Below, in pieces: positions 1 to 64,000 of a DNA stretch of 64,000 bases. Within the stretch, counting starts at the first letter, position 1; the number at the start of each line of letters is the position of its first letter. The translations under genes and the position numbers were made by a program. The notes under the pieces were generated by a model. The model worked only from the letters and a program-made list of their open reading frames with translations, ran no database searches and was not told the DNA's origin. The DNA lies in the NCBI GenBank assembly GCA_016936815.1, contig JAFGXD010000047.1, forward strand, positions 2,276 through 66,275, in the 5' to 3' direction. Source of the DNA: Bacteroidales bacterium. Lineage in GTDB: Bacteria > Bacteroidota > Bacteroidia > Bacteroidales > GWF2-38-335.

Positions 1-2
1 AA

Positions 3-221
3 AATATTTGCCTTTCTAAAATTTTACTTGAAACCGATTCGCCATATCTTGCTCCCGTACCTTTTCGAGGAAAAAGAAACGAGAGTGCTTATATTAATAT
101 TGTTGCAAAGAAAATTGCTGAAATAAAGAATGTTAACGTAGAATCGGTTGCTTCAATTACAAGCGAAAATGCAGAAAAACTTTTTAATTTAGGAAGATTT
201 GACAGAAACAAACAAAACTAG
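3..221 (+). CDS. TatD-family metal-dependent hydrolase, C-terminal fragment (5' end lies outside the window)
   Basis: Frame 3 is open from the window edge: ..LLETDSPYLAPVPFRGKRNESAYINIVAKKIAEIKNVNVESVASITSENAEKLFNLGRF.., stop TAG 219-221. ETDxPYLxPxPxRGKRNE is the conserved TatD C-terminal signature. It is absent from the ORF track because no start lies in the window. Confidence 0.6.
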   Translation, partial: NICLSKILLETDSPYLAPVPFRGKRNESAYINIVAKKIAEIKNVNVESVASITSENAEKLFNLGRFDRNKQN

Positions 222-1245
222 TCAACCTGCTGTATTGCTGGTTTATACAGGTGGAACTATTGGCATGATTAAGGATCATAAAACAGGTTCCTTAAAGCCG
301 GTTAATTTCGACCAAATTCTTGAACATATACCCGAATTGGCAAAATTTGGGTATAAAATAGATAGCGTGGAATTTAATCCACCGGTCGATTCCTCGGATG
401 TTAATCCCGAAATATGGGTAAGAATTGCAAAAACCATTCAAGATAATTACAGCAATTACGATGGTTTTGTTATTCTGCACGGAACAGATACAATGGCATA
501 CTCGGCATCAGCATTAAGTTTTATGCTTGAAAATCTGGAAAAACCTGTAATTTTTACCGGTTCCCAATTGCCAATAGGAACTCTTAGAACCGACGGAAAA
601 GAAAATCTAATTAGTTCGGTTGAAATTGCAGCAGACAAGATAAATAACAGGGCAGTTGTACCGGAGGTTTGCATATATTTCGAAAACAAACTTTTTAGAG
701 GAAATAGAACAACCAAGCATAATGCTGAATATTTTAATGCTTTTCGTTCTAATAACTATCCTTTGCTTGCCGAAGCCGGAATAAACATTCATTATAATTT
801 TGGAGCCATTCACTACGGAAAATCAGAAGAAAAACTTTTTGTACATTCCAAATTCGATACAAATGTTGCTCTGTTGAAAATTTTTCCCGGCATTTCTAAG
901 AGTTTTGTTGAAAGTGTTTTAACAACAACCGGATTAAGAGGGGTTGTTTTGGAAACTTTTGGTGCCGGAAATGCACCAACTTTGCCTTGGTTGTCGGAAG
1001 AAATTAAGAAAGCAATAAAAAAAGGTATTGTTTTAATAAATATTTCACAATGTCCTGCCGGAAGCGTACAAATGGGTCTTTATCAGACTAGTATGGAGCT
1101 GTTAAAGGCCGGAGTGATTTCAGGAAGAGATATGACCTCAGAGGCTGCTATTACTAAGCTAATGTGGCTTTTAGGACAATTTCCCGACATAAATGAAATT
1201 GTTGAAAGTTTAAAAACATCTGTCTCAGGGGAAATAAATAACTAA
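199..1245 (+). CDS. ansA: L-asparaginase, type I (cytoplasmic)
   Basis: 348-aa ORF. Contains N-terminal VLLVYTGGTIGM (asparaginase TGGTIG threonine motif) and the HGTDTM second signature. TTG at 199 is the only in-frame start upstream of the motif and overlaps the tatD-like ORF by 23 nt. Confidence 0.85.
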   Translation: MTETNKTSQPAVLLVYTGGTIGMIKDHKTGSLKPVNFDQILEHIPELAKFGYKIDSVEFNPPVDSSDVNPEIWVRIAKTIQDNYSNYDGFVILHGTDTMAYSASALSFMLENLEKPVIFTGSQLPIGTLRTDGKENLISSVEIAADKINNRAVVPEVCIYFENKLFRGNRTTKHNAEYFNAFRSNNYPLLAEAGINIHYNFGAIHYGKSEEKLFVHSKFDTNVALLKIFPGISKSFVESVLTTTGLRGVVLETFGAGNAPTLPWLSEEIKKAIKKGIVLINISQCPAGSVQMGLYQTSMELLKAGVISGRDMTSEAAITKLMWLLGQFPDINEIVESLKTSVSGEINN

Positions 1246-1322
1246 TGAATTTTTGCCGTTGGTAAAATTTTTGTAATTTCAAGCCCTGAAAAATTGGCCC
1301 TGTTTTGAAACGGTCAAAACAA

Positions 1323-1410
1323 GGAGAGATGCAGGAGTGGTTTAACTGGCACGCCTGGAAAGCGTGTGTTCTGCAAAACGGAACCGAGGGTTCGAATCCC
1401 TCTCTCTCCG
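1323..1410 (+). tRNA. tRNA-Ser (anticodon GGA), class II with long variable arm
   Basis: Cloverleaf folded by hand. Acceptor GGAGAGA/TCTCTCC with discriminator G. 3-bp D stem CAG/CTG with a GG-containing loop. Anticodon stem CACGC/GCGTG with loop CT-GGA-AA. Long variable arm (GTTC..GAAC). T arm GAGGG-TTCGAAT-CCCTC. No encoded CCA. Confidence 0.85.
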
Positions 1411-1486
1411 CAAAAAGCGACTTTTTCGCTTTGTATTTTTTTATTAACGTTAAAATTAAAATTGGATTAACCTTAAAAATTTAATC

Positions 1487-2326
1487 ATGAAAAAATTATT
1501 CGTCTTATTAAGTATTTTTGTGGTGCTTTCTCTAGCATCAAACAATTTGGTTGCACAAGAGGTAACTGAAACCGATAGCACTGAAGTTGTTACCGACACT
1601 GCAGTTGCTGAACAACCTGCGGAAGCAGAAACTCCTGCTGAACAACCTGCTCAAACTACCGAACCTGAAGAAGAAGAAAGTCTTCCTTTGCATCAGGTTA
1701 TTAAGCAGAAGTTTATTGAAGGTGGACCTATGTTTATGAGCTTTGTATTACTTGCTCTTATACTTGGTCTTGCTATTTGTATCGAGCGTATTATTTACCT
1801 TAATCTCGCTTCTACAAATTCAGAAAAACTTTTGCACAAAATTGAAGAAGCTTTGGCTTCTGGTGGTGTAGAGGCTGCTAAAGAAGTTTGCAGAAACACA
1901 AGAGGTCCTGTTGCTTCAATTTTTTATCAAGGATTAGACAGGTACGATTCAAAAAATCCTAATGCCATTGAAATGGTTGAAAAAACTGTTATTGCTTATG
2001 GTGGTGTTCAAATGGGTCTTTTAGAAAAAGGAATTACATGGATTGCTCTTTTTATTGCAATTGCTCCTATGTTAGGATTTATGGGAACTGTAATTGGTAT
2101 GATTGACGCTTTCGATAGTATTCAGAAAGCAGGTGACGTTTCTGCCGGTCTTGTTGCGGGTGGTATTAAAGTTGCTCTTATTACAACTGTATCAGGTCTT
2201 ATTGTTGCTATGATACTTCAAGTTTTTTATAATTACATTGTTTCTAAAATCGACGGTATTGTTAACGATATGGAAGATGCTTCCATTTCTTTAGTTGATA
2301 TAGTTGTGAAACATAACCAAAAATAA
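1487..2326 (+). CDS. exbB: MotA/TolQ/ExbB-family proton channel with signal peptide and acidic Pro/Glu-rich N-terminal extension
   Basis: 279 aa. Has three TM segments and the C-terminal family pattern ..MLGFMGTVIGMIDAF..GGIKVALITTVSGLIVA... It is followed by two ExbD/TolR genes in a tight operon. Confidence 0.85.
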   Translation: MKKLFVLLSIFVVLSLASNNLVAQEVTETDSTEVVTDTAVAEQPAEAETPAEQPAQTTEPEEEESLPLHQVIKQKFIEGGPMFMSFVLLALILGLAICIERIIYLNLASTNSEKLLHKIEEALASGGVEAAKEVCRNTRGPVASIFYQGLDRYDSKNPNAIEMVEKTVIAYGGVQMGLLEKGITWIALFIAIAPMLGFMGTVIGMIDAFDSIQKAGDVSAGLVAGGIKVALITTVSGLIVAMILQVFYNYIVSKIDGIVNDMEDASISLVDIVVKHNQK

Positions 2327-2334
2327 TTATTACC

Positions 2335-2808
2335 ATGACAGATAAAATTTCAATAATACTGAGATACTCTCTGTTTGGCATGATGTTGGTTGCTGTTGTG
2401 GTCTTTATTATGTTCTTTTTCGGAGGACATGTAAGCCCTGCCAACTATGACATTCAGATTCCGGGTCTCAATGAAGATACCCAGATTCCTGTTTATACAG
2501 GACTGGCACTTACACTAGCAATGGTTTATCTAGCTATTTGCGGTATTTCTGCTATTCTATTTCCTATCGTTTTCTTTAATTTGAAAAAAGCCAAAAATAC
2601 TCTTATTGGCATTGGCGTTTTGGTATTATTAATTGTAATATCTTATGCTCTTGCTGATTCTTCGGCTGTGGTAATTGTTGGAAGCGATGAGGTATTGTCT
2701 GAATCTCTGCTTAAAAATGTTGGAACAGGTATCAATCTTATGTTTGCTCTTATAGGATTAGCGGTTGTGGCATGGATTTATGCAGAAGTTTCTAAATTTT
2801 TTAAATAA
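2335..2808 (+). CDS. Small integral membrane protein (about 4 TM) embedded in the exbB-exbD operon
   Basis: 157-aa ORF starting 8 nt after the exbB stop. Hydrophobic segments occur throughout. I recognise no family motif. Confidence 0.55.
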   Translation: MTDKISIILRYSLFGMMLVAVVVFIMFFFGGHVSPANYDIQIPGLNEDTQIPVYTGLALTLAMVYLAICGISAILFPIVFFNLKKAKNTLIGIGVLVLLIVISYALADSSAVVIVGSDEVLSESLLKNVGTGINLMFALIGLAVVAWIYAEVSKFFK

Positions 2809-2845
2809 TAAATTCCGGCCTTTGCCGGAGTGAAAACTAATAATT

Positions 2846-3715
2846 ATGGCGAAACGAGAATTACAAGAAATCAATGCCGGATCAATGGCTGATATAGCCT
2901 TCCTCTTGCTGATTTTCTTCCTTGTAACTACAACAATGGACAAGGATGCCGGTCTCATGAGGCTTTTGCCCCCTCCTCCAACCGATGTTGCAGATCCTCC
3001 TAAATTTAAGGAAAGAGACATTTTTATTGTTCTTATAAATTCCAATAATAAACTTTTGGTTGAAAAGGATTATATGCCGGTTTATCAATTGGGTAAAGGA
3101 GATTCAAGAAGATTGGTTGAGGCCGATAAAGACACCGATGGCAATGTTATTTATTATTTTGCAAGTTCCGGAAGAATGTTAGACAAAAATGATATTGCTA
3201 ACCTTATTCCTAATGAAGATTTGTATGAAAAGGCAAAAGAGTTTATCCTAAATCCTTATGATGATGTGCATTTGCCCTTGTTTGAGGTTATTACCAAATC
3301 TATTTGTGACGAGGAAATAGGAATTGCTCAGGGTAAAATAAATGCTTTGGGAACCCCTACAACTCAAGAAACGGTAAACGCCTTGCAAGCAGCTACAAAC
3401 GACAAGAAGAGGTGGGAAAAGAAAAAAGAAGCTATTAAAGTTCTCGAAACTTATGGAAACAAAACTAGTTTTAGAGAAGCTAAAAAGCTAATTATTTCAT
3501 TGCAAAATGCAAAAGGAACTTCTTATGGAGTTTATATTGCTATTCAAAATGAATTATCACGTGCTTACAAAGATGTAAGGGATGAATATAGTAGAATGGT
3601 TTTCGGTAAAAGCTATGAAGAACTCGACGGAGAATTAGAAAAGGATAAAATCGATGCTATTCAAACTATTATTCCTATAAAAATATCTGAAGCCGAACCT
3701 AAATCAGTTGAATAA
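2846..3715 (+). CDS. exbD: ExbD/TolR-family biopolymer transport protein, unusually long (289 aa)
   Basis: N-terminal INAGSMADIAFLLLIFFLVTTTM is the typical ExbD TM anchor. The C-terminal part (..SLQNAKGTSYGVYIAIQNELSRAY..) resembles the ExbD periplasmic domain. A large Lys/Glu-rich insertion lies between them. Confidence 0.75.
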   Translation: MAKRELQEINAGSMADIAFLLLIFFLVTTTMDKDAGLMRLLPPPPTDVADPPKFKERDIFIVLINSNNKLLVEKDYMPVYQLGKGDSRRLVEADKDTDGNVIYYFASSGRMLDKNDIANLIPNEDLYEKAKEFILNPYDDVHLPLFEVITKSICDEEIGIAQGKINALGTPTTQETVNALQAATNDKKRWEKKKEAIKVLETYGNKTSFREAKKLIISLQNAKGTSYGVYIAIQNELSRAYKDVRDEYSRMVFGKSYEELDGELEKDKIDAIQTIIPIKISEAEPKSVE

Positions 3716-3717
3716 TT

Positions 3718-4197
3718 ATGGCAAAATTTTCAAGAAAAGGTAAAAAAGCCAGCCCGGCAATATCTACGGCATCACTGCCCGATATTGTTTTTATGCTGCT
3801 ATTCTTCTTTATGACTGTTACTGTTATGAAGGAGACTGAACTAGTAATACAGAAACCTGTTCTTCCAAAGGCAAGCGAGGTAAAAAAGATGGAAAATAAG
3901 TCACTTATTTCTCATATTTACGTTGCAAAACCTCTTGTGAAAGATCAGGGAACGTATGGAACTGCTCCTCGTATTCAAATAAATGATGATATTGCAAAAG
4001 ATGTTTCTGAAATAAAGTTATTTATTGAAAGTGAAAGGTCAAAAACAAAGGAAATCGATAAACCCAAAATGATGACAGCTCTTAAAGTTGACGAAAATGT
4101 TACAATGGGAATTATTACTGATGTTAAACTTGCTCTGCGAGAGGTTCAAATGCTTAAGCTTATTTATTCTACCCGCAAGAACGAAACTGCCGAATAA
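3718..4197 (+). CDS. exbD: ExbD/TolR-family biopolymer transport protein
   Basis: 159 aa. Has the N-terminal anchor ISTASLPDIVFMLLFFFMTVTV. It starts 2 nt after the preceding stop. Confidence 0.8.
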   Translation: MAKFSRKGKKASPAISTASLPDIVFMLLFFFMTVTVMKETELVIQKPVLPKASEVKKMENKSLISHIYVAKPLVKDQGTYGTAPRIQINDDIAKDVSEIKLFIESERSKTKEIDKPKMMTALKVDENVTMGIITDVKLALREVQMLKLIYSTRKNETAE

Positions 4198-4219
4198 ATT
4201 TTTCATTTTTTATAATTAA

Positions 4220-4244
4220 GCCCGAATATTTGTTCGGGCTTTTT
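4220..4244. terminator. Bidirectional rho-independent terminator between convergent exbD and ispD
   Basis: GCCCGAA-tatttg-TTCGGGC hairpin (7-bp stem) followed by TTTTT and preceded by AA. It sits between two convergent stop codons. Confidence 0.6.
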
Positions 4245-4911
4245 ATTTTAATAATACCTCAGCAATTTGCAAGTCCTCCTTTATGGTTATTTTTATATTG
4301 CCGGAGTTTCCCATGCTTATATTTATTTTTATTCCAATATTTTCAACAACACTTGAATCGTCGGTGAAACTTGCTTGGTAAGGCTGTTCGTAAGCTCTTT
4401 TTAAAATTGAATATTCGAAAACCTGAGGGGTTTGAACGGTATAATAATCTTTTCTTTCAACGGATTTTGTTTTTCCCTCGGAATCAACCTTTCGTATAGA
4501 TTCCTTTATCTCCAAAACAGGAATACAGTTGCCTTTTTCTTCGGCTTCTTTAAAACAATTTTTAATTGTATCTATACTTACTAATGGCCTTACTGCATCG
4601 TGAATGGCAACCAAACCGGCTTCTGATATGGAATTTATACCGTTTTTAACTGAAGCAAACCTTGTAATGCCTCCCTCAACTAGTTTATGTGGAATATTAA
4701 ACTTGTGTTGCTTACATAGTTCGTGCCAATATTCAAACTGATTTTTTGGAAGCACTACTGTTATTTCCAAAGAGGACGAAAAGTTTCTAAACCTTTCTAT
4801 TGTATGCATTATTACAGGTTTTCCTCTTAACAACAAAAATTGTTTGGGAATATCTGTCCCCATTCTGCTGCCTGTTCCTCCCCCAACTATTATTACTTTA
4901 TTGTTTTTCAT
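4243..4911 (-). CDS. ispD: 2-C-methyl-D-erythritol 4-phosphate cytidylyltransferase
   Basis: 222 aa. The N-terminal IIVGGGTGSRMG..PKQFL matches the IspD nucleotide-binding motif. The length is typical. Confidence 0.85.
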   Translation of the reverse strand: MKNNKVIIVGGGTGSRMGTDIPKQFLLLRGKPVIMHTIERFRNFSSSLEITVVLPKNQFEYWHELCKQHKFNIPHKLVEGGITRFASVKNGINSISEAGLVAIHDAVRPLVSIDTIKNCFKEAEEKGNCIPVLEIKESIRKVDSEGKTKSVERKDYYTVQTPQVFEYSILKRAYEQPYQASFTDDSSVVENIGIKINISMGNSGNIKITIKEDLQIAEVLLK

Positions 4912-4975
4912 TTCTAAAACTTTGCTTAAAGATATTAATTTTGGTTTTTACATCAGTCTTTTTATTGCTTTTTTG

Positions 4976-4983
4976 TAACTTTG
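4976..4983 (+). promoter_or_regulatory. Candidate Bacteroidota -7 promoter box (TAACTTTG) upstream of the 5012 gene
   Basis: Matches the TAnnTTTG consensus 29 nt upstream of the ATG at 5012. A second match, TAATTTTG, lies at 4936-4943. The motif is short and the genome is AT-rich, so chance matches are expected. Confidence 0.3.
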
Positions 4984-5011
4984 ACTAATAATTTCAATAA
5001 TACTGAAAACT

Positions 5012-8000
5012 ATGACTAAAATTTTATTTTTTGTTTTTGCTTTTTTTACCTTAAATTCAGTTTTTGCAATTGACCCCCCTTCAATGATTGCTCCTACTAA
5101 TGGAGCTGCAAATCAAAATACTCAGGTAAACCTCGATTGGGGTTTTGTAACCGGTAATGTCGGATATATTTATGAAATAGATATTTCGGCAGATTTCGAT
5201 TCTCCATATTATTTTAAATCAGACGAAACAAGTTCAGCAGCATTAGTTTCAAATTTGTTCTTTGGCACAACATATTATTGGAGAGTTAGAACCAAAGGAG
5301 TTACAGATACCAGCGATTGGACAGCTATCTGGAGTTTTTCAACTCATTCGGTTCCGGAGCTAACTGCTCCCTCAAATGGAGCCGTTAATCAGCATCCTCA
5401 AACTACATTCGACTGGGTAGGTTATACCGGAAATGTTGGATATATTTATGAAATTGATGTTAACCCTTTGTTTAACTCACCCGATTTAATTTCAGGAGCC
5501 ACAGCTGCCGGAGTTTCGCAATATACTTTTTCTGATTTGCTTTTCGGAACTGCGTATTATTGGAGAATGGCAATTAAAAATGGAGTAGATACTTCCGAAT
5601 GGAGTGAAATTAGAACTTTAACTACTCTAGATATTGTTGATAATGTTTCTCCTAGTAATGGAGCCGTTAATCAACATCCTCAGACGGGTTTAGATTGGGG
5701 TGGAATTAATGGAAATATTGGATATATTTACGAAATTGATACCGATCCTTCCTTTTCAACCACTAATTACCAAACTGGCACAACACCTGCTAATACATCT
5801 AATCATGATGTAACAAACCTGCTTTTTGGAACTACTTATTATTGGAGAGCAGCAGCTAAAACAATCTCCGATACATCGGGATGGAGCAATACTTGGAACT
5901 TTTCTACCTTATCGACCATAACAAATGTTTCTCCTGCAAATGGTTCTGTAAATCAAAATCCGCAATTAATTATTGATTGGACTGCTGTTACCGGAAATAC
6001 CGGCTATATCTACCAACTTGATACCAGCCCAAATTTTAACTCCACAATGTTGCAAACAGGGAATTCAGCTATAAATGTTTCTAATTATACCCTAACAAAT
6101 CTTTTCTTTGAAACCACTTATTACTGGAGAGCTGCTGCAAAAACCTCAACAGATACAAGCGACTGGAGTAATACATGGTCTTTTACAACGTTAAGTTCGG
6201 TAAACAATGTTTCTCCTGCTAATGGCTCAAATGATATGCCTCCTCAAACAACAATCGATTGGACTGCTGTTACGGGTAATAATGGATATTTATATCGTGC
6301 CGATACAACAATAAACTTCAATAGCCCACTTTTAATAGCTGGAACTACTGCTGTAAACAGTTCAGAAATTACTCTAACTGATTTGAGATTTGAAAATACT
6401 TACTATTGGCAAGCGGCAGTAATTACAGCAACCGACACATCAAATTGGTCGGATTTATGGTCGTTTACCGTTATTAAAAAGGTTGAAAATGTTGCTCCGG
6501 CAAACTCTTCAACTAATTTGGCAACAAGTGTTACAATCGACTGGACAGCTATTACAGGAAATAATGGTTACCTTTATCAAGTCGATACATGTGAAGAATT
6601 TAATTCAACTATGTATTTTTCAAGTCCAACCGCAACTAATGTTTCTCAGGAAACGATTGAAAATATGCGTTTTGGAACAACATATTATTGGAATGCAGCT
6701 TGCAAAACTATTTCAGACACATCTGTATGGGGCGCAACATGGTCGTTCTCTACACTAGATGCTGCTGTAAATGTTTCACCTTCTAATGGAGCAAACGGTT
6801 TAAGTATCAATCCTACAATTGATTGGCAGTCAATGACAGGTAATTTGGGATACATTTACCAGTTAGATATTACTCCCGATTTTAGTTCCGCTTCGTTAGT
6901 TGAGGGAACTACTTCAACAAATGTTTCACAGTTTTCTTTCTCAGGATTACTTAACGGAAACACCTATTATTGGCGTGTAGCAATAAAAAACTTGGTTGAT
7001 ACTTCCGGTTGGGGACCAATCTGGTCTTTTACAACTAATTATTTACTAAGTTTTGCACCAATTCTTACCAGTCCCGTTAATGAAGCTATTGATATTCCTG
7101 TAAATGATGTTAATTTTACTTGGGAAAGCATTGCAGGTGCTACTGAATATCAATTTCAATATTCTGTTTCCGCAGATTTTTCAACATCTGTTTTTTCAGA
7201 AACAACCAACGAATTATTTACAACTATATCAGGTTTTTCCAATAATACTACTTATTACTGGAGAGTTAGAGCAGGAAATGGTAGCGGCTATTCTCCCTGG
7301 TCTTCTGTATGGTCTTTTACAACAGAACTTGCTCAACCTGAAATACCCGAACTAATATCACCAGAAAATTCTTCTACTGAAATAGAAATAAACTGTAGTT
7401 TGGTTTGGAATGCTGCTACAGATGCCGATTCTTATGAGTATTATTATGGAACAGATTATGAATTTGTTGCTTTTACAAATGGCTCAACTTCAAACACCAA
7501 TGTTGAATTAATTGATTTAGAATACAGTACAACATATTACTGGAAAGTTAGGGCTTTTAATGGAATAGTTGCCGGTGAATGGTCGGAAGTTTGGTCATTC
7601 ACTACTGAAGATTTTGTGCTTTCAACACCAGTTTTAACAAGTCCCGCCAACGAGGCAATTAATCAGCCAATTAGCTTGTTAACAATGGATTGGGAGGATG
7701 TTGAAGGAGTATATTCCTATGAAATAGAATATAGTACAGATGTAAATTTTATAGAAAATCTGGTGCAGGAAAGTTCTTACGGATCATTGTTTATTATTAA
7801 TAGCGATTTGCTTTACGATACCGTATACCATTGGAGAATAAGAGCTTTCGATGGACTTGATTTATATTCAGAATGGTCTGAAATTTGGTGGTTTAGGACT
7901 ATTGAAGACCCTTTGTTTGTTGAAATAGTTAATGCATTTAGTACAGTTATTTATCCAAATCCATTCGAAAATCTTATTTTTATTGAAAATACCGAGGAAG

Positions 8001-8167
8001 AATTATTATTTATTGAAATATTTGATGTTTTGGGAGAAAAAGTTTTTTCAATAGAAAAAAAGAAAATAATAAATATTGAAACAGAATTATTTAGTTCAGG
8101 TATATATTATTTGCGACTTCATTTTATTAATGGTAAAACCGAGACCCACAAGCTGATTAAGAACTAA
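5012..8167 (+). CDS. T9SS-sorted surface protein made of ten tandem ~95-aa FN3-like repeats
   Basis: 1051 aa with a signal peptide. Repeated signature P.NG..NQ.PQ..DW....GN.GY.Y..D....F.S.........L.F.TTYYWR.....DTS.WS..W.F.T. The C-terminal ~80 aa (..VIYPNPFENLIFIEN...GIYYLRLHF..) is a type A T9SS sorting domain. Confidence 0.8.
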   Translation: MTKILFFVFAFFTLNSVFAIDPPSMIAPTNGAANQNTQVNLDWGFVTGNVGYIYEIDISADFDSPYYFKSDETSSAALVSNLFFGTTYYWRVRTKGVTDTSDWTAIWSFSTHSVPELTAPSNGAVNQHPQTTFDWVGYTGNVGYIYEIDVNPLFNSPDLISGATAAGVSQYTFSDLLFGTAYYWRMAIKNGVDTSEWSEIRTLTTLDIVDNVSPSNGAVNQHPQTGLDWGGINGNIGYIYEIDTDPSFSTTNYQTGTTPANTSNHDVTNLLFGTTYYWRAAAKTISDTSGWSNTWNFSTLSTITNVSPANGSVNQNPQLIIDWTAVTGNTGYIYQLDTSPNFNSTMLQTGNSAINVSNYTLTNLFFETTYYWRAAAKTSTDTSDWSNTWSFTTLSSVNNVSPANGSNDMPPQTTIDWTAVTGNNGYLYRADTTINFNSPLLIAGTTAVNSSEITLTDLRFENTYYWQAAVITATDTSNWSDLWSFTVIKKVENVAPANSSTNLATSVTIDWTAITGNNGYLYQVDTCEEFNSTMYFSSPTATNVSQETIENMRFGTTYYWNAACKTISDTSVWGATWSFSTLDAAVNVSPSNGANGLSINPTIDWQSMTGNLGYIYQLDITPDFSSASLVEGTTSTNVSQFSFSGLLNGNTYYWRVAIKNLVDTSGWGPIWSFTTNYLLSFAPILTSPVNEAIDIPVNDVNFTWESIAGATEYQFQYSVSADFSTSVFSETTNELFTTISGFSNNTTYYWRVRAGNGSGYSPWSSVWSFTTELAQPEIPELISPENSSTEIEINCSLVWNAATDADSYEYYYGTDYEFVAFTNGSTSNTNVELIDLEYSTTYYWKVRAFNGIVAGEWSEVWSFTTEDFVLSTPVLTSPANEAINQPISLLTMDWEDVEGVYSYEIEYSTDVNFIENLVQESSYGSLFIINSDLLYDTVYHWRIRAFDGLDLYSEWSEIWWFRTIEDPLFVEIVNAFSTVIYPNPFENLIFIENTEEELLFIEIFDVLGEKVFSIEKKKIINIETELFSSGIYYLRLHFINGKTETHKLIKN
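5069..7885 (+). repeat. Ten in-frame tandem coding repeats (~285 bp each)
   Basis: The TTYYWR / DTS.WS..W.F.T landmarks recur at ~95-aa spacing through residues ~20-958 of the 5012 ORF. The last three copies are more diverged (TSP.NEAI...). Confidence 0.7.
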
Positions 8168-8337
8168 TTGCCATAAAATAAGAATAGACGTTTTTATACT
8201 GTAAATTATCCTTATTCGCGTTTATCAACACCAAAGTGTTTATATTTATTTACTTACGCCACAAGTAGAAAGCTAATCCTTTTATACTTTCGTAAATGTT
8301 AAGAGAAAATTAACATTGAACTTAAAATCTTTTTACT

Positions 8338-9207
8338 ATGCCTTATAGAAGGTTACCAAATACTGATAGTGCGAGACTAAGAGCCTTAAAAGCAGCGTAT
8401 GCAAAATGCGATGGCATTCCTCCACAGGAAGTTCCAATAAAGCAAAGCACCTTGAGTGAGTTAAGGCAAGTTTATCCTGAGTTTGAACAGGCAATGATAA
8501 ATCAAATGGCTGCTCAGCAAAATCAGGTTAGCAAAAATAAAGGATATGCCGAATTATATAGAAAAGCAAAGCTTTACATATCACATTTTGTTCAGGTAAT
8601 GAATTTTGCAATAATGAGGGGAGATTTACAACCCAAAGCCAGAACATTTTTTGGAATAGACATCAACGATAAAAGAGTTCCTGCCTTGCAAACCGAAAAA
8701 GAAGTTCTCGATTGGGGAGAAAGAATAATGAAGGGAGAGCCTGATAGAATTGCTAATGGAGGGAATCCAATAACAAATCCTACTGTAGCAATAGTGAGAG
8801 TAAGATACGAACAGTTTTTAAATGCTTATCGTTCCCAAAAATCTTTACAAATTACAACGCAGAGGGCAAACGAAAAAATTTCATCATTAAGATCTAAAGT
8901 AGATACGGTTATTCTTCATATTTGGGATGAGGTTGAAAATAGCTTCGAGCATTTATCATCTGACGAAAAGAGAGAGAGAGCAAAAGATTATGGCCTAATT
9001 TATTATTATAGATTAAACGAGAAAGACGAAGTTGTTGATGAAAATTCATTTTCCGAACAAAATGACATTTTGCAAGAGTTTATGGATAATAATAATTTGG
9101 CAGAGCAGAGATTTAATGTTTTTTCTGATACTGAAAGCCATCATGATGAAGAAGAAAGTACTGCAAAAGATTTGCAATACTCCTTTTTCTTTTCAAACGA
9201 ATCTTAG
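8338..9207 (+). CDS. Hypothetical protein with acidic C-terminal tail
   Basis: 289-aa ORF starting MPYRRLPNTDSARLRALKAAY. No signal peptide and no motif that I can name. Coding-like composition and isolated position. Confidence 0.55.
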   Translation: MPYRRLPNTDSARLRALKAAYAKCDGIPPQEVPIKQSTLSELRQVYPEFEQAMINQMAAQQNQVSKNKGYAELYRKAKLYISHFVQVMNFAIMRGDLQPKARTFFGIDINDKRVPALQTEKEVLDWGERIMKGEPDRIANGGNPITNPTVAIVRVRYEQFLNAYRSQKSLQITTQRANEKISSLRSKVDTVILHIWDEVENSFEHLSSDEKRERAKDYGLIYYYRLNEKDEVVDENSFSEQNDILQEFMDNNNLAEQRFNVFSDTESHHDEEESTAKDLQYSFFFSNES

Positions 9208-9265
9208 TTTTTGCGACCTCCATTTTTATAAGCAAAAAAATGATTTTCAAATCTTGCCACAAGAT

Positions 9266-12200
9266 TTAGTTTGCTAAATTGGTAAAATCAATGGGTTTAT
9301 TGGTTTTAACATCAATCAATTGAAACTGTTGACTACCTTCTAAATTCAGATTCCAAATTTGAATTATTGATCCGTTATCACCAATTTTGCCACCTTTTAC
9401 ATCAAGGGCTTTCCATCCTTTAACCTGAATGGTGCATGTATTCTTCCCTGTTGGATGAATAGCAAATTTTTGGGCATCTCCGGTGTTGGCATCCCATGTT
9501 TGTAATCCGGTTCCCTTCTTTTTTATTTCTCCATTTGTAACATCAATACGTTTACCTCCATCCATTTCGATCCAAACCCAATCATGGTCTCCAGATTTTT
9601 TAATGGTAAAAAAACGATCAATTCCTCCGTCCATATCCCAAATTTGTAATTTGCTGCCATTTACTTTTGCTTTGCTTCCATCGCCGGCCAAATCCCAATA
9701 TTTATTTGAATAGGCCATTTTAATTTTTACACGAATTGCTTTTTCCGGAGCAAACCATTTGGATCCTATAGGCTCTAATTTCCATTGCTGATTTTCACTG
9801 CCATTTTCATCCCAAATTTGAATTGGACAGCCGTTTTCATTTATTTTAGAATTTGACGCGTCAATAAATTTTGCTCTTGCCGGGTTTTCAATGTAAAATG
9901 TCATTGGTGAACCTGCAAAAATAAAACGAAACTGTTGACCACCACCCCTGCTCAAATCCCACAATTGAAGTTTTGTCCCGTTATCCTTACCACCACCCTC
10001 AATGTCCCAATAGGCGCTTCCTGAATGCATGTGATGTACAAAATGATACCCTTCAATATGTGATTCTTCTAGTTGCACATAACGATCGGCACCACCATCC
10101 ATATCCCATAATTGGACATGAGCATCTTTTGTTCCTGCATCTTTTCCGCTTCCGCCTAAATCCATATATCTCTTGGCCTTAATATTACGCAAGGCAAATG
10201 CATAACCTTCCGGTAATGGAGCCATATCAGATGCCTTTGCCGGCTCAAAAGACCATTGCTGATTTTTAGTTCTTGTAATTTTATTTTGTGTAATGCTTTG
10301 TTTATCCCCGTTAGATGTTAGATATAATCCGCTTTCTTTGCATTGCAGATAATATGTAAGGCTTTTGCCAGGGATTTCTAAAAGTTTAAATAATTGATTA
10401 GCATTATTTTCCAACTTTTTATCTAAAATAATATTGGCTCCTTCGCCTCCTTTTGCTGTAAAAACGAGGTCGGAATGCTGAGCCTGAAGATAAACAAATC
10501 CTTCTTCCTTAGATGGAATAGTTTTAATAAAACGATCAATTCCATAATCTTGTTTATACATACCAACCTTTGCATCCTTAGTTGAAGCATTAAAATGGTT
10601 TCCCGGAATATCCATAAATATCTCATTATCCGCAATAGAACCAATAAAGAATACATCTTTTAAATTATTATATTTTTCATCTATTGGTTTGGGCATATTA
10701 TTATCTGTCATTAACTTATCCCACATTTTATTTCTGTGGTTAACATGTTCTTGTTTTTTCTCTTTAACTATTCGTCTATATTCTTTGCCCAACTTTTCCA
10801 CATCACTCGGATCTTTGTCAAAACCTTTATAATAGTCATCCTTAATAGCTTTTTCCCAGTCAGCGTCAATACTAACTAAAAGTCGGTCCCAATCAGCTTT
10901 TATGTATTTTTCACGTTCTTCTTTATTGTCCAACTTTGCTACTTTGGGTATGACTTTGTAGTAAAATTCATCAACAGCTTTATTAGAGCTTTTATAAACC
11001 GGAGTATAAAGTTTTTTTGCTCTTTTCGGAACACACTTGGTAAAACAATCATCTCCGTGAGTCATATGCTCGGTCCATGTTGTTGCATGACCAGCGAAAG
11101 CACTTACTTCATTCCATCCATCTTTAGCGGTATTAATTGATGAGCTTGCGGCTGCACTAGCTATTTTCGTAACTTCAGCACCCAGGTCTTTCATATAAGT
11201 AATAACTTCATTCCCAATCTTATCCATAATTACACTAAGCATTTCTTTTGGATTGAAAGACCCTTGAACATCGAAACTTATTTTTTTTCCGAACACAACA
11301 AGCTTACACGCAGTGGCTCCCATAAGGTTCAAGTTTTTGTCGGCTTCCATGTGTAAGTGTATCATTCTTATTTGAAGTGTATTAAAGGCCATTAACATTA
11401 CTTTTTTCGTATTAGACTCAGGTTGTTTCTTGATAGCCTCTTCAATCATTTTATACATTTGCTCGGCATTCATGTACATATCAAATAAAAAACCTTCGTC
11501 AGGATTAACGTAAAATTCAACCGATCCTTCCATTAAAGTCGAAAACTTAACTCCCCCTCTAAATGCAAAGCCTTTTTCTATTTCAAATTCTCCAATTTCT
11601 CCACCATTCGGGGCAAATAGAATATAAGTATCATCAATATATATGTCATCATTTTTTGGGAAAATATCAGGAATTTTTAAGCCAAATCCATTGCGCAAGG
11701 TATTCTCGAATTGTTTCATGGTTATTCTTTTGGTGTATGCTTTTAGAGCAATTTCAGCGTTTGCGGGCGCAATGCTCATGGCGGCACCAAATTCAATATC
11801 GAAAAATTTTGCTTTTCCAACAGCGAAACCAATTGTGGTTGGTGTTGGTGAACCAATAATCCATCCCAATTCAACAGCAGTATTGGCTATTGCAATATCC
11901 GTTTTTTTTGTCCCTACATAATGAGATAAACCAAATGGATCCTGCCATTCGTCTGTCATTGAGAAGGCTCCTTTTAATTCAAGACTTATTAAATTGAAAG
12001 AAAGTTCCATTACTGTTTTCAAATCCGGATCGTGAATAGTTGGACGAAATCGGATTTCATTTTTCACGTACAATACAGCATCAAGGCCAGATCCTGCCTC
12101 AACTTCTGCTCCAATTGAAAATTTTTCCAAAGTAATTCGAGTCCCAATACTCTTATTAACATCAATAATTATTGGATTACTAGAATAATCTAATCCTCCC

Positions 12201-12607
12201 TCAAGAGCAAAGGATTTTGGGCCGATTTTAGCTTTTACCAATAGATATGGTTCGGCAATATGCATGGCTTCGCAAACTGTTTTCAGTTTTTTCTTTGTAT
12301 CGGCTTTGGCTTCCAATTCAAAACCTTCGGGTGAAACTATTAGGGTGGCCTCAAGAAGTTCAAGCTCTTTTAATATTTTGTATCCCGGTATTTTTTTTAA
12401 TTGGTCAATTGTTACTGTAGTTTTTAAACTTAGGGGCTGTATTGTTCCTGTAAAATCAAATGCACCATATTCTTTAAAATTAACGGTAAAATTTTGATTG
12501 TTATCAACATACGGAATAGCTCCATAGCCCGGTAATTGAATACTTTGTTGCGACAAGGCGGAAAAAACCGCAGCAGTGATTGAGAGAATAAATAGTCTAA
12601 TTTTCAT
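9266..12607 (-). CDS. Secreted 1113-aa protein: unrecognised ~640-aa N-terminal region plus three ricin-type beta-trefoil lectin domains
   Basis: Signal peptide MKIRLFILSITAAVFSALSQQ. The C-terminal ~470 aa carry repeated QxW/QxF trefoil motifs (QQWSF, QQFRF, QQWKL, QKFAI, QQFQL). They also carry repeated G.K..G..LQ(I/L)WD subdomain strings. No T9SS CTD. Confidence 0.8.
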   Translation of the reverse strand: MKIRLFILSITAAVFSALSQQSIQLPGYGAIPYVDNNQNFTVNFKEYGAFDFTGTIQPLSLKTTVTIDQLKKIPGYKILKELELLEATLIVSPEGFELEAKADTKKKLKTVCEAMHIAEPYLLVKAKIGPKSFALEGGLDYSSNPIIIDVNKSIGTRITLEKFSIGAEVEAGSGLDAVLYVKNEIRFRPTIHDPDLKTVMELSFNLISLELKGAFSMTDEWQDPFGLSHYVGTKKTDIAIANTAVELGWIIGSPTPTTIGFAVGKAKFFDIEFGAAMSIAPANAEIALKAYTKRITMKQFENTLRNGFGLKIPDIFPKNDDIYIDDTYILFAPNGGEIGEFEIEKGFAFRGGVKFSTLMEGSVEFYVNPDEGFLFDMYMNAEQMYKMIEEAIKKQPESNTKKVMLMAFNTLQIRMIHLHMEADKNLNLMGATACKLVVFGKKISFDVQGSFNPKEMLSVIMDKIGNEVITYMKDLGAEVTKIASAAASSSINTAKDGWNEVSAFAGHATTWTEHMTHGDDCFTKCVPKRAKKLYTPVYKSSNKAVDEFYYKVIPKVAKLDNKEEREKYIKADWDRLLVSIDADWEKAIKDDYYKGFDKDPSDVEKLGKEYRRIVKEKKQEHVNHRNKMWDKLMTDNNMPKPIDEKYNNLKDVFFIGSIADNEIFMDIPGNHFNASTKDAKVGMYKQDYGIDRFIKTIPSKEEGFVYLQAQHSDLVFTAKGGEGANIILDKKLENNANQLFKLLEIPGKSLTYYLQCKESGLYLTSNGDKQSITQNKITRTKNQQWSFEPAKASDMAPLPEGYAFALRNIKAKRYMDLGGSGKDAGTKDAHVQLWDMDGGADRYVQLEESHIEGYHFVHHMHSGSAYWDIEGGGKDNGTKLQLWDLSRGGGQQFRFIFAGSPMTFYIENPARAKFIDASNSKINENGCPIQIWDENGSENQQWKLEPIGSKWFAPEKAIRVKIKMAYSNKYWDLAGDGSKAKVNGSKLQIWDMDGGIDRFFTIKKSGDHDWVWIEMDGGKRIDVTNGEIKKKGTGLQTWDANTGDAQKFAIHPTGKNTCTIQVKGWKALDVKGGKIGDNGSIIQIWNLNLEGSQQFQLIDVKTNKPIDFTNLAN

Positions 12608-13049
12608 GGTAAAACATTAATATTTTAATTATTATAGAATAAACAACAGATTTCTAATATCTCAAAGCTTATTAGTACTCTGAAAACAACAGAAAAATGA
12701 TTATTAGTTTTTTAAATCTTGTACCTTCCTTCCTTTGTTCTTATTATTTGCGGAAAAAATTTCTGCAAAAGTAGAAAAATACCAAAAGAATGAGCAAAGT
12801 TTAGTGGTGGAAAGTTTAGTTTTAATAACATGTGCAGATATGAAACCCTACTGTAATAAATAACCTTTTTCCTGACTTCGTCACAAAAAAGACCAAAAAA
12901 CCATAAAGTATTAAATTACAAACATATACAAAATAAATGTAACAGTATTTTGGGGGGCGCAAAGGAAAAATTTACGCCTTTGGATAATTGCGGTTTATAT
13001 GCTAATCCCAAATTCTGAAGCAAAAATGCCAGTTCCAACGCCAATTTCT

Positions 13050-13406
13050 CTAGAATGTCAAAACTCTATCACTATCTGTTACCCATTCTGCAAGTGCTGC
13101 CATAGTTGATTTTTTAGCTCCTTCAAAATAGGGATGATTCTTGTAAATTCCGCATCTTGACATACAAGTTCCACAAACTTGCACTTCTACACCTCTGGCA
13201 ATCAAATCTTTTAACATTTGCGATAAATCCTGATCATAACCTTCCGGAGCTTTGCAAACATCTCTTGCCATATCTACAGAGTCGTTCATTAAAAAGATTC
13301 TCACTTCATTACCGGATTTTTTTAGTGTATCCGCCAACCTTAAACCATTCCAGGTAACGTCAGTATTATCGTAAGGTTCCCTGTTAAACACAATCAAAAT
13401 TTTCAT
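13050..13406 (-). CDS. DsrE/DsrF-like sulfur-relay family protein
   Basis: 118 aa. MKILIVFNREPYDN.. resembles the DsrE fold pattern, and a C-terminal CGTCMSRCG is present. Overlaps the ArsR gene by 4 nt. Confidence 0.7.
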   Translation of the reverse strand: MKILIVFNREPYDNTDVTWNGLRLADTLKKSGNEVRIFLMNDSVDMARDVCKAPEGYDQDLSQMLKDLIARGVEVQVCGTCMSRCGIYKNHPYFEGAKKSTMAALAEWVTDSDRVLTF

Positions 13407-13705
13407 TCTTTGTTATATTTTTCGATTAACATTAATATCAATTGTTTTACTTCCTCATTTTCTATGGCATAACAAATTTTTGTGCCATACCTTTTTGGAC
13501 TTACAATTCCACTATTTTTCAATATGTTAAGATGTTGAGAGGAGGTTGATTGAGAAATACCTAAAGTATTGGTAATATCGGTTACGCAACATTCGTCATT
13601 CATTAATAAGCTTACCATTTTTAAACGTAAAGGATTACCAAGTGCCTTAAATACCTGCCCTTCCTTTTCAAAATCAATTCTTTTAATTTTTTCTATTGAA
13701 ATCAT
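13403..13705 (-). CDS. ArsR/SmtB-family transcriptional regulator
   Basis: 100 aa. KALGNPLRLKMVSLL..ECCVTDITNTLGISQSTSSQHLNILKNSGIV is the ArsR winged-HTH with a CC metal/redox site. Confidence 0.85.
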   Translation of the reverse strand: MISIEKIKRIDFEKEGQVFKALGNPLRLKMVSLLMNDECCVTDITNTLGISQSTSSQHLNILKNSGIVSPKRYGTKICYAIENEEVKQLILMLIEKYNKE

Positions 13706-13918
13706 GAGACAAATATATAATCTAATATTACAATATCCTAATATTATAATATAATAGTGTTTTAATAAAAATGAAAAATCTTGTTGCTAGGCTACTTATC
13801 CGGATTCGCACAAGTATTTGAATTATGGCATTTTTGTGGACTAATTATGGTAATTTACATAACATTATTCTCAAACCGTATTAGATTAGAAATAACTTTC
13901 TGTAAGCTTAAGCAATTA

Positions 13919-14398
13919 TTATTGTTTAGGAATATTTTCCTTAACAAAAAAGAAGAAAGAATGGTTAATTTTTTTCGATTTTTCATTTATCGCATTAACA
14001 GTCTCGAAAATTATAAACATCTCATATAGACCACTGTACAGCTTTTCTATTTCAATAAAAAGATCCTCCTCCATATTATCCCATTTTCCATTCTTAGGAA
14101 AAATAGTGCCTTTAAATACTATGTCTTTCTCATCCCAATTTCCATATTGTGTGTAAGAAAGTCCATATCCTAAATTGTCTTTTTCGGGTCGTTTCAAAAT
14201 TATTGCCGAAAAAACAGAATCCTTTCTGTAACTTATTGTGCCTTTTAGGGTGTCTCCTTCAGTACATTCGGAATTAAAGTTGAACTGGTTTTGTGGAGAT
14301 ACTATATAACAACTTTGAGCATGAGCTCCCGTAACTGAAAAACTGCTTAAGGAAATTATTAGAGCGACTATTCTAAGTTTTTTACTTAATAATTTTGA
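13919..14398 (-). CDS. Small secreted protein whose signal peptide lies upstream of any canonical start codon (possible start-codon loss)
   Basis: The track ORF starts at TTG 14197. The same frame is open up to the stop at 14399-14401. There it encodes SKLLSKKLRIVALIISLSSFSVTGAHAQS.., a textbook signal peptide, with no ATG/GTG/TTG in it. Confidence 0.4.
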   Translation of the reverse strand, partial: SKLLSKKLRIVALIISLSSFSVTGAHAQSCYIVSPQNQFNFNSECTEGDTLKGTISYRKDSVFSAIILKRPEKDNLGYGLSYTQYGNWDEKDIVFKGTIFPKNGKWDNMEEDLFIEIEKLYSGLYEMFIIFETVNAINEKSKKINHSFFFFVKENIPKQ

Positions 14399-14491
14399 CT
14401 ATTTGTTATTCGAAAAGAAAAACAGAACAGTTATTACCAAAAAAGCAATAAATAATCCTATTTAAGAATTACAGCAATCAACAAGTTTTTT

Positions 14492-17005
14492 CTAAAGCTT
14501 CCTAAGAATTGAATTTCCTCTTCCAATAGCATAACCCGAAGAACGATAAATAACTGTATTGTCGGATTGTTGTATTATTACCAATGGTAAAACCGGATTT
14601 TTTACGGTGTTTTCGCCCAAGGTTAACGATTCCAAAGTTTTTGGCAAAGCTATTACTGTTTTAGTATTCGCAGGAAGATTGTATTTATTCTGCTTCAAAT
14701 CTTCTGCCATCATTTTCTCAGGAAGAATAAACACAAATTTTGCTCCGGTTTTTTCAAGTTTTTCTTTGTTTAAGTTGAAATCGTTAAGCAAGTGCTTTCC
14801 GGGTTCTGTTCCGGGGTCAATCATAACAATTACAGTTTTTCCGCTGCCTATAATCTCTTTAAGTGCAATTTCATTACTGTTTTCGTCAATTACTTTTCCT
14901 TGCAAATCAATTGACCCGTATTCTAAAACAGACTCTTCTAAAGGAATTTCAATGTATATTAATGTGTCTGCCGAAATATCGAAAAACTCCATGTTTACGA
15001 GTATTTTTCCGGTTTCTAATCTGTTCGAGGTAATAAGACGATATTTTCCGGGCTTCAATTCTATTTTTCCAAGTTTGTTAATGTCTTTATAATATTCAAG
15101 TTGCAATGTTTTAAAGTTATTACCTGTAAATTGTGCCAATGAAAAATGATGAAAATATTGTGGTACAAAATTCAAGTTTTTTTGATTTGTTTTAAATTCT
15201 ATTTTAACTTTTTGAATTACAGGCGGTTGCTCATCAAGCCACACGTCTATCCATTGGTCTTTATCTTTGTATTGTGGCACAGATGTGCCGGGTTCTAAAC
15301 GGGCAGGAATGCCAAAACTTCTGCAAACTGCTACAAAAAAGATGTCTCTGGAAAACGAATCGGAGACTTTTAAATTATATACTCCAATAGGTGTTATTGG
15401 AAGCGAATATTGTTGAAAATCGTTGTTAATTTCAATATTTCCTTTCACGTATTTAATCAAATGATTTATATCTTCTCGGCTCTTTTGTGCAAACTCTTCT
15501 CCAAAACTTTCAATCAGAAATCCTCTGTAAGCAACCAACATTTCGTTTGCAATTCTTGGTGAAAGAACAAAATTTACAAATGTTTCTTTGTCGTACCGGT
15601 TTGCCCAAATTAGTGAATTCTCCAAATGATTGTTTAAAATTTCGGTTCTGGTGTCTCTAAGGTCTTTATCCGAAATTACCGATAACAAAGGCTCAACCCA
15701 GATTTTAGCATTGCCTCGGTGGGCAAGCATAAACCTGAGAATTTGATTTGAATTCCCACGACTTTTCTCAATATATTTATACCAATCCAAAGGTAAACTT
15801 CCCTTAGCAGCTACTTCTCTAAAATCGAATTCTTTCAGAAATTTGTCAACATAGGCATTTCTTACCGAGTCTTCGTATTGTAAACGAGTTTTGTTTTTTT
15901 CTTTTTGCTCTTCACTAACTGTTAGTTTTACATATTGACTTGCAGCAGGAGGCATAAACTCTAATTGTTCAAACGATTCGTTAATTCCTGAAAGTTCTAG
16001 GCTAACAATTTCATTTTTTCCAACAGTTATTTTTTTATAGCCATAATCTTTTTCAGTATTTGCCCATACTATTAGGTCGCCCAATCCGGTTGTTAAATAA
16101 CATTCTCCATTTTTATCGGTCTTTTTAACAGCTAAAGGATAAAATTCGGCATAATTATATATTTGAAATTCCACATTTGCTCCTTGCACAGGTTTCCCAT
16201 TTTTATCAACTACTTTTATTGTCTGTTTAAAAGTTTCTGCATATCTATTGGTAACATTAATGTTTGTAAACTGCGTATTAATTGAGTTAATTTCTTCACT
16301 ACCAGAATATTCGCCAAAAACTCTTGCATGTATTAACATTGCTCTGCTTGCAGGCTCGTTAAACCAACCCAAATTTAGAACAGGCTCGGGTTCGCAGGCT
16401 CCAAGAAAATACCAGGTTCCGTTAATCCAAACCTCAACCCAGGCGTGGTTATCGTCGGAATGTGCCCAACGAGGAGTGTAAACCTGACGAGCAGGAATGC
16501 ATACAGTTCGTAATGCAGCAACAGCAAGTGTGGATTCTTCACCACATCGGCCAAATGCAGTCTTTACGGTTGCCATGGGCGACGATGTTCTTATATCTGC
16601 CGGCTGATATTCAACCTTTTCGTGGCACCAATGATTTATTTCCAAAGCCGCTTCATACATTTCTAATCCTTCAATTCTTTTCTTAAGCTCATCATAATAT
16701 ACTGTTCTGAAAGAATCAAGATTTTCGTTGTTAATACGTTGAGGAAGAACAAAATGATAGAATATTTTTTCGGGCATCTCGCTTCCCCAGGAAATTTCCC
16801 CTTTTGCTTTTAGAGCAGATTTTACATGTTTTAGAAAAAAATCGCCATCATATTCAGCCAAATCGCTTAACGGCATATATGCATATAAAAATTTTAGAGC
16901 TTTTTCTTCTTCAGGTTTTAGTTTTTGTTCGAAAACTCCAAATAACTCGTCATGTCTTGCACAGGCAATTTTTTTTGTTATTTGAAATTTTTTTTCAAAC
17001 TCCAA
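14492..17005 (-). CDS. Transglutaminase-like (cysteine protease fold) domain protein with CarboxypepD_reg-like domain; 5' end disrupted
   Basis: 837 aa. FGRCGEESTLAVAALRTVCIPARQVYTPRWAHSDDNHAWVEVW matches the transglutaminase-core Cys/His/Asp arrangement. KVVDKNGKPVQGANVEFQIY resembles a CarboxypepD_reg domain. The cognate signal peptide is separated by an in-frame TAA (see next feature). Confidence 0.8.
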   Translation of the reverse strand: MEFEKKFQITKKIACARHDELFGVFEQKLKPEEEKALKFLYAYMPLSDLAEYDGDFFLKHVKSALKAKGEISWGSEMPEKIFYHFVLPQRINNENLDSFRTVYYDELKKRIEGLEMYEAALEINHWCHEKVEYQPADIRTSSPMATVKTAFGRCGEESTLAVAALRTVCIPARQVYTPRWAHSDDNHAWVEVWINGTWYFLGACEPEPVLNLGWFNEPASRAMLIHARVFGEYSGSEEINSINTQFTNINVTNRYAETFKQTIKVVDKNGKPVQGANVEFQIYNYAEFYPLAVKKTDKNGECYLTTGLGDLIVWANTEKDYGYKKITVGKNEIVSLELSGINESFEQLEFMPPAASQYVKLTVSEEQKEKNKTRLQYEDSVRNAYVDKFLKEFDFREVAAKGSLPLDWYKYIEKSRGNSNQILRFMLAHRGNAKIWVEPLLSVISDKDLRDTRTEILNNHLENSLIWANRYDKETFVNFVLSPRIANEMLVAYRGFLIESFGEEFAQKSREDINHLIKYVKGNIEINNDFQQYSLPITPIGVYNLKVSDSFSRDIFFVAVCRSFGIPARLEPGTSVPQYKDKDQWIDVWLDEQPPVIQKVKIEFKTNQKNLNFVPQYFHHFSLAQFTGNNFKTLQLEYYKDINKLGKIELKPGKYRLITSNRLETGKILVNMEFFDISADTLIYIEIPLEESVLEYGSIDLQGKVIDENSNEIALKEIIGSGKTVIVMIDPGTEPGKHLLNDFNLNKEKLEKTGAKFVFILPEKMMAEDLKQNKYNLPANTKTVIALPKTLESLTLGENTVKNPVLPLVIIQQSDNTVIYRSSGYAIGRGNSILRKL

Positions 17006-17026
17006 GTCTTGTTCAAGTTGTTCGCT

Positions 17027-17092
17027 TTATTTGCTACTACATGAAAAAAAAACTAATGCAGTAGTAGCTATAAATAAAAAATTTCTAATCAT
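17027..17092 (-). other. Orphaned lipoprotein signal-peptide mini-ORF in frame with the transglutaminase-like CDS
   Basis: ATG 17092-17090 encodes MIRNFLFIATTALVFFSCSSK then TAA (17029-17027). The same frame continues SEQLEQD-L(TTG 17005)EFEKKF... Reverse complement and frame were checked by hand (87 nt = 29 codons). Confidence 0.6.
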
Positions 17093-17284
17093 CTGTAAAT
17101 CGTTTTATGGGAAATTAATATATAACCATAATTTGTTTAATAAAATCTTTCAAAATTAAAGAATTTTCAGCAAATTTTTGCTTCACACAGGGTACAACTA
17201 AATTTGATTTTATCACGAATTTTTTACATACGAATTAATGTCGTAGATATAGGCAATACAGAAATATTGAATATCTTTGCGGCG

Positions 17285-19072
17285 ATGAAAAACATTAGAA
17301 ATTTTTGCATAATTGCCCATATCGACCATGGGAAAAGTACTTTGGCCGACAGATTGTTACAGGCAACGGGTACATTAGACGCACGAGATTTTCAAGATCA
17401 GGTTCTTGATAATATGGATTTGGAGCGTGAAAGAGGTATTACTATTAAAAGTCATGCAATTCAAATGAAGCATGTGCATGAAGGAATTGAATACACTTTG
17501 AATTTAATTGACACTCCCGGTCACGTAGATTTTTCTTATGAGGTTTCTCGTTCAATTGCCGCTTGCGAGGGTGCATTGCTTATTGTTGACGCTACCCAGG
17601 GAATTCAGGCTCAAACTATTTCAAATCTTTATCAGGCAATAGACCACGACTTGGAGATTATTCCTGTAATGAATAAAATGGATATGGACTCTGCAATGCC
17701 GGATGAGGTTCAGGATCAGATAATTGACCTTGTGGGTTGCGGCGCTGAGGATATTATTAGAGCCAGTGGCAAAACAGGAATGGGTGTTGATGAAATTTTA
17801 AAAGCCATTATTGAAAATGTACCCGAGCCAAAAGGAGAATCAGACGCTCCCTTACAAGCATTGATTTTCGACTCGGTTTTTAATTCTTTTAGAGGCATTA
17901 TTGCATATTTTAGAATAATGAGCGGTGAAATTAGAAAAGGCGATTCTGTTAAGTTTTTTAATACAGGAAAGGAATATCATGCCGACGAAATTGGGGTGCT
18001 GAAATTAAAACAAGAACCAAAAGATGTGTTAAGAACAGGCGATGTTGGTTATATTATTTCAGGAATTAAAACTTCAAAAGAGGTTAAAGTTGGAGATACT
18101 ATTACTCATGTCGACAATCCATGCAAGGCTGCAATAGATGGATTCGAAGATGTTAAGCCAATGGTTTTTGCCGGTATTTACCCTGTTGATGCCGATGATT
18201 ATGAGGATTTAAGAGCTTCAATTGAACGACTTCAACTTAATGATGCTTCCCTAACTTTTGTTCCGGAATCGTCGCTTGCTCTAGGTTTTGGCTTTAGATG
18301 CGGCTTTCTTGGACTTTTGCACATGGAAATTATTCAGGAGCGGCTCGATAGGGAATTCGATATGGACGTAATTACTACCGTTCCAAACGTTAGCTATAAA
18401 GTTTATACAAAAAAAGGAGAGGTAATTGATGTTCACAACCCTTCAGGTTTGCCCGAACCAAATTACATAGATTATATTCAGGAACCTTATATTCATGCTC
18501 AGGTTATTTCTCAGGCCGATTATGTTGGTCAGGTTATTAAGCTTTGCATTGACAAAAGAGGAACTTTAAAAAATCAGGTTTACCTAACAAGTAATAGGGT
18601 TGAGCTGAGTTTCGATATGCCTTTGGCGGAAATAGTTTTCGATTTTTACGATAAACTAAAGTCAATTTCTAAGGGATATGCATCTTTCGATTATCACCAA
18701 ACAGGTTACAAAGATGCCAAACTAATTCGTCTTGAAATTCTGCTTAACGGCGATAAGGTTGATGCCCTTTCAACACTAATTCATGTTGATAATGCTTACG
18801 ATTTTGGAAGAAGAATGTGCTCAAAACTAAAAGAGCTAATTCCCCGACAACAGTTTGATGTTGCAATTCAGGCAGCTATTGGAACAAAAATTATTTCCAG
18901 AGAAACTGTTAAAGCTGTTAGAAAAGATGTTACTGCTAAATGCTACGGTGGAGATATTACCAGAAAACGTAAACTGCTTGAAAAACAAAAGAAAGGAAAG
19001 AAAAGAATGAGACAGGTTGGTAATGTTGAAGTTCCACAACAAGCCTTTTTGGCAGTTTTAAAACTAGATTAA
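17285..19072 (+). CDS. lepA: Elongation factor 4 (LepA)
   Basis: [25 protein letters not shown].., [12 protein letters not shown] and the C-terminal LepA-specific region. The start is placed at ATG 17285, not the track's TTG at 17204. Confidence 0.95.
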
Positions 19073-19133
19073 GGTAAATTTGTTTGAAATCCTTTTTTTC
19101 CATAAGTTTGTATAAAATTAAAAATTTATAAAA

Positions 19134-19349
19134 ATGAAAAAGTTACTTTTTACACTTGCAATCAGCGGTTTACTATTTACAGCTTGTTCAGAAGAGAAAA
19201 AAGACGGTAAAGAAACCGACAAAGCTAAAACCGAACAAAAACAAGAAAGCGAAGAAGAATTGAATAAGGCTTACGAAGAAGAGTTTACCAACGAAATTGA
19301 TGACATAAAAAGCGAGATTGAGCTAACAGATTCAACTGAAGTGTATTAA
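19134..19349 (+). CDS. Small acidic lipoprotein
   Basis: 71 aa. MKKLLFTLAISGLLFTAC lipobox followed by a Lys/Glu-rich sequence. Confidence 0.5.
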   Translation: MKKLLFTLAISGLLFTACSEEKKDGKETDKAKTEQKQESEEELNKAYEEEFTNEIDDIKSEIELTDSTEVY

Positions 19350-19352
19350 CAA

Positions 19353-20591
19353 TTAGTTTATATACATTTTATATAACTTCTTGTATTCCAGACCATTCTT
19401 TTCAATATAAAGAAAAAATAGTATATTATTCCGGATTTTGATGTTTTCAATATGCACAAAGTCCGGAATTTTTATTTCTTTACCCAATTCCCCTGTTTTA
19501 AGATTAATTTCCATTACTGAAGTAATTCCGTTTTGTTTAAATAGAGAATAGACCTTGCCGGCAATTTCATCAACAAATATTTCCTCCTTCCAATTTTTAT
19601 TTTTATGAAAAGAAATAGGAATTTCATTTATTATATCACCGTTTTCGGTTAAAAATTCCATTTTGCCGTCAACATAATTCAAAATTATTAGCGAATCGCC
19701 CAGTTTAACCAATGGAGCAAAAATTGGATCGAAAAAGCACATCTGTTCAAAACGTAAATCGCTTTCGTTTGGCGAAGGTCCCATAGCCCAAAATCGGTTA
19801 TTAAAAGCTAATCGTTCCAAACCGGCTTCATCTCCAATTACTCTAATTTTCTCATGCTTGCCATCTTCTTTATTCATTGAAAAGTAAATAAGAACCTGAT
19901 TTCTAAGGTAATACTCCTTAAAGTAGAATTTATTTATTGTGGCTTCCAAACAACGTGGAAAAAGTGAATCGAAATCGCTTGTTTCCATTTGGTAAAGCAA
20001 TTGAAGGTTGCTAGAATCGTAAAAAATTTGATAAGCGTACTTTTTTGTAACAAGGTGCAAATTATCAAGACAATCGCGAAAAATCCTTTCTGGTTTCGAT
20101 ACCTCGTATGTTGTTACTGTATCGCCTGAATTTGTCATTAGAACCAAAAGAGGTTGGTTTATTTTTCTGTATTTACAGGCTAACAAGAGAATACTGTCGC
20201 CGTAAAAGTCATAATCCCAAACGTAAAGAGGCTTTTTTTCTATCATATCGTAAATACGATTTTTTGTAATTACCACAGTATCCGACATATAAGTCCTTTT
20301 TTCCAAACTTAGATTAAGGTTTAAATCTTTTTTTTCTTTAATTGTTTTTTGAAAATCGTGGTAGTTTATATGAGTAAATAGGAGAGTGGCAGGTGCATTT
20401 TCAAGGTTAATTTTATAATTCCCATTCTTATCGGAAATAGCTCCTGTCTTTTTTCCAAATACCGAAATATGGATGTCGGAAACCGGCTGCCCTGTTGTTT
20501 TATCGGTTATTTTTCCTGAAACGGTGAAGCTTTGGGCATTAATAATTGCACAAATAAAAAATAAAATCAATATGAATAGTAATCTCTTCAT
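19353..20591 (-). CDS. CarboxypepD_reg-like domain protein (secreted), last gene of the ECF sigma cluster
   Basis: 412 aa with a signal peptide. FTVSGKITDKTTGQPVSDIHISVFGKKTGAISDKNGNYKINL is the carboxypeptidase-regulatory-like fold signature. The remaining ~310 aa are unrecognised. The start lies 2 nt after the anti-sigma stop. Confidence 0.7.
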   Translation of the reverse strand: MKRLLFILILFFICAIINAQSFTVSGKITDKTTGQPVSDIHISVFGKKTGAISDKNGNYKINLENAPATLLFTHINYHDFQKTIKEKKDLNLNLSLEKRTYMSDTVVITKNRIYDMIEKKPLYVWDYDFYGDSILLLACKYRKINQPLLVLMTNSGDTVTTYEVSKPERIFRDCLDNLHLVTKKYAYQIFYDSSNLQLLYQMETSDFDSLFPRCLEATINKFYFKEYYLRNQVLIYFSMNKEDGKHEKIRVIGDEAGLERLAFNNRFWAMGPSPNESDLRFEQMCFFDPIFAPLVKLGDSLIILNYVDGKMEFLTENGDIINEIPISFHKNKNWKEEIFVDEIAGKVYSLFKQNGITSVMEINLKTGELGKEIKIPDFVHIENIKIRNNILFFLYIEKNGLEYKKLYKMYIN

Positions 20592-20593
20592 TT

Positions 20594-21685
20594 TTAATTT
20601 AGTTTCTTTAATACATCACCGGCTCTTTCTGAGTAAAAGCCTTTATTTTTCTCAATTTCCTGAAAGAGTTCTATAGCTTCCTGCATTTCATTATTTTTTA
20701 CAAGCGATAATGCCAAATACCAAGAAGCCTCCTGCTGAAAAGCATTGAATTTGTGTGTTTTAGCTTGAGAAAAGCATTGAATAGCTTTTTTCCATTTACC
20801 CAAGTTAAAATAACATAAACCGCTGTAGAAATCGGCGTTAATATCACCCGGATATTGCGATAATATTATTTTGAGGTCTTTAAGAGTTCCTCTGTAATTG
20901 CTGTTTACGAATTTTAGGAGTGCAGACCCAAGGTAGTCTGAATAAGGAATAAATTCAAGTTTAAAATCTTCAATTGAAGCATTGTTTTTTTCTTCTTCAG
21001 AGCCGAATTGTGCAGGAACGCCATCGAGGTTATGGGTAAATATTTTTATGCCTGAAGTATAAATATTGGAGTAATCTACTGTTTTTAAGTCGTGTATGTA
21101 AACAATTCCGGAATTAATTCTGTTTTTAATTTCAATTTCCAAATTAATTGAATCTTTTTGGTTAGCAATTTTTTCGGGAGCAATAGTTTCAAACTTTTCT
21201 ATTTTTTCAGGTATTTTGTTTTCAGCAACTTGGTTTTCAACAGCTTTTCGGTAAGTAATTTGCTCTGATGGTTCAATTTCTTCAGAATTTTCCAGTTCCA
21301 TTTCTACTGAAATTTGTTCATCCAAAAGTTTTTGGTCGGCTAGCGATAGTTCGTTGTTGCTGGTGGAAATTGCAATTTTTTCATTATTTTCGTCATTAAG
21401 GAGAAAATATGTAGTTATAGCCACCACAATAAAGACAGAAGAAAAGATTAAAATTCGCGAAAGACTTGAAATGCCTGTTTTTCCGGAGAAATGGGGTAAA
21501 TTATTAATAGCACCCGGGTTTTCGGAATAACCTTGCATTGCGGTGCGATTAAGCTCATTATTTTCGATTTTTAGTTCAATTCTATATTTTTCTTCGGGGG
21601 AAAGATTTCCCGAAAGATAATCCTGAATCTCTTTTTTTGTAAGAGGTTCAGTATTGTTGAAAATATTTTTATATTCGTTTTTCAT
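20594..21685 (-). CDS. Membrane-anchored putative anti-sigma factor with C-terminal TPR-like repeats
   Basis: 363 aa. Overlaps the ECF sigma gene by 4 nt (ATGA). Has a single TM (LSRILIFSSVFIVVAITTYFLL) after a ~70-aa cytoplasmic head. C-terminal helical repeats (..GKWKKAIQCFSQA..EASWYLALSLVKNNEMQEAIELFQEI..). Confidence 0.6.
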   Translation of the reverse strand: MKNEYKNIFNNTEPLTKKEIQDYLSGNLSPEEKYRIELKIENNELNRTAMQGYSENPGAINNLPHFSGKTGISSLSRILIFSSVFIVVAITTYFLLNDENNEKIAISTSNNELSLADQKLLDEQISVEMELENSEEIEPSEQITYRKAVENQVAENKIPEKIEKFETIAPEKIANQKDSINLEIEIKNRINSGIVYIHDLKTVDYSNIYTSGIKIFTHNLDGVPAQFGSEEEKNNASIEDFKLEFIPYSDYLGSALLKFVNSNYRGTLKDLKIILSQYPGDINADFYSGLCYFNLGKWKKAIQCFSQAKTHKFNAFQQEASWYLALSLVKNNEMQEAIELFQEIEKNKGFYSERAGDVLKKLN

Positions 21686-22281
21686 GATTCTACGGTCCTT
21701 AATTTTTCGGGTTGGGTTAACAGCAAACGTAAGTTTCTTTTTCCGTTTTGAATATTCGACTTAACTTGTTTTAAATCGAAACTTGTAATTTCTGAAATTT
21801 CAGCATAGCATTTCTGTTGTAAATAGAACAGATTAATACAAATTTTTTGATCGGGTTTAAGTTGCTCGATTGCATGGGGAAGCAATTTCAAGGTATTTTC
21901 ATCAAAAATGTTTTCATTTTCATCGTTGTATCCGTTTTGCATTTCGGGAAAATCGTTGATGAATTTTTCTATTCTTTTTTGTTCCCTGCCTTTTGATCTT
22001 AAGTACATAAGACAGAAGTTTTTAGCTACAGAAAACAGCCAAGTTTTAAAATATTCTATTTCGTTAATTCTTAATTGGGTATAAAGTTTTTCGAATACAT
22101 TGGAGAGAACTTCTTTAGCATCGTTTTCGTTTTTAAGAAAGTTAAGACAAACACCATAAACCAAATGATAGTAACGCCTGTAAATCTCGTTGAAGAACCG
22201 GATTTTTCCGGTCCTTCGGTACGAGATTATTATTTCCTCGTCGGAGAGTTTTTTTATATTATTGCTACCTAAAAGGTTCAT
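21682..22281 (-). CDS. RNA polymerase ECF-type sigma-70 factor
   Basis: 199 aa. Region 2 (..YYHLVYGVCLNFLKNENDAKEVLSNVFEKLY..FKTWLFSVAKNFCLMYLR) and a region 4 HTH (..CYAEISEITSFDLKQVKSNIQNGKRNLR). Confidence 0.85.
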   Translation of the reverse strand: MNLLGSNNIKKLSDEEIIISYRRTGKIRFFNEIYRRYYHLVYGVCLNFLKNENDAKEVLSNVFEKLYTQLRINEIEYFKTWLFSVAKNFCLMYLRSKGREQKRIEKFINDFPEMQNGYNDENENIFDENTLKLLPHAIEQLKPDQKICINLFYLQQKCYAEISEITSFDLKQVKSNIQNGKRNLRLLLTQPEKLRTVES

Positions 22282-22341
22282 GGCGTTTTTAAAAGTTTAA
22301 TGTTAGAAAAAATTCTCTAAACTGCAAAAACTTAAATTTAA

Positions 22342-23115
22342 CTATTCTTCTGTTTCAGGAGTTTCCTCAACTTGTTCTGCCGGTTTTTCACTCTTTTTTG
22401 CAATTTGGTCAGCTCTATAGTCATTATAAAGGTCGAAATAGCTTTTAGTTTCCAGAATAACTACTCCACCGGTAATATCTCCATATTTTGCAGGTATTCC
22501 ACCTGTGTACATAACCAACCTACCAATAGCAGCGCCGGGAATTGTAGTGGAAAAATCTCTTTGTTTTACACCATCAATAATGCAAACAGATTCTCCGGGA
22601 CGCGAACCTCTAATAATTACATCTTTATTGTTTTCGCTAATATTTACCTCAGATGACATTGTTCGAATAGCAGCCCCAATATTCTTATTATCAGGTAGTT
22701 TTACCAGTTGAGAGGAAACTAGACTCATTCTTGTAACATCTTCCGGATCAAGAAGTTTTTCTCTGTGGCCTGTAATAACCGGTCCGTTAAGAACTTCTGT
22801 TGCCACTTCCATTGTAATAGGTTTCATCATTACAACTTTGTCGGCACTTACTAAAATTCCGGTAATTATTTTTTCTCTGTAACCCAAACAAGTTATGCTT
22901 AGATTGTAGGTGCCTGAATTTAAAGGCTTAATAATATAATTACCTTTTTGGTCTGTTATTGAGTATAACTTCTGTCCCCCATAATCTACAACAACAGCAG
23001 CCATTTCAAGAGGTTTTTTATCGGAGCCGAGCAATTGTCCCTTAATTACACCATTTTGTGAAAAGAGACCCTGAGCCGACATCAGGATGATTGAGATAAG
23101 GATTAATTTTTTCAT
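22342..23115 (-). CDS. CarboxypepD_reg + TonB-dependent-receptor Plug domain protein lacking a beta-barrel
   Basis: 257 aa with a signal peptide. GVIKGQLLGSDKKPLEMAAVVV..DQKGNYIIKPLNSGTYNL resembles CarboxypepD_reg. IIRGSRPGESVCIIDGV...GGIPAKYGDITGGVVILETK resembles a Plug. It ends in an acidic tail with no barrel. Confidence 0.7.
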   Translation of the reverse strand: MKKLILISIILMSAQGLFSQNGVIKGQLLGSDKKPLEMAAVVVDYGGQKLYSITDQKGNYIIKPLNSGTYNLSITCLGYREKIITGILVSADKVVMMKPITMEVATEVLNGPVITGHREKLLDPEDVTRMSLVSSQLVKLPDNKNIGAAIRTMSSEVNISENNKDVIIRGSRPGESVCIIDGVKQRDFSTTIPGAAIGRLVMYTGGIPAKYGDITGGVVILETKSYFDLYNDYRADQIAKKSEKPAEQVEETPETEE

Positions 23116-23175
23116 GATTTAAAATTTTAAGTTTTTGCTGTTTAGATGCCGGCATGAAAAAATTCCATAAAAAAA

Positions 23176-23203
23176 GCTGCCTTATTTTTAAGACAGCCTT
23201 TTT
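23176..23203. terminator. Hairpin downstream of the 23300 gene
   Basis: GCTGCCTTA-tttt-TAAGACAGC (8 of 9 pairs) flanked by an A-run upstream and a T-run downstream. Usable in either orientation. Confidence 0.4.
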
Positions 23204-23299
23204 ATATTAAATGAGATTATTATTCTTCCCATTTTACTTCCATTTGAAATTCATTATTTATTTTGCAGCAGAAAAAAAAGAAAATATAAGTCAAGACTA

Positions 23300-24352
23300 T
23301 TATTCAACATCCTTCATTTGTTCGTCGAGTCTTTTTGCATCTTGAATCCTGCTGTGAATGGTGTTTACGTACATTCTATGCATGCTTTTGCCTTCGGTTT
23401 GGTAAGCTTTTTCTGCCCATTTAAGAGCATCGCCTAAGTTGCCTTCAATTTCGTTTGCAAGAGCAAGGTTAAAACAAGCTCTGGCTTTAATTTTTGGGTC
23501 TGAAGATTCGGCATGTTTTTGCCATAATTCCGAGGCTTGTTTCCAGTTGTTTGTTCTAACAAAAGCTTTTGCAGCTTTAAAATCGTCGTTGCCTTTAGTG
23601 TAGTATGAACGGGCAACATTAACCCAAACGGGTGAAATTCTTGCAGCATATAATGTTCCGGCATAGAAGCCTGCATCGTTTGTTGCAGCTCGTTTGTGAG
23701 GAAGTTTAGAAACGGCTCTTTTTGGGTCTTCATCGTCGGCAGAAAAGCCTTTCATATCGCGGAAAGAACTTTGGTCTATTATGGTTTTGGTCTGCGGGTC
23801 GTAAACTCTCCAGCCGCAAGTTACATAAACGTCTAAATGTTCAATAAACAGATTGTAATCAAAGGTTTTGTCGTTAACCTTTCTTGTCTTTTTTTCTACA
23901 GCCGAACGTCTTCTATTATCGGAATCGAAAGTTTCAAGAGTAATTAATGCATCGGCTTTGTTTTCCTTACATATTTTCTCAACTTCCTCCCAATTTAGGG
24001 GTATTGGCCAGGCAGCTGTCCCTGTTCCTCTAAGGTCAATGTTGGTGGGACGCACAACCTCAAATCTGGGACTACTAACAATAACATCAACAAATCCCAG
24101 AATAGTTTTTTCGGAAGCTTCTCTGTCTTGTTGAAAGCCTTCGCCACTTAAGAGTCCTTCAACAATATTACCTGCTTTTTCGCCCTTATCGGGAAGACTC
24201 CTGTTGGCAATAGCAACTTTTTTAATTTTTGAAGGAAGGGTAATTTCGGCGGGGTTAAGAACTTGAACACCAACGCTTGATGTTTTACATGAATTGAAAA
24301 AAAGGATTCCTGTAAGAATCGCAATGCTAATAAGATAACTGTTCGTTTTCAT
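23300..24352 (-). CDS. Lipoprotein with C-terminal TPR-like repeats
   Basis: 350 aa. Lipobox ..ILFFNSC. The C-terminus ..NNWKQASELWQKHAE..ARACFNLALANEIEGNLGDALKWAEKAYQ.. is TPR-like. Confidence 0.65.
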   Translation of the reverse strand: MKTNSYLISIAILTGILFFNSCKTSSVGVQVLNPAEITLPSKIKKVAIANRSLPDKGEKAGNIVEGLLSGEGFQQDREASEKTILGFVDVIVSSPRFEVVRPTNIDLRGTGTAAWPIPLNWEEVEKICKENKADALITLETFDSDNRRRSAVEKKTRKVNDKTFDYNLFIEHLDVYVTCGWRVYDPQTKTIIDQSSFRDMKGFSADDEDPKRAVSKLPHKRAATNDAGFYAGTLYAARISPVWVNVARSYYTKGNDDFKAAKAFVRTNNWKQASELWQKHAESSDPKIKARACFNLALANEIEGNLGDALKWAEKAYQTEGKSMHRMYVNTIHSRIQDAKRLDEQMKDVE

Positions 24353-24456
24353 ATTTATGAATAATTTTTTTAGATATTATCAATTTGCGTGCCCAAATGC
24401 AAAAATAGTATAAAAGGATTTATAAGCATCACAACAAATCGCAAAAGATTACAATT

Positions 24457-25026
24457 TCAAACTTTATAATCCCTAATATAATCTCTCAAATTTTTTGCAG
24501 GTTCAAGCGTTTTATAAAGTTTAACCTGCATAACTGTTCCCTCGAAAGTAAAATACAGTAATTCAGCTTTTTTTCTTGTTTCTGTTGGCGAAAGATTTGG
24601 TTTCAATTCTTTAAGCAGGTTGGTAAAACGGTCGACAATCTGCTCATTTACAATTACTAATCCCTGCCTAAACATTTCATTAACATCGGCAAGTTCCTGA
24701 ATAAAATTCCCAAAAAATGAACCTCCTTTATAATCGTTTTTGGCAAGTTCTTCAAAAAAATGGTTAAAATAGTTTTCAAGTTTTTCAATTGAATTGACTG
24801 TAGAATCGTTAAAAAACTTGTCGATTTCATTAATTTGTTTTTCAGCAAAATAGTTTATTAATTCAAGCCCAAAGTATTCTTTTGATTCGAAATAAAAATA
24901 GAAAGAGCCTTTGGGTACTTTGCAAATATTTACAATTTCTTGAATTCCTGTGTTGTGAAAGCCTTTAATGTGCATTAATTCTGCACCTTTTTCAAGAAGT
25001 AATTGTTTTGTTTTTTGTTTTTTCAT
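24457..25026 (-). CDS. TetR/AcrR-family transcriptional regulator
   Basis: KQLLLEKGAELMHIKGFHNTGIQEIVNICKVPKGSFYFYFESKE is the TetR N-terminal HTH. The start is placed at ATG 25026 (internal Met of the track ORF), 10 nt downstream of the radical SAM stop. Confidence 0.85.
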   Translation of the reverse strand: MKKQKTKQLLLEKGAELMHIKGFHNTGIQEIVNICKVPKGSFYFYFESKEYFGLELINYFAEKQINEIDKFFNDSTVNSIEKLENYFNHFFEELAKNDYKGGSFFGNFIQELADVNEMFRQGLVIVNEQIVDRFTNLLKELKPNLSPTETRKKAELLYFTFEGTVMQVKLYKTLEPAKNLRDYIRDYKV

Positions 25027-25036
25027 AGTCTTTTTT

Positions 25037-26131
25037 TCAAAATTTGTTTTTAGCAGCCTCTTCAAGCATTCGATAGTGGCACATTAAGACCTCGTCGTTT
25101 TCGAAATCCCATAAATGCAGGCCATTTCCTCTGCACCACTTAAATTCCTTGCAATCTTTACAGATTCCCTTTTTTGCCCATGATTTATCTCTCATTATCT
25201 GAAATCTATTGTTCCAAACATCCATAAAATCATCTTTATAAATATTTCCCTGAACGACCTTATGCGAGTTGTTGGGACAGGCTGATATTGAGCCATCTAC
25301 CAAAACGGAAGCTACATTAATGCCGGCTCTGCAATAACCAATGCCATCGCGTACTGAAGCTTCGTAATCGCCCAGAAAACCATCGCAGCCGTAACTTGCA
25401 TGAATTCTTCCTTCATTTCTGGTATTTTTAAGAAACTCCATTAAATCAAGCATTTGTTCTTTACTAATAAGCAATTCCGGATTATCTTTTGCTCTGCCAA
25501 TAGGATCAATAGAGAATATTCTCCATTTTTTTACACCTGTTTCAATAAGTAATTCTTTAATGTCGTTTAATTCGGCAAAGTTTTTTGGGTTTGCACAAGT
25601 AACAACATCATATACAATATCTTTTTGGTTTACAAGTAGTTTAATTGCCGAAAGAGCTTTGTTAAAACCGTCTTTATGTCCTCTAAGCCAGTTATGACTT
25701 TCTTCAAGTCCGTCTAAACTAACAGTTACAGAACGTAATCCTGATTTCATAAGGCTGTAGAGGCGTTCTTTTGTTAATGCAATTCCGTTGGTTACAAAGC
25801 CCCAAGGGTAACCCTGACGGTATAGTTCAATGCCAACTTGTTCCAAATCTTGCCTTACTAACGGCTCACCGCCGGTAATTACAATCATTACTTTATTAGG
25901 ATTGTAATGTTCTCTAACCTGATTTGTAATTTTAAGGAAATCTTCTCCCGGCATATCTTTAACGCCCACTTCTTTATGGCAATCGGAACCACAATGTCTG
26001 CAGTTTATATTACATCGAAGAGTACATTCCCAAAAGAAGTAATTGAGTTCATGCAATTGAGCCTGAGTTTTTACATACTTTGAAAAAACATTAAGAGCAA
26101 GACGCTTTTTGAATGAAGGTTTAATCTTCAT
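25037..26131 (-). CDS. Radical SAM enzyme with C-terminal SPASM-type Cys-rich domain (peptide-maturase class)
   Basis: 364 aa. Contains CNINCRHC (CxxxCxxC), GGEPL, and C-terminal ..GYCRAG..SISACPNN..GICKDCKEFKWCRGNG. The start overlaps the stop of the upstream small ORF (ATGA). Confidence 0.9.
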   Translation of the reverse strand: MKIKPSFKKRLALNVFSKYVKTQAQLHELNYFFWECTLRCNINCRHCGSDCHKEVGVKDMPGEDFLKITNQVREHYNPNKVMIVITGGEPLVRQDLEQVGIELYRQGYPWGFVTNGIALTKERLYSLMKSGLRSVTVSLDGLEESHNWLRGHKDGFNKALSAIKLLVNQKDIVYDVVTCANPKNFAELNDIKELLIETGVKKWRIFSIDPIGRAKDNPELLISKEQMLDLMEFLKNTRNEGRIHASYGCDGFLGDYEASVRDGIGYCRAGINVASVLVDGSISACPNNSHKVVQGNIYKDDFMDVWNNRFQIMRDKSWAKKGICKDCKEFKWCRGNGLHLWDFENDEVLMCHYRMLEEAAKNKF

Positions 26132-26328
26132 AATGAAGAACTATTCGTTTCAGTATTAATTGTAAATAATTTGTTGTTATTCGAAAGATTTTTTTTGTAA
26201 TCGGCAGTTGGTCCGCCATATTTTGTTCGGTGTCTAATTCTGCAAGAAACAAGAGTAGAGGAAATTAGAATAGAAGCAGCCGTAAAAATTAGAATTGATG
26301 AAAAAATTTTTGTAAATCTATTTTTCAT
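26128..26328 (-). CDS. Small lipoprotein-like precursor P3 (66 aa) with TKYGGPTADY motif
   Basis: MKNRFTKIFSSILIFTAASILISSTLVSC signal/lipobox, then RIRHRTKYGGPTADYKK. ATGA overlaps on both sides. Confidence 0.7.
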   Translation of the reverse strand: MKNRFTKIFSSILIFTAASILISSTLVSCRIRHRTKYGGPTADYKKNLSNNNKLFTINTETNSSSL

Positions 26329-26582
26329 TTATCATCCTCCATTTCTTTGTAATCTTCTCTAACTGCACCATATTTTTTCGGCATTGGCTGAGGATCGTAA
26401 TTTACAGGAACCCCGTACTTAGTAACAGGTTCATTAATTACGTTATTATTTTCATTATTTGGTTCTTCAGTAGTTTTTTGTTTTCCTTTGCATGAAGAAA
26501 AGGAAATTGTTCCAAGAAAGCTAAGTCCTGCAAGCAGCAAAACGTAAAAACCTGATTTAAATCTTATAATTTTTTTACTCAT
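26325..26582 (-). CDS. Small lipoprotein-like precursor P2 (85 aa) with TKYGVPVNY and KKYGAVREDY motifs
   Basis: MSKKIIRFKSGFYVLLLAGLSFLGTISFSSC signal/lipobox, an Asn/Glu-rich spacer, then two copies of the motif. Confidence 0.7.
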   Translation of the reverse strand: MSKKIIRFKSGFYVLLLAGLSFLGTISFSSCKGKQKTTEEPNNENNNVINEPVTKYGVPVNYDPQPMPKKYGAVREDYKEMEDDK

Positions 26583-26874
26583 TTTCGGGGGTTGTTTTTA
26601 TTATTTCAATTTTTTCAAAATTAGGAGGACAACCATATGCATTAGCTGGTGTATCATTAATTAGTTTTTCTTTTATGATTGTATTATTAATAGAATCGTT
26701 TTGTTTTTTTGTTGAATCTACAACAAATAGTAATGAGTCATATTTAGTACTTCCGGTTAATTCGGTTGTGTTTTTTTTTGTAAAGCAACCTGAAAAGAAA
26801 ATAAATCCAATAGCCAATAGCACTATTCTTTGCAATAAAAATTTGGTTTTATAGTAATTCAATTTCAAATCCAT
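26575..26874 (-). CDS. Small lipoprotein-like precursor P1 (100 aa from internal ATG) with NAYGCPPNF motif
   Basis: MDLKLNYYKTKFLLQRIVLLAIGFIFFSGC signal/lipobox. Later TKYDS and NAYGCPPNF. The track ORF extends to 27000, but the extension is hydrophobic AT-rich read-through of the promoter region. Confidence 0.6.
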   Translation of the reverse strand: MDLKLNYYKTKFLLQRIVLLAIGFIFFSGCFTKKNTTELTGSTKYDSLLFVVDSTKKQNDSINNTIIKEKLINDTPANAYGCPPNFEKIEIIKTTPENE

Positions 26875-26894
26875 TTTAATTATGCTGTTTAAAA

Positions 26895-26902
26895 CAAAAA
26901 TA
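26895..26902 (-). promoter_or_regulatory. Candidate -7 box (TATTTTTG) for the precursor/radical SAM operon
   Basis: TAnnTTTG match on the minus strand, 20 nt upstream of ATG 26874. Confidence 0.35.
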
Positions 26903-27118
26903 TGAAAAAATATTATGGCTTCACTTATTTTATAAACAAATTTGAGTCCAAATAAAAAATATAGGTAAAAAGTATGTATTCCCTGTGAAGAAAACCACAT
27001 TTCTTTTAATTGTTAGTCGAGATTTATTGCTTTTAATTCCTCGTTTACCAATTATATTTTATAAGTTTGAAATTAAATTTAAGAACGTACCATAAAAGTT
27101 TAAAAAAGAATTTTTACA

Positions 27119-27529
27119 ATGACCTCAAAAGTTATTTATACAGGAGATTTAAGAACCAATTTGCAACACATTCAATCCGGAGACACAATAATAACCGATG
27201 CCCCAACCGACAATAAAGGCAAAGGAGAAGCATTCTCTCCAACCGATTTGATGGCCACTTCATTGGCTTCTTGCATGCTAACAATAATTGGAATAAACGC
27301 CATGGAAAGAGGTTATTCAATAGATGGTGCAAGTGCTGAAGTTACCAAAATAATGAATTCGGAGCCCAGAAGAGTAGGAGAAATTAAGGTAATATTTAAT
27401 TTTCCGGGAAATTATTCAGAAATAGATAAGAAAAGGATTGAGGCAAGTGCATACTCTTGTCCGGTAAGTAAAAGCTTACATCCCGAATTAAAACAAACAA
27501 TTGAATTCAATTATGGAACCAACAATTAA
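27119..27529 (+). CDS. OsmC/Ohr-family peroxiredoxin-like protein
   Basis: 136 aa. ..GKGEAFSPTDLMATSLASCMLT.. and ..YSCPVSKSL.. carry the two conserved OsmC cysteines. Confidence 0.8.
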   Translation: MTSKVIYTGDLRTNLQHIQSGDTIITDAPTDNKGKGEAFSPTDLMATSLASCMLTIIGINAMERGYSIDGASAEVTKIMNSEPRRVGEIKVIFNFPGNYSEIDKKRIEASAYSCPVSKSLHPELKQTIEFNYGTNN

Positions 27530-27893
27530 ACCCGGATTAACCGGAAAGATGGAACATATAGTCAGGCCACAAGATTCTGCATCTAACTACAGATCGGGAA
27601 CTTTGGAGGTTTTTGCCACCCCGGCCATGATTGCCTTAATGGAACAAACAGCAATGAATTCTGTTCAGGACTTGCTTCCCAAAGGCTTTTCTACCGTTGG
27701 TGTTGAAATAAGAACCACACATTTAAAAGCCACAGCCATTGGTAAAAAAGTAATTTGCGAATCAAATCTTGTTATTGTATCCGGAAAAGAACTGGAATTT
27801 GAAATTTCTGCTTTCGATGAGGTAAATCTTATCGGAAAGGCTTATCATAAGAGAGTAATTATTGATGTTAAACGTTTTTTGTCTCGTATTTAA
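27513..27893 (+). CDS. Hotdog-fold thioesterase-like protein
   Basis: ~126 aa from ATG 27513. The ..TLEVFATPAMIALMEQTA.. pattern fits small hotdog thioesterases. Overlaps the osmC-like stop. Confidence 0.6.
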   Translation: MEPTIKPGLTGKMEHIVRPQDSASNYRSGTLEVFATPAMIALMEQTAMNSVQDLLPKGFSTVGVEIRTTHLKATAIGKKVICESNLVIVSGKELEFEISAFDEVNLIGKAYHKRVIIDVKRFLSRI

Positions 27894-28135
27894 TGGGTTG
27901 TTTGACGAACTTCCAATTTATTCGTATAAAAATCTATTGACGTTATATAAAAAGGAAATCTCAATTAGCACCAATTATTCCGTCTTTCTTTTCATTAATA
28001 ATTGTTTATCAGCACCTTACAAATCAAAATGAAAATCTTTTTGTTTTCTAAGTTATTTCCCTTAGGCTTCCATACTGATAGATATATAAGGCGTTTATTG
28101 TAATTTTACATTAGTAACTAATAAACACTTATCTT

Positions 28136-31100
28136 ATGAGAACGAGATTTACTTTTATCCTATCTGCATTCATGCTCGTTTCATTATTTTCCCTTTCCTT
28201 ACAAGCTAAAATAGGAAAAGGATATGATGTAAGCTATGAGCAAACAAGAGCAGATGAATTTACCTTGAATTTTCAACTTCAAGATTATCAATTAATTGAA
28301 ATTGAAAAAAATGGTGTTGTTTATTCAACCCTACAATTTGCCGGAAACCTGACTACCAACAAGCAAGGATGGGCCGAATTGCCTTATCTGCATGCAGGTG
28401 TTCAGTTGTCACCCAACAAAAATGTTAGCCTGGTGGTTAACTATTCAAATTTTGTTGAAATTGACGTTCCCCACCAAATGCTTCCAAGCAGAGGAACAAT
28501 TTACAGAAATCAGGATCCAAACTCAATTCCTTATGAAATTGATCCTGAATCTATTAACGACAATTGGTATCCAAAAGAACTAGCATTAGGTTCAGAGCCA
28601 TTTATTGTAAGAGATGTTAGAGGTGAAAACATTTATGTTTATCCTTTCCAGTACAATGCCGTTCAGAATAAGTTAAGAATTTATACTGATATTACTGTAA
28701 CAGTTGTTGAAAACAACGATGAGCCAATTAACCCAATAACTAACCTTAACACAGTGGTAAACAGAGAAATGCACGACATTTACACATCTATGTTTGTTAA
28801 CTACAATCAAAATCCTTATCGTTGGACAAACGAAATTGGTCAATATGGCGAAATGCTTGTTATTTATACTTCAAGAGATGCAACAGCTATTCAGCCATGG
28901 ATTACCTGGAAGAAACAAAAAGGTGTTAAAGTTCACGAATTGCAGGTTGCTACCAATACAAACGTGAAATCAAATATTGCTACGGAATATGCTGCGAATC
29001 CAAATATTTTGTACGTTTTAGTTGTTGGCGATTGGGCAGATATTAAATCAGACCTTGGAACTTATGCCAATGCCCCAACCGACCCAATGATGGGTTGCGT
29101 AGTTGGAGGCGATAACTATTACGACATTATGATTGGTCGTTTTTCTGCTAGCAGTGCAAACCACGTAACAATTCAGGGAAATAAGGTTATTAATTATGAA
29201 AAAAATCCTGATTTAGCAGGAACATGGTATTCCAATGGTTTGGGAATTGGTTCAAATGATGGCTCAGGAATTGGAGATGATGGTGAAATTGACCATGTAC
29301 ATATTGATGTAATTAAGGAAGAAAAATTACTCCCATATAACTACACAACTGTAAATGAGGCTTACGGAAGTCCAACAGCAACAACAGTTGCAAATTACAT
29401 TAATGCAGGTGTTGGCGTAATAAACTATTGTGGACATGGTGGACACGATTATTGGGTAACCTCAAACTACTCTACAACAAATGCAAATGCTTCTACAAAT
29501 GGTTCAAAACTACCATTTGTTTTTTCAGTAGCTTGTATTGTAGGTGAATTTCATACAGGATCAGATTGTTTAGCTGAAGCTTTCTTAAGAAAAGACGGAG
29601 GTGGAGCTATTGCTGTTTGGATGTCAACTATTAACCAACCATGGACACCACCTATGAGGGGTCAGGATTATGCCAACGATATTTTAACCGAAGGGTTTAA
29701 TTACAGTACAGGCTCCGGAAATGGAACTTCCACAACTTATGGAAAAAACATGTATGGTGCAATTACCTTTAATGCCGGTGCCTTAATGATTGCCGAATCT
29801 ACTGCCACAGACGATTGGGACACATATAAAACATGGTCGATTTTTGGAGATCCAAACACACAGGTTAGAACCGAAACACCTAAAGCATTAACCATTACAA
29901 ACCCAAGTGTTACTCCCGGTTCATATACAACACAGATAACAGTTGCAGGTGCTCCTTTTGCAAATGCTCTTGTTTCTATTTATCAGGCAGGTACAGGAGA
30001 CGACCAGCCTTATTCGGGTCTTACTGATGCTTCAGGTAACGTAACAATTTCACATCCTTACGCAGGAACAGTTAAGTTAACAGTAACAGGTTACAATCTT
30101 GCTACTTACAGTCAAGACCATGTTATTGCTGTTGCCGAACCTCCGGTTTGCGATTTTACTGCTACTCCAACAACATTAACTGCCGGAAGTTATGTGAATT
30201 TCACCGATATTTCTACAAATTATCCTTCTTCTTGGACTTGGACATTAACAGGTGGAACTCCAAGCTCATCCACAACACAAAATCCAACGGTACAATATAA
30301 CACCCCCGGTGTTTATTCAGTTACTCTAGCATGTGCCAACGGAGCCGGAAGCGATACTGAAACAAAAACAAACTATATTACTGTTAATGCCGTTACCACA
30401 CCTCCAGTTGCCGATTTTGTTGCCAGTGCCACAACCATAAACATTGGTGAATCGGTTGATTTTACTGATCTTTCAACAAATTTACCAACATCTTGGGCAT
30501 GGACTTTCGACGGAGCTGCTCCCGGAACAAGCACAACTCAAAACCCAACAGGTATTACATACAATACCGCAGGCACATATACAGTAACATTAACTGCAAC
30601 AAACGGATTTGGATCTGATACCGAAACAAAAACAGCCTATATTACTGTAAGTGCTCCCGAACCTTGTGAGGCCAGTTCTTTAAGTACAGCTTATGAGTAT
30701 ATAAGTAATGTAACAATTGGTACAATAAACAATACCTCTGCCGCTTCAAATTATACTGATTATACTGCTATGTCAACCGATGTTGAAGCAGGAGTTGGTT
30801 CTCCAATAACCGTTTCAATATTAAATCCATACTCATCAGATCAGGTTCTAATTTGGGTTGACTGGAACAGAAATGGTGTGCTTACAGATACCGATGAGGC
30901 AGTTTTTGTTTCTGCAACCGGTACAGGACCTTACTCAACTACAATTACTCCTCCGGCTTGGGTAACACCAGGGCCTTGTACAATGCGTATTAGATTGCAC
31001 GATTCGGGTTCCGGACCAAACCTAACTCCTTGTGGAACTTCTTCTTATGGTGAGGTTGAAGATTATACTCTAACAGTTATTTCTTCAACTCCTGCTCCTC

Positions 31101-33550
31101 CTGTTGCTGATTTTTCAGGAACTCCAACTACAGTGGTTGTTGGTGGTTCTGTAAATTTCACCGATTTATCAACAGGAATACCAACCTCATGGGCATGGAC
31201 TTTTACAGGAGGTTCACCGGCATCTTCTACAACTCAAAACCCAACAGGCATTGTTTACAATACAGCCGGAACCTATGCAGTTCAACTTACTGTTACAAAC
31301 GCTGAAGGCACAGATAGTGAAACTAAAGCAGGTTATATTACTGTTATTGAAGGCGGTTCTGGTTTTAGTTTAGATTTTGAAGCTTGTGTAGATTATTCAT
31401 CAGATTTTACACCATGGACAGTAGTAGCAAATAATACAGGCGCTACTTACCAAAGTTCCGATTGCGATTTTCCGGGCGAAAGTACTGCTTTTGGATATAT
31501 GGCTTTTAATCCTGCTGATGCTAGTTTTACATTGGCTAGTACACATGGAGGTGACAGATGCGGAATGGCAATTTGTCCTTCAGATGCCAGTCAGGCCGAC
31601 AATTGGCTGATTTCAGAACAACTAACTATGGGTACAGGTTCTTCAATTACCTTCTGGGTATTATCTCCAAAACCGGGAACATGGGGAAATGAATCTTATA
31701 ACGTATTGGTTTCTACAACCACTAATAGTTTAGCTTCTTTTACCGCAATTGCAACTAACGAGGAAGCTCCTGCAACATGGACAGAAAAAACTTATGATTT
31801 ATCTGCTTACGATGGACAAACAATTTATGTAGCAATTCAGCATAATTCTACTGATATGTTTATGTTCTTTATTGATGACATATCTATTAATACAACCTTT
31901 GGTCCTTCAGCTCCAACTGCTGAATTCTCAGGTACTCCTACAACAATTTGCGTTGGTAACACTGTTAATTTCACTGATTTATCATCTGGTGCAGATAGTT
32001 ATTCTTGGTCATTTAGTGGTGGAACGCCTTCTACTTCTACCTCTGCTAACCCAACAATTACCTATAATACACCCGGAACTTACGATGTTTCTCTAACTGT
32101 TACCAATACAGAAGGTAGCGATACAGAAACAAAAGTTGGTTATGTTATTGTTGGAGCTGCTCCTACACTTTCAACTTCAGTTACAAATGTTAATTGTTAT
32201 GGCGACGCTTCCGGTGCTATTGATTTAACAGTAACAGGTGGAACATCTCCATTTACTTACGCATGGACACCTTCCGGTTCTACTCAAAATCTTACAGGAA
32301 TTGCAGCAGGAACATATTCTGTTGTTGTAAACGATGCAGCGGGCTGTACAGCAACTACATCTGCAAGTGTTAGTCAACCTGCAACTGCTGTTAGTGTTTC
32401 TGCAACTTCTACTCAGGCTACATGTGGTAATGCAGACGGATCTGCTACTGCAACGGGTGCAGGCGGAGTTAGTCCTTACACATATTCATGGTCAAGTGGA
32501 GGAAATACAGCTACAGAATCGAATCTTGGTGCAGGAACTTATGCAGTTATGGTACAAGATGCAAACGGATGTACTGCTTCTACAACCGCAACAGTTACTG
32601 AACTTGGTGCACCTACCGTAAACGTTTCTATTACCAATGCAAGTTGTAATGGAGTTTGCGACGGAAGTGCATTAGCTGTAGTTTCAGGAGGAACATCTCC
32701 TTACACTTACACTTGGAGTCCAACCGGATACACCAACGATGGAATGGGCCATTATTCAGATCTTTGTGCAGGAGCTTATGGACTAACCGTTGTAGATGAT
32801 GCCGGCTGTCAGGTTACAACAAGTTTCGATATTACTGAACCTTCTGCAATTAATGTTAGTGTTTCTGTTACTGATGCAACATGTTTTGGCCTTGCTGACG
32901 GAACTGCAACCGCAGTTGTAACAGGCGGAACCGGCTCTTACACATATTTGTGGAATAACGGAGCTACAACAGCAACCATTACCGGCCTTACCAGCGGAGT
33001 TTATTCTGTTATTGTAACAGACGCTAACGATTGCGAAGGAACAGGTTCAGGAACTGTTAATCAACCGACTATGATTACACTTACAGGAATAACTCCGGTT
33101 CACGAAGATTATTCGGGAGCATGCAATGGAACCGCAACAGCAAGTGTTACAGGCGGCGTTCCTCCTTATGTGTATAATTGGAGCAATGGACAAACAACAA
33201 ATCCGGCTACAGGCTTATGCTCAGGAGATTATACTGTTACTGTTACCGATGCAAATGGCTGTTATGTTACAGGAACTGTTACAATTACTTTCATTAACAA
33301 TATTGATGAAAACAATAACGAATCCTTTAATGTTTATCCGAACCCAACAAGCGGACTTGTAAATATTTCTTGTGAAAACTCAGACCTTACTTCTGTTTTG
33401 GTTCGAGATATAACAGGCCGTTTAGTTGAAACAGTTAATACAACACAGACAATAACCACAATTGACATGAAAAAATATGACAAAGGTGTTTATCTGTTTG
33501 AATTATTATTCGAAAAATCTTCGTCTACCATTAGGGTAGTTGTTGAATAA
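28136..33550 (+). CDS. Gingipain-like peptidase C25 with 4 PKD, GEVED-like, choice-of-anchor-like, 5 SprB-type repeats and T9SS C-terminal domain
   Basis: 1804 aa with a signal peptide. Catalytic-dyad contexts INYCGHGGHDYW (His) and PFVFSVACIVGEF (Cys) resemble gingipain motifs. PKD units read PPVADF..VNFTDLS..W.W.F.GG.P..S..QNPT..Y...G.Y.V.L...N..G.D.E.K..YI.V. Also has SSYGEVEDYTL and Cys-Gly-rich SprB-like repeats. The C-terminus FNVYPNPTSGLVNI..GVYLFELLF is a T9SS CTD. Confidence 0.9.
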   Translation: MRTRFTFILSAFMLVSLFSLSLQAKIGKGYDVSYEQTRADEFTLNFQLQDYQLIEIEKNGVVYSTLQFAGNLTTNKQGWAELPYLHAGVQLSPNKNVSLVVNYSNFVEIDVPHQMLPSRGTIYRNQDPNSIPYEIDPESINDNWYPKELALGSEPFIVRDVRGENIYVYPFQYNAVQNKLRIYTDITVTVVENNDEPINPITNLNTVVNREMHDIYTSMFVNYNQNPYRWTNEIGQYGEMLVIYTSRDATAIQPWITWKKQKGVKVHELQVATNTNVKSNIATEYAANPNILYVLVVGDWADIKSDLGTYANAPTDPMMGCVVGGDNYYDIMIGRFSASSANHVTIQGNKVINYEKNPDLAGTWYSNGLGIGSNDGSGIGDDGEIDHVHIDVIKEEKLLPYNYTTVNEAYGSPTATTVANYINAGVGVINYCGHGGHDYWVTSNYSTTNANASTNGSKLPFVFSVACIVGEFHTGSDCLAEAFLRKDGGGAIAVWMSTINQPWTPPMRGQDYANDILTEGFNYSTGSGNGTSTTYGKNMYGAITFNAGALMIAESTATDDWDTYKTWSIFGDPNTQVRTETPKALTITNPSVTPGSYTTQITVAGAPFANALVSIYQAGTGDDQPYSGLTDASGNVTISHPYAGTVKLTVTGYNLATYSQDHVIAVAEPPVCDFTATPTTLTAGSYVNFTDISTNYPSSWTWTLTGGTPSSSTTQNPTVQYNTPGVYSVTLACANGAGSDTETKTNYITVNAVTTPPVADFVASATTINIGESVDFTDLSTNLPTSWAWTFDGAAPGTSTTQNPTGITYNTAGTYTVTLTATNGFGSDTETKTAYITVSAPEPCEASSLSTAYEYISNVTIGTINNTSAASNYTDYTAMSTDVEAGVGSPITVSILNPYSSDQVLIWVDWNRNGVLTDTDEAVFVSATGTGPYSTTITPPAWVTPGPCTMRIRLHDSGSGPNLTPCGTSSYGEVEDYTLTVISSTPAPPVADFSGTPTTVVVGGSVNFTDLSTGIPTSWAWTFTGGSPASSTTQNPTGIVYNTAGTYAVQLTVTNAEGTDSETKAGYITVIEGGSGFSLDFEACVDYSSDFTPWTVVANNTGATYQSSDCDFPGESTAFGYMAFNPADASFTLASTHGGDRCGMAICPSDASQADNWLISEQLTMGTGSSITFWVLSPKPGTWGNESYNVLVSTTTNSLASFTAIATNEEAPATWTEKTYDLSAYDGQTIYVAIQHNSTDMFMFFIDDISINTTFGPSAPTAEFSGTPTTICVGNTVNFTDLSSGADSYSWSFSGGTPSTSTSANPTITYNTPGTYDVSLTVTNTEGSDTETKVGYVIVGAAPTLSTSVTNVNCYGDASGAIDLTVTGGTSPFTYAWTPSGSTQNLTGIAAGTYSVVVNDAAGCTATTSASVSQPATAVSVSATSTQATCGNADGSATATGAGGVSPYTYSWSSGGNTATESNLGAGTYAVMVQDANGCTASTTATVTELGAPTVNVSITNASCNGVCDGSALAVVSGGTSPYTYTWSPTGYTNDGMGHYSDLCAGAYGLTVVDDAGCQVTTSFDITEPSAINVSVSVTDATCFGLADGTATAVVTGGTGSYTYLWNNGATTATITGLTSGVYSVIVTDANDCEGTGSGTVNQPTMITLTGITPVHEDYSGACNGTATASVTGGVPPYVYNWSNGQTTNPATGLCSGDYTVTVTDANGCYVTGTVTITFINNIDENNNESFNVYPNPTSGLVNISCENSDLTSVLVRDITGRLVETVNTTQTITTIDMKKYDKGVYLFELLFEKSSSTIRVVVE
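31091..32152 (+). repeat. 1062-bp PKD / choice-of-anchor-like / PKD cassette shared with the next gene (copy 1)
   Basis: 354 codons, PAPPVADFSGTP...KVGYVIV. Aligns colinearly and apparently without gaps to 35779-36840. One example: [25 protein letters not shown] vs [25 protein letters not shown]. Another: [12 protein letters not shown] in both. Confidence 0.8.
32156..33297 (+). repeat. Five tandem SprB-type coding repeats (~75 aa each)
   Basis: Repeated C.G..(D/N)G.A...V.GG..PY.Y.W..G.......L..G.Y.V.V.D..GC units. Confidence 0.7.
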
Positions 33551-33560
33551 ATTTTGAAAA

Positions 33561-33589
33561 AAGGGGAGTTAAGGCTTCCCTTTTTTTTC
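33561..33589 (+). terminator. Rho-independent terminator after the first C25 gene
   Basis: AAAGGGGAG-ttaagg-CTTCCCTTT stem (one G:T pair) followed by a T-run, 11 nt after the stop. Confidence 0.6.
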
Positions 33590-33639
33590 CTTAAAAAATT
33601 AAACTACTTTACTTTTTTTGTACAACTAAAATTTGAAAA

Positions 33640-36600
33640 ATGAAAAAAAGCCTTAACCTGTTCTTACTGCTTTTTATAGCATTAACAATTAATGCACAGC
33701 AGACAATAACATTTCCTTTTTCCGGAACAAAATCCGGTTTGGAAATAAAAGCATCTACTCCGGATAAGATGAGAATTGAAGCTTCAATTTCCGAATTAAA
33801 GGCAAGCTCTTCTCAAATTCTTAATTCTGAAATGTTTACAAATCTTGAATCTTCGGGATTAATTAGAAATGACGTAACAGGCAAGCCGGAACTTCCTGTT
33901 TTTAGTCGCTTAATTGAAGTTCCTTACCAAGCCGGAATTGAAGTAAACATTATTAGCTATTCCGAAGAGGTAATAAATTTGAATGAATTCGAATTGCCGG
34001 TTATTGCCCCAAATCAACCTTCATATACAAAAAGTTCAGATCCATCTACTCATGTTTTCGTAATTGATCAGGAATTCTATAATACCAATGAGTTTTCTGA
34101 TGGTCCCGGCATTAAAACTGAAATAGAAGGAATTATGAGGGGTACAAGAATTGGTAGAATTGAAATATGCCCATTCAGTTATAACCCTGTGGAAAATATT
34201 TTGATTGTTTACCACAATATTGAATTTGAAGTAAGATTTATTAATGCCGACCATAGTCTTACCGATGCTATGAAAAGCAAATACTATTCTCCTGAATTTG
34301 AACCATCATACGATTTGCTTCTAAATTATAAAGCACCAACTGCAAAAGATGGATTCAGCAATTTTACAAAACCAATAAAATATGTAATTGTTGCCAACAG
34401 AGCATTTGAAACCACATTACAACCTTTTGTTGAATGGAAAACAATTTCGGGATATAATGTAATTGAAGCTTATACCGATATAATTGGAACAACAAACACA
34501 GCAATAAAAGCCTATTTAGAAGGATTATACGATGCCGGTAGCACCTCCGATCCTGCTCCCCTTTATGTCTTAATAATTGGAGACCATAGCGGAACATATA
34601 GCATTCCTGCTTTTGCCTCAACAAATACAGGCTCGGGTGGTTCTTCTCATATTACTGATGTTTATTTTGGTTGTTATGATGGCACCTCCGATAATATTCC
34701 AGATTTATATCTTGGAAGAATTTCAGCCAACAGCACAACGGAATTAGCAAATGCATTAAATAAAATTGTTCCCTACGAAAAATATGAATATACAGATGGA
34801 GCTCACCTCGACAAAGCTATGCTTATTGCCGGTTGCGACGTTTCTTATGCTCATTCTCACGGTGATGCAACAATTTTATATGGAATAAATAATTATTTTA
34901 ACACTTCTCATGATTTGTCGAATATTTATGCATATTACTATAACCATTCTACTGGTCCATATTTTGTTATGAGTTCTAACTCTACAGGTGCTGCTGCCGA
35001 TATTAAATCGAAAATCACTCAAGGTCTTGGATTTGCTAATTATACTGCTCATTGCGACCACGATGGTTGGGCCGACCCAAATGTTAGCAGAGCCGATATT
35101 GCCAATTTCAACAACTTAAATAAATATCCGTTTATGATTGGTAACTGTTGCCTTAGTTTCCAATTCGACCAGAGCGATGCTTTTGGAGAAATGTTGCTTT
35201 ATGCTGCCAACGAGGGTGCAATTGGGTATATTGGAACTTCAAACTCTTCTTATTGGTACGAGGATGTTTATTGGGGAATTGGATTAACTACCTTAACTGT
35301 TAACGCAACAAACTTTGCATCACATACTTATGCAAATACCGGAATTGGAATGTATGATGCACTTTATCACGAAAATGGAGAAGCTTTTTCAAACTGGTAT
35401 TTTACTGGAAGTCAGATGAATTTTAAAGGAAATACTGCTGTTCAATCCAGTACTTCAGGATACAAAAAATATTATTGGGAAATATACCATTGCGTTGGTG
35501 ATCCATCAATAATGCCTTATATGCATACTCCTACTGCCCTTTCTTTAACATTTACAACTCCAGATGCCGGAGCCACTTCTTTAACTGTTAACACAGAAGC
35601 CTATACTTATGTTGCTATTTCCCAAAATGGTGTTTTGTTAGATGCAAAATGGTCGGGTTCGGGAACTAGTGTAAACCTTGCTTTTACCGCTTTAGGTAGT
35701 AGTTCAGTTACTATTGTTGGAACAAAACAAAACAGAGCTCCATATATTAACGAAAATATTACTCCGGGAACAGGAATCCCTGCCGCTCCGGTTGCTAATT
35801 TTACTGCCTCTTCAACCAATATAACAGTTGGTGGTTCTGTAAACTTCACCGATATTTCGGCTAATGTGCCGACTTCATGGGCATGGACATTTACAGGTGG
35901 AACGCCTTCTTCATCAACATTGCAAAATCCAACAAATATTGTTTATAATGCAGCCGGAACTTACACGGTTCAATTAATTGCAACAAATGCACAAGGTTCC
36001 GATACTGAAACAAAAACCGGTTATATTACTGTAATTGAAGGTCCCGATGGATTTAGTCTTGATTTTGAGGCTTGCACAGATTATTCTTCAAATTTTGCTC
36101 CTTGGACTGTAATTGCTAATAATGCGGCAGCTACTTACCAGAGTTCCGATTGCGATTTTACCGGCGAGGGAACAACTTTTGGCTATATGGCATTTAACCC
36201 TTCCGATGCAGGTTTTTCTCTTGCAAGTGCTCATGGTGGCGTAAGATGTGGAATGGCAATTTGCCCTGCAGATGCTACTCAGGCCGACAATTGGTTAATC
36301 TCCGAACAACTTACTTTAGGAACTGCATCGTCTCTAAAATTTTGGGTTCTTTCTCCAAAACCCGGCTCATGGGGTAATGAGACATTTAATGTATTGGTAT
36401 CTACTACTAACAGCAGCATGGGTTCGTTTACTGCAATAGCCAGCAATCAGGAAGCTCCTGCAACATGGACACAAAAAACTTATGACCTTTCTGCTTATAA
36501 CGGACAAGATATTTATGTGGCAATTCAGCATGTTTCCACAGATATGTTTATGTTCTTTATTGATGATATTGAAGTAATTACAACTTCCGGTGTTGCAATG

Positions 36601-37323
36601 CCAACAGCTAATTTCTCAGCAAATGTTACTTCAGTTTGTGCAGGTAATTCAGTAAGTTTCACTAATTTGTCTTCGGGAGCAACAAGCTATTCATGGACAT
36701 TTACAGGAGGTACACCTTCAACAAGTACTTCAACAAATCCAACAGTTAGCTATTCAACTCCGGGAACTTATAATGTAAGTTTAGTTGCAACAAATTCTGC
36801 AGGAAGTATTACAGAAACAAAAACATCTTATATTACAGTTCGTTCTAATCCTACTGCAACTGTTACTCCAACCAACGAAACTTCTTCGGGAGCCTGCAAC
36901 GGAAGTGCAAACGTAAGCGTAAGCGGTGGAACTCCGGCATATTCTTATACATGGAGCAACGGACAGACTTCAAACCCTGCAACAAACTTATGCTCCGGTA
37001 ATTATACGGTTACTGTTACCGACTCTTATGGTTGTACGGGTACTTCTAATGTTACAATAACCTATTCTACTGATGTTGATGAAAACAATATTCCTATGTA
37101 CAAAATATTCCCTAATCCTACCGGAGGAATGGTTTACGTTGCTACAGAAAATGTTAACCTAAATGAGATTAGAGTGGTTGATATTACTGGAAGAGTGGTT
37201 AAGCAAATTGAAGTTAAGGATTCTCTAACAGAAATTGATATGCAGAATTGCGAAAAAGGACTTTATTTCTTTGAACTAATCTCTGAAAGATTTTATAAAA
37301 CTGTAAGAGTAATTTTAGATTAA
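33640..37323 (+). CDS. Second gingipain-like peptidase C25 with PKD, choice-of-anchor-like, PKD, one SprB-type repeat and T9SS C-terminal domain
   Basis: 1227 aa with a signal peptide. His/Cys contexts [13 protein letters not shown] and [14 protein letters not shown]. It has the shared cassette. The C-terminus [22 protein letters not shown] is a T9SS CTD. Confidence 0.9.
35779..36840 (+). repeat. 1062-bp PKD / choice-of-anchor-like / PKD cassette (copy 2)
   Basis: See 31091-32152. Same length, both in frame, and roughly three quarters of residues identical by eye. Confidence 0.8.
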
Positions 37324-37345
37324 TAATTTATTTATAAAGAAAAAT

Positions 37346-37371
37346 GGACGGCTTCGGTCGTCCTTTTTTTT
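37346..37371. terminator. Bidirectional terminator between the second C25 gene and the convergent C-N hydrolase gene
   Basis: GGACGGC-TTCG-GTCGTCC hairpin (7-bp stem including one G:T pair, UUCG-type tetraloop) followed by T8 and preceded by AAAAA. Confidence 0.7.
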
Positions 37372-38209
37372 AGTCATAATGCAAATCAAAATTATCAGCA
37401 TCTAAATAGGCAGGAAATTTTTTTCTAAATTCTCTTAGTTCAGACAAAGATATTTCAGAAGAATATATATAATCTTCATTGGCTGGAATATTACTTATTT
37501 CAATGCCTTTAAAATCAACCACCATAGAGTCTCCCGAATAATTTAAGTTCATTCCGTCGGAGCCAATTCTGTTAACGCCAATTACCCATGCCTGATTTTC
37601 AATTGCTCTGGCTTTTAGCAATGTTTTCCAAACTTCCCTGCGTGGTTCAGGCCAATTGGCAATATAAATTAGAAGGTCGTAATTATTTCGGTTTCTGCTC
37701 CATACCGGAAATCTAAGATCGTAACAAATAAGAGGCATAATTCGCCATTTGCCGTGGTCAACAATTAATTGCTTTTCGCCTTGTGCATAGAAATTATGCT
37801 CATTGCCCATACGGAACAAATGCCTTTTATCGTAATATTTAATATTTCCTTCCGGATTAACCCATAACAATCGGTTGGTAAATTGACCATTCTCCTTATT
37901 AATAATTGATCCAACAATGGTCTTTTTGTTTTCGGAGGCCATTTTTTTAAGCCAGTTTACTGTTTTGCCATTATAATCCTCTGCAAGCTCTTTGGTTCGC
38001 ATGGAAAAACCTGTGGAAAACATTTCGGGCAGAATTATTATTTCAGAATTTGCAGGCGATTGCAGAATTTTCTTTTCAAACTCAATTAAGTTTTCCTCAA
38101 CCGATTCCCAAATAATTGAGCTTTGAATAATGGTAAACGACAAGTTATTCGTTCCTGCGAGTTTTTCGTTATTCTTGTAATTAACAGCTGTTTGAGTTCG
38201 ATTCGTCAT
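37370..38209 (-). CDS. Carbon-nitrogen hydrolase (nitrilase superfamily, omega-amidase-like)
   Basis: C-N hydrolase pattern ..ILPEMFSTGF.., ..KRHLF.., ..ICYDLRFP... The family-typical N-terminus LSFTIIQSSIIWESVEENL starts at TTG 38143. The 22-codon extension to ATG 38209 is supplied by the adjacent repeat element, so the true start is uncertain. Confidence 0.85.
   Translation of the reverse strand: MTNRTQTAVNYKNNEKLAGTNNLSFTIIQSSIIWESVEENLIEFEKKILQSPANSEIIILPEMFSTGFSMRTKELAEDYNGKTVNWLKKMASENKKTIVGSIINKENGQFTNRLLWVNPEGNIKYYDKRHLFRMGNEHNFYAQGEKQLIVDHGKWRIMPLICYDLRFPVWSRNRNNYDLLIYIANWPEPRREVWKTLLKARAIENQAWVIGVNRIGSDGMNLNYSGDSMVVDFKGIEISNIPANEDYIYSSEISLSELREFRKKFPAYLDADNFDLHYD
38097..38143 (-). 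repeat. 47-bp direct repeat (copy A) = the first ~16 codons of the C-N hydrolase gene
   Basis: tcaaccgattcccaaataattgagctttgaataatggtaaacgacaa matches 40384-40430 at 45 of 47 positions. Confidence 0.85.
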
Positions 38210-38586
38210 TTCGTTTGTTTAGAGACTATAAAGATAATAATTTATTTTATTTCCGTAGGTTAAAACCTAGGGCTATGACTGGGAATCTGCTTCGCAGATA
38301 TGTGGAAATGGATTATTAATGGATTGTTTTTTGCAATTTTACATTATCCCCAACCTCGAAGAGGTTTCCCAAGAACTTAGCGGAGCGATCTCATGACCGA
38401 AAGGAATAATAGCCATGGGTTTCAACCCTTGGTTAACAAAAATACATAATCATAAGTGTAATTACATTTTTTATTTTGAAATGCCCACGTTTGACATTTG
38501 GCTTCATACAAGTTTTAGATTCCTAGTTCCGCAGCCTACGGCTGCTCCAAGCGGAATTTCCTGAACAATCGAAATGCCGGTTTTTC
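38165..38586. repeat. Hairpin-module composite repeat, copy A (~420 bp)
   Basis: Near-identical to 39903-40349 except for whole-module indels. Contains short perfect or near-perfect hairpins: CCGTAGGTTaaAACCTAGGG, CTGCttcGCAG, AACCTCgaaGAGGTT, CCATGGGTTtcAACCCTTGG, GCAGCCtacGGCTGC. Confidence 0.8.
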
Positions 38587-38735
38587 TTGTTTTTTTTGCC
38601 TCGCCTGGCATAGCTGATAAGCGAAGGAAGGTTCTTTGCCTTCGGAGTTTTTCTATTGGAAAACCCAAAAATGTTTCTTATTTATTAATGCTTTTTTAAT
38701 TTTTGGTGGTATTTTGTCTTGTATTGTAAATTACT

Positions 38736-38754
38736 TAACTTTGTAATTATTACA
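38736..38754 (+). promoter_or_regulatory. Candidate promoter -7 box (TAACTTTG) overlapping a 6-1-6 palindrome TGTAAT-T-ATTACA upstream of the TA pair
   Basis: TAnnTTTG at 38736-38743. Perfect palindrome at 38742-38754. A related half-site, TTGTAAATTAC, lies about 15 nt upstream. ATG of the antitoxin is at 38812. Confidence 0.35.
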
Positions 38755-38811
38755 AATAAAAAATATTCAATCCGGAATATTATTACTTTGATTATATAAA
38801 TAAATAATTAC

Positions 38812-39054
38812 ATGACTACCGCAGAATTAAAAAGCTATTTGCACAGATTGGTTGTTGAAACTGAGGATGTTGATATTCTTGAAAAGGTGCAATCATATTT
38901 TTCTGTATTAAGAAGCAGAAAGGTTGATTGGTGGGATTCTATTACTGAAAGCGAAGAAAGAACAATAAAACAAGGATTAATTGAACTAAAGGAAGGCAAA
39001 GGAATACCTAATATTGAAGTAAAGAAGAAAGCAGCCAAACTGATTGGAAGATAA
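38812..39054 (+). CDS. Putative antitoxin of a type II TA pair
   Basis: 80-aa ORF ending 3 nt before a ParE/RelE-like ORF. The call rests on position and size only. Confidence 0.5.
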   Translation: MTTAELKSYLHRLVVETEDVDILEKVQSYFSVLRSRKVDWWDSITESEERTIKQGLIELKEGKGIPNIEVKKKAAKLIGR

Positions 39055-39057
39055 TTT

Positions 39058-39351
39058 ATGACAAAAGAAAACATTATTGTTTGGTCTCCTGTTGCCGAAT
39101 TCACTTATTTAGAAACTTTGTCATTTATTCTGAAGACCTGGACAAGCAAAGAGGCGGAAGCTTTTAAGCTGAAGGTTGAAAGCCTTGTTAATCTTCTTAA
39201 AACCCAAAAAAACCTTTGTCCGCCATCCCGCAAACAAAGAAGAATAAGGAGGTGTGTAATTACCCCTCAGACATCCTTAATTTATCAATTTTCGAAAGGT
39301 AATATTGAAATTATTGCTTTTTTTGATAATAGAACAAACCATAATTTTTAA
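39058..39351 (+). CDS. ParE/RelE-family type II toxin
   Basis: 97 aa. The overall pattern (..W.....Y..I..YI......A..F...I......L...P......R..IRR.V......IYQ....IEIIAFFDNR.N) resembles plasmid-stabilisation ParE/RelE toxins. Tightly coupled to the upstream small ORF. Confidence 0.65.
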   Translation: MTKENIIVWSPVAEFTYLETLSFILKTWTSKEAEAFKLKVESLVNLLKTQKNLCPPSRKQRRIRRCVITPQTSLIYQFSKGNIEIIAFFDNRTNHNF

Positions 39352-39632
39352 GAATTTTTTAATGCCGACTTTTTTAAAAGTACTGATAGGGTTGTTATTT
39401 ATTTGTTCGCTTTTTTCCTTCTCCTTTCCCTTAATTGGTTAACGGATTTGGTGGGGGTTGGTAGGGGATTGTTGTGGGGTGTGCACCGATATACGGTGTT
39501 AATAGGATGGATATAAAACACGGGCATTTATATAATAATATGGCCCATTTTTGAAAAAGGTAAAAATATTATTAAAAGTTATGGAATCTTTAGTACTAAG
39601 AAAAGAAGGATTACAATTTAACAAGGAATCTC

Positions 39633-39929
39633 TTATTTTCTCGTATTGCAAGAATAGACTGCTATCAATTCCTCTATTCTGATTAATAATGATATGTTTA
39701 TCTGTATAGAGCAAAGGATAGGAACAAAAACATATGGACTCATTCCCGGATACTCAGCCGTCAACGAATCAATCGCAAAGAACCTACCAATCTTATTATC
39801 AGATATCCTATACTTAAAGAATGAGTGGCTTCCGGTTTGGCCTGTAATCTCATTATCCATCTCCTGCCCACTAAACCCAAACCTACTCGTCTTCACGAAT
39901 ATTTCGTTATTCTTGTAATTAACAGTCAT
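39633..39929 (-). pseudogene. Orphan Rhs/YD-repeat core C-terminal fragment with short degenerate tail
   Basis: SRFGFSGQEMDNEITGQTG..FKYRISDNKIGRFFAIDSLTAEYPGMSPYVF follows the conserved end-of-core pattern Y.FGF.G.E.D.E...Y.YR.YD...GRF...DPL...YP..SPY.Y. Key positions are degenerate (DPL to DSL). There are no upstream YD repeats. An overlapping shifted ORF lies at 39499-39714. Confidence 0.5.
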
Positions 39930-40349
39930 TTGAGTTCGATTCGTAATTTCGTTTGTTTAGAGACTATAAAGATAATAATTTTTTTTATTTCCGTAGGTTA
40001 AAACCTAGGGCTATGACTGGGAATCTGCTTTGCAGATATGTGGAAATGGATTTTTTATGGATTGGTTATTTGCAATTTTGCATTATCCCCAACCTCGAAG
40101 AGGTTTCCCAACCATAGCCATGGGTTTCAACCCATGGTTAACAAAAATACATAATCATAAGTGTAATTACATTTTTTATTTTAGAAATGCTCACCTTTGA
40201 CATTTGGCTTCTTACAAGTTTTAGATTCCTAGTTCCGCAGCCTACGGCTGCTTCACGCGGAATGACAGCATGCCCCATGCAGACCATGTCATTCTGAACG
40301 AAACGAAGTGGAGTGAGGAATCTCCTGAATAATCGAAATGCCGGTTATT
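39903..40349. repeat. Hairpin-module composite repeat, copy B (~447 bp)
   Basis: Colinear with 38165-38586. It lacks the 36-bp module gaacttagcggagcgatctcatgaccgaaaggaata present in A. It has an extra ~59-bp module (gacagcatgccccatgcagaccatgtcattctgaacgaaacgaagtggagtgaggaa) absent from A. Confidence 0.8.
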
Positions 40350-40383
40350 TGCAGTAAACCTTGTGTCGTCATTTATCTGCTCT

Positions 40384-40430
40384 TCAACCGATTCCCAAAT
40401 AATTGAACTTTGAATAATAGTAAACGACAA
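40384..40430 (-). pseudogene. Duplicated 5' fragment of the C-N hydrolase gene (copy B of the 47-bp repeat), directly after the plsC-like stop
   Basis: TTG-SFTIIQSSIIWESVEE, then it diverges into repeat-derived sequence (track ORF 40242-40430). It starts 1 nt after the stop of 40432-40989. Confidence 0.75.
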
Positions 40431-40431
40431 A

Positions 40432-40989
40432 TCATTTATTAGTGAATTTTTCGGGATGTCGGGCTGATGTAAAATCGTACATTTTCTTAATTTTTACCAA
40501 ATCTTCCGCGGCATTATCACTAAGTGGGAATAATGGAGGGTCCATTATTCCACATATTTTGTTTTTGTAATCGAAAAAACCCAAAGCAACAGGAACCTGA
40601 GCTTTTGTTGCAATGTAATGAAATCCTTTTTTCCAGTTTTTAGTAAGCTTACGAGTTCCTTCGGGTGTAATGTTAAGAATCATAGAATCCCGTTTGTTAA
40701 ATTCTTCAACCATTTTATCAATTAGAGCTGTTTTTCCTCTTGATACCGGTATGGCACCCATTGCTTTAAGCAAAAATCCCAATGGAAAAAAGAAAAACTC
40801 CTTTCTTATGGCAAAATAGGCTTTTCTGTTTTGTGAATTAAAAAACAAAAAGCCAATAATAAAGTCCATCATGCTTGTGTGAGGTGCTGTAATTACCACC
40901 ACTTTCTTTACGTCTTCGGGAACTTTCCCTGAAGGTTTCCAACCCATTAGGTCGTAAAGAATAAAACTACTTATCGATTTTTTTATCAT
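40432..40989 (-). CDS. 1-acyl-sn-glycerol-3-phosphate acyltransferase family protein
   Basis: 185 aa. Has the HX4D motif (APHTSMMDF) and ITPEGTRK block typical of PlsC-type acyltransferases. Confidence 0.8.
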   Translation of the reverse strand: MIKKSISSFILYDLMGWKPSGKVPEDVKKVVVITAPHTSMMDFIIGFLFFNSQNRKAYFAIRKEFFFFPLGFLLKAMGAIPVSRGKTALIDKMVEEFNKRDSMILNITPEGTRKLTKNWKKGFHYIATKAQVPVALGFFDYKNKICGIMDPPLFPLSDNAAEDLVKIKKMYDFTSARHPEKFTNK

Positions 40990-41010
40990 TATTACAAATG
41001 TTTGGCTTAA

Positions 41011-41793
41011 CTAGACTATAGATTTAAGCAACCTTAATTTATGTGAGTATCTTTTGGTACTTAAATTAAAAATACCTTGATGATCTATAACATCAATTCT
41101 AACAATTCCCGAAGCATGAATAATTTTGTTGCTTCCAAGTAAAATTCCTACATGGGTTATTATTCCCTCATCGTTATCGAAAAATGCCAAATCGCCGGGT
41201 TTTGCCTCATTCAAAAAATTTAAAGTTCTTCCCAATTCTACTTGTTTAGAGGCGTCTCTGGGAAGAAAAACCCCGTTAATTTTATAAACAATTTGTGTAA
41301 GTCCCGAACAATCAATCCCAAAAGGATTTTTGCCTCCCCATAAATATGGGGTTTCTAAAAACGACTTTGCTGTTTCAACAATTGAAATGTTTATGTCTTC
41401 AGGTTTTTTTGCAATTTTTCCGGAAAAAACATAAGATTCTTCCTCAATTTTAAAGCTGTTGCTTTTCTTATCGTAATCGAAAAAACACGATCCCGCAACA
41501 ACATTTATATTTATTCCGTCGCTTTGTCTAATCAAACTTGCTGAGGTGCTTATTACATGCGATTTCTTAGCTTTAACAAGCATATTATAATTGTCTTCGG
41601 AAAGATAATGACACATTTTTCGGTCTATCCAACCAACATATTCATCGTATTGGGTTTGAATTTTGCACCATTTTTCGTTTTCGTAGCTTATGGTAAACAA
41701 ATCGCCAAAAAGCAACTGACTAACCATTTCACTTTGTTCGGCAGATTCCTTTCTTATGGGAATTATGCTTATTTTTGCGATTCCGTATTTCAT
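41011..41793 (-). CDS. NlpC/P60 (C40) peptidase with N-terminal SH3-like region
   Basis: 260 aa. YLWGGKNPFGIDCSGLTQIVY (catalytic Cys) and ..ITHVGILLG.. (His). Confidence 0.85.
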   Translation of the reverse strand: MKYGIAKISIIPIRKESAEQSEMVSQLLFGDLFTISYENEKWCKIQTQYDEYVGWIDRKMCHYLSEDNYNMLVKAKKSHVISTSASLIRQSDGININVVAGSCFFDYDKKSNSFKIEEESYVFSGKIAKKPEDINISIVETAKSFLETPYLWGGKNPFGIDCSGLTQIVYKINGVFLPRDASKQVELGRTLNFLNEAKPGDLAFFDNDEGIITHVGILLGSNKIIHASGIVRIDVIDHQGIFNLSTKRYSHKLRLLKSIV

Positions 41794-41926
41794 GAAAAAA
41801 GAAAAATTTTTTTAAACATGTTTTAATTCTTTTACATACTTTTACAAAAGTATGAAAGAAAAACAAAGGTAAAATAAGAAAAAATAATAGATATAAAAAA
41901 GCTATTAACAATTAAAGAAGGAATTA

Positions 41927-44086
41927 ATGAACAAGTTATTTCGTTGGATTAAAGTAAATTACAGAATGGGGCTGGCCGTTTTACTCTTTCTGTTTTGTAG
42001 TTTTTTGGTATTGTGGCTGTTTCCGGGGCAAGCAAAATTTAAATGGGAATTCGATGAGGGTCGCCCATGGACTCATGAAACTCTGTATGCTCCTTTCGAT
42101 TTTTCGGTTTATAAAACACAGTCAGAACTCAATCACGAAAGAGATAGTGTTAAAAAGGAATGTTTGCCATATTACGATTTCGATGAAACAATTGTAGACA
42201 TTAAGAAAGAGCAGTTTTCAAAGGTTTTCGAAAAGGTTTGGACTCATCACATAAATAAATACTATAGAAGCGACTCGCTTGAAAACATTTTTAAACCAAA
42301 AAAAGAAGATACTGAAAACGATTTTTCACTTCTAAAAAACGATTATCAGGCATTTTGTTTAAATATGCTTGAAAAGGTTTACGAAAGAGGGATAATTAAA
42401 CTTCCTGAAAGCGCAAAAGCTAAAGTAGAAGATTATTCCTTTTTTATGGTAAAGGGAAAGTTTGCCGAAGAATATGATCTAGAAGAGGTTTATACACTTT
42501 TATCGGCCGAAAATTTTATTAAAAAAGAGATTTCTAACAAAAAAGAATTTGCCAGCACTTATGAAGAAGAAATATATTATAAATTTTTCGAATCGTTAGA
42601 CATTAAAAGGTTTCTTAGTCCCAATATTGTGTACAATCCTATTCTTACCGAAGATATGGAGAAAAGTATGCTGTCGGCAATTTCCTTAACAACCGGATTG
42701 GTTCAAAGAAACGAGGAAATAATAAGAAAGGGCGATATTATTGACAACGGTAAGTACAAAATTTTGCAGTCGTTTAGAAAGGAATCGGAAGACAGACTAT
42801 TAAAAGATCAGGATTTTGGCTTAATAAAAACCGGTCAGCTTATTTTAGTTCTTTTTTCCTTTCTGGTAATATTCATTTTTCTTTATAGTTTTAGGAAAGA
42901 TATTTTGGAAAATATACTTAAAACCTCATTTATCTTATTTTTAGCCTTTATTTTTCTTTTGGCAGGCAGCATGTTGATTAACCTTAATATTTCAAACATG
43001 TACCTTATTCCTTTCGCAATTTTGCCAATAATAATAAGGACTTTCTATGATTCGCGACTTGCTTTATTTATTCACCTGGTTGTTATTCTTCTATTAGGAG
43101 TTGTTTCGCCATTAAATAACCCCTTCGAATTTGTTTTTATGCAAATTTTTGCCGGTATTGTTGCAATTTTTAGTTTGGCAAATATTAGAAAAAGAGTGCA
43201 AATTTTTTATTCGGTAACACTAATTATTCTGGCTTATGCCTCGTTAGATTTTGCATTTTCTATTATTAAAGTCGGTGAATTGGATAAGATTGAATGGACT
43301 CGAATGGGATCTTTTGGGCTTAACGGGCTTCTTGTTTTGGCGTCATACCCACTAATTTATATTTTCGAAAAAGTTTTTGGCTTTTTATCTGATGTTACTC
43401 TTATGGAGCTTTCAGATACAAATTCAAAGTTGCTTAGAAAACTCGCCGAAAAAGCTCCCGGAACTTTTCAGCACTCAATGCAAGTAGCTAATATGGCCGA
43501 GGAAGTAATTTACAATATTGGAGGGAATCCGCTATTAGTTAGAACAGGCGCTCTTTATCATGATATTGGAAAAATGGATATGCCAATGTATTTTATTGAA
43601 AACCAATCGCATGGAAATAATCCTCACGATAATTTGGAGTTCGATAAATCTGCTGAAATAATAATTTCGCATGTTACCAAAGGTATTGAAATAGCACAGA
43701 AACATAATTTACCTAATCTAATAATAGATTTTATTAGAACTCATCATGGAACATCTGTAGTTCAGTTCTTTTACAAAAACTATGTAAAAAATTATCCTGA
43801 GGCTGAAGTAGATATTAAGAAATTTACTTATCCCGGACCAAAACCATACTCAAGAGAAACTGCCGTATTAATGATGGCTGATTCGATTGAAGCTGCTTCC
43901 AGAAGTCTAAAAACAATAAACGATGAAACTATTGAAAATCTGGTAAATGGAATTATCGATTATCAGTTTAACGAAAGGCAGTTTGAAGAAGCTAACATTA
44001 CTTTTAGAGATATTTCTATTGCAAAGGAAATTTTAAAACGAAAACTCAAGAATATTTATCACGCTCGTATTGAATATCCTAAGTAG
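41927..44086 (+). CDS. 7TM receptor with extracellular domain and intracellular HD/HDIG phosphohydrolase domain
   Basis: 719 aa. N-terminal TM plus a ~270-aa exo-domain, seven TM helices, then ..GTFQHSMQVANMAEE..GALYHDIGK..HHG.. (HD/HDIG). Confidence 0.85.
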   Translation: MNKLFRWIKVNYRMGLAVLLFLFCSFLVLWLFPGQAKFKWEFDEGRPWTHETLYAPFDFSVYKTQSELNHERDSVKKECLPYYDFDETIVDIKKEQFSKVFEKVWTHHINKYYRSDSLENIFKPKKEDTENDFSLLKNDYQAFCLNMLEKVYERGIIKLPESAKAKVEDYSFFMVKGKFAEEYDLEEVYTLLSAENFIKKEISNKKEFASTYEEEIYYKFFESLDIKRFLSPNIVYNPILTEDMEKSMLSAISLTTGLVQRNEEIIRKGDIIDNGKYKILQSFRKESEDRLLKDQDFGLIKTGQLILVLFSFLVIFIFLYSFRKDILENILKTSFILFLAFIFLLAGSMLINLNISNMYLIPFAILPIIIRTFYDSRLALFIHLVVILLLGVVSPLNNPFEFVFMQIFAGIVAIFSLANIRKRVQIFYSVTLIILAYASLDFAFSIIKVGELDKIEWTRMGSFGLNGLLVLASYPLIYIFEKVFGFLSDVTLMELSDTNSKLLRKLAEKAPGTFQHSMQVANMAEEVIYNIGGNPLLVRTGALYHDIGKMDMPMYFIENQSHGNNPHDNLEFDKSAEIIISHVTKGIEIAQKHNLPNLIIDFIRTHHGTSVVQFFYKNYVKNYPEAEVDIKKFTYPGPKPYSRETAVLMMADSIEAASRSLKTINDETIENLVNGIIDYQFNERQFEEANITFRDISIAKEILKRKLKNIYHARIEYPK

Positions 44087-44090
44087 GCTA

Positions 44091-45065
44091 CTATAATTCA
44101 ATTTTAACAAATTGCGCTACCGTTGATAATACAAGTAGGAAAAATAAAATTTCGCTCCAGAAAAGAGACTTCATTTGTAAAAAATATCTGGTAAAAATAA
44201 TAGCCATAAAAAAAGTTGCCGTAATCCAATGATTTATATCGAATCCTGTTGCGAAAAGCAAAGAAATAGCAAGAAGAGCAAAAATGTTAAAAATAAAAAA
44301 CATTTTTCTAACCCTTATCTTTTTTGCTTGGTTAACAGATGCAGATTTAACTAAACTAAAAAATAGTAGCAATAAAACCCACCCAAAATATAAATATTCA
44401 GTAATTTTTAAATCAGGTAATCTATAATTAAAAATGAAATTATTTTCTATATTTTTGGCAATATATATTAAATCGTCGTTAATAAAATATATTATTCCCA
44501 TAACAAAAATAGGAGTAATAAATCCTAAAATAGAAACCAGTAATTCTCTAAATGACACAGATTTAATAACACCCAGAGAAATCCAAAGAAATGGAAAATA
44601 GAATATTAAATCGAAGAAGAACAAACTACCTAAACTCAAATAGAACCCCGAATTAAAGACTGCTGATAAATCTGTTCCTTTTTCAATTTTAAAAAGAGAG
44701 TTAAGAGAAAATAAAAGAAAAATAGAACCTAAAATTGCAGGAGAAAGCATTTTTGTGGATAAAGTTCCAAAAATTAATAATACGAAAATTACCCCTTCTA
44801 AATAAGACCTTGTTTCGTAAATAATATTCTGGCTGTTAAGCCTAATTAAATATGCTGAATATAAAACAACTAAAGCCAAAGTAATATAAAATGAGAAATG
44901 AATTTTCCCCAACAATAACCACGATAATTCAGAAAATAATGGGGAAAAATGTCCGGAGTCAATAACCAAATGAATGTCGTAAGAATCAAACAACAATACC
45001 GCACCAATAATTGGTATCAATATTAATACATAAGGGTCATTTTTTTTTAAAATTCCTAATAACAT
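44091..45065 (-). CDS. Polytopic integral membrane protein, unknown function
   Basis: 324 aa, about 9 hydrophobic segments, no recognised motif. Lies 5 nt downstream of purD. Confidence 0.55.
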   Translation of the reverse strand: MLLGILKKNDPYVLILIPIIGAVLLFDSYDIHLVIDSGHFSPLFSELSWLLLGKIHFSFYITLALVVLYSAYLIRLNSQNIIYETRSYLEGVIFVLLIFGTLSTKMLSPAILGSIFLLFSLNSLFKIEKGTDLSAVFNSGFYLSLGSLFFFDLIFYFPFLWISLGVIKSVSFRELLVSILGFITPIFVMGIIYFINDDLIYIAKNIENNFIFNYRLPDLKITEYLYFGWVLLLLFFSLVKSASVNQAKKIRVRKMFFIFNIFALLAISLLFATGFDINHWITATFFMAIIFTRYFLQMKSLFWSEILFFLLVLSTVAQFVKIEL

Positions 45066-45070
45066 GTTGT

Positions 45071-46339
45071 TTACAAATCAAATCCAATATCTTTTCTAAA
45101 GTATTTTTTTTCAAAGCTTACTTTTTCTGCAATTTCTAGTGATTTTGACACAGCAATATCCTTTGTTTTTCCTAAACAGGTAACAGCTATTACCCGCCCA
45201 CCTTCTGTTACAACTTTTCCATTATGAATCTTTGTTCCGGCATGAAAAATTTTACCATCCTTATTATTTTCTAATCCTGTAATTTCCTTACCTTTTTCAT
45301 AATTGCCGGGATAGCCACCGGAAACCAACATAACAGTTGCTGCAAAATCATCTTCAAATTTAATATCAATTTCAGATAACTTGTTTTCTTTTGCAGCAAT
45401 AAACAAATCAAGCAAATCGTTTTTTAATCTTGGAATAACAACTTCTGTTTCAGGGTCGCCCATACGAACATTGTATTCAATTACATAAGGTTCGTTTCCA
45501 ACTTTTATTAATCCAAAAAAGATAAAACCTAAATAGGGAATCCCTTCCTTATTAAGACCATTAATGGTTGGCAAAATTATCTTATTTTCAACTTTATCCA
45601 TAAATTCTTTGTCTGCAAACGACACCGGTGAAATTGCTCCCATTCCTCCTGTATTAAGCCCTGTATCTTGTTCTCCAATTCGTTTGTAATCTTTAGCTTC
45701 AGGAAATATAACGTATTCATTTCCATTAGTTAAAACAAAAACAGATAATTCTATTCCTGATAGAAATTCCTCAATAACAACTCTTGCACTGGCTTCTCCA
45801 AATTTCCCATTCAACATTTCTTTTAATGATAATATTGCTTCATCTTTATTATCAATTATAAGAACTCCTTTTCCTGCCGCAAGTCCGTCAGCTTTAAGAA
45901 CATAGGGAGGGGTTTGTTTTTCAACAAACTCTATTGCTTTATCTATTGTTGCTTTACAAGCTGTAAAGTATCCCGCTGTTGGAATACCATAAACACTCAT
46001 AAAACCCTTAGCAAAATCTTTACTTCCCTCAAGTAATGCCCCTTTTTTACCAGGACCAATTACTATAATATTCTTAAGATCGGGGTTATTAGAAAAATAA
46101 TCGCTGATACCTTCAACAAGTGGAGCCTCAGGACCAACAACCAAAATATTAACATTATTTTCCAAACAAAATAGTCCAACCTCCCTAAAATTCATTGGGT
46201 TTATTGCAACATTTTCGGCAATTTCTTTTGTTCCGGCATTTCCCGGACCAACATATAGTTTAACAATTTTACTCGATTTGGATAATTTCCAGGCAAGTGC
46301 ATGTTCCCTGCCGCCCGAACCTAATAGTAAAACATTCAT
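45071..46339 (-). CDS. purD: Phosphoribosylamine-glycine ligase
   Basis: 422 aa. MNVLLLGSGGREHALAWKL.., ATP-grasp core, ..GDPETEV... Confidence 0.95.
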   Translation of the reverse strand: MNVLLLGSGGREHALAWKLSKSSKIVKLYVGPGNAGTKEIAENVAINPMNFREVGLFCLENNVNILVVGPEAPLVEGISDYFSNNPDLKNIIVIGPGKKGALLEGSKDFAKGFMSVYGIPTAGYFTACKATIDKAIEFVEKQTPPYVLKADGLAAGKGVLIIDNKDEAILSLKEMLNGKFGEASARVVIEEFLSGIELSVFVLTNGNEYVIFPEAKDYKRIGEQDTGLNTGGMGAISPVSFADKEFMDKVENKIILPTINGLNKEGIPYLGFIFFGLIKVGNEPYVIEYNVRMGDPETEVVIPRLKNDLLDLFIAAKENKLSEIDIKFEDDFAATVMLVSGGYPGNYEKGKEITGLENNKDGKIFHAGTKIHNGKVVTEGGRVIAVTCLGKTKDIAVSKSLEIAEKVSFEKKYFRKDIGFDL

Positions 46340-46484
46340 AAATAAACCTTTAAGTTAAAATTTTTCAGCAAACTAAAGTACTGCTTTTATTTGTTTCTGC
46401 AAAACACAAAAAAATTGAAATAGCACAAAAAAAATAAAAACAAAACAATTTTAAGTTCAATTTATTTACCTTTGATAATTAATA

Positions 46485-48962
46485 ATGCATTTTATTCAAA
46501 TGATTGATGCCCGACAAATTAACTTAGATTTTCTTGAATTAAACAAAGAAGAAATTGCATATTTTAGCCCCAAAGGTAATTATTCTATTGTTTCTGAACA
46601 TATTGAAGGACCTGTCTTTAGAACGATAATGAAAGGAATTCCTTACTATGAAGATGCTCTTAGACATAATGCGGTTGGTGAATTAATTCTAAAAAGGATA
46701 AAAGAAAAAGGATACGACGGAAAAGTTTATTTTATTGTTGATACCAAAGATTTGAAAACTGTTACCTCTGATGCTCGTAAGCTGTTTTTGGAGTTTATGA
46801 CAATAGAAAATTTTGGGGGTCTTATTGTTCATGGAATGAATTTTTTCACCTCAACAGCAATTAAAATTACAAAAGCTTTATTGCCCTTTAAACAGTATTA
46901 TCTTGTTAATAATGAACAGAAAGGACTTGAAAAAGTCAGAGAGTTAATTGCAAAAGAAATAAAAAAGGAAATAAAAGCATTCGAGGAAGAGTTAAAAAGT
47001 GCTTTACAAAATTCTAATCTTTTTTCTGCAGGAAACTTTTTTTATTCCTCAGATTCAGGAAATTATACAGTTGAAACCTGGTTTATTGCCCCCGATATTT
47101 TTCTAATTGTACCCAGAGGATTTGCAAACGAAGATGATGCTGAAAAATTTTCCAAACTTTTCGATGATTTTGTTAATACTCAAATCTCCCAAGGAAAAAA
47201 ATATTACAGAATTCAGCTTTACTCCTTTATGACCGGTGCTGATGTTAAGGCTAGAAGGTTTTTTGTTGATTGGATGAAAAAAAATATTGGCAATATGCAT
47301 TTGGCAATATTTATTAGTTCAAACAGAATAATGCGAACAATTGTAAGATTCGGGCTTTCTATGTATCCAAAGTCGAAAAAAATTAAATTAAATGAAGACC
47401 TAGAATCCTCTTTTTTAAGAATTATTAAACACAAAGAGGGTGGAGAATGGGAAAGCTATGAAGCAAACAAAAATCTCTTCGATTCAGATTATTCTAATAT
47501 TTCAATTCCCCCAAATGAGGAAGAAAAAACATCGCTAATAGAGCAATTAATTGACGAAAATATTTTACTGAAAGAAAAATATAAACAAAATGCAGCAGTG
47601 CTTTTCGAAACTGTTGGAAGAATGAGTTGGGATAAAAGCTTTGAATGGCAAGAATTGGAAGTGTTTGAAAACGACCCGTTTTATGAGGTTCATAACGCTG
47701 TTAAAATGGTGCACTCCGATTTAAAACAAATGCTCGAGGATAATCAAACTTACGTTAAAGAACTAAGCAATCATAAAGAAAACCTTGAAAAAATTGTTGA
47801 ACAACGAACCCGGGAGCTTGAATTAGCAAGAAAGAAGGCTGTGGAATCGGATCAACTTAAATCTGCTTTTCTTGCAAATATGAGCCACGAAATACGTTCG
47901 CCAATGAACTCAATTGTTGGGTTTGCAGATTTATTGTCTGAGCCCGATTTAGAAGAAGAACAAAAAGCTGATTTTATTCGCCTTATTAATAGTAGTAGCG
48001 ATTTACTTATGAGGCTTATTGAAGATATTATTGATATTGCAAAAATTGAAGCCGGGCAACTAAAAATTAAAAAAACAAGGTTCAAAATTAATACTTTAAT
48101 GCAGAAACTGGAAGAAACTTTTACTGCACAAAACAATAAAACCTATAGAAAACCAATTAAACTAATTTTGGCAAATGAAAATAGTGAAGATTTTGTTCTC
48201 TTTTCTGATAAACTTCGATTACAACAAGTTTTGTCTAATCTGCTAAATAATGCGTATAAATTTACAAAAGAGGGATTTGTGGAATTTGGATATAAAGTTT
48301 ATTCAAATTCTGTTTACTTCTATGTAAAAGATAGTGGAATTGGAATTGGACCCGAACAACAATCTCTTGTTTTTGAAAGATTCCGACAATTTGAATCCCC
48401 CAATACAAACAATTTAACAGGAACAGGCCTTGGACTCGCTATAAGCAAAAGTCTGATTGAAATGATGGGAGGAAGTATTAATCTTATTTCAGAACTTAAC
48501 AAGGGCTCTGTTTTTTCATTTACCTTACCTATAGAAAAGGATGAAATTGATGCACAAATAATTTTAGATGAGCAAATTAACCTCCCAAAAATATTTTTTA
48601 ATTGGGATAATAAAAAGGTGCTAATTGCAGAAGATATTGACGCTAATTTTAGATTTCTTTCTGAAGTTCTGGCAAAAACAAAAATCAAAATCTATAGAGC
48701 TAAAAACGGTATAGAAGCTTTAAATATTTTTAAGAATATTAACCCCGATATTGTCTTAATGGACATTCAAATGCCCGAAATGAATGGATATGAGGCTTTC
48801 GATAAAATTAGAAGAATAAATAACAAAACTCCTATAATAGCACAAACAGCCTATGCCATGATTGAAGAAAAAGAAAAAATTCTAGATTATGGTTTTTCTG
48901 ATTATTTGGCCAAACCTATTAATTCAAAAGACTTAATTAGCATGATGGCCAATTATTTATAA
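46485..48962 (+). CDS. Hybrid sensor histidine kinase / response regulator (cytoplasmic N-terminal sensory region)
   Basis: 825 aa. H-box FLANMSHEIRSPMNSIVGF, N/G boxes (LLNNAYKFT, DSGIGI, GTGLGLAISK). The C-terminal receiver has DIVLMDIQMPEMNGYE. No obvious TM segments. Confidence 0.85.
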   Translation: MHFIQMIDARQINLDFLELNKEEIAYFSPKGNYSIVSEHIEGPVFRTIMKGIPYYEDALRHNAVGELILKRIKEKGYDGKVYFIVDTKDLKTVTSDARKLFLEFMTIENFGGLIVHGMNFFTSTAIKITKALLPFKQYYLVNNEQKGLEKVRELIAKEIKKEIKAFEEELKSALQNSNLFSAGNFFYSSDSGNYTVETWFIAPDIFLIVPRGFANEDDAEKFSKLFDDFVNTQISQGKKYYRIQLYSFMTGADVKARRFFVDWMKKNIGNMHLAIFISSNRIMRTIVRFGLSMYPKSKKIKLNEDLESSFLRIIKHKEGGEWESYEANKNLFDSDYSNISIPPNEEEKTSLIEQLIDENILLKEKYKQNAAVLFETVGRMSWDKSFEWQELEVFENDPFYEVHNAVKMVHSDLKQMLEDNQTYVKELSNHKENLEKIVEQRTRELELARKKAVESDQLKSAFLANMSHEIRSPMNSIVGFADLLSEPDLEEEQKADFIRLINSSSDLLMRLIEDIIDIAKIEAGQLKIKKTRFKINTLMQKLEETFTAQNNKTYRKPIKLILANENSEDFVLFSDKLRLQQVLSNLLNNAYKFTKEGFVEFGYKVYSNSVYFYVKDSGIGIGPEQQSLVFERFRQFESPNTNNLTGTGLGLAISKSLIEMMGGSINLISELNKGSVFSFTLPIEKDEIDAQIILDEQINLPKIFFNWDNKKVLIAEDIDANFRFLSEVLAKTKIKIYRAKNGIEALNIFKNINPDIVLMDIQMPEMNGYEAFDKIRRINNKTPIIAQTAYAMIEEKEKILDYGFSDYLAKPINSKDLISMMANYL

Positions 48963-48976
48963 ATAAATCTAAAGAA

Positions 48977-50593
48977 ATGAAATTATTATCACTATTAATC
49001 TGTGCTGCTATAACAAGTTTTGTTATTGCTCAAAATCCATCTTTCAAAAATGTTGAAGTTTTTGGCTCAGGCTTCGATGACGAAGGCTACGAAATTAAAA
49101 TTGTTGAAAATAGAAATTATTTAGTTTGTGGAAGTTTTACAGACACTTTATCTGTTTTCGATAATACATTAATTTCTAAAGGTAACAACGATGCATTTTT
49201 TGCCAAATTCGATAGTTTGGGAAATGTTTTATGGATTAATTCTATTGGCGGAACAACCGGTGATTTAGCAACAAGTATTGATATGGACTCCGAAGGTAAT
49301 TACTACTTCCTGGGAACATTTCATAGTCCTGTTCTCTACGCTTTCGATACAACTGTTCTTTCCTGTGGCTGTGCCGAATATAGCTTTATATTAAAACTTA
49401 GCCCTTTAGGTGAATTAATCTGGATTAAAGGTCTTATGGGCGATGGAGCTTTTATTGCTAAAGATTTGAAAATTAATGAAAATGATGAGGTAATAATTGG
49501 TGGCTCTTACTACAACTCCGCTTTTATGTATTTCGGCACTTATTATTCTAATGGAATTAACGATATTATTTTAGCAGCATTCTCAAAAAATGGAGAGGAA
49601 TTATTTGTTAAAACCTATGGTAATTCCGGAATGGAATCCATTAATTCATTGGAGATTGACGAAAATAACAACATCTTTATTACAGGTTGGTTTAATACTA
49701 ATATTGATTTTGGAAACGGACAAATGAACTCAGTAGGTCTTAAGGATATTTTTACTGCAAAACTAGATGAAATCGGAAATATTATTTGGTCTAATTCCTC
49801 CGGTAGTGCACAAAACGATGAGCCAAACACTATTAATATAGATTATAATGGCAATATTATTATTTCAGGCTACTATTCCGGTGTAATTGAATTTGGCTCA
49901 ACAATGCTTGAATCTCAAGGTTTTGAAGATGTTTTTATAGTAAAATACAATAATCTTGGTGATTTTGTTTGGATAAAAACTTATGGCAATAGCTTTGATG
50001 AGGCAGGAATTTCCTCGGGACTTGATTCTGACGGAAACATTTATCTTACAGGTAGATACATGATGGATTTTATTTTTGGCGATACAATTGTTGGAGGTAA
50101 TACTTATTCCAACGCTTTTGTTTTGAAACTTGATGAAAATGGAAACGAAAACTGGATAAAGACAATAAATGGCAACAGAAACGATGCGGGAATTGGACTT
50201 TTCGTTCTCGAAAACAATAAATTGTTGGTTACAGGATATATTAGAGATTCTGCATATTTCGATAATGAATTATTTTTCGCAACAGGCCAAAACGATATTT
50301 TTGTCGCAGAATTATCACTAGACATATTACAAGATGTTGATAATAGGTTTGTTGCAGACATTCAAATTTTCCCAATTCCTGCTTCAGATTATTTGCACAT
50401 TGTATCAAATATAGCAATTGCTGAATTTAAAATTTTCGATTCAACCGGAAAACTATTCAAAGTATTAAATACAATTAATAATTCAAGTTATACTTTAAAT
50501 ATAAACGACTTAAATGCTGGCATATATTTTCTTAGTATAATAACTGTTGATGGCAAATTGATAAAAAGTAAAAAAATCGTTATTAACAAATAG
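48977..50593 (+). CDS. SBBP-type beta-propeller repeat protein with T9SS C-terminal domain
   Basis: 538 aa with a signal peptide. Recurrent D..GN....G.F.....FG repeat units. The C-terminus IQIFPIPASDYLHI..GIYFLSIIT is a T9SS CTD. Confidence 0.75.
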   Translation: MKLLSLLICAAITSFVIAQNPSFKNVEVFGSGFDDEGYEIKIVENRNYLVCGSFTDTLSVFDNTLISKGNNDAFFAKFDSLGNVLWINSIGGTTGDLATSIDMDSEGNYYFLGTFHSPVLYAFDTTVLSCGCAEYSFILKLSPLGELIWIKGLMGDGAFIAKDLKINENDEVIIGGSYYNSAFMYFGTYYSNGINDIILAAFSKNGEELFVKTYGNSGMESINSLEIDENNNIFITGWFNTNIDFGNGQMNSVGLKDIFTAKLDEIGNIIWSNSSGSAQNDEPNTINIDYNGNIIISGYYSGVIEFGSTMLESQGFEDVFIVKYNNLGDFVWIKTYGNSFDEAGISSGLDSDGNIYLTGRYMMDFIFGDTIVGGNTYSNAFVLKLDENGNENWIKTINGNRNDAGIGLFVLENNKLLVTGYIRDSAYFDNELFFATGQNDIFVAELSLDILQDVDNRFVADIQIFPIPASDYLHIVSNIAIAEFKIFDSTGKLFKVLNTINNSSYTLNINDLNAGIYFLSIITVDGKLIKSKKIVINK

Positions 50594-50902
50594 GCCAAAG
50601 CACCGATAAAAGCCCTAGCGCACAAAAAACGCTATTGAAGTTGTAAGTGCCTTATAAATAATATTTTAGTCCAACCAATATTTAGATCTAAGGACTGTAA
50701 AGAATATTTTTATCTATCAATAGCAAATTAATAATTCAAAAACTGTATATTTATCCCAATTGTTTTTTAAGACTCTGAAAACTATTCATAAATGAAAAAT
50801 AATTACTTAGCCTCAATAAGAAAAATAATTATAAAAACTGAATTTTTATTCATTAACATTTTTTCGTATGACTTTCTAAAATCACATAGGCTGAAAATAG
50901 GA

Positions 50903-51058
50903 ATGGCTCTGCTGGTTTCTACTACCTTAAGTTCCTCATGCAGCAATAACGAACAATCAAAAACCGAAAAAAAGGAAAAACCCGAAGAAGAGGTAATTAC
51001 TTGCTATGCTGCACAATTCGAGGAAGATACTGTTATTAAAGATACTATTTTAAATTAA
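50903..51058 (+). CDS. Possible small lipoprotein (51 aa from internal ATG)
   Basis: MALLVSTTLSSSCSNNEQSK.. is lipobox-like. The upstream part of the track ORF (from 50792) looks like non-coding read-through. Confidence 0.3.
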   Translation: MALLVSTTLSSSCSNNEQSKTEKKEKPEEEVITCYAAQFEEDTVIKDTILN

Positions 51059-51069
51059 CTAATAAAAAT

Positions 51070-54051
51070 ATGAAAGCTTTTTTTCTTTTTCTACTAATAG
51101 CAAGCTTTACAGCTTCTTATGCTCAACATCCCGGTAATGCTCTGGATTTTGACGGAACTAACGACATTGTAAACTGTGGAAGTAATGCCGTTCTCGACGA
51201 TCTTGCAAGTTTTACCGTTGAGGCATGGATTAACCCGCGTTCATTTGGCGGTGGCGAAAATGGTATTATTATCCAAAAACGTGATGTTGTTACAGGTTAC
51301 TGGATGCTTTCCATGCAAAATACAGGAGGCGAACAACAATTGGAGTTTATTGTCAACGCTACAAGTCCTGCTCGCGCCAGATCTGCCATTGGCTCGGTGG
51401 AATTAAACAGATGGATGCATGTGGCTGCTGTCTACAACGGTGCTACTATGGAAACTAGTTTGTTTATTAATGGTGTTGAAGTAGATTACGACATGCATGT
51501 TACCGGAACCGGAACTCATTTCTCCGATGCAGATAACTCCGTCTTTATTGGTAGCAATGTAACAGCTTCCAGAATATTCGATGGAACAATTGATGAGGTA
51601 AGAATTTGGAATACAAATAAACCTGCCTCAGAAATTCTTGCTTCATTTAATAATGTTGTTTCAGCTTCGGCTACAAATCTTGTGGCTTATTATCGTTTCG
51701 ATGAAGGAACACCTTGCGGAATAAATACTTCCACAACTTCTTTGCCCGACCTTTCAGGAAATTCGAACACAGGAACTCTTACAAATTTCGATTTATCTAC
51801 CCCCGATTGTACTTCAAATTGGATTCCTTCCTACGCTATGGTTGTTCCAAATCCTGTAAATCCTGTTGTTAGTGCTTGCGATGCCATAACTTTTTCGTGG
51901 GCTGCTCCAAATTTCGGAATATGGGAAAAATATTACCTGGAAGTTGCCGAAGATGCTGCTTTTCAAAACAGGGTTTCCGGTTACGATCCTTTTAAAGACA
52001 TGGGAACGAGTTTAAACGAATATGTCTCCGGATTAAATCAGGGAACAGAATATTTTTTCAGACTTAGAGCTTTTCATTCAATTGCCGGCGATATGGGAGG
52101 ATATTCTTTAGTGAAATCTATTTTATTGGAAGATACTCAAAATCCTTTAATTGCTTGTCCCGGGAATCAATATATTGATAAAAACGAATCGTGTCAGGCA
52201 ATAGTTCCCGACTTTACTTCCTTGGCAACAGCCTCCGACAATTGCTCTGTGCCTGTTGTTAGTCAATCGCCTCCCTCCGGAACAACAGTTTCTTCTAATA
52301 CAACCATTACCCTAACCGCAACCGATGGCAACGGAAACACAGCCAATTGCAATTTTCAACTAATTTTAGAAGACAATTCTAACCCAATATTGTCATGTCC
52401 CGGAGACCAAACAGAACCGGCCTCAGTGGGTTGCAATGCTGTTCTAGGAAATTACATTTCTCTGGTAACAGCTTCCGATAATTGCGATGCTTCTCTCACA
52501 ATTACTCAAACACCTGTTTCAGGAACTGCAATATCAACAACAACTTTGGTAACAATTACGGCTACTGACGACGACGGAAACCAGTCGCAATGCAGCTTTA
52601 ATGTTACTCCCGCCGATGCCGCAGCACCAAGTCTTTCATGCCCCGGTAACCAAACCGAAGCAGCCAACGAAAACTGCGAACTCGTGCTTCCCGATTATAC
52701 CGGACTTGCCGTTGTTTCCGATCTTTGCGACGCAAACCCAACACTGGTGCAATCGCCTGCTGCAGGAACTATTATTTCTACTACTACAGCAGTAACATTA
52801 ACGGCAAGCGATGCTGGTGGAAATTCCACAGACTGCACTTTTAACGTTTATGTAACAGACCAAACACCACCAACTGGAACAAATCCCGGCGATCAGGGAG
52901 TTACTCCAAATGCTCTTTGCAATGCCAATCTTCCCGATTTTAGAAGCCTTATAGGAGCAACAGACAACTGCGATGCTAGTGTTACCGTTAATCAGGTTCC
53001 AACAATTGGAACAGCAATGACAGGAACAACTTCTGTTACACTTTATGCAATAGACAACGATGGAAATTTTACAACTTTTACCTTTAATGCTTACATCGAC
53101 GATAACACAAATCCCACAATAAACGGTCCGGGAGATCAAACATTTTATGCTCCTGAAAACTGCCAGATTGCTGTTGAGGATTATACAAATCAGGTTATTG
53201 TAAACGATAATTGCGATGATGACCTCCTAATTGTACAAACTCCTACTCCGGGAACAATTATAAGCGAAACCACAAATGTTTCTATTACAGCAACCGATGA
53301 TGCAGGAAATATTGGAACGCATTCCTTCTATTTAATTGTTAATGACATTACTGACCCAACAATTTCTTATCCATCAACAATTTATGCTTGTGCTGATGAA
53401 AATATTATTGATTATGTAGTTACAGCTAACGATAATTGCTCTGTTGAACTAGTACAAACAGCAGGACTTCCAAGTGGTTCCGAATTTCCTGTTGGAGAAA
53501 CAGTGAATTCATTTTTGGCAACAGATGTTACAGGAAATATGGCAACTTGCTCATTTTCAGTGATTATTTATAGCTTTCCCGACGTAAATTTGCCCGACCA
53601 AATAATTTGTGAAGGCGAAGATTTTTTGCTCGATGCTACTCCTACTGAGCCCGGAACATATTCGTATTTATGGAATAATGAGTCAACACTTGCAAGTTTT
53701 GTTGTAAATCTTGAGGTTGGTATTTATAACTACATTGTTACTGTGACAAACTCTTATGGCTGCGCTACTATAGATACAGCAGAATTAACCGTTGAAATTT
53801 GTGAAGGAATTTCAATCAAAGACAAAAACTCTATTTCTATTTTTCCAAATCCGGGTAATGGACTTGTTTATTCCGAAAACACTGAAGGTTATTCGGTTTC
53901 TGTTAAGGATATTACAGGAAAAGTAATTATTGAAAAGGAGAGTTTGATTAATAGGGAACAATTCGATTTGCGACATTTATTGCCCGGTGTATATGTTTTT
54001 GAATTTAGAAAAGCAGACGAAAAGATATTTTTGAGGTTTATAAATTACTGA
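51070..54051 (+). CDS. LamG-like lectin + FN3-like + six HYR-type repeats, T9SS C-terminal domain
   Basis: 993 aa with a signal peptide. The N-terminal ..NALDFDGTNDIV..FTVEAWI..DEVRIWN fits a LamG/laminin-G-type fold. Six ~81-aa repeats read D...P...CPG.Q......C.A..PD......A.DNC......Q.P..GT........V.LTA.D..GN...C.F.V. The C-terminus ISIFPNPGNGLVY..GVYVFEF is a T9SS CTD. Confidence 0.8.
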   Translation: MKAFFLFLLIASFTASYAQHPGNALDFDGTNDIVNCGSNAVLDDLASFTVEAWINPRSFGGGENGIIIQKRDVVTGYWMLSMQNTGGEQQLEFIVNATSPARARSAIGSVELNRWMHVAAVYNGATMETSLFINGVEVDYDMHVTGTGTHFSDADNSVFIGSNVTASRIFDGTIDEVRIWNTNKPASEILASFNNVVSASATNLVAYYRFDEGTPCGINTSTTSLPDLSGNSNTGTLTNFDLSTPDCTSNWIPSYAMVVPNPVNPVVSACDAITFSWAAPNFGIWEKYYLEVAEDAAFQNRVSGYDPFKDMGTSLNEYVSGLNQGTEYFFRLRAFHSIAGDMGGYSLVKSILLEDTQNPLIACPGNQYIDKNESCQAIVPDFTSLATASDNCSVPVVSQSPPSGTTVSSNTTITLTATDGNGNTANCNFQLILEDNSNPILSCPGDQTEPASVGCNAVLGNYISLVTASDNCDASLTITQTPVSGTAISTTTLVTITATDDDGNQSQCSFNVTPADAAAPSLSCPGNQTEAANENCELVLPDYTGLAVVSDLCDANPTLVQSPAAGTIISTTTAVTLTASDAGGNSTDCTFNVYVTDQTPPTGTNPGDQGVTPNALCNANLPDFRSLIGATDNCDASVTVNQVPTIGTAMTGTTSVTLYAIDNDGNFTTFTFNAYIDDNTNPTINGPGDQTFYAPENCQIAVEDYTNQVIVNDNCDDDLLIVQTPTPGTIISETTNVSITATDDAGNIGTHSFYLIVNDITDPTISYPSTIYACADENIIDYVVTANDNCSVELVQTAGLPSGSEFPVGETVNSFLATDVTGNMATCSFSVIIYSFPDVNLPDQIICEGEDFLLDATPTEPGTYSYLWNNESTLASFVVNLEVGIYNYIVTVTNSYGCATIDTAELTVEICEGISIKDKNSISIFPNPGNGLVYSENTEGYSVSVKDITGKVIIEKESLINREQFDLRHLLPGVYVFEFRKADEKIFLRFINY

Positions 54052-54084
54052 ACATGGAATTGAAATTGGGAAAGATTGATTATC

Positions 54085-54222
54085 AACGTTTGTCGTTTGG
54101 ACGTTTAACCGTTTGTAGTTTAGATGTTTGTGGTTGGGAAACGACTAATTATAAAGAAGACAACGGAAAAACGACAAATAAATCGATGTAACGAAATAAC
54201 AACAAACGAATTAACGACAAAC
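54085..54222. repeat. Dyad-symmetric array of GTTTG/CGTTTG units (left) and their complements AACGAC/CAAAC (right)
   Basis: Left arm: aaCGTTTGtCGTTTGgaCGTTTaacCGTTTGtagtttagatGTTTG. Right arm: ..gAAACGACta..AAACGACAAAt..CAACAAACGaattAACGACAAAC. The outermost 10 bp are a perfect inverted pair (GTTTGTCGTT 54088-54097 and AACGACAAAC 54213-54222). Confidence 0.6.
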
Positions 54223-54275
54223 TTTTTACAAGGCAACTTATACCTTAATATTGTCATTATATCTAAAACATAATT

Positions 54276-55841
54276 ATGAGAGCTTTTTTTTTATTCATAC
54301 TAATTAGTTTTTTTTTATTCCTGACTACAAACTCATTTGCCCAGTTTAAGGGTAATAAGAAAAAAACAAATACTACAGGATGGAATTATAACGACCCTTT
54401 TTATGGGGGCTTTGAGTATGTTGAATTCAAAAAACCTTCATTGCCCAAAGAAGCAAAAAAGACTTTTCAAAACATGAATGCTATTATGGGTGGAACTTTT
54501 AGGATGTGGGCTTGCTCTATAAATGAATTCTCTGAAAAAGACAGTACTCTTATTGTTGGCAGTTTTCCAATACGTGTTACCGTTTCTTCATTCTACCTTT
54601 CCAAATACGAGGTGTCAAATAAGGAGTACCGAGAATTTACAAATTGGGTGATTGATTCTGTTAAATTAAGTTTCTTGGCAAAAAGTGATGAGTCATTTTA
54701 TAAGAATAAGGAAAAAAAACAACTTGATTGGTCAAAAAGAAAAGAACTGAACTCAGAAGAAAATATTGAAAAACTTATGCCTCTGTGCTTGCCAATTACA
54801 GAGAGATATTGCAAACGAATTGAGTTCGACACAAAAAGGGCTGTTTATCAATATTTTTCGAATACCGATAGCATCTTAATCCAAATATACCCTGATACTG
54901 CTTCTTGGGAAAATGACTTTTCTTTTGCCTATAATGAACCAATGACAAATATGTACTATTGGCATCCCGCATTTGATAATTATCCCGTTGTTGGAGTTTC
55001 ATATAAACAAGCACTTGCCTATTGTAATTGGCTTACAAAAAAGATAAATATGGAAATATGCAAAGCCGAAAAAATTGATTATGATATGGCAGTAAAGGAA
55101 TCTAATCCCATTCTTTTACCAAATTTCAGACTTCCTACAGAAGCCGAATGGGAATTTGCAGCTCTGGCTTTTATCCGTAATCATATTGACGAGCGTTTTT
55201 TCTACAGGAGATTCTTCCCTTGGGAAACAAATAATCTTTTCGATGAAAAAGGAAATTACTACGCCAATTTTGGACAAATACTAGATAAAAACGGAATGGA
55301 GGTCAAATCTTTTGTTCAGGATAATTCAATGAGAAAATCAAATAAACCATACGCTTTGGGTGATAATTATTTTCACACAGGAATGGTTAGTATTTTGTCT
55401 CCAAATAACTATGGACTTTACAATATGTCAGGAAATGTCGCCGAATGGGTTCTGGATTGCTATGTAGAGGATTCTACTACAAAATACATTATTGATTCAA
55501 TGTTTTTTGAAGAACAAAGAAAAGAAATGTTGAAAAAAATAGAAGAATCAAAAAATCATACTGATATCCTGGACGGGTTATATGAGAAAAAAGTTGATTA
55601 TGAAAAATTTGATCTTTCTACCGAAAAAGGAAGAAATTATTATTATAAGCTGATAAAGGAATATGAGCATAACAGTTATGTAAATGAGAAATTCCCAGAT
55701 TCAAGAATTGTAAAAGGTGGTTCCTGGGCACAAGGTCCGGCATATTTGCAGGTAGGTGCCAGAACAATTTACCCGGAAAACAAATCTAGTTGTATGATTG
55801 GTTTTAGGTTGGCAATGACAGAAAAACCAAAAATAAAGTAA
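54276..55841 (+). CDS. SUMF1/formylglycine-generating-enzyme-fold protein (GldJ/GldK-like paralogue), secreted
   Basis: 521 aa with a signal peptide. YEVSNKEYREFTNWV, PVVGVSYKQALAYCNWLT, FRLPTEAEWEFAA, YGLYNMSGNVAEWVLD, RIVKGGSW, GFRLAM are the FGE-sulfatase fold landmarks. There is no lipobox Cys. Confidence 0.8.
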   Translation: MRAFFLFILISFFLFLTTNSFAQFKGNKKKTNTTGWNYNDPFYGGFEYVEFKKPSLPKEAKKTFQNMNAIMGGTFRMWACSINEFSEKDSTLIVGSFPIRVTVSSFYLSKYEVSNKEYREFTNWVIDSVKLSFLAKSDESFYKNKEKKQLDWSKRKELNSEENIEKLMPLCLPITERYCKRIEFDTKRAVYQYFSNTDSILIQIYPDTASWENDFSFAYNEPMTNMYYWHPAFDNYPVVGVSYKQALAYCNWLTKKINMEICKAEKIDYDMAVKESNPILLPNFRLPTEAEWEFAALAFIRNHIDERFFYRRFFPWETNNLFDEKGNYYANFGQILDKNGMEVKSFVQDNSMRKSNKPYALGDNYFHTGMVSILSPNNYGLYNMSGNVAEWVLDCYVEDSTTKYIIDSMFFEEQRKEMLKKIEESKNHTDILDGLYEKKVDYEKFDLSTEKGRNYYYKLIKEYEHNSYVNEKFPDSRIVKGGSWAQGPAYLQVGARTIYPENKSSCMIGFRLAMTEKPKIK

Positions 55842-55906
55842 GTCAGATGTATTCCTACTACCAACCCCGTCTATAAAATCCTGAACATCTGCTGTAGCTT
55901 TGCAGC

Positions 55907-56252
55907 ATGAAAAAGAATACGAAATTTAAGAAGTCCGGGATGTATGGTATAATCCGGTAATGGGAGTCAAGCGGCAAGGCTCACAAAATTTTTAAACGAA
56001 CAGGGCATAGTAAAAAGCACCTTTGGGCTTTGGGGAAAAAAGTATTTAAAAGAGCATGAATAAGGCGGAACCCAGACGAACGATTTTATTCCTGTACAAC
56101 TCGATACCCGGGCTGAAGAAATTTCACAAAAAGTTGAGAGTCGGATAGAGGTTCATTATCCTAATGGAGTAAAGATGATTTGTGCGGGCGACATTGAACT
56201 TTCCGGATTGTAAACATTAATAAAGCTGTAGAGTATGTTAACATTGACTTAG
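55907..56252 (+). mobile_element. Decayed remnant of an IS66-family accessory gene region (orf1-like, frameshifted; orf2 start only)
   Basis: Broken reading: MKKNTKFKKSGMYGIIR* / ..SQAARLTKFLNEQGIVKSTFGLWGKKYLKEHE* / ..FIPVQLDTRAEEISQKVESRIEVHYPNGVKMICAGDIELSGL*. Then ATG-LTLT*. The pattern (HTH with STF.YW.KKY, FIPV.., IE..YPNG...) matches my memory of IS66 orf1 proteins. No transposase gene follows. Confidence 0.55.
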
Positions 56253-56561
56253 ACGCACTTCTTCTAAAAGATTTTGCAACAGTAATTCAACTTTTCGCTT
56301 ACGATATTCTATTTGCTCATTCCAAATTTCCGGAGCTTTAATCTTCATTTCCATATCGTGTTTAATAAGCTGATACATTGATGATTCGGACAAGAACTCT
56401 TTTAGATATTTTGCAGCATTTTCGTTTTTTTCTTTAATCTTTTCTATTAATTCATTTCTTGAATAGAAGTCATAATTGCTGCAGTTTTCTATTTTATAGT
56501 ATTCGGCAATTTTTAGGACAAAATCAAATATTTGCTCGTTAGTTCTAATTTCCATGTACAT
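56238..56561 (-). CDS. Hypothetical cytoplasmic protein (107 aa)
   Basis: ORF with Lys/Glu-rich helical composition. Its start overlaps the stop of 56561-57112 by 1 nt. Confidence 0.45.
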   Translation of the reverse strand: MYMEIRTNEQIFDFVLKIAEYYKIENCSNYDFYSRNELIEKIKEKNENAAKYLKEFLSESSMYQLIKHDMEMKIKAPEIWNEQIEYRKRKVELLLQNLLEEVRLSQC

Positions 56562-57112
56562 TAATTATTGTTTAAAATAGCTTTTGAAGAAAAATCTACC
56601 GCATCTGCTGCACTTTCAATTAGATTTGATTGATCCGTTTCTGTCCATTTATACTTTTGATTTGCTATTTCGGAAATATCTTTGTTTTCGGTCGATTTCA
56701 ATTCTTTGGTAAAATATTCAAACATAATTTCATCATAGAAATATGCTCTTGATTCATATATGTCATGATTCATTTCTCCCTCCTCTGTCCAAACAGGTTC
56801 CTCTGAATGTTCGAAGTAAAAAATGAATTTACCATCTGCATAATAAAAACTTTCTTCCGTATAATAACCTTCTTCGCCCATAGTTCTTTCAGCTTTAGCT
56901 AAATGACCATCTTCGTAATACCAAAACTTGTAATAAGCATACGGGGCATAGTTTGAATCGGGCTGATAAATATATTCGCGTTCAGAATAGTTTTCAAGGT
57001 TTTTTTCTATTAGGGCATAATGTTTTCTAACGTATGCTAATTTTTCGTCATAAGTCTGAGAAAAGGCTGAAAAGACAGCTAATACAAGGGCCAGAATTGA
57101 AATAATTTTCAT
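56561..57112 (-). CDS. Hypothetical secreted Tyr/Glu-rich protein (183 aa)
   Basis: Signal peptide MKIISILALVLAVFSAFSQ. No recognised motif. Confidence 0.5.
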   Translation of the reverse strand: MKIISILALVLAVFSAFSQTYDEKLAYVRKHYALIEKNLENYSEREYIYQPDSNYAPYAYYKFWYYEDGHLAKAERTMGEEGYYTEESFYYADGKFIFYFEHSEEPVWTEEGEMNHDIYESRAYFYDEIMFEYFTKELKSTENKDISEIANQKYKWTETDQSNLIESAADAVDFSSKAILNNN

Positions 57113-57231
57113 AAAATCAAGTTTTTGTAAAAATACAAAATATTTTAAACGGACAATACTAAAAATTTAACTACAATGAACAAAAGTAAGCTGGTTAATG
57201 TTATAAATTACAAATTATAATAATTAAAGCA

Positions 57232-57855
57232 ATGAAAACACTAATAGTAAGTTACCTGCCCGGTGGCAGTTATTCAAATACAAAACAGTTATTCGACCAT
57301 ATTTTGGGAGAATTGAAAAATACCGAAGTAGAACACCTTAATCTACTTGAAACAAGTCCTGATTTTTTTAATAATGAAAGCATAATGGCATATTATTCAA
57401 GAAATTATCAAGGAAAGGAGCTCAATCAGGCGCAAAAAGACTCTTTAAAGAAAATGGATTTATTTGCAAATCAAGTTAGTGAAGCCGATTTAGTAGTAAT
57501 GGTTTATCCAATGTATAATTTTGGAATGCCCGGAATAGTTAAGACTTGGTTCGATGGAGTTATGCAAGCAGGAGTGGCTTTCGAATATGGACCAAACGGA
57601 CCGGTAGGATTGTTTAAAAACAAAAAGGCTCTTGTTTTATTTACCAGCGGCGGATCGTATTCAGAGAAGAAATACAGTGGCAAATATCCCGATTGGGACA
57701 CAATTAGCCTTCTGTCGGAAATAGAATTTAGTTTTATGGGATTTTCGGATGTTGAGGTTGTGAGTGCTTCTACTTCAGATTCCGGTAAAAAGCAGCAGAA
57801 TATTGATTTGGCGAAACAAAAAGCAAGTGAGATTCTAAAAGGCTGGGGGGTGTAA
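57232..57855 (+). CDS. azoR: FMN-dependent NADH-azoreductase / flavodoxin-like quinone reductase
   Basis: 207 aa. MKTLIVSYLPGGSYSNT.. and ..VMVYPMYNFGMPGIVKTWFD.. match AzoR landmarks. Confidence 0.8.
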   Translation: MKTLIVSYLPGGSYSNTKQLFDHILGELKNTEVEHLNLLETSPDFFNNESIMAYYSRNYQGKELNQAQKDSLKKMDLFANQVSEADLVVMVYPMYNFGMPGIVKTWFDGVMQAGVAFEYGPNGPVGLFKNKKALVLFTSGGSYSEKKYSGKYPDWDTISLLSEIEFSFMGFSDVEVVSASTSDSGKKQQNIDLAKQKASEILKGWGV

Positions 57856-57957
57856 AAAGTGGCAAGCGACCCACATCGCACCGCTACAACCACCTACCCT
57901 TGCTACCTTCCGGTCCTGGGGGAATTCAGCGGGAGCTGATCGTGTGGGACTTGCCGG
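57856..57957 (-). ncRNA. ffs: Signal recognition particle RNA (small, 4.5S type)
   Basis: A GC-rich island in AT-rich DNA. The minus strand reads GGCAAGTCCCACACGATCAGCTCCCGCTGAATTCCCCCAGGACCGGAAGGTAGCAAGGGTAGGTGGTTGTAGCGGTGCGATGTGGGTCGCTTGCCAC-TTTTT. The terminal helix pairs GGCAAG/CTTGCC and CCCACA/TGTGGG. The conserved domain IV core is CAGGnCCGGAAGGnAGCA with a GGAA tetraloop. Ends are +/- a few nt. Confidence 0.8.
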
Positions 57958-57961
57958 AGGG

Positions 57962-57969
57962 CAAAGATA
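57962..57969 (-). promoter_or_regulatory. Candidate -7 box (TATCTTTG) for ffs
   Basis: TAnnTTTG on the minus strand. It ends 6-7 nt upstream of the first base of the SRP RNA terminal helix. Confidence 0.5.
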
Positions 57970-57996
57970 AGAAAAATTTTCATTTTTCTTATCTTT
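57963..57996. repeat. Perfect 15-bp inverted repeat overlapping the ffs -7 box
   Basis: AAAGATAAGAAAAAT-tttc-ATTTTTCTTATCTTT. Reverse complement checked base by base. Confidence 0.8.
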
Positions 57997-58102
57997 CTTA
58001 TTTTTTCTAAAAAATTTTATTGGCAACTAGTTTTGTTATAGAATATTTCTTAAAAATTCTACTAGCTGTTATATTTGAAAATCAAACTATCAAACCATCA
58101 AA

Positions 58103-58987
58103 CTAAGGTTCCAATCTAATTTTTGTTTTTACTGTTATCTCGGCATCGCTGTTATTATCTTTAAAATTTACATTCCAGATAATAGTTGCAGATTTGGGCA
58201 CTTCATAAACAGGTAATGAACTAAAAAGTCTGTCCATTTTTTCTATTGAAATTTCCTGTGAGGTATTATCAACTATAATGTTTCCCTGTTCGTCGGTTAC
58301 ATTATGTGAACCAACAAAACTATATCCCTCGCCATTGTTCACAAAACCACTAAACCCTTCAACAATAAGTTTAATCAATTCTCCGGGGTGATAAACATTA
58401 TCAACAGCAACTTCGTCTCCTTTATTAAGTAAAATTGCAGCATAAGAAGCATTGTTTATACTTACCTCAAAATCGCCGGGAGCTTTTCCTTTTACTGTAA
58501 ATATACCTACAACAGAGGCTTTATTTTCAGAGTTTTTGTCCCATAATTCCGATACAAATTTGTATTCTTTTCCTTCAACCACAGGGTAGTAGATATCTAT
58601 GTAAGCATAAATATTAGAGAAATCTTCAACCTTAATTCCTTCATCGTTAGCAAAAAGATCTTCGGTTTGCCTTAGCAACTTTTCTCCATCATAAAGACTT
58701 ATTTTAGAGCCAAGCTTGTATTTTCCTTCAACTTCCTTAAAACCCTTAAACTCGTTCATTACAACATAAAGCCTCGACCCAAACGGAGCCACAGCTTCTT
58801 CAATCTTGTTTTTGGTATCATTAAGTGAGAAATAGATGTCATTAATTTCAAGACCTTTAGAATCTACTGTAAAGGCCTCAACTTTTTCTTTTGGTTTGTC
58901 TGTTGAATCAGTTTTTTTACCATCCTCGTTCTTGCAGGAGGTAGCTAGTAAAAAAATAAGCATTGTACTTAAAATGATTGTTTTCAT
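58103..58987 (-). CDS. Lipoprotein, unknown function
   Basis: 294 aa. Lipobox MLIFLLATSC followed by a Lys/Asp-rich linker. Beta-rich composition. Confidence 0.6.
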   Translation of the reverse strand: MKTIILSTMLIFLLATSCKNEDGKKTDSTDKPKEKVEAFTVDSKGLEINDIYFSLNDTKNKIEEAVAPFGSRLYVVMNEFKGFKEVEGKYKLGSKISLYDGEKLLRQTEDLFANDEGIKVEDFSNIYAYIDIYYPVVEGKEYKFVSELWDKNSENKASVVGIFTVKGKAPGDFEVSINNASYAAILLNKGDEVAVDNVYHPGELIKLIVEGFSGFVNNGEGYSFVGSHNVTDEQGNIIVDNTSQEISIEKMDRLFSSLPVYEVPKSATIIWNVNFKDNNSDAEITVKTKIRLEP

Positions 58988-59088
58988 GTGTTAATAGTTT
59001 ATTTGTTAGTAATTATTAGGAAATTCTTTGTTAACTAAGGGTAAAACTAATAAAAAATTCTTTTCTTTGAAATTATTTTACAGAAATT

Positions 59089-60528
59089 TTGAAAAAGACC
59101 TATTTAAAAGATTTGTACTACGAGGTTCATGGAAGGCAAGTTCAACATATCCAGCCACTTCCGCCTTCCGGTTCTTACAGGGAGTATCTCCGGTTAATTG
59201 GGGAGAAGGACTCTTCTATGGGCGTGTATAATGAAGACATTAAGGAAAATGAGGCTTTTTTCTCGTTTACCAAGACTTTTCTTAAACATGGTCTTAATGT
59301 TCCTGCAATTTTAGGTACTGAAAAAGAGAAAAAAATTTACTTGCTACAAGATTTAGGCGACCTAACTTTATTTTCTTTCTTAACTGAAGCCAGGAAAGAG
59401 AAAGGATTTTCTTCTAAAATTATTGAGGTTTATAAGAAAGTTTTGGAAAAACTGCCGGAATTTCAGATTGTGGCAGGAAAGAATATCGATTATTCAAAAT
59501 GCTATCCCAGAGACAGTTTCGATCGTCAGTCTATGATGTGGGATATGAACTACTTTAAGTATTACTTTCTTAAACTGGCAAAAATTCCTTTCGACGAACA
59601 ATTGCTTGAAGATGATTTTCACAAATTCGCAGATTTTCTATTGCAAGCCGATTCTAATTATTTTCTGTACAGAGATTTTCAGTCTAGAAATATTATGCTG
59701 GTAGACGGTGAGCCGTATTTTATCGACTATCAGGGAGGGCGAAAAGGAGCTTTGCAGTATGATGTTGCTTCCTTGCTATATGATGCAAAAGCTGACATAC
59801 CTCAAATAATTAGAAATCAATTACTTGAATTTTATCTAAATGAACTCGAAAAGTACATAAAATTCGATAAAGAGCAATTCAGAAATCATTATTACGGGTA
59901 TGTAATTATTAGAATTATGCAAGCCATGGGAGCCTATGGTTTTAGAGGTTTCTACGAAAAAAAGAAACATTTTCTGGCTAGCATTCCTTATGCAATGGAA
60001 AATTTGAGGTGGATTGTAGAAAATGTGGAAATTCCTGTAGAAGTTCCAAACCTTATTAAGGTGCTTAAGGAAGTTTCAAATTCCGAAAAGCTTAAGAAAT
60101 TGGCTCCAAAAGTAAACCCTGAGAAAACTTCTGCTTTAACCGTAAGCATTACAAGTTTCTCATACAAAAAGGGTATTCCGGTTGATGAGACAGGGAATGG
60201 CGGGGGATTTGTTTTCGATTGCAGAGCTATTCACAACCCCGGAAAATATGATGAGTATAAAGAACTCACAGGAATGGATTTACCGGTTCAGCAGTTTCTG
60301 GCCGGAGAACAGGAAATGGATGATTTCTTAACCGGGGTTTTTATGCTAGTTGACCAGTCGGTTGAGAAATACATAAGCAGGGGTTTTCAAAACCTCATGG
60401 TCAATTTTGGCTGCACCGGTGGTCAACATAGATCAGTTTATTCGGCAGAAATGTTGGCCAAACATTTAAAAAGCAAGTATCCGGTAAAAATAATTTTAAA
60501 GCATCGTGAACAGGAAGAAAAAAAATAG
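59089..60528 (+). CDS. Fusion protein: APH/AmgK-like sugar kinase domain + RapZ C-terminal-like domain
   Basis: 479 aa with a TTG start. The N-terminal ~330 aa have a kinase-fold pattern (..GSYREYLRL.., ..YRDFQSRNIML..FIDYQGG..). The C-terminal ~140 aa (..ITSFSYKKGIP..FVFDCRAIHNPG....FGCTGGQHRSV..) match the RapZ/YvcJ C-terminal signature GCTGGxHRSV. Confidence 0.7.
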   Translation: MKKTYLKDLYYEVHGRQVQHIQPLPPSGSYREYLRLIGEKDSSMGVYNEDIKENEAFFSFTKTFLKHGLNVPAILGTEKEKKIYLLQDLGDLTLFSFLTEARKEKGFSSKIIEVYKKVLEKLPEFQIVAGKNIDYSKCYPRDSFDRQSMMWDMNYFKYYFLKLAKIPFDEQLLEDDFHKFADFLLQADSNYFLYRDFQSRNIMLVDGEPYFIDYQGGRKGALQYDVASLLYDAKADIPQIIRNQLLEFYLNELEKYIKFDKEQFRNHYYGYVIIRIMQAMGAYGFRGFYEKKKHFLASIPYAMENLRWIVENVEIPVEVPNLIKVLKEVSNSEKLKKLAPKVNPEKTSALTVSITSFSYKKGIPVDETGNGGGFVFDCRAIHNPGKYDEYKELTGMDLPVQQFLAGEQEMDDFLTGVFMLVDQSVEKYISRGFQNLMVNFGCTGGQHRSVYSAEMLAKHLKSKYPVKIILKHREQEEKK

Positions 60529-60531
60529 GCA

Positions 60532-61275
60532 ATGAAGGCAATGGTTTTTGCAGCGGGTTTGGGCACTAGGTTAAAACCTTTAACCAACAATAAGCCAAAA
60601 GCACTTGTAGAAGTGAAAGGTATTCCTATGCTTGAAATTGTAATAAGAAGGCTGGAGTTTTTCGGATTTAATGAAATTGTTGTTAATGTGCATCATTTTT
60701 CTGAGCAAATTATTGATTTTCTTAATAAAACAAACTTCAAGGCAAAAATATTTATTTCCGACGAAAGCAATTGCCTGTTAGATACGGGAGGAGGATTAAA
60801 GAAAGCTTCGGTGTTTTTTGATACAAAGCCGGTATTAATTCATAACGTAGACGTTATTTCGAATTTGAATTTAACCGAAATCTATCAACAGCACATAGAA
60901 TCAAATGCCTTAGCCACCTTAGCTGTAAAAAACAGAAAAACAAGCCGTTACTTTCTCTTCGATAACAACGGACAAATGATAGGCTGGAAAAATATGAAAA
61001 CCAACGAAATACGAATGTCACGCATTAGTTTAGGAAAACTAAATGCTTTAGCCTTTAGTGGAATTCATGTTGTTAGTCCTGAAATTTTCAAGCTAATGAA
61101 AAAGGAGGGTAAATTTTCTATTACAGATGTATATTTAGAGCTTTCAAGAACAAATAAAATAATTGGATATCAATGCGAGAGCAGTATGTGGATTGATTTG
61201 GGAAACGCAGATAATTTAGCAAAAGCTGAGGAATTTTTTAGGGGGAGAGAAATTCAAGGTTTTCTATTTAGTTAA
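60532..61275 (+). CDS. Sugar-1-phosphate nucleotidyltransferase (MurU-like)
   Basis: 247 aa. The N-terminal MVFAAGLGTRLKPLT is the NTP-transferase G-loop. It starts 3 nt after the kinase-fusion stop. Confidence 0.8.
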   Translation: MKAMVFAAGLGTRLKPLTNNKPKALVEVKGIPMLEIVIRRLEFFGFNEIVVNVHHFSEQIIDFLNKTNFKAKIFISDESNCLLDTGGGLKKASVFFDTKPVLIHNVDVISNLNLTEIYQQHIESNALATLAVKNRKTSRYFLFDNNGQMIGWKNMKTNEIRMSRISLGKLNALAFSGIHVVSPEIFKLMKKEGKFSITDVYLELSRTNKIIGYQCESSMWIDLGNADNLAKAEEFFRGREIQGFLFS

Positions 61276-61416
61276 GTTATTAACAAACTTTTTTGTCAAT
61301 AGAAAAAATCAGTTAGTCTAATTAGAGTTGTAAAGTATCAATTTTGTACTTGTTATGGAAACTGTATTTTAAATGTTTCGTAGAACGGATTGTTATAAAC
61401 AAATAGAAAAATTAGT

Positions 61417-64000
61417 ATGAAAATAAATAGCGTAATAATTGTGATTTGTCTTCTTTTGTATGGGTTTTTAGCCAAGTCTCAATCCTCGGCAAACTATACA
61501 TTTACAACAGCAGTGGATGCTTCATTAACCGACATGAGTTCAGGCACAACCCAGCTTGTTGCTCCCAACACAGATGGACTAAATACCGGGGTTTTTGCCG
61601 GAACATACCCTATTGGGTTCACCTTCTATTTTATGTCTATGCCATATGAAGAATTTGTTGTAACCGAAGATGGTGTAATGAGGCTTGGAAGCAGTCTTTC
61701 TCCAATAAACAGAACACCGGAAATTACCGTTAATGAGCCTAGATTATTGCCTTTTTCATCGGATATGGGAACCGGTTTTAATGGTCAGGTACACTATAAA
61801 ATTACCGGAGCTGCTCCTAACAGAGTTTGTATTGTTGAATGGCAAAACTTGCATATTTCTTATCCTAATTCAATGCCTGTAACTGGAAATTCCACATTTC
61901 AGATAAGATTGTATGAAGCAACCGGAGTTATTGAATACGTTTACGGTTACATGTTTATTACCAGAGCTAACCCTTACGGAAACTGCACAACAGCTTCAAA
62001 TCAGGATTTTGGTGCAATAGGTTTTTGTAACACAAATGCCGATAATGGGTTGCTGTACAAATCTACAAGCTATTCAAGTTCCGCAGTAGGTACAACTTTG
62101 CCTGTTGAACTTATTTCAACAAGCCTTATTGAATGTGTTGGAACCAATAATATAGAGGCTTCCGGCTTGTCGTCTTCAACAAACGGAGCTAGAAGAATTT
62201 ATGTTTTTACGCCTCCTTCCGCTCCTTCTGCGCCAACAAATCTAACTTATTCAGGTATTACTCAATCTAGTGTTACTTTACATTGGTTAGATAATGCTAC
62301 AAACGAAACTCATTATCACATTTATCGTTCCGATGATGGTGGGGCAAATTTTGAACTGGCAATGATTCTCCCGGCTAACTCAATTACATCAGGACCTATT
62401 AGTGGCTTGCCTGACAAAACTTACTACTGGAAAATTTATGCTGTTAATGAGGGTCGTAGAAGTAATGCTCTTGAAGGAAACTGCACAACACAGCCTGCGG
62501 GAACAATTCATTCAACCGTAACAGGAGGTTTATGGAGCCAAACCGCTACCTGGGAAGAAGGAGTATTGCCTGGAGTAAACGACGATGTGTTTATTCGTGA
62601 TGGAGCTACTGTTACAATTGATATTAATACAGCAGTTTGTAATAACTTGACTGTTGGTGAAGGGTCTTCAGGACATTTGGAATTTATTGGTGGGGGATCA
62701 GATGCAATATTAACTTGCGATGGAGATGTTGTGGTTTCTGCAAATGCAACATTTGATGTAAATCCCACTGTAACAGGAGGAAGTAGAAGCTTAATAATTG
62801 GTCAGAGATTTTATTCAAACAGTAATCTTACTGTAAATGGAACTTTTGATATGGACATGGGGGGCTTAAATTTCGCCAATGTTGAGTTTAGGGGAACCGT
62901 TGACGGAACAATTAGCGGAACAGGGCCAACTTGCGATTTCTATTCCATTACGGTTAATAAAGGAACAGATAATGAAAAATGTATTGAAGCTGTTAGAAAT
63001 ATTACAATTAATGCGCCTTCAGTTGCTGCAAATAGGTTAATAATATCTAATGGAACTTTTAAATTATCAGATGGTTCAAATCTTACACCTTGGTTTGGAA
63101 ATCAGACCATTTGCCCAAGTACCGGAAGAATTTGGATAAATCATGCTTCAGGGTCTTTGGAATGCGTTGGAGCAGGAACTCTTACCGGAGCCGGTAATGT
63201 TATAATTGACGGAAAGTTACAGGTTACTGCGGGAACTTTCGGCTATGGAAGTGGAGCCAACACTTGTACCGTAAACGGAACTCTTGAAGTAGACGGAGAT
63301 GATGGTATTGTAAATATTAACGGAAGGCTATATTTTGCACCTTCAGGATATTGCAACATTTTTGCAGGTAATGTGAATATTGACCCACAAGCAGGTGCAA
63401 ATCTTGCAGCCGGTAGAGTAGTTGAATTTCCTTCCCTTTCAACAGTTTTGTTTACAGGTGGAACAATGACAATTGTTGACCCAAATGCAAATAGCAGTTC
63501 TTCAGAGTTCTATATTCAAAGTAATGAACAAAATAAAGTATTTTCAGGAGCTACAATTAGATTTGGAAACGGCATTTCAAGTATAACCGGAAATGCAAAT
63601 GGTTTTACAATTGCTGTTCCCGGTCAGTATTTATTAAATATAGGCTCAATAGTAGTTAACAATCCTGCTGGTTCTAATAGGGTAGTTAGAATGACTAATA
63701 CTTCAGGTGGAGCAGCAACAACTCCTTCAACATTTAATAAACTTGAAATAATTGCCGGCACGTTTAATCTTAATGGAAGAGCAATAAGAATAATTGGTTC
63801 GGATGGTTTAATAAATAACGGAACATTTTTGGCCACAACAGCTAATAGCCGACTAATTTTTGGAGGATCTATACTGCAAACCTATTCCGGTGCCGGAACT
63901 TTAAACACAAGTAATTTAACTACACAAATTAATAATTCTTCAGGCGTTACTCTCAATAGTCCTTTAAGTACTTTGTCGCTTGTATTAACAAGTGGAAAGT
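61417..64000 (+). CDS. Large secreted surface protein, N-terminal 861 codons (3' end outside window): FN3-like domain and Gly/Thr/Asn-rich beta-helix-like repeats
   Basis: Frame 1 was translated by hand from ATG 61417 to the window end with no stop, so it is not in the track. Signal peptide MKINSVIIVICLLLYGFLAKSQS. FN3-like PSAPTNLTYSGITQSSVTLHWLDNATNETHYHIYRS. Then repeated ..NGTF.., ..GAG.. strings. Confidence 0.75.
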   Translation, partial: MKINSVIIVICLLLYGFLAKSQSSANYTFTTAVDASLTDMSSGTTQLVAPNTDGLNTGVFAGTYPIGFTFYFMSMPYEEFVVTEDGVMRLGSSLSPINRTPEITVNEPRLLPFSSDMGTGFNGQVHYKITGAAPNRVCIVEWQNLHISYPNSMPVTGNSTFQIRLYEATGVIEYVYGYMFITRANPYGNCTTASNQDFGAIGFCNTNADNGLLYKSTSYSSSAVGTTLPVELISTSLIECVGTNNIEASGLSSSTNGARRIYVFTPPSAPSAPTNLTYSGITQSSVTLHWLDNATNETHYHIYRSDDGGANFELAMILPANSITSGPISGLPDKTYYWKIYAVNEGRRSNALEGNCTTQPAGTIHSTVTGGLWSQTATWEEGVLPGVNDDVFIRDGATVTIDINTAVCNNLTVGEGSSGHLEFIGGGSDAILTCDGDVVVSANATFDVNPTVTGGSRSLIIGQRFYSNSNLTVNGTFDMDMGGLNFANVEFRGTVDGTISGTGPTCDFYSITVNKGTDNEKCIEAVRNITINAPSVAANRLIISNGTFKLSDGSNLTPWFGNQTICPSTGRIWINHASGSLECVGAGTLTGAGNVIIDGKLQVTAGTFGYGSGANTCTVNGTLEVDGDDGIVNINGRLYFAPSGYCNIFAGNVNIDPQAGANLAAGRVVEFPSLSTVLFTGGTMTIVDPNANSSSSEFYIQSNEQNKVFSGATIRFGNGISSITGNANGFTIAVPGQYLLNIGSIVVNNPAGSNRVVRMTNTSGGAATTPSTFNKLEIIAGTFNLNGRAIRIIGSDGLINNGTFLATTANSRLIFGGSILQTYSGAGTLNTSNLTTQINNSSGVTLNSPLSTLSLVLTSGK

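Follow-up and report, generated by a model that had tools for sequence, protein, structure and literature searches.

We propose that a minus-strand locus in the window (the whole analyzed stretch of 64 000 nt) encodes a protein-maturation cassette of two parts, a short-precursor form of the TIGR04133 'rSAM/lipoprotein' kind, in which a Tyr-Gly site would be modified before export, most likely by excision of tyramine; we assign this reading a probability of about 0.55. Its parts differ in strength. That the locus is an enzyme–substrate cassette is very probable, and that the Tyr-Gly site is the target of the enzyme is probable. Tyramine excision as the chemistry, which is argued by analogy, is conceivable at somewhat less than even odds. 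The enzyme belongs to the TIGR04133 family, its gene is coupled to those of the precursors, and the pairing of lipoprotein and motif is conserved across related loci.

The locus consists of four minus-strand genes with stop-to-start overlaps, as read from the sequence. Open reading frames and sequence define the lipoprotein-type precursors P1 (26575..26874, 99 aa), P2 (26325..26582, 85 aa, with two motif copies) and P3 (26128..26328, 66 aa), and the fourth gene (25037..26131) encodes a radical SAM/SPASM enzyme of 364 aa, which was assigned to TIGR04133 by profile search. P1 and P2 overlap by ATGAGTAA, P2 and P3 by ATGA, and the P3 stop overlaps the enzyme start, again by ATGA. The ATG of a TetR-family regulator gene (24457..25026, minus strand; PF00440 and PF16925 matches) lies at 25026, 10 nt past the enzyme stop. 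This overlapping stack with the adjoining TetR gene had been described in the original prediction, and every coordinate and overlap was re-verified. With the starts chosen there, the n-region is basic as usual and is followed by a hydrophobic core and a lipobox; the longer starts proposed by the ORF lister (TTG at 25065 for TetR, ATG at 27000 for P1) were not preferred.

The TIGR04133 profile matched the enzyme with 541.3 bits (cutoff 425) and covered model positions 1–349 of 350, which places the protein above the cutoff of the family named in the original prediction. The radical SAM profile PF04055 (65.6 bits, cutoff 29.5) and the SPASM profile PF13186 (39.1 bits, cutoff 21.5) both scored above their cutoffs as well, in agreement with the earlier domain assignment, and the features quoted for it, CNINCRHC (C40–C47), SISACPNN and CKDCKEFKWCRGNG, were all found in the sequence. 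The cluster motif CX3CX2C (C40, C44 and C47; 25991..26014, minus strand) is invariant in 40 homologues, as are seven Cys of the SPASM region (C249, C267, C285, C324, C327, C333 and C351; 25079..25387, minus strand). An AlphaFold2 model of the enzyme (pLDDT 91.5) has SkfB, SuiB, PqqE and ChlB as its nearest solved folds; the predicted structure is similar to those of SPASM and twitch enzymes that modify peptides, and contains no N-terminal RiPP-recognition domain (RRE). The family is large and very common. Homologues of the TIGR04133 type, named 'radical SAM enzyme (rSAM/lipoprotein system)' by JGI, form more than 7400 clusters at 90% identity and occur in Bacteroides, Parabacteroides, Prevotellaceae, Muribaculaceae, Tannerella, marine and sediment Bacteroidota, and also in Fibrobacter and Treponema. 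It is at the same time an orphan family: to our knowledge, TIGR04133 has been a database entry for more than 10 years with no function assigned. Our literature search on TIGR04133 returned no paper that mentions the family or gives a function, as the original prediction had stated, and a search combining radical SAM, lipoprotein and tyramine returned no paper either.

Each of the three precursors carries the lipobox described for it (FFSGC, SFSSC and LVSC in P1, P2 and P3), and all of their features lie on the minus strand. In P1 the lipobox Cys30 (FFSG-C, 26785..26787) is invariant in the alignment with two relatives, L082 (88% identical) and L001; Cys31 of P2 (FSS-C, 26490..26492) is invariant in the alignment of relatives and Cys29 of P3 (LVS-C, 26242..26244) among orthologs. 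The Y-G-x-P..[YF] motifs claimed for the precursors are all present, except that the second P2 site has V, not P, at +3. P1 contains A-Y-G-C-P-P-N-F (26617..26640), a strict-pattern match that reads AYGCPAH in L082. The first P2 motif, K-Y-G-V-P-V-N-Y (26397..26420), is a strict match too, identical in L082 and KYGIPVNF in L001; the second, K-Y-G-A-V-R-E-D-Y (26349..26375), fits a relaxed pattern without Pro at +3 and reads KYGAPREDY in L082. In P3, K-Y-G-G-P-T-A-D-Y (26197..26223) starts 7 residues past the lipobox Cys, with a Tyr at +8, and over six P3 orthologs only Cys29 and K-Y-G-G-P are invariant. The X-Y-G triplet is thus K-Y-G three times and A-Y-G once. In the window, translated in six frames to 49 691 residues, the pattern YG.P.{2,3}[YF] has four matches, three of which fall within P1–P3; the motif in these peptides is not due to chance. 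Approximate dN/dS values against L082 were 0.11 for P1, 0.08 for P2 (whose ortholog is 81% identical) and 0.38 for P3, with dS near saturation; the small ORFs are under purifying selection.

The original prediction also named TIGR04134 for the precursors. This family is a real one, and in Bacteroidales it supplies the partner of the enzyme, a 150-aa lipoprotein with a folded domain. Long forms from L012, L016 and L054 matched it with 85–105 bits (cutoff 39.8). The assignment of P1–P3 to it did not hold: none of them matched TIGR04134 at E ≤ 1 in the NCBIfam scan, and these short forms lack the TIGR04134 beta-sandwich, a CarboxypepD_reg-like domain of ~110 aa (DIDGxxNG domain). The remaining NCBIfam and Pfam hits of P1–P3 were noise (matches to PG1828 lipoprotein, E 0.02, and to a frog-skin peptide signal), and a homology search with P3 in 5.8 billion proteins recovered P3 itself only. 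Divergence puts these short precursors beyond the reach of sequence searches, and their relatives were found through neighbourhood analysis instead. P1–P3 share with TIGR04134 an SPII signal, its lipobox Cys and a Y-G-x-P site after it, and differ from that family by their three copies, by K/R instead of D/E after the lipobox Cys, and by Lys before the motif Tyr where the long forms have Glu or Met. They represent a multi-copy variant of the TIGR04133-associated lipoprotein, short and without the domain. The whole locus resembles the TIGR04133/TIGR04134 system, which NCBIfam lists as hypothetical equivalogs, in having a full-length member of the enzyme family, a translationally coupled upstream SPII lipoprotein with x-Y-G-x-P-x-A-x-[YF], and no further conserved gene in the two-component cassette.

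The original prediction had suggested comparing the neighbourhoods of enzyme homologues for motif-bearing lipoproteins, and we found such lipoproteins, 1 to 7 per locus, upstream of the enzyme at about 76 of the 79 usable related loci. The outcome that would have refuted that prediction, homologues without such neighbours or with an unconserved motif, thus did not arise. Automatic detection identified an adjoining upstream SPII ORF with YG in 71 of the 79; at five more (L006, L007, L009, L017 and L073) the lipoprotein was recognized by eye, and at L055 and L061 only, among the usable loci, no upstream YG lipoprotein was found. The gap between lipoprotein stop and enzyme start has a median of ~1.5 nt and is at most 10 nt in 47 of 72 cases. 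Across 81 loci the lipoprotein is the sole conserved neighbour of the enzyme. All precursors keep the lipobox Cys, and the conservation of the motif could be extended to the upstream lipoproteins of nearly all homologous loci. The shared site, [K/E/M]-Y-G-V-P-x-x-x-[Y/F], is roughly 88-fold enriched over background, and the strict pattern occurs 6.4 times per 1000 aa in the lipoproteins versus 0.07 in the other ORFs of the same loci. Using Y-G as the defining pair, we aligned 228 sites in 154 lipoproteins: V stands at +2 in 121 and P at +3 in 131, and Y/F is favoured at +7. A second aromatic residue is frequent at +6 or +7, but over half of the YG sites have none at +7, and at a few sites Y-A or Y-M replaces Y-G.

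These data bear on the idea that the lipoproteins are partners and not substrates, the enzyme having some other protein or a small molecule as its target and the motif serving in binding or sorting. Tetrapyrrole-modifying SPASM enzymes (AhbD, NirJ, TIGR04053-type) have scores only slightly below those of peptide maturases, and a modification has so far never been observed, both of which fit this idea. The shortest partners, however, have 41–66 aa and conserve the signal peptide, the Cys, the motif and nothing else, so that no functional domain is left for a partner role. The motif also recurs in non-lipoprotein peptides beside GDL-type and TIGR04103-like enzymes, which ties it to the enzyme and not to lipoprotein sorting. 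We therefore regard the partner role as very improbable.

It is likewise improbable, though somewhat less so, that the product is a secreted RiPP of the classical type (a bacteriocin or a signal, for example) whose lipoprotein-like N-terminus is a leader only and whose modified core is released. Diverged tandem precursor copies, cores repeated within one peptide, tight coupling to a single maturase and the fast divergence of the precursors (P3 had no homologues detectable by sequence search) would all suit it. Against it, the lipobox Cys is invariant in all precursors, the Bacteroidales partner is a folded-domain lipoprotein and not a peptide, and the enzyme is 50–60% identical across a whole order, unlike bacteriocin maturases. 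Moreover, no protease, PCAT/ABC exporter, immunity gene or RRE was found as a conserved neighbour in the 81 loci; in lacking a conserved leader protease, exporter and RRE the system differs from classical RiPP clusters. A PqqD-like gene was not found as a conserved neighbour in the 81 loci either. The TetR gene, regarded earlier as a dedicated regulator, was seen in the window and in L082 only; it is absent from L001 and was not found as a conserved neighbour over the 81 loci. It is lineage-specific and outside the conserved cassette. Upstream of P1 we found no credible TetR operator palindrome and no exact match to the Bacteroidota -33/-7 consensus, and an alignment of this upstream region with its counterpart in L082 was uninformative. 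A sigma-70 promoter scan was set aside as inapplicable to Bacteroidota. The C25 peptidases nearby were rejected as functionally linked, because L082 does not retain the adjacency.

To narrow the chemistry we compared the enzyme with other SPASM families. Its best non-self NCBIfam match is TIGR04103, with 124.7 bits, far below the cutoff of 725 and only a few bits above other SPASM families; mycofactocin reached 100 bits and PqqE 84 bits in the same scan. From its name (Nif11-class, SPASM) and the common substrate motif, TIGR04103 is probably the family of the characterized spliceases. Conversely, TIGR04133 is the third match of TIGR04103/TIGR03913-type enzymes (175–185 bits), and the TIGR04133 profile gave 125–170 bits with enzymes of these types versus at most 96 bits with TIGR04053, MftC, NirJ, PqqE and ACGX representatives. 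In tblastn the x-Y-G-type enzymes scored 143 and 122 bits versus at most 105 for others, and a neighbour-joining tree placed TIGR04133 as sister to the x-Y-G clade with weak bootstrap support (48/100). Peptides adjoining TIGR04103/TIGR03913-type enzymes share the x-Y-G-V-P core and contain PYGVAI, MYGVAI, LYGVGI, PYGVPI and MYGTG, and the non-lipoprotein partner of a sub-threshold relative ends in YYGAPLAN. A search from the Aureibacter enzyme for PlpX/TIGR04103 members gave GDL-type proteins only among the best 120. By these scores the nearest enzyme families are the TIGR04103-like and the Y-X(10)-GDL (TIGR03913) maturases. A link to x-Y-G (splicease-type) maturases did not figure in the original prediction.

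Predicted splicease systems number 939, and splicease types have reportedly been predicted by Scott et al. 2022 (Chem). Known spliceases excise tyramine at XYG and depend on a Y protein or on a leader helix (PMC11414181). PlpA3, for which cutting by PlpXY is established by experiment, has the same core: a splice tag derived from PlpA3 contains PIRPLYGLPI, and PlpXY naturally acts at LYG and MYG (PMC10533398); the L-Y-G-L-P-I of this tag resembles K-Y-G-V-P-V of P2. Like the spliceases (PlpXY/PlpA, RhaX/RhaA, RcsX), the present system combines radical SAM and SPASM domains with an invariant substrate Tyr-Gly after a variable residue, possibly several sites per precursor, and tandem precursor genes. 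It differs in that the enzyme falls far under the cutoff of TIGR04103, presumably the PlpX type, that no Y protein or Nif11/NHLP leader was identified, a lipoprotein signal peptide standing at that place, and that the product would remain lipid-anchored. The Y-X(10)-GDL/DUF1843 peptides with TIGR03913 maturases share tandem paralogues and a core [P/L/M]-Y-G-V-[P/A]-I, and their enzymes are, jointly with the TIGR04103-like ones, nearest by profile score. Unlike P1–P3, these precursors have no signal peptides, being helical peptides of the cytoplasm or fusions to DUF1842, and their enzymes are longer (470–520 aa), with a C-terminal extension missing from TIGR04133. We know of no function for these peptides and maturases; literature searches on DUF1843, DUF1842, TIGR03913 and TIGR04103 returned unrelated matches or proteins called unknown.

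The same cassette and target motif might instead serve another chemistry, which we consider unlikely: a cross-link of the Tyr (a ring-to-C-beta cyclophane to the +2 Val/Pro region or a bond to the +7 aromatic), a tethered redox cofactor formed from Tyr as by PqqE and MftC, or epimerization. The enzyme is detectably related to PqqE, to MftC and to cross-linking maturases, the closest solved folds are cross-linkers, the similarity to TIGR04103 only marginally exceeds that to other SPASM families, and a Tyr–aromatic link would account for the frequent second aromatic at +6/+7. Yet the +7 aromatic is missing from over half of the sites, the TIGR04133 profile gives cross-linking families lower scores than the x-Y-G clade, and an invariant Y-G after a variable residue is the signature of a splice site, common to the two nearest enzyme families. 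PqqE and MftC, SPASM enzymes and detectable homologues that act on a conserved Tyr of a small ribosomal peptide, further differ in needing a PqqD/MftB chaperone (RRE), in having other motifs and in being followed by more tailoring genes, none of which is present here.

Under the cassette reading with tyramine excision, P1, P2 and P3, each bearing a predicted type II (lipoprotein) signal peptide, would be produced together with the enzyme from the overlapping genes. In the cytoplasm, before export, the enzyme would recognize [K/E/M/A]-Y-G-x-P-x-x-x-[Y/F] and act on the invariant Tyr. Sec export, lipidation at the lipobox Cys and cleavage by signal peptidase II would follow, so that the modified site would sit on a polar tether in a peptide anchored by its lipid. 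The likeliest reaction would be a splicease-type removal of a tyramine equivalent at X-Y-G, bonding the X carbonyl to what had been the Tyr carbonyl to give an alpha-keto-beta-amino amide. Such a group may act as an electrophilic protease-inhibitor warhead, and as X is Lys in P2 and P3 it would form a Lys-type P1 ketoamide. This chemistry is proposed by analogy. For the order of events the best precedent is anSME (AtsB, ChuR), a cytoplasmic radical SAM/SPASM enzyme without RRE that modifies a linear C/S-x-P/A-x-R near the N-terminus of targets which are then Sec-exported, many of them lipoproteins in Bacteroides. Motif, target residue and chemistry (formylglycine) are different, and TIGR03942 (anSME) is not among the best 25 NCBIfam matches of our enzyme, a distant relationship. 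The wider proposal that TIGR04133 enzymes are lipoprotein spliceases, which excise Tyr in the cytoplasm at X-Y-G and use the lipoprotein signal peptide in place of a RiPP leader, is put forward tentatively, with the odds against it.

Since the short precursors of the window are reduced to a signal peptide, a lipobox and one nine-residue motif, they point to the likely target site, and the link to x-Y-G maturases turns 'unknown modification' into a sharp prediction, a loss of 135.07 Da (C8H9NO) at K-Y-G. If tyramine excision is true, backbone beta-amino-acid ketoamides would be routine in cell-envelope lipoproteins of a dominant gut phylum, and a lipoprotein signal peptide could serve as the leader of a radical SAM maturase. 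If TIGR04133 enzymes are indeed lipoprotein spliceases, Bacteroidota, including most gut Bacteroidales, would display lipid-anchored alpha-keto-beta-amino-acid warheads at the envelope, the range of proteases inhibited would depend on whether Lys, Glu or Met precedes the Tyr, and the short tandem peptides of the window would represent such tethered inhibitors in their minimal natural form.

The operon comprises four minus-strand genes with overlapping ends, laid out as in the original prediction: P1 (26575-26874), P2 (26325-26582) and P3 (26128-26328), three small tandem precursors, followed by the 364-aa enzyme (25037-26131). P1 and P2 overlap by ATGAGTAA, and both P2/P3 and P3/enzyme overlap by ATGA. 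The enzyme had been tentatively linked to NCBIfam TIGR04133 ('rSAM_w_lipo', a hypothetical equivalog), and we found that it matches this family across the whole model at 541 bits (cutoff 425) and contains both the Pfam Radical_SAM and SPASM domains. C40, C44 and C47 as well as seven SPASM cysteines are unchanged across 40 homologues. The AlphaFold2 model of the enzyme (pLDDT 91.5) shows a single N-terminal helix (residues 7-26), and a RiPP-recognition domain was not found in it. The solved folds closest to this model are SkfB, SuiB, PqqE and ChlB (TM ~0.6-0.68), all of which are peptide-modifying; no close solved structure was found by sequence. The TIGR04133-like family is large, with more than 7,400 clusters (90% identity) matching at E<=1e-30, for many of which JGI uses the name 'radical SAM enzyme (rSAM/lipoprotein system)'. 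It is surrounded by sub-threshold relatives, tandem double-rSAM fusions among them. Examples scoring 258-380 bits are the proteins P0304 and P0312 (736-854 aa) and P0285 (locus L100, 721-3178); some of these enzymes are preceded by a second, fused radical SAM/SPASM domain, and some are extended by 200 aa at the C-terminus.

Each of the three precursors has a basic N-terminus, then a hydrophobic core and then a lipobox Cys (FFSG-C30 in P1, FSS-C31 in P2 and LVS-C29 in P3). The Tyr-Gly (YG) motifs claimed for them are likewise all present: AYGCPPNF in P1, KYGVPVNY and KYGAVREDY in P2, and KYGGPTADY in P3, where the motif residues are K36-Y37-G38 and P40. The synthetic peptide RHRTKYGGPTADYKK is named as a candidate enzyme substrate. 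In all six frames of the window (49,691 residues) the strict pattern YG.P.{2,3}[YF] has 4 matches, 3 of which lie in P1-P3, and comparison with L082, an 88%-identical relative, gave dN/dS values of 0.11 for P1, 0.08 for P2, 0.38 for P3 and 0.04 for the enzyme. From this concentration of the pattern and these ratios we conclude that the small ORFs are real, constrained genes. The sole match outside P1-P3, YGIPTAGY (45968-45991, minus strand) inside a 422-aa ORF (45071-46339), has no tie to the cassette and is probably due to chance.

To evaluate the pairing of enzyme and lipoprotein we compared 80 genome loci, mainly from Bacteroidota and including one from Fibrobacter, and additionally one Treponema plasmid locus; 79 loci were usable for lipoprotein detection. 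The enzyme has no conserved neighbours except for lipoprotein genes, one or more of which lie upstream in the same orientation. Such a gene was detected automatically in 72 of the 79 usable loci, in 71 of which the mature lipoprotein contains a YG, and inspection added partners in five more: L006, L007, L009 (unusual TRC lipobox), L017 (assembly gap) and L073 (a 346-aa Fibrobacter lipoprotein). An adjacent partner is missing solely in L055 and L061, two uncultured Bacteroidales/Bacteroidia MAGs with a repetitive Ser/Cys/Pro-rich ORF upstream instead of a YG lipoprotein; here the partner gene may lie at another place, or this part of the assemblies may be unreliable. The distance from the end of the last lipoprotein gene to the enzyme start has a median of ~1.5 nt, and in roughly half of the cases the genes overlap. 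A logo of 228 YG sites reads T, [K/E/M], Y-G-V-P, x-[A/D/N]-x, [Y/F], and the strict pattern is ~88-fold more common in these lipoproteins than in the remaining ORFs of the same loci. The predicted co-occurrence of homologous enzymes with YG-motif lipoproteins thus holds. We also observed two TIGR04133 cassettes in one genome, on two contigs of the MAG JAFGWG01 (L019 and L065): one has short multi-motif precursors and the other a 124-aa partner in which Tyr-Gly immediately follows the lipobox Cys (C-Y-G-A-P), an arrangement also seen in the Treponema partner (L081). The invariant lipobox, the lack of any conserved gene for an exporter, a protease or immunity, and the high conservation of the enzyme throughout an order make a bacteriocin-type product released from the cell unlikely.

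The lipoprotein partners occur in two forms. The long form (~150 aa, in Bacteroidales loci) matches TIGR04134 at 85-105 bits, has a conserved signal region LLxLLGFSxC with D/E following the Cys, places the motif ~9 residues past the Cys with Glu or Met preceding the Tyr, contains a CarboxypepD_reg-like beta-sandwich (weak Pfam matches) and is usually present in one copy per locus. The short form (41-130 aa) is found in environmental Bacteroidota including the window; its signal region is less conserved, K/R/S follows the Cys, the motif lies at a median of 39 residues past the Cys with mainly Lys preceding the Tyr, no domain is present, and up to seven copies occur per locus, often with multiple motifs per peptide. 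P1-P3 belong to the short form and give no TIGR04134 match at E<=1, so that they are not members of this family, contrary to what had been suggested at first. No P3 homologue was detected by sequence search, and in P3 orthologues from six loci nothing is invariant except the lipobox Cys and K-Y-G-G-P. In the window, a known enzyme family is thus paired with a partner that is both variant and minimal, which means that the motif rather than the domain travels with the enzyme. That the lipoproteins are partners of the enzyme without being its substrates is unlikely, because the minimal partners offer nothing beyond the motif. In L100, the locus of a sub-threshold relative, the partner encoded upstream is a protein of 256 aa that is not a lipoprotein and has the C-terminus YYGAPLAN.

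The TetR gene (PF00440, PF16925), whose ATG at 25026 lies 10 nt past the enzyme stop, had been regarded as a dedicated regulator. It was observed 3' of the enzyme only in the window and L082, which is syntenic here; L001, a 76% relative, lacks it and has a MATE-like gene on the opposite strand. TetR was not among the conserved neighbours in the loci compared, and no operator-like palindrome was found upstream of P1. It may regulate the operon in the lineage of the window, but does not belong to the system. Further downstream (23300-24352 and 19353-23115, both minus strand) follow a 350-aa DUF6340 lipoprotein, a CarboxypepD_reg protein with a partial Plug domain, an ECF sigma factor (21682-22281), a TPR protein and a second CarboxypepD_reg protein, a set that is syntenic in L082. 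Divergent from P1 are the overlapping genes of an OsmC-like protein (27119-27529, plus strand) and a FlK-type thioesterase (27501-27893, plus strand).

We next considered the nearest relatives of the enzyme. Its best non-self NCBIfam match is TIGR04103 ('nif11-class peptide radical SAM maturase 3'; 124.7 bits, full length), by a small margin above AhbD, NirJ and TIGR04053, and TIGR03913 scores 100 bits. In a plasmid search the closest outsiders were an Agathobacter enzyme (143 bits) and GDL-motif maturases (117-122 bits), with all others at <=105 bits. For these enzymes TIGR04103 and TIGR03913 are the top matches, and TIGR04133 ranks third (175-185 bits). With a profile derived from 40 TIGR04133 sequences they reach 125-170 bits, compared to <=96 bits for TIGR04053, MftC, NirJ, PqqE, ACGX and other representatives, and in a neighbour-joining tree they are sister to TIGR04133 with a bootstrap of just 48/100. 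Several sequence measures therefore agree in pointing to this one group as nearest to TIGR04133. Peptides adjoining these relatives carry the same Y-G site as P1-P3: TPYGVAI, AMYGVAI and PMYGVGL in Burkholderia DUF1843 and DUF1842 proteins, MLYGGAM and KPYGVAI in Azospirillum, QPYGAGI in Aureibacter, MPYGVAI, VLYGVGI, PPYGVPI and PLYGVVI at three more GDL-type loci, and the C-terminus GPVMYGTGVRM of an unannotated Agathobacter ORF. The latter (L083, 3213-3419, Agathobacter rectalis plasmid) is a candidate for an x-Y-G precursor from a gut Firmicute; directly after it come the genes of a TIGR04103-like radical SAM/SPASM enzyme and of an MFS transporter. The JGI name of TIGR03913, 'Y-X(10)_GDL-associated radical SAM protein', marks the Tyr of this site as a conserved residue. 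At TIGR03913 loci (L084 2653-3366, L085 560-2125, L086 1528-2243, L097-L099) the adjoining DUF1843 ('GDL motif') peptides and DUF1842-DUF1843 proteins have the conserved site [P/L/M]-Y-G-V-[P/A]-I ~10 residues ahead of GDL, usually in 2-3 tandem paralogues, in some cases with an added methyltransferase or RimK-type ligase. In the literature searched, the DUF1843/TIGR03913 peptides are without a reported function, and the function of a DUF1842-DUF1843 protein is still given as unknown in a structural paper from 2024 (PMC10994174).

PlpX and other spliceases belong to the radical SAM/SPASM enzymes; they act on X-Y-G in Nif11-type and other precursors, removing a tyramine equivalent (C8H9NO, 135.06 Da) and leaving an alpha-keto-beta-amino amide, a protease-inhibitor pharmacophore (PMC11414181; PMC11626197; PMC9811515). 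Natural PlpXY sites are LYG and MYG, and splice tags derived from PlpA3 contain PIRPLYGLPI (PMC10533398), where L-Y-G-L-P-I compares to K-Y-G-V-P-V in P2. A review reports YG-rich precursors adjoining PlpX-like enzymes in 189 genera from genome mining (PMC10849128). In the literature searched, nothing connects spliceases with lipoproteins, TIGR04133 or DUF1843. Judging from the peptides of the relatives and this comparison, the target of the enzyme would be the invariant Tyr in X-Y-G, and tyramine excision is the most likely reaction there. It is plausible that the same cassette performs another Tyr chemistry (cross-link, cofactor or epimerisation), since the sequence affinity of the enzyme to TIGR04103 is modest and cross-linkers are its closest solved folds.

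Family membership, gene coupling and the conserved pairing of lipoprotein and motif were all observed; the order of events we propose draws on established knowledge. Radical SAM enzymes require SAM and a low-potential reductant and thus act in the cytoplasm, so that modification of the precursor would precede Sec export, Lgt/Lsp processing and lipidation. Anaerobic sulfatase-maturating enzymes likewise modify their own motif, C/S-x-P-x-R, before export. With tyramine excision the product would be a lipid-anchored peptide whose ketoamide bears the side chain of X; this residue is Lys in both P2 and P3, and Ala in P1. More speculatively, the signal-peptide helix might stand in for the leader or Y helix that activates spliceases; the unusually strong conservation of the signal region in the long form is in line with this idea.

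Two very large gingipain-type cysteine peptidases of 1,804 and 1,227 aa (28136-33550 and 33640-37323, plus strand) lie beside the cassette, with Propeptide_C25, Peptidase_C25, PKD, Cleaved_Adhesin, SprB repeats and a T9SS C-terminal sorting domain; the first begins 1.3 kb from the P1 start and is transcribed divergently. This C25 adjacency is not preserved in L082; it would be intriguing if P2 and P3 became Lys-type ketoamide inhibitors. Taken together, the initial observation is confirmed and its interpretation supported, with the two corrections concerning TIGR04134 membership and TetR. The TIGR04133 cassette was already known but uncharacterised, and the short-precursor variant is new; for this cassette our analysis adds one specific chemical hypothesis that is open to test.
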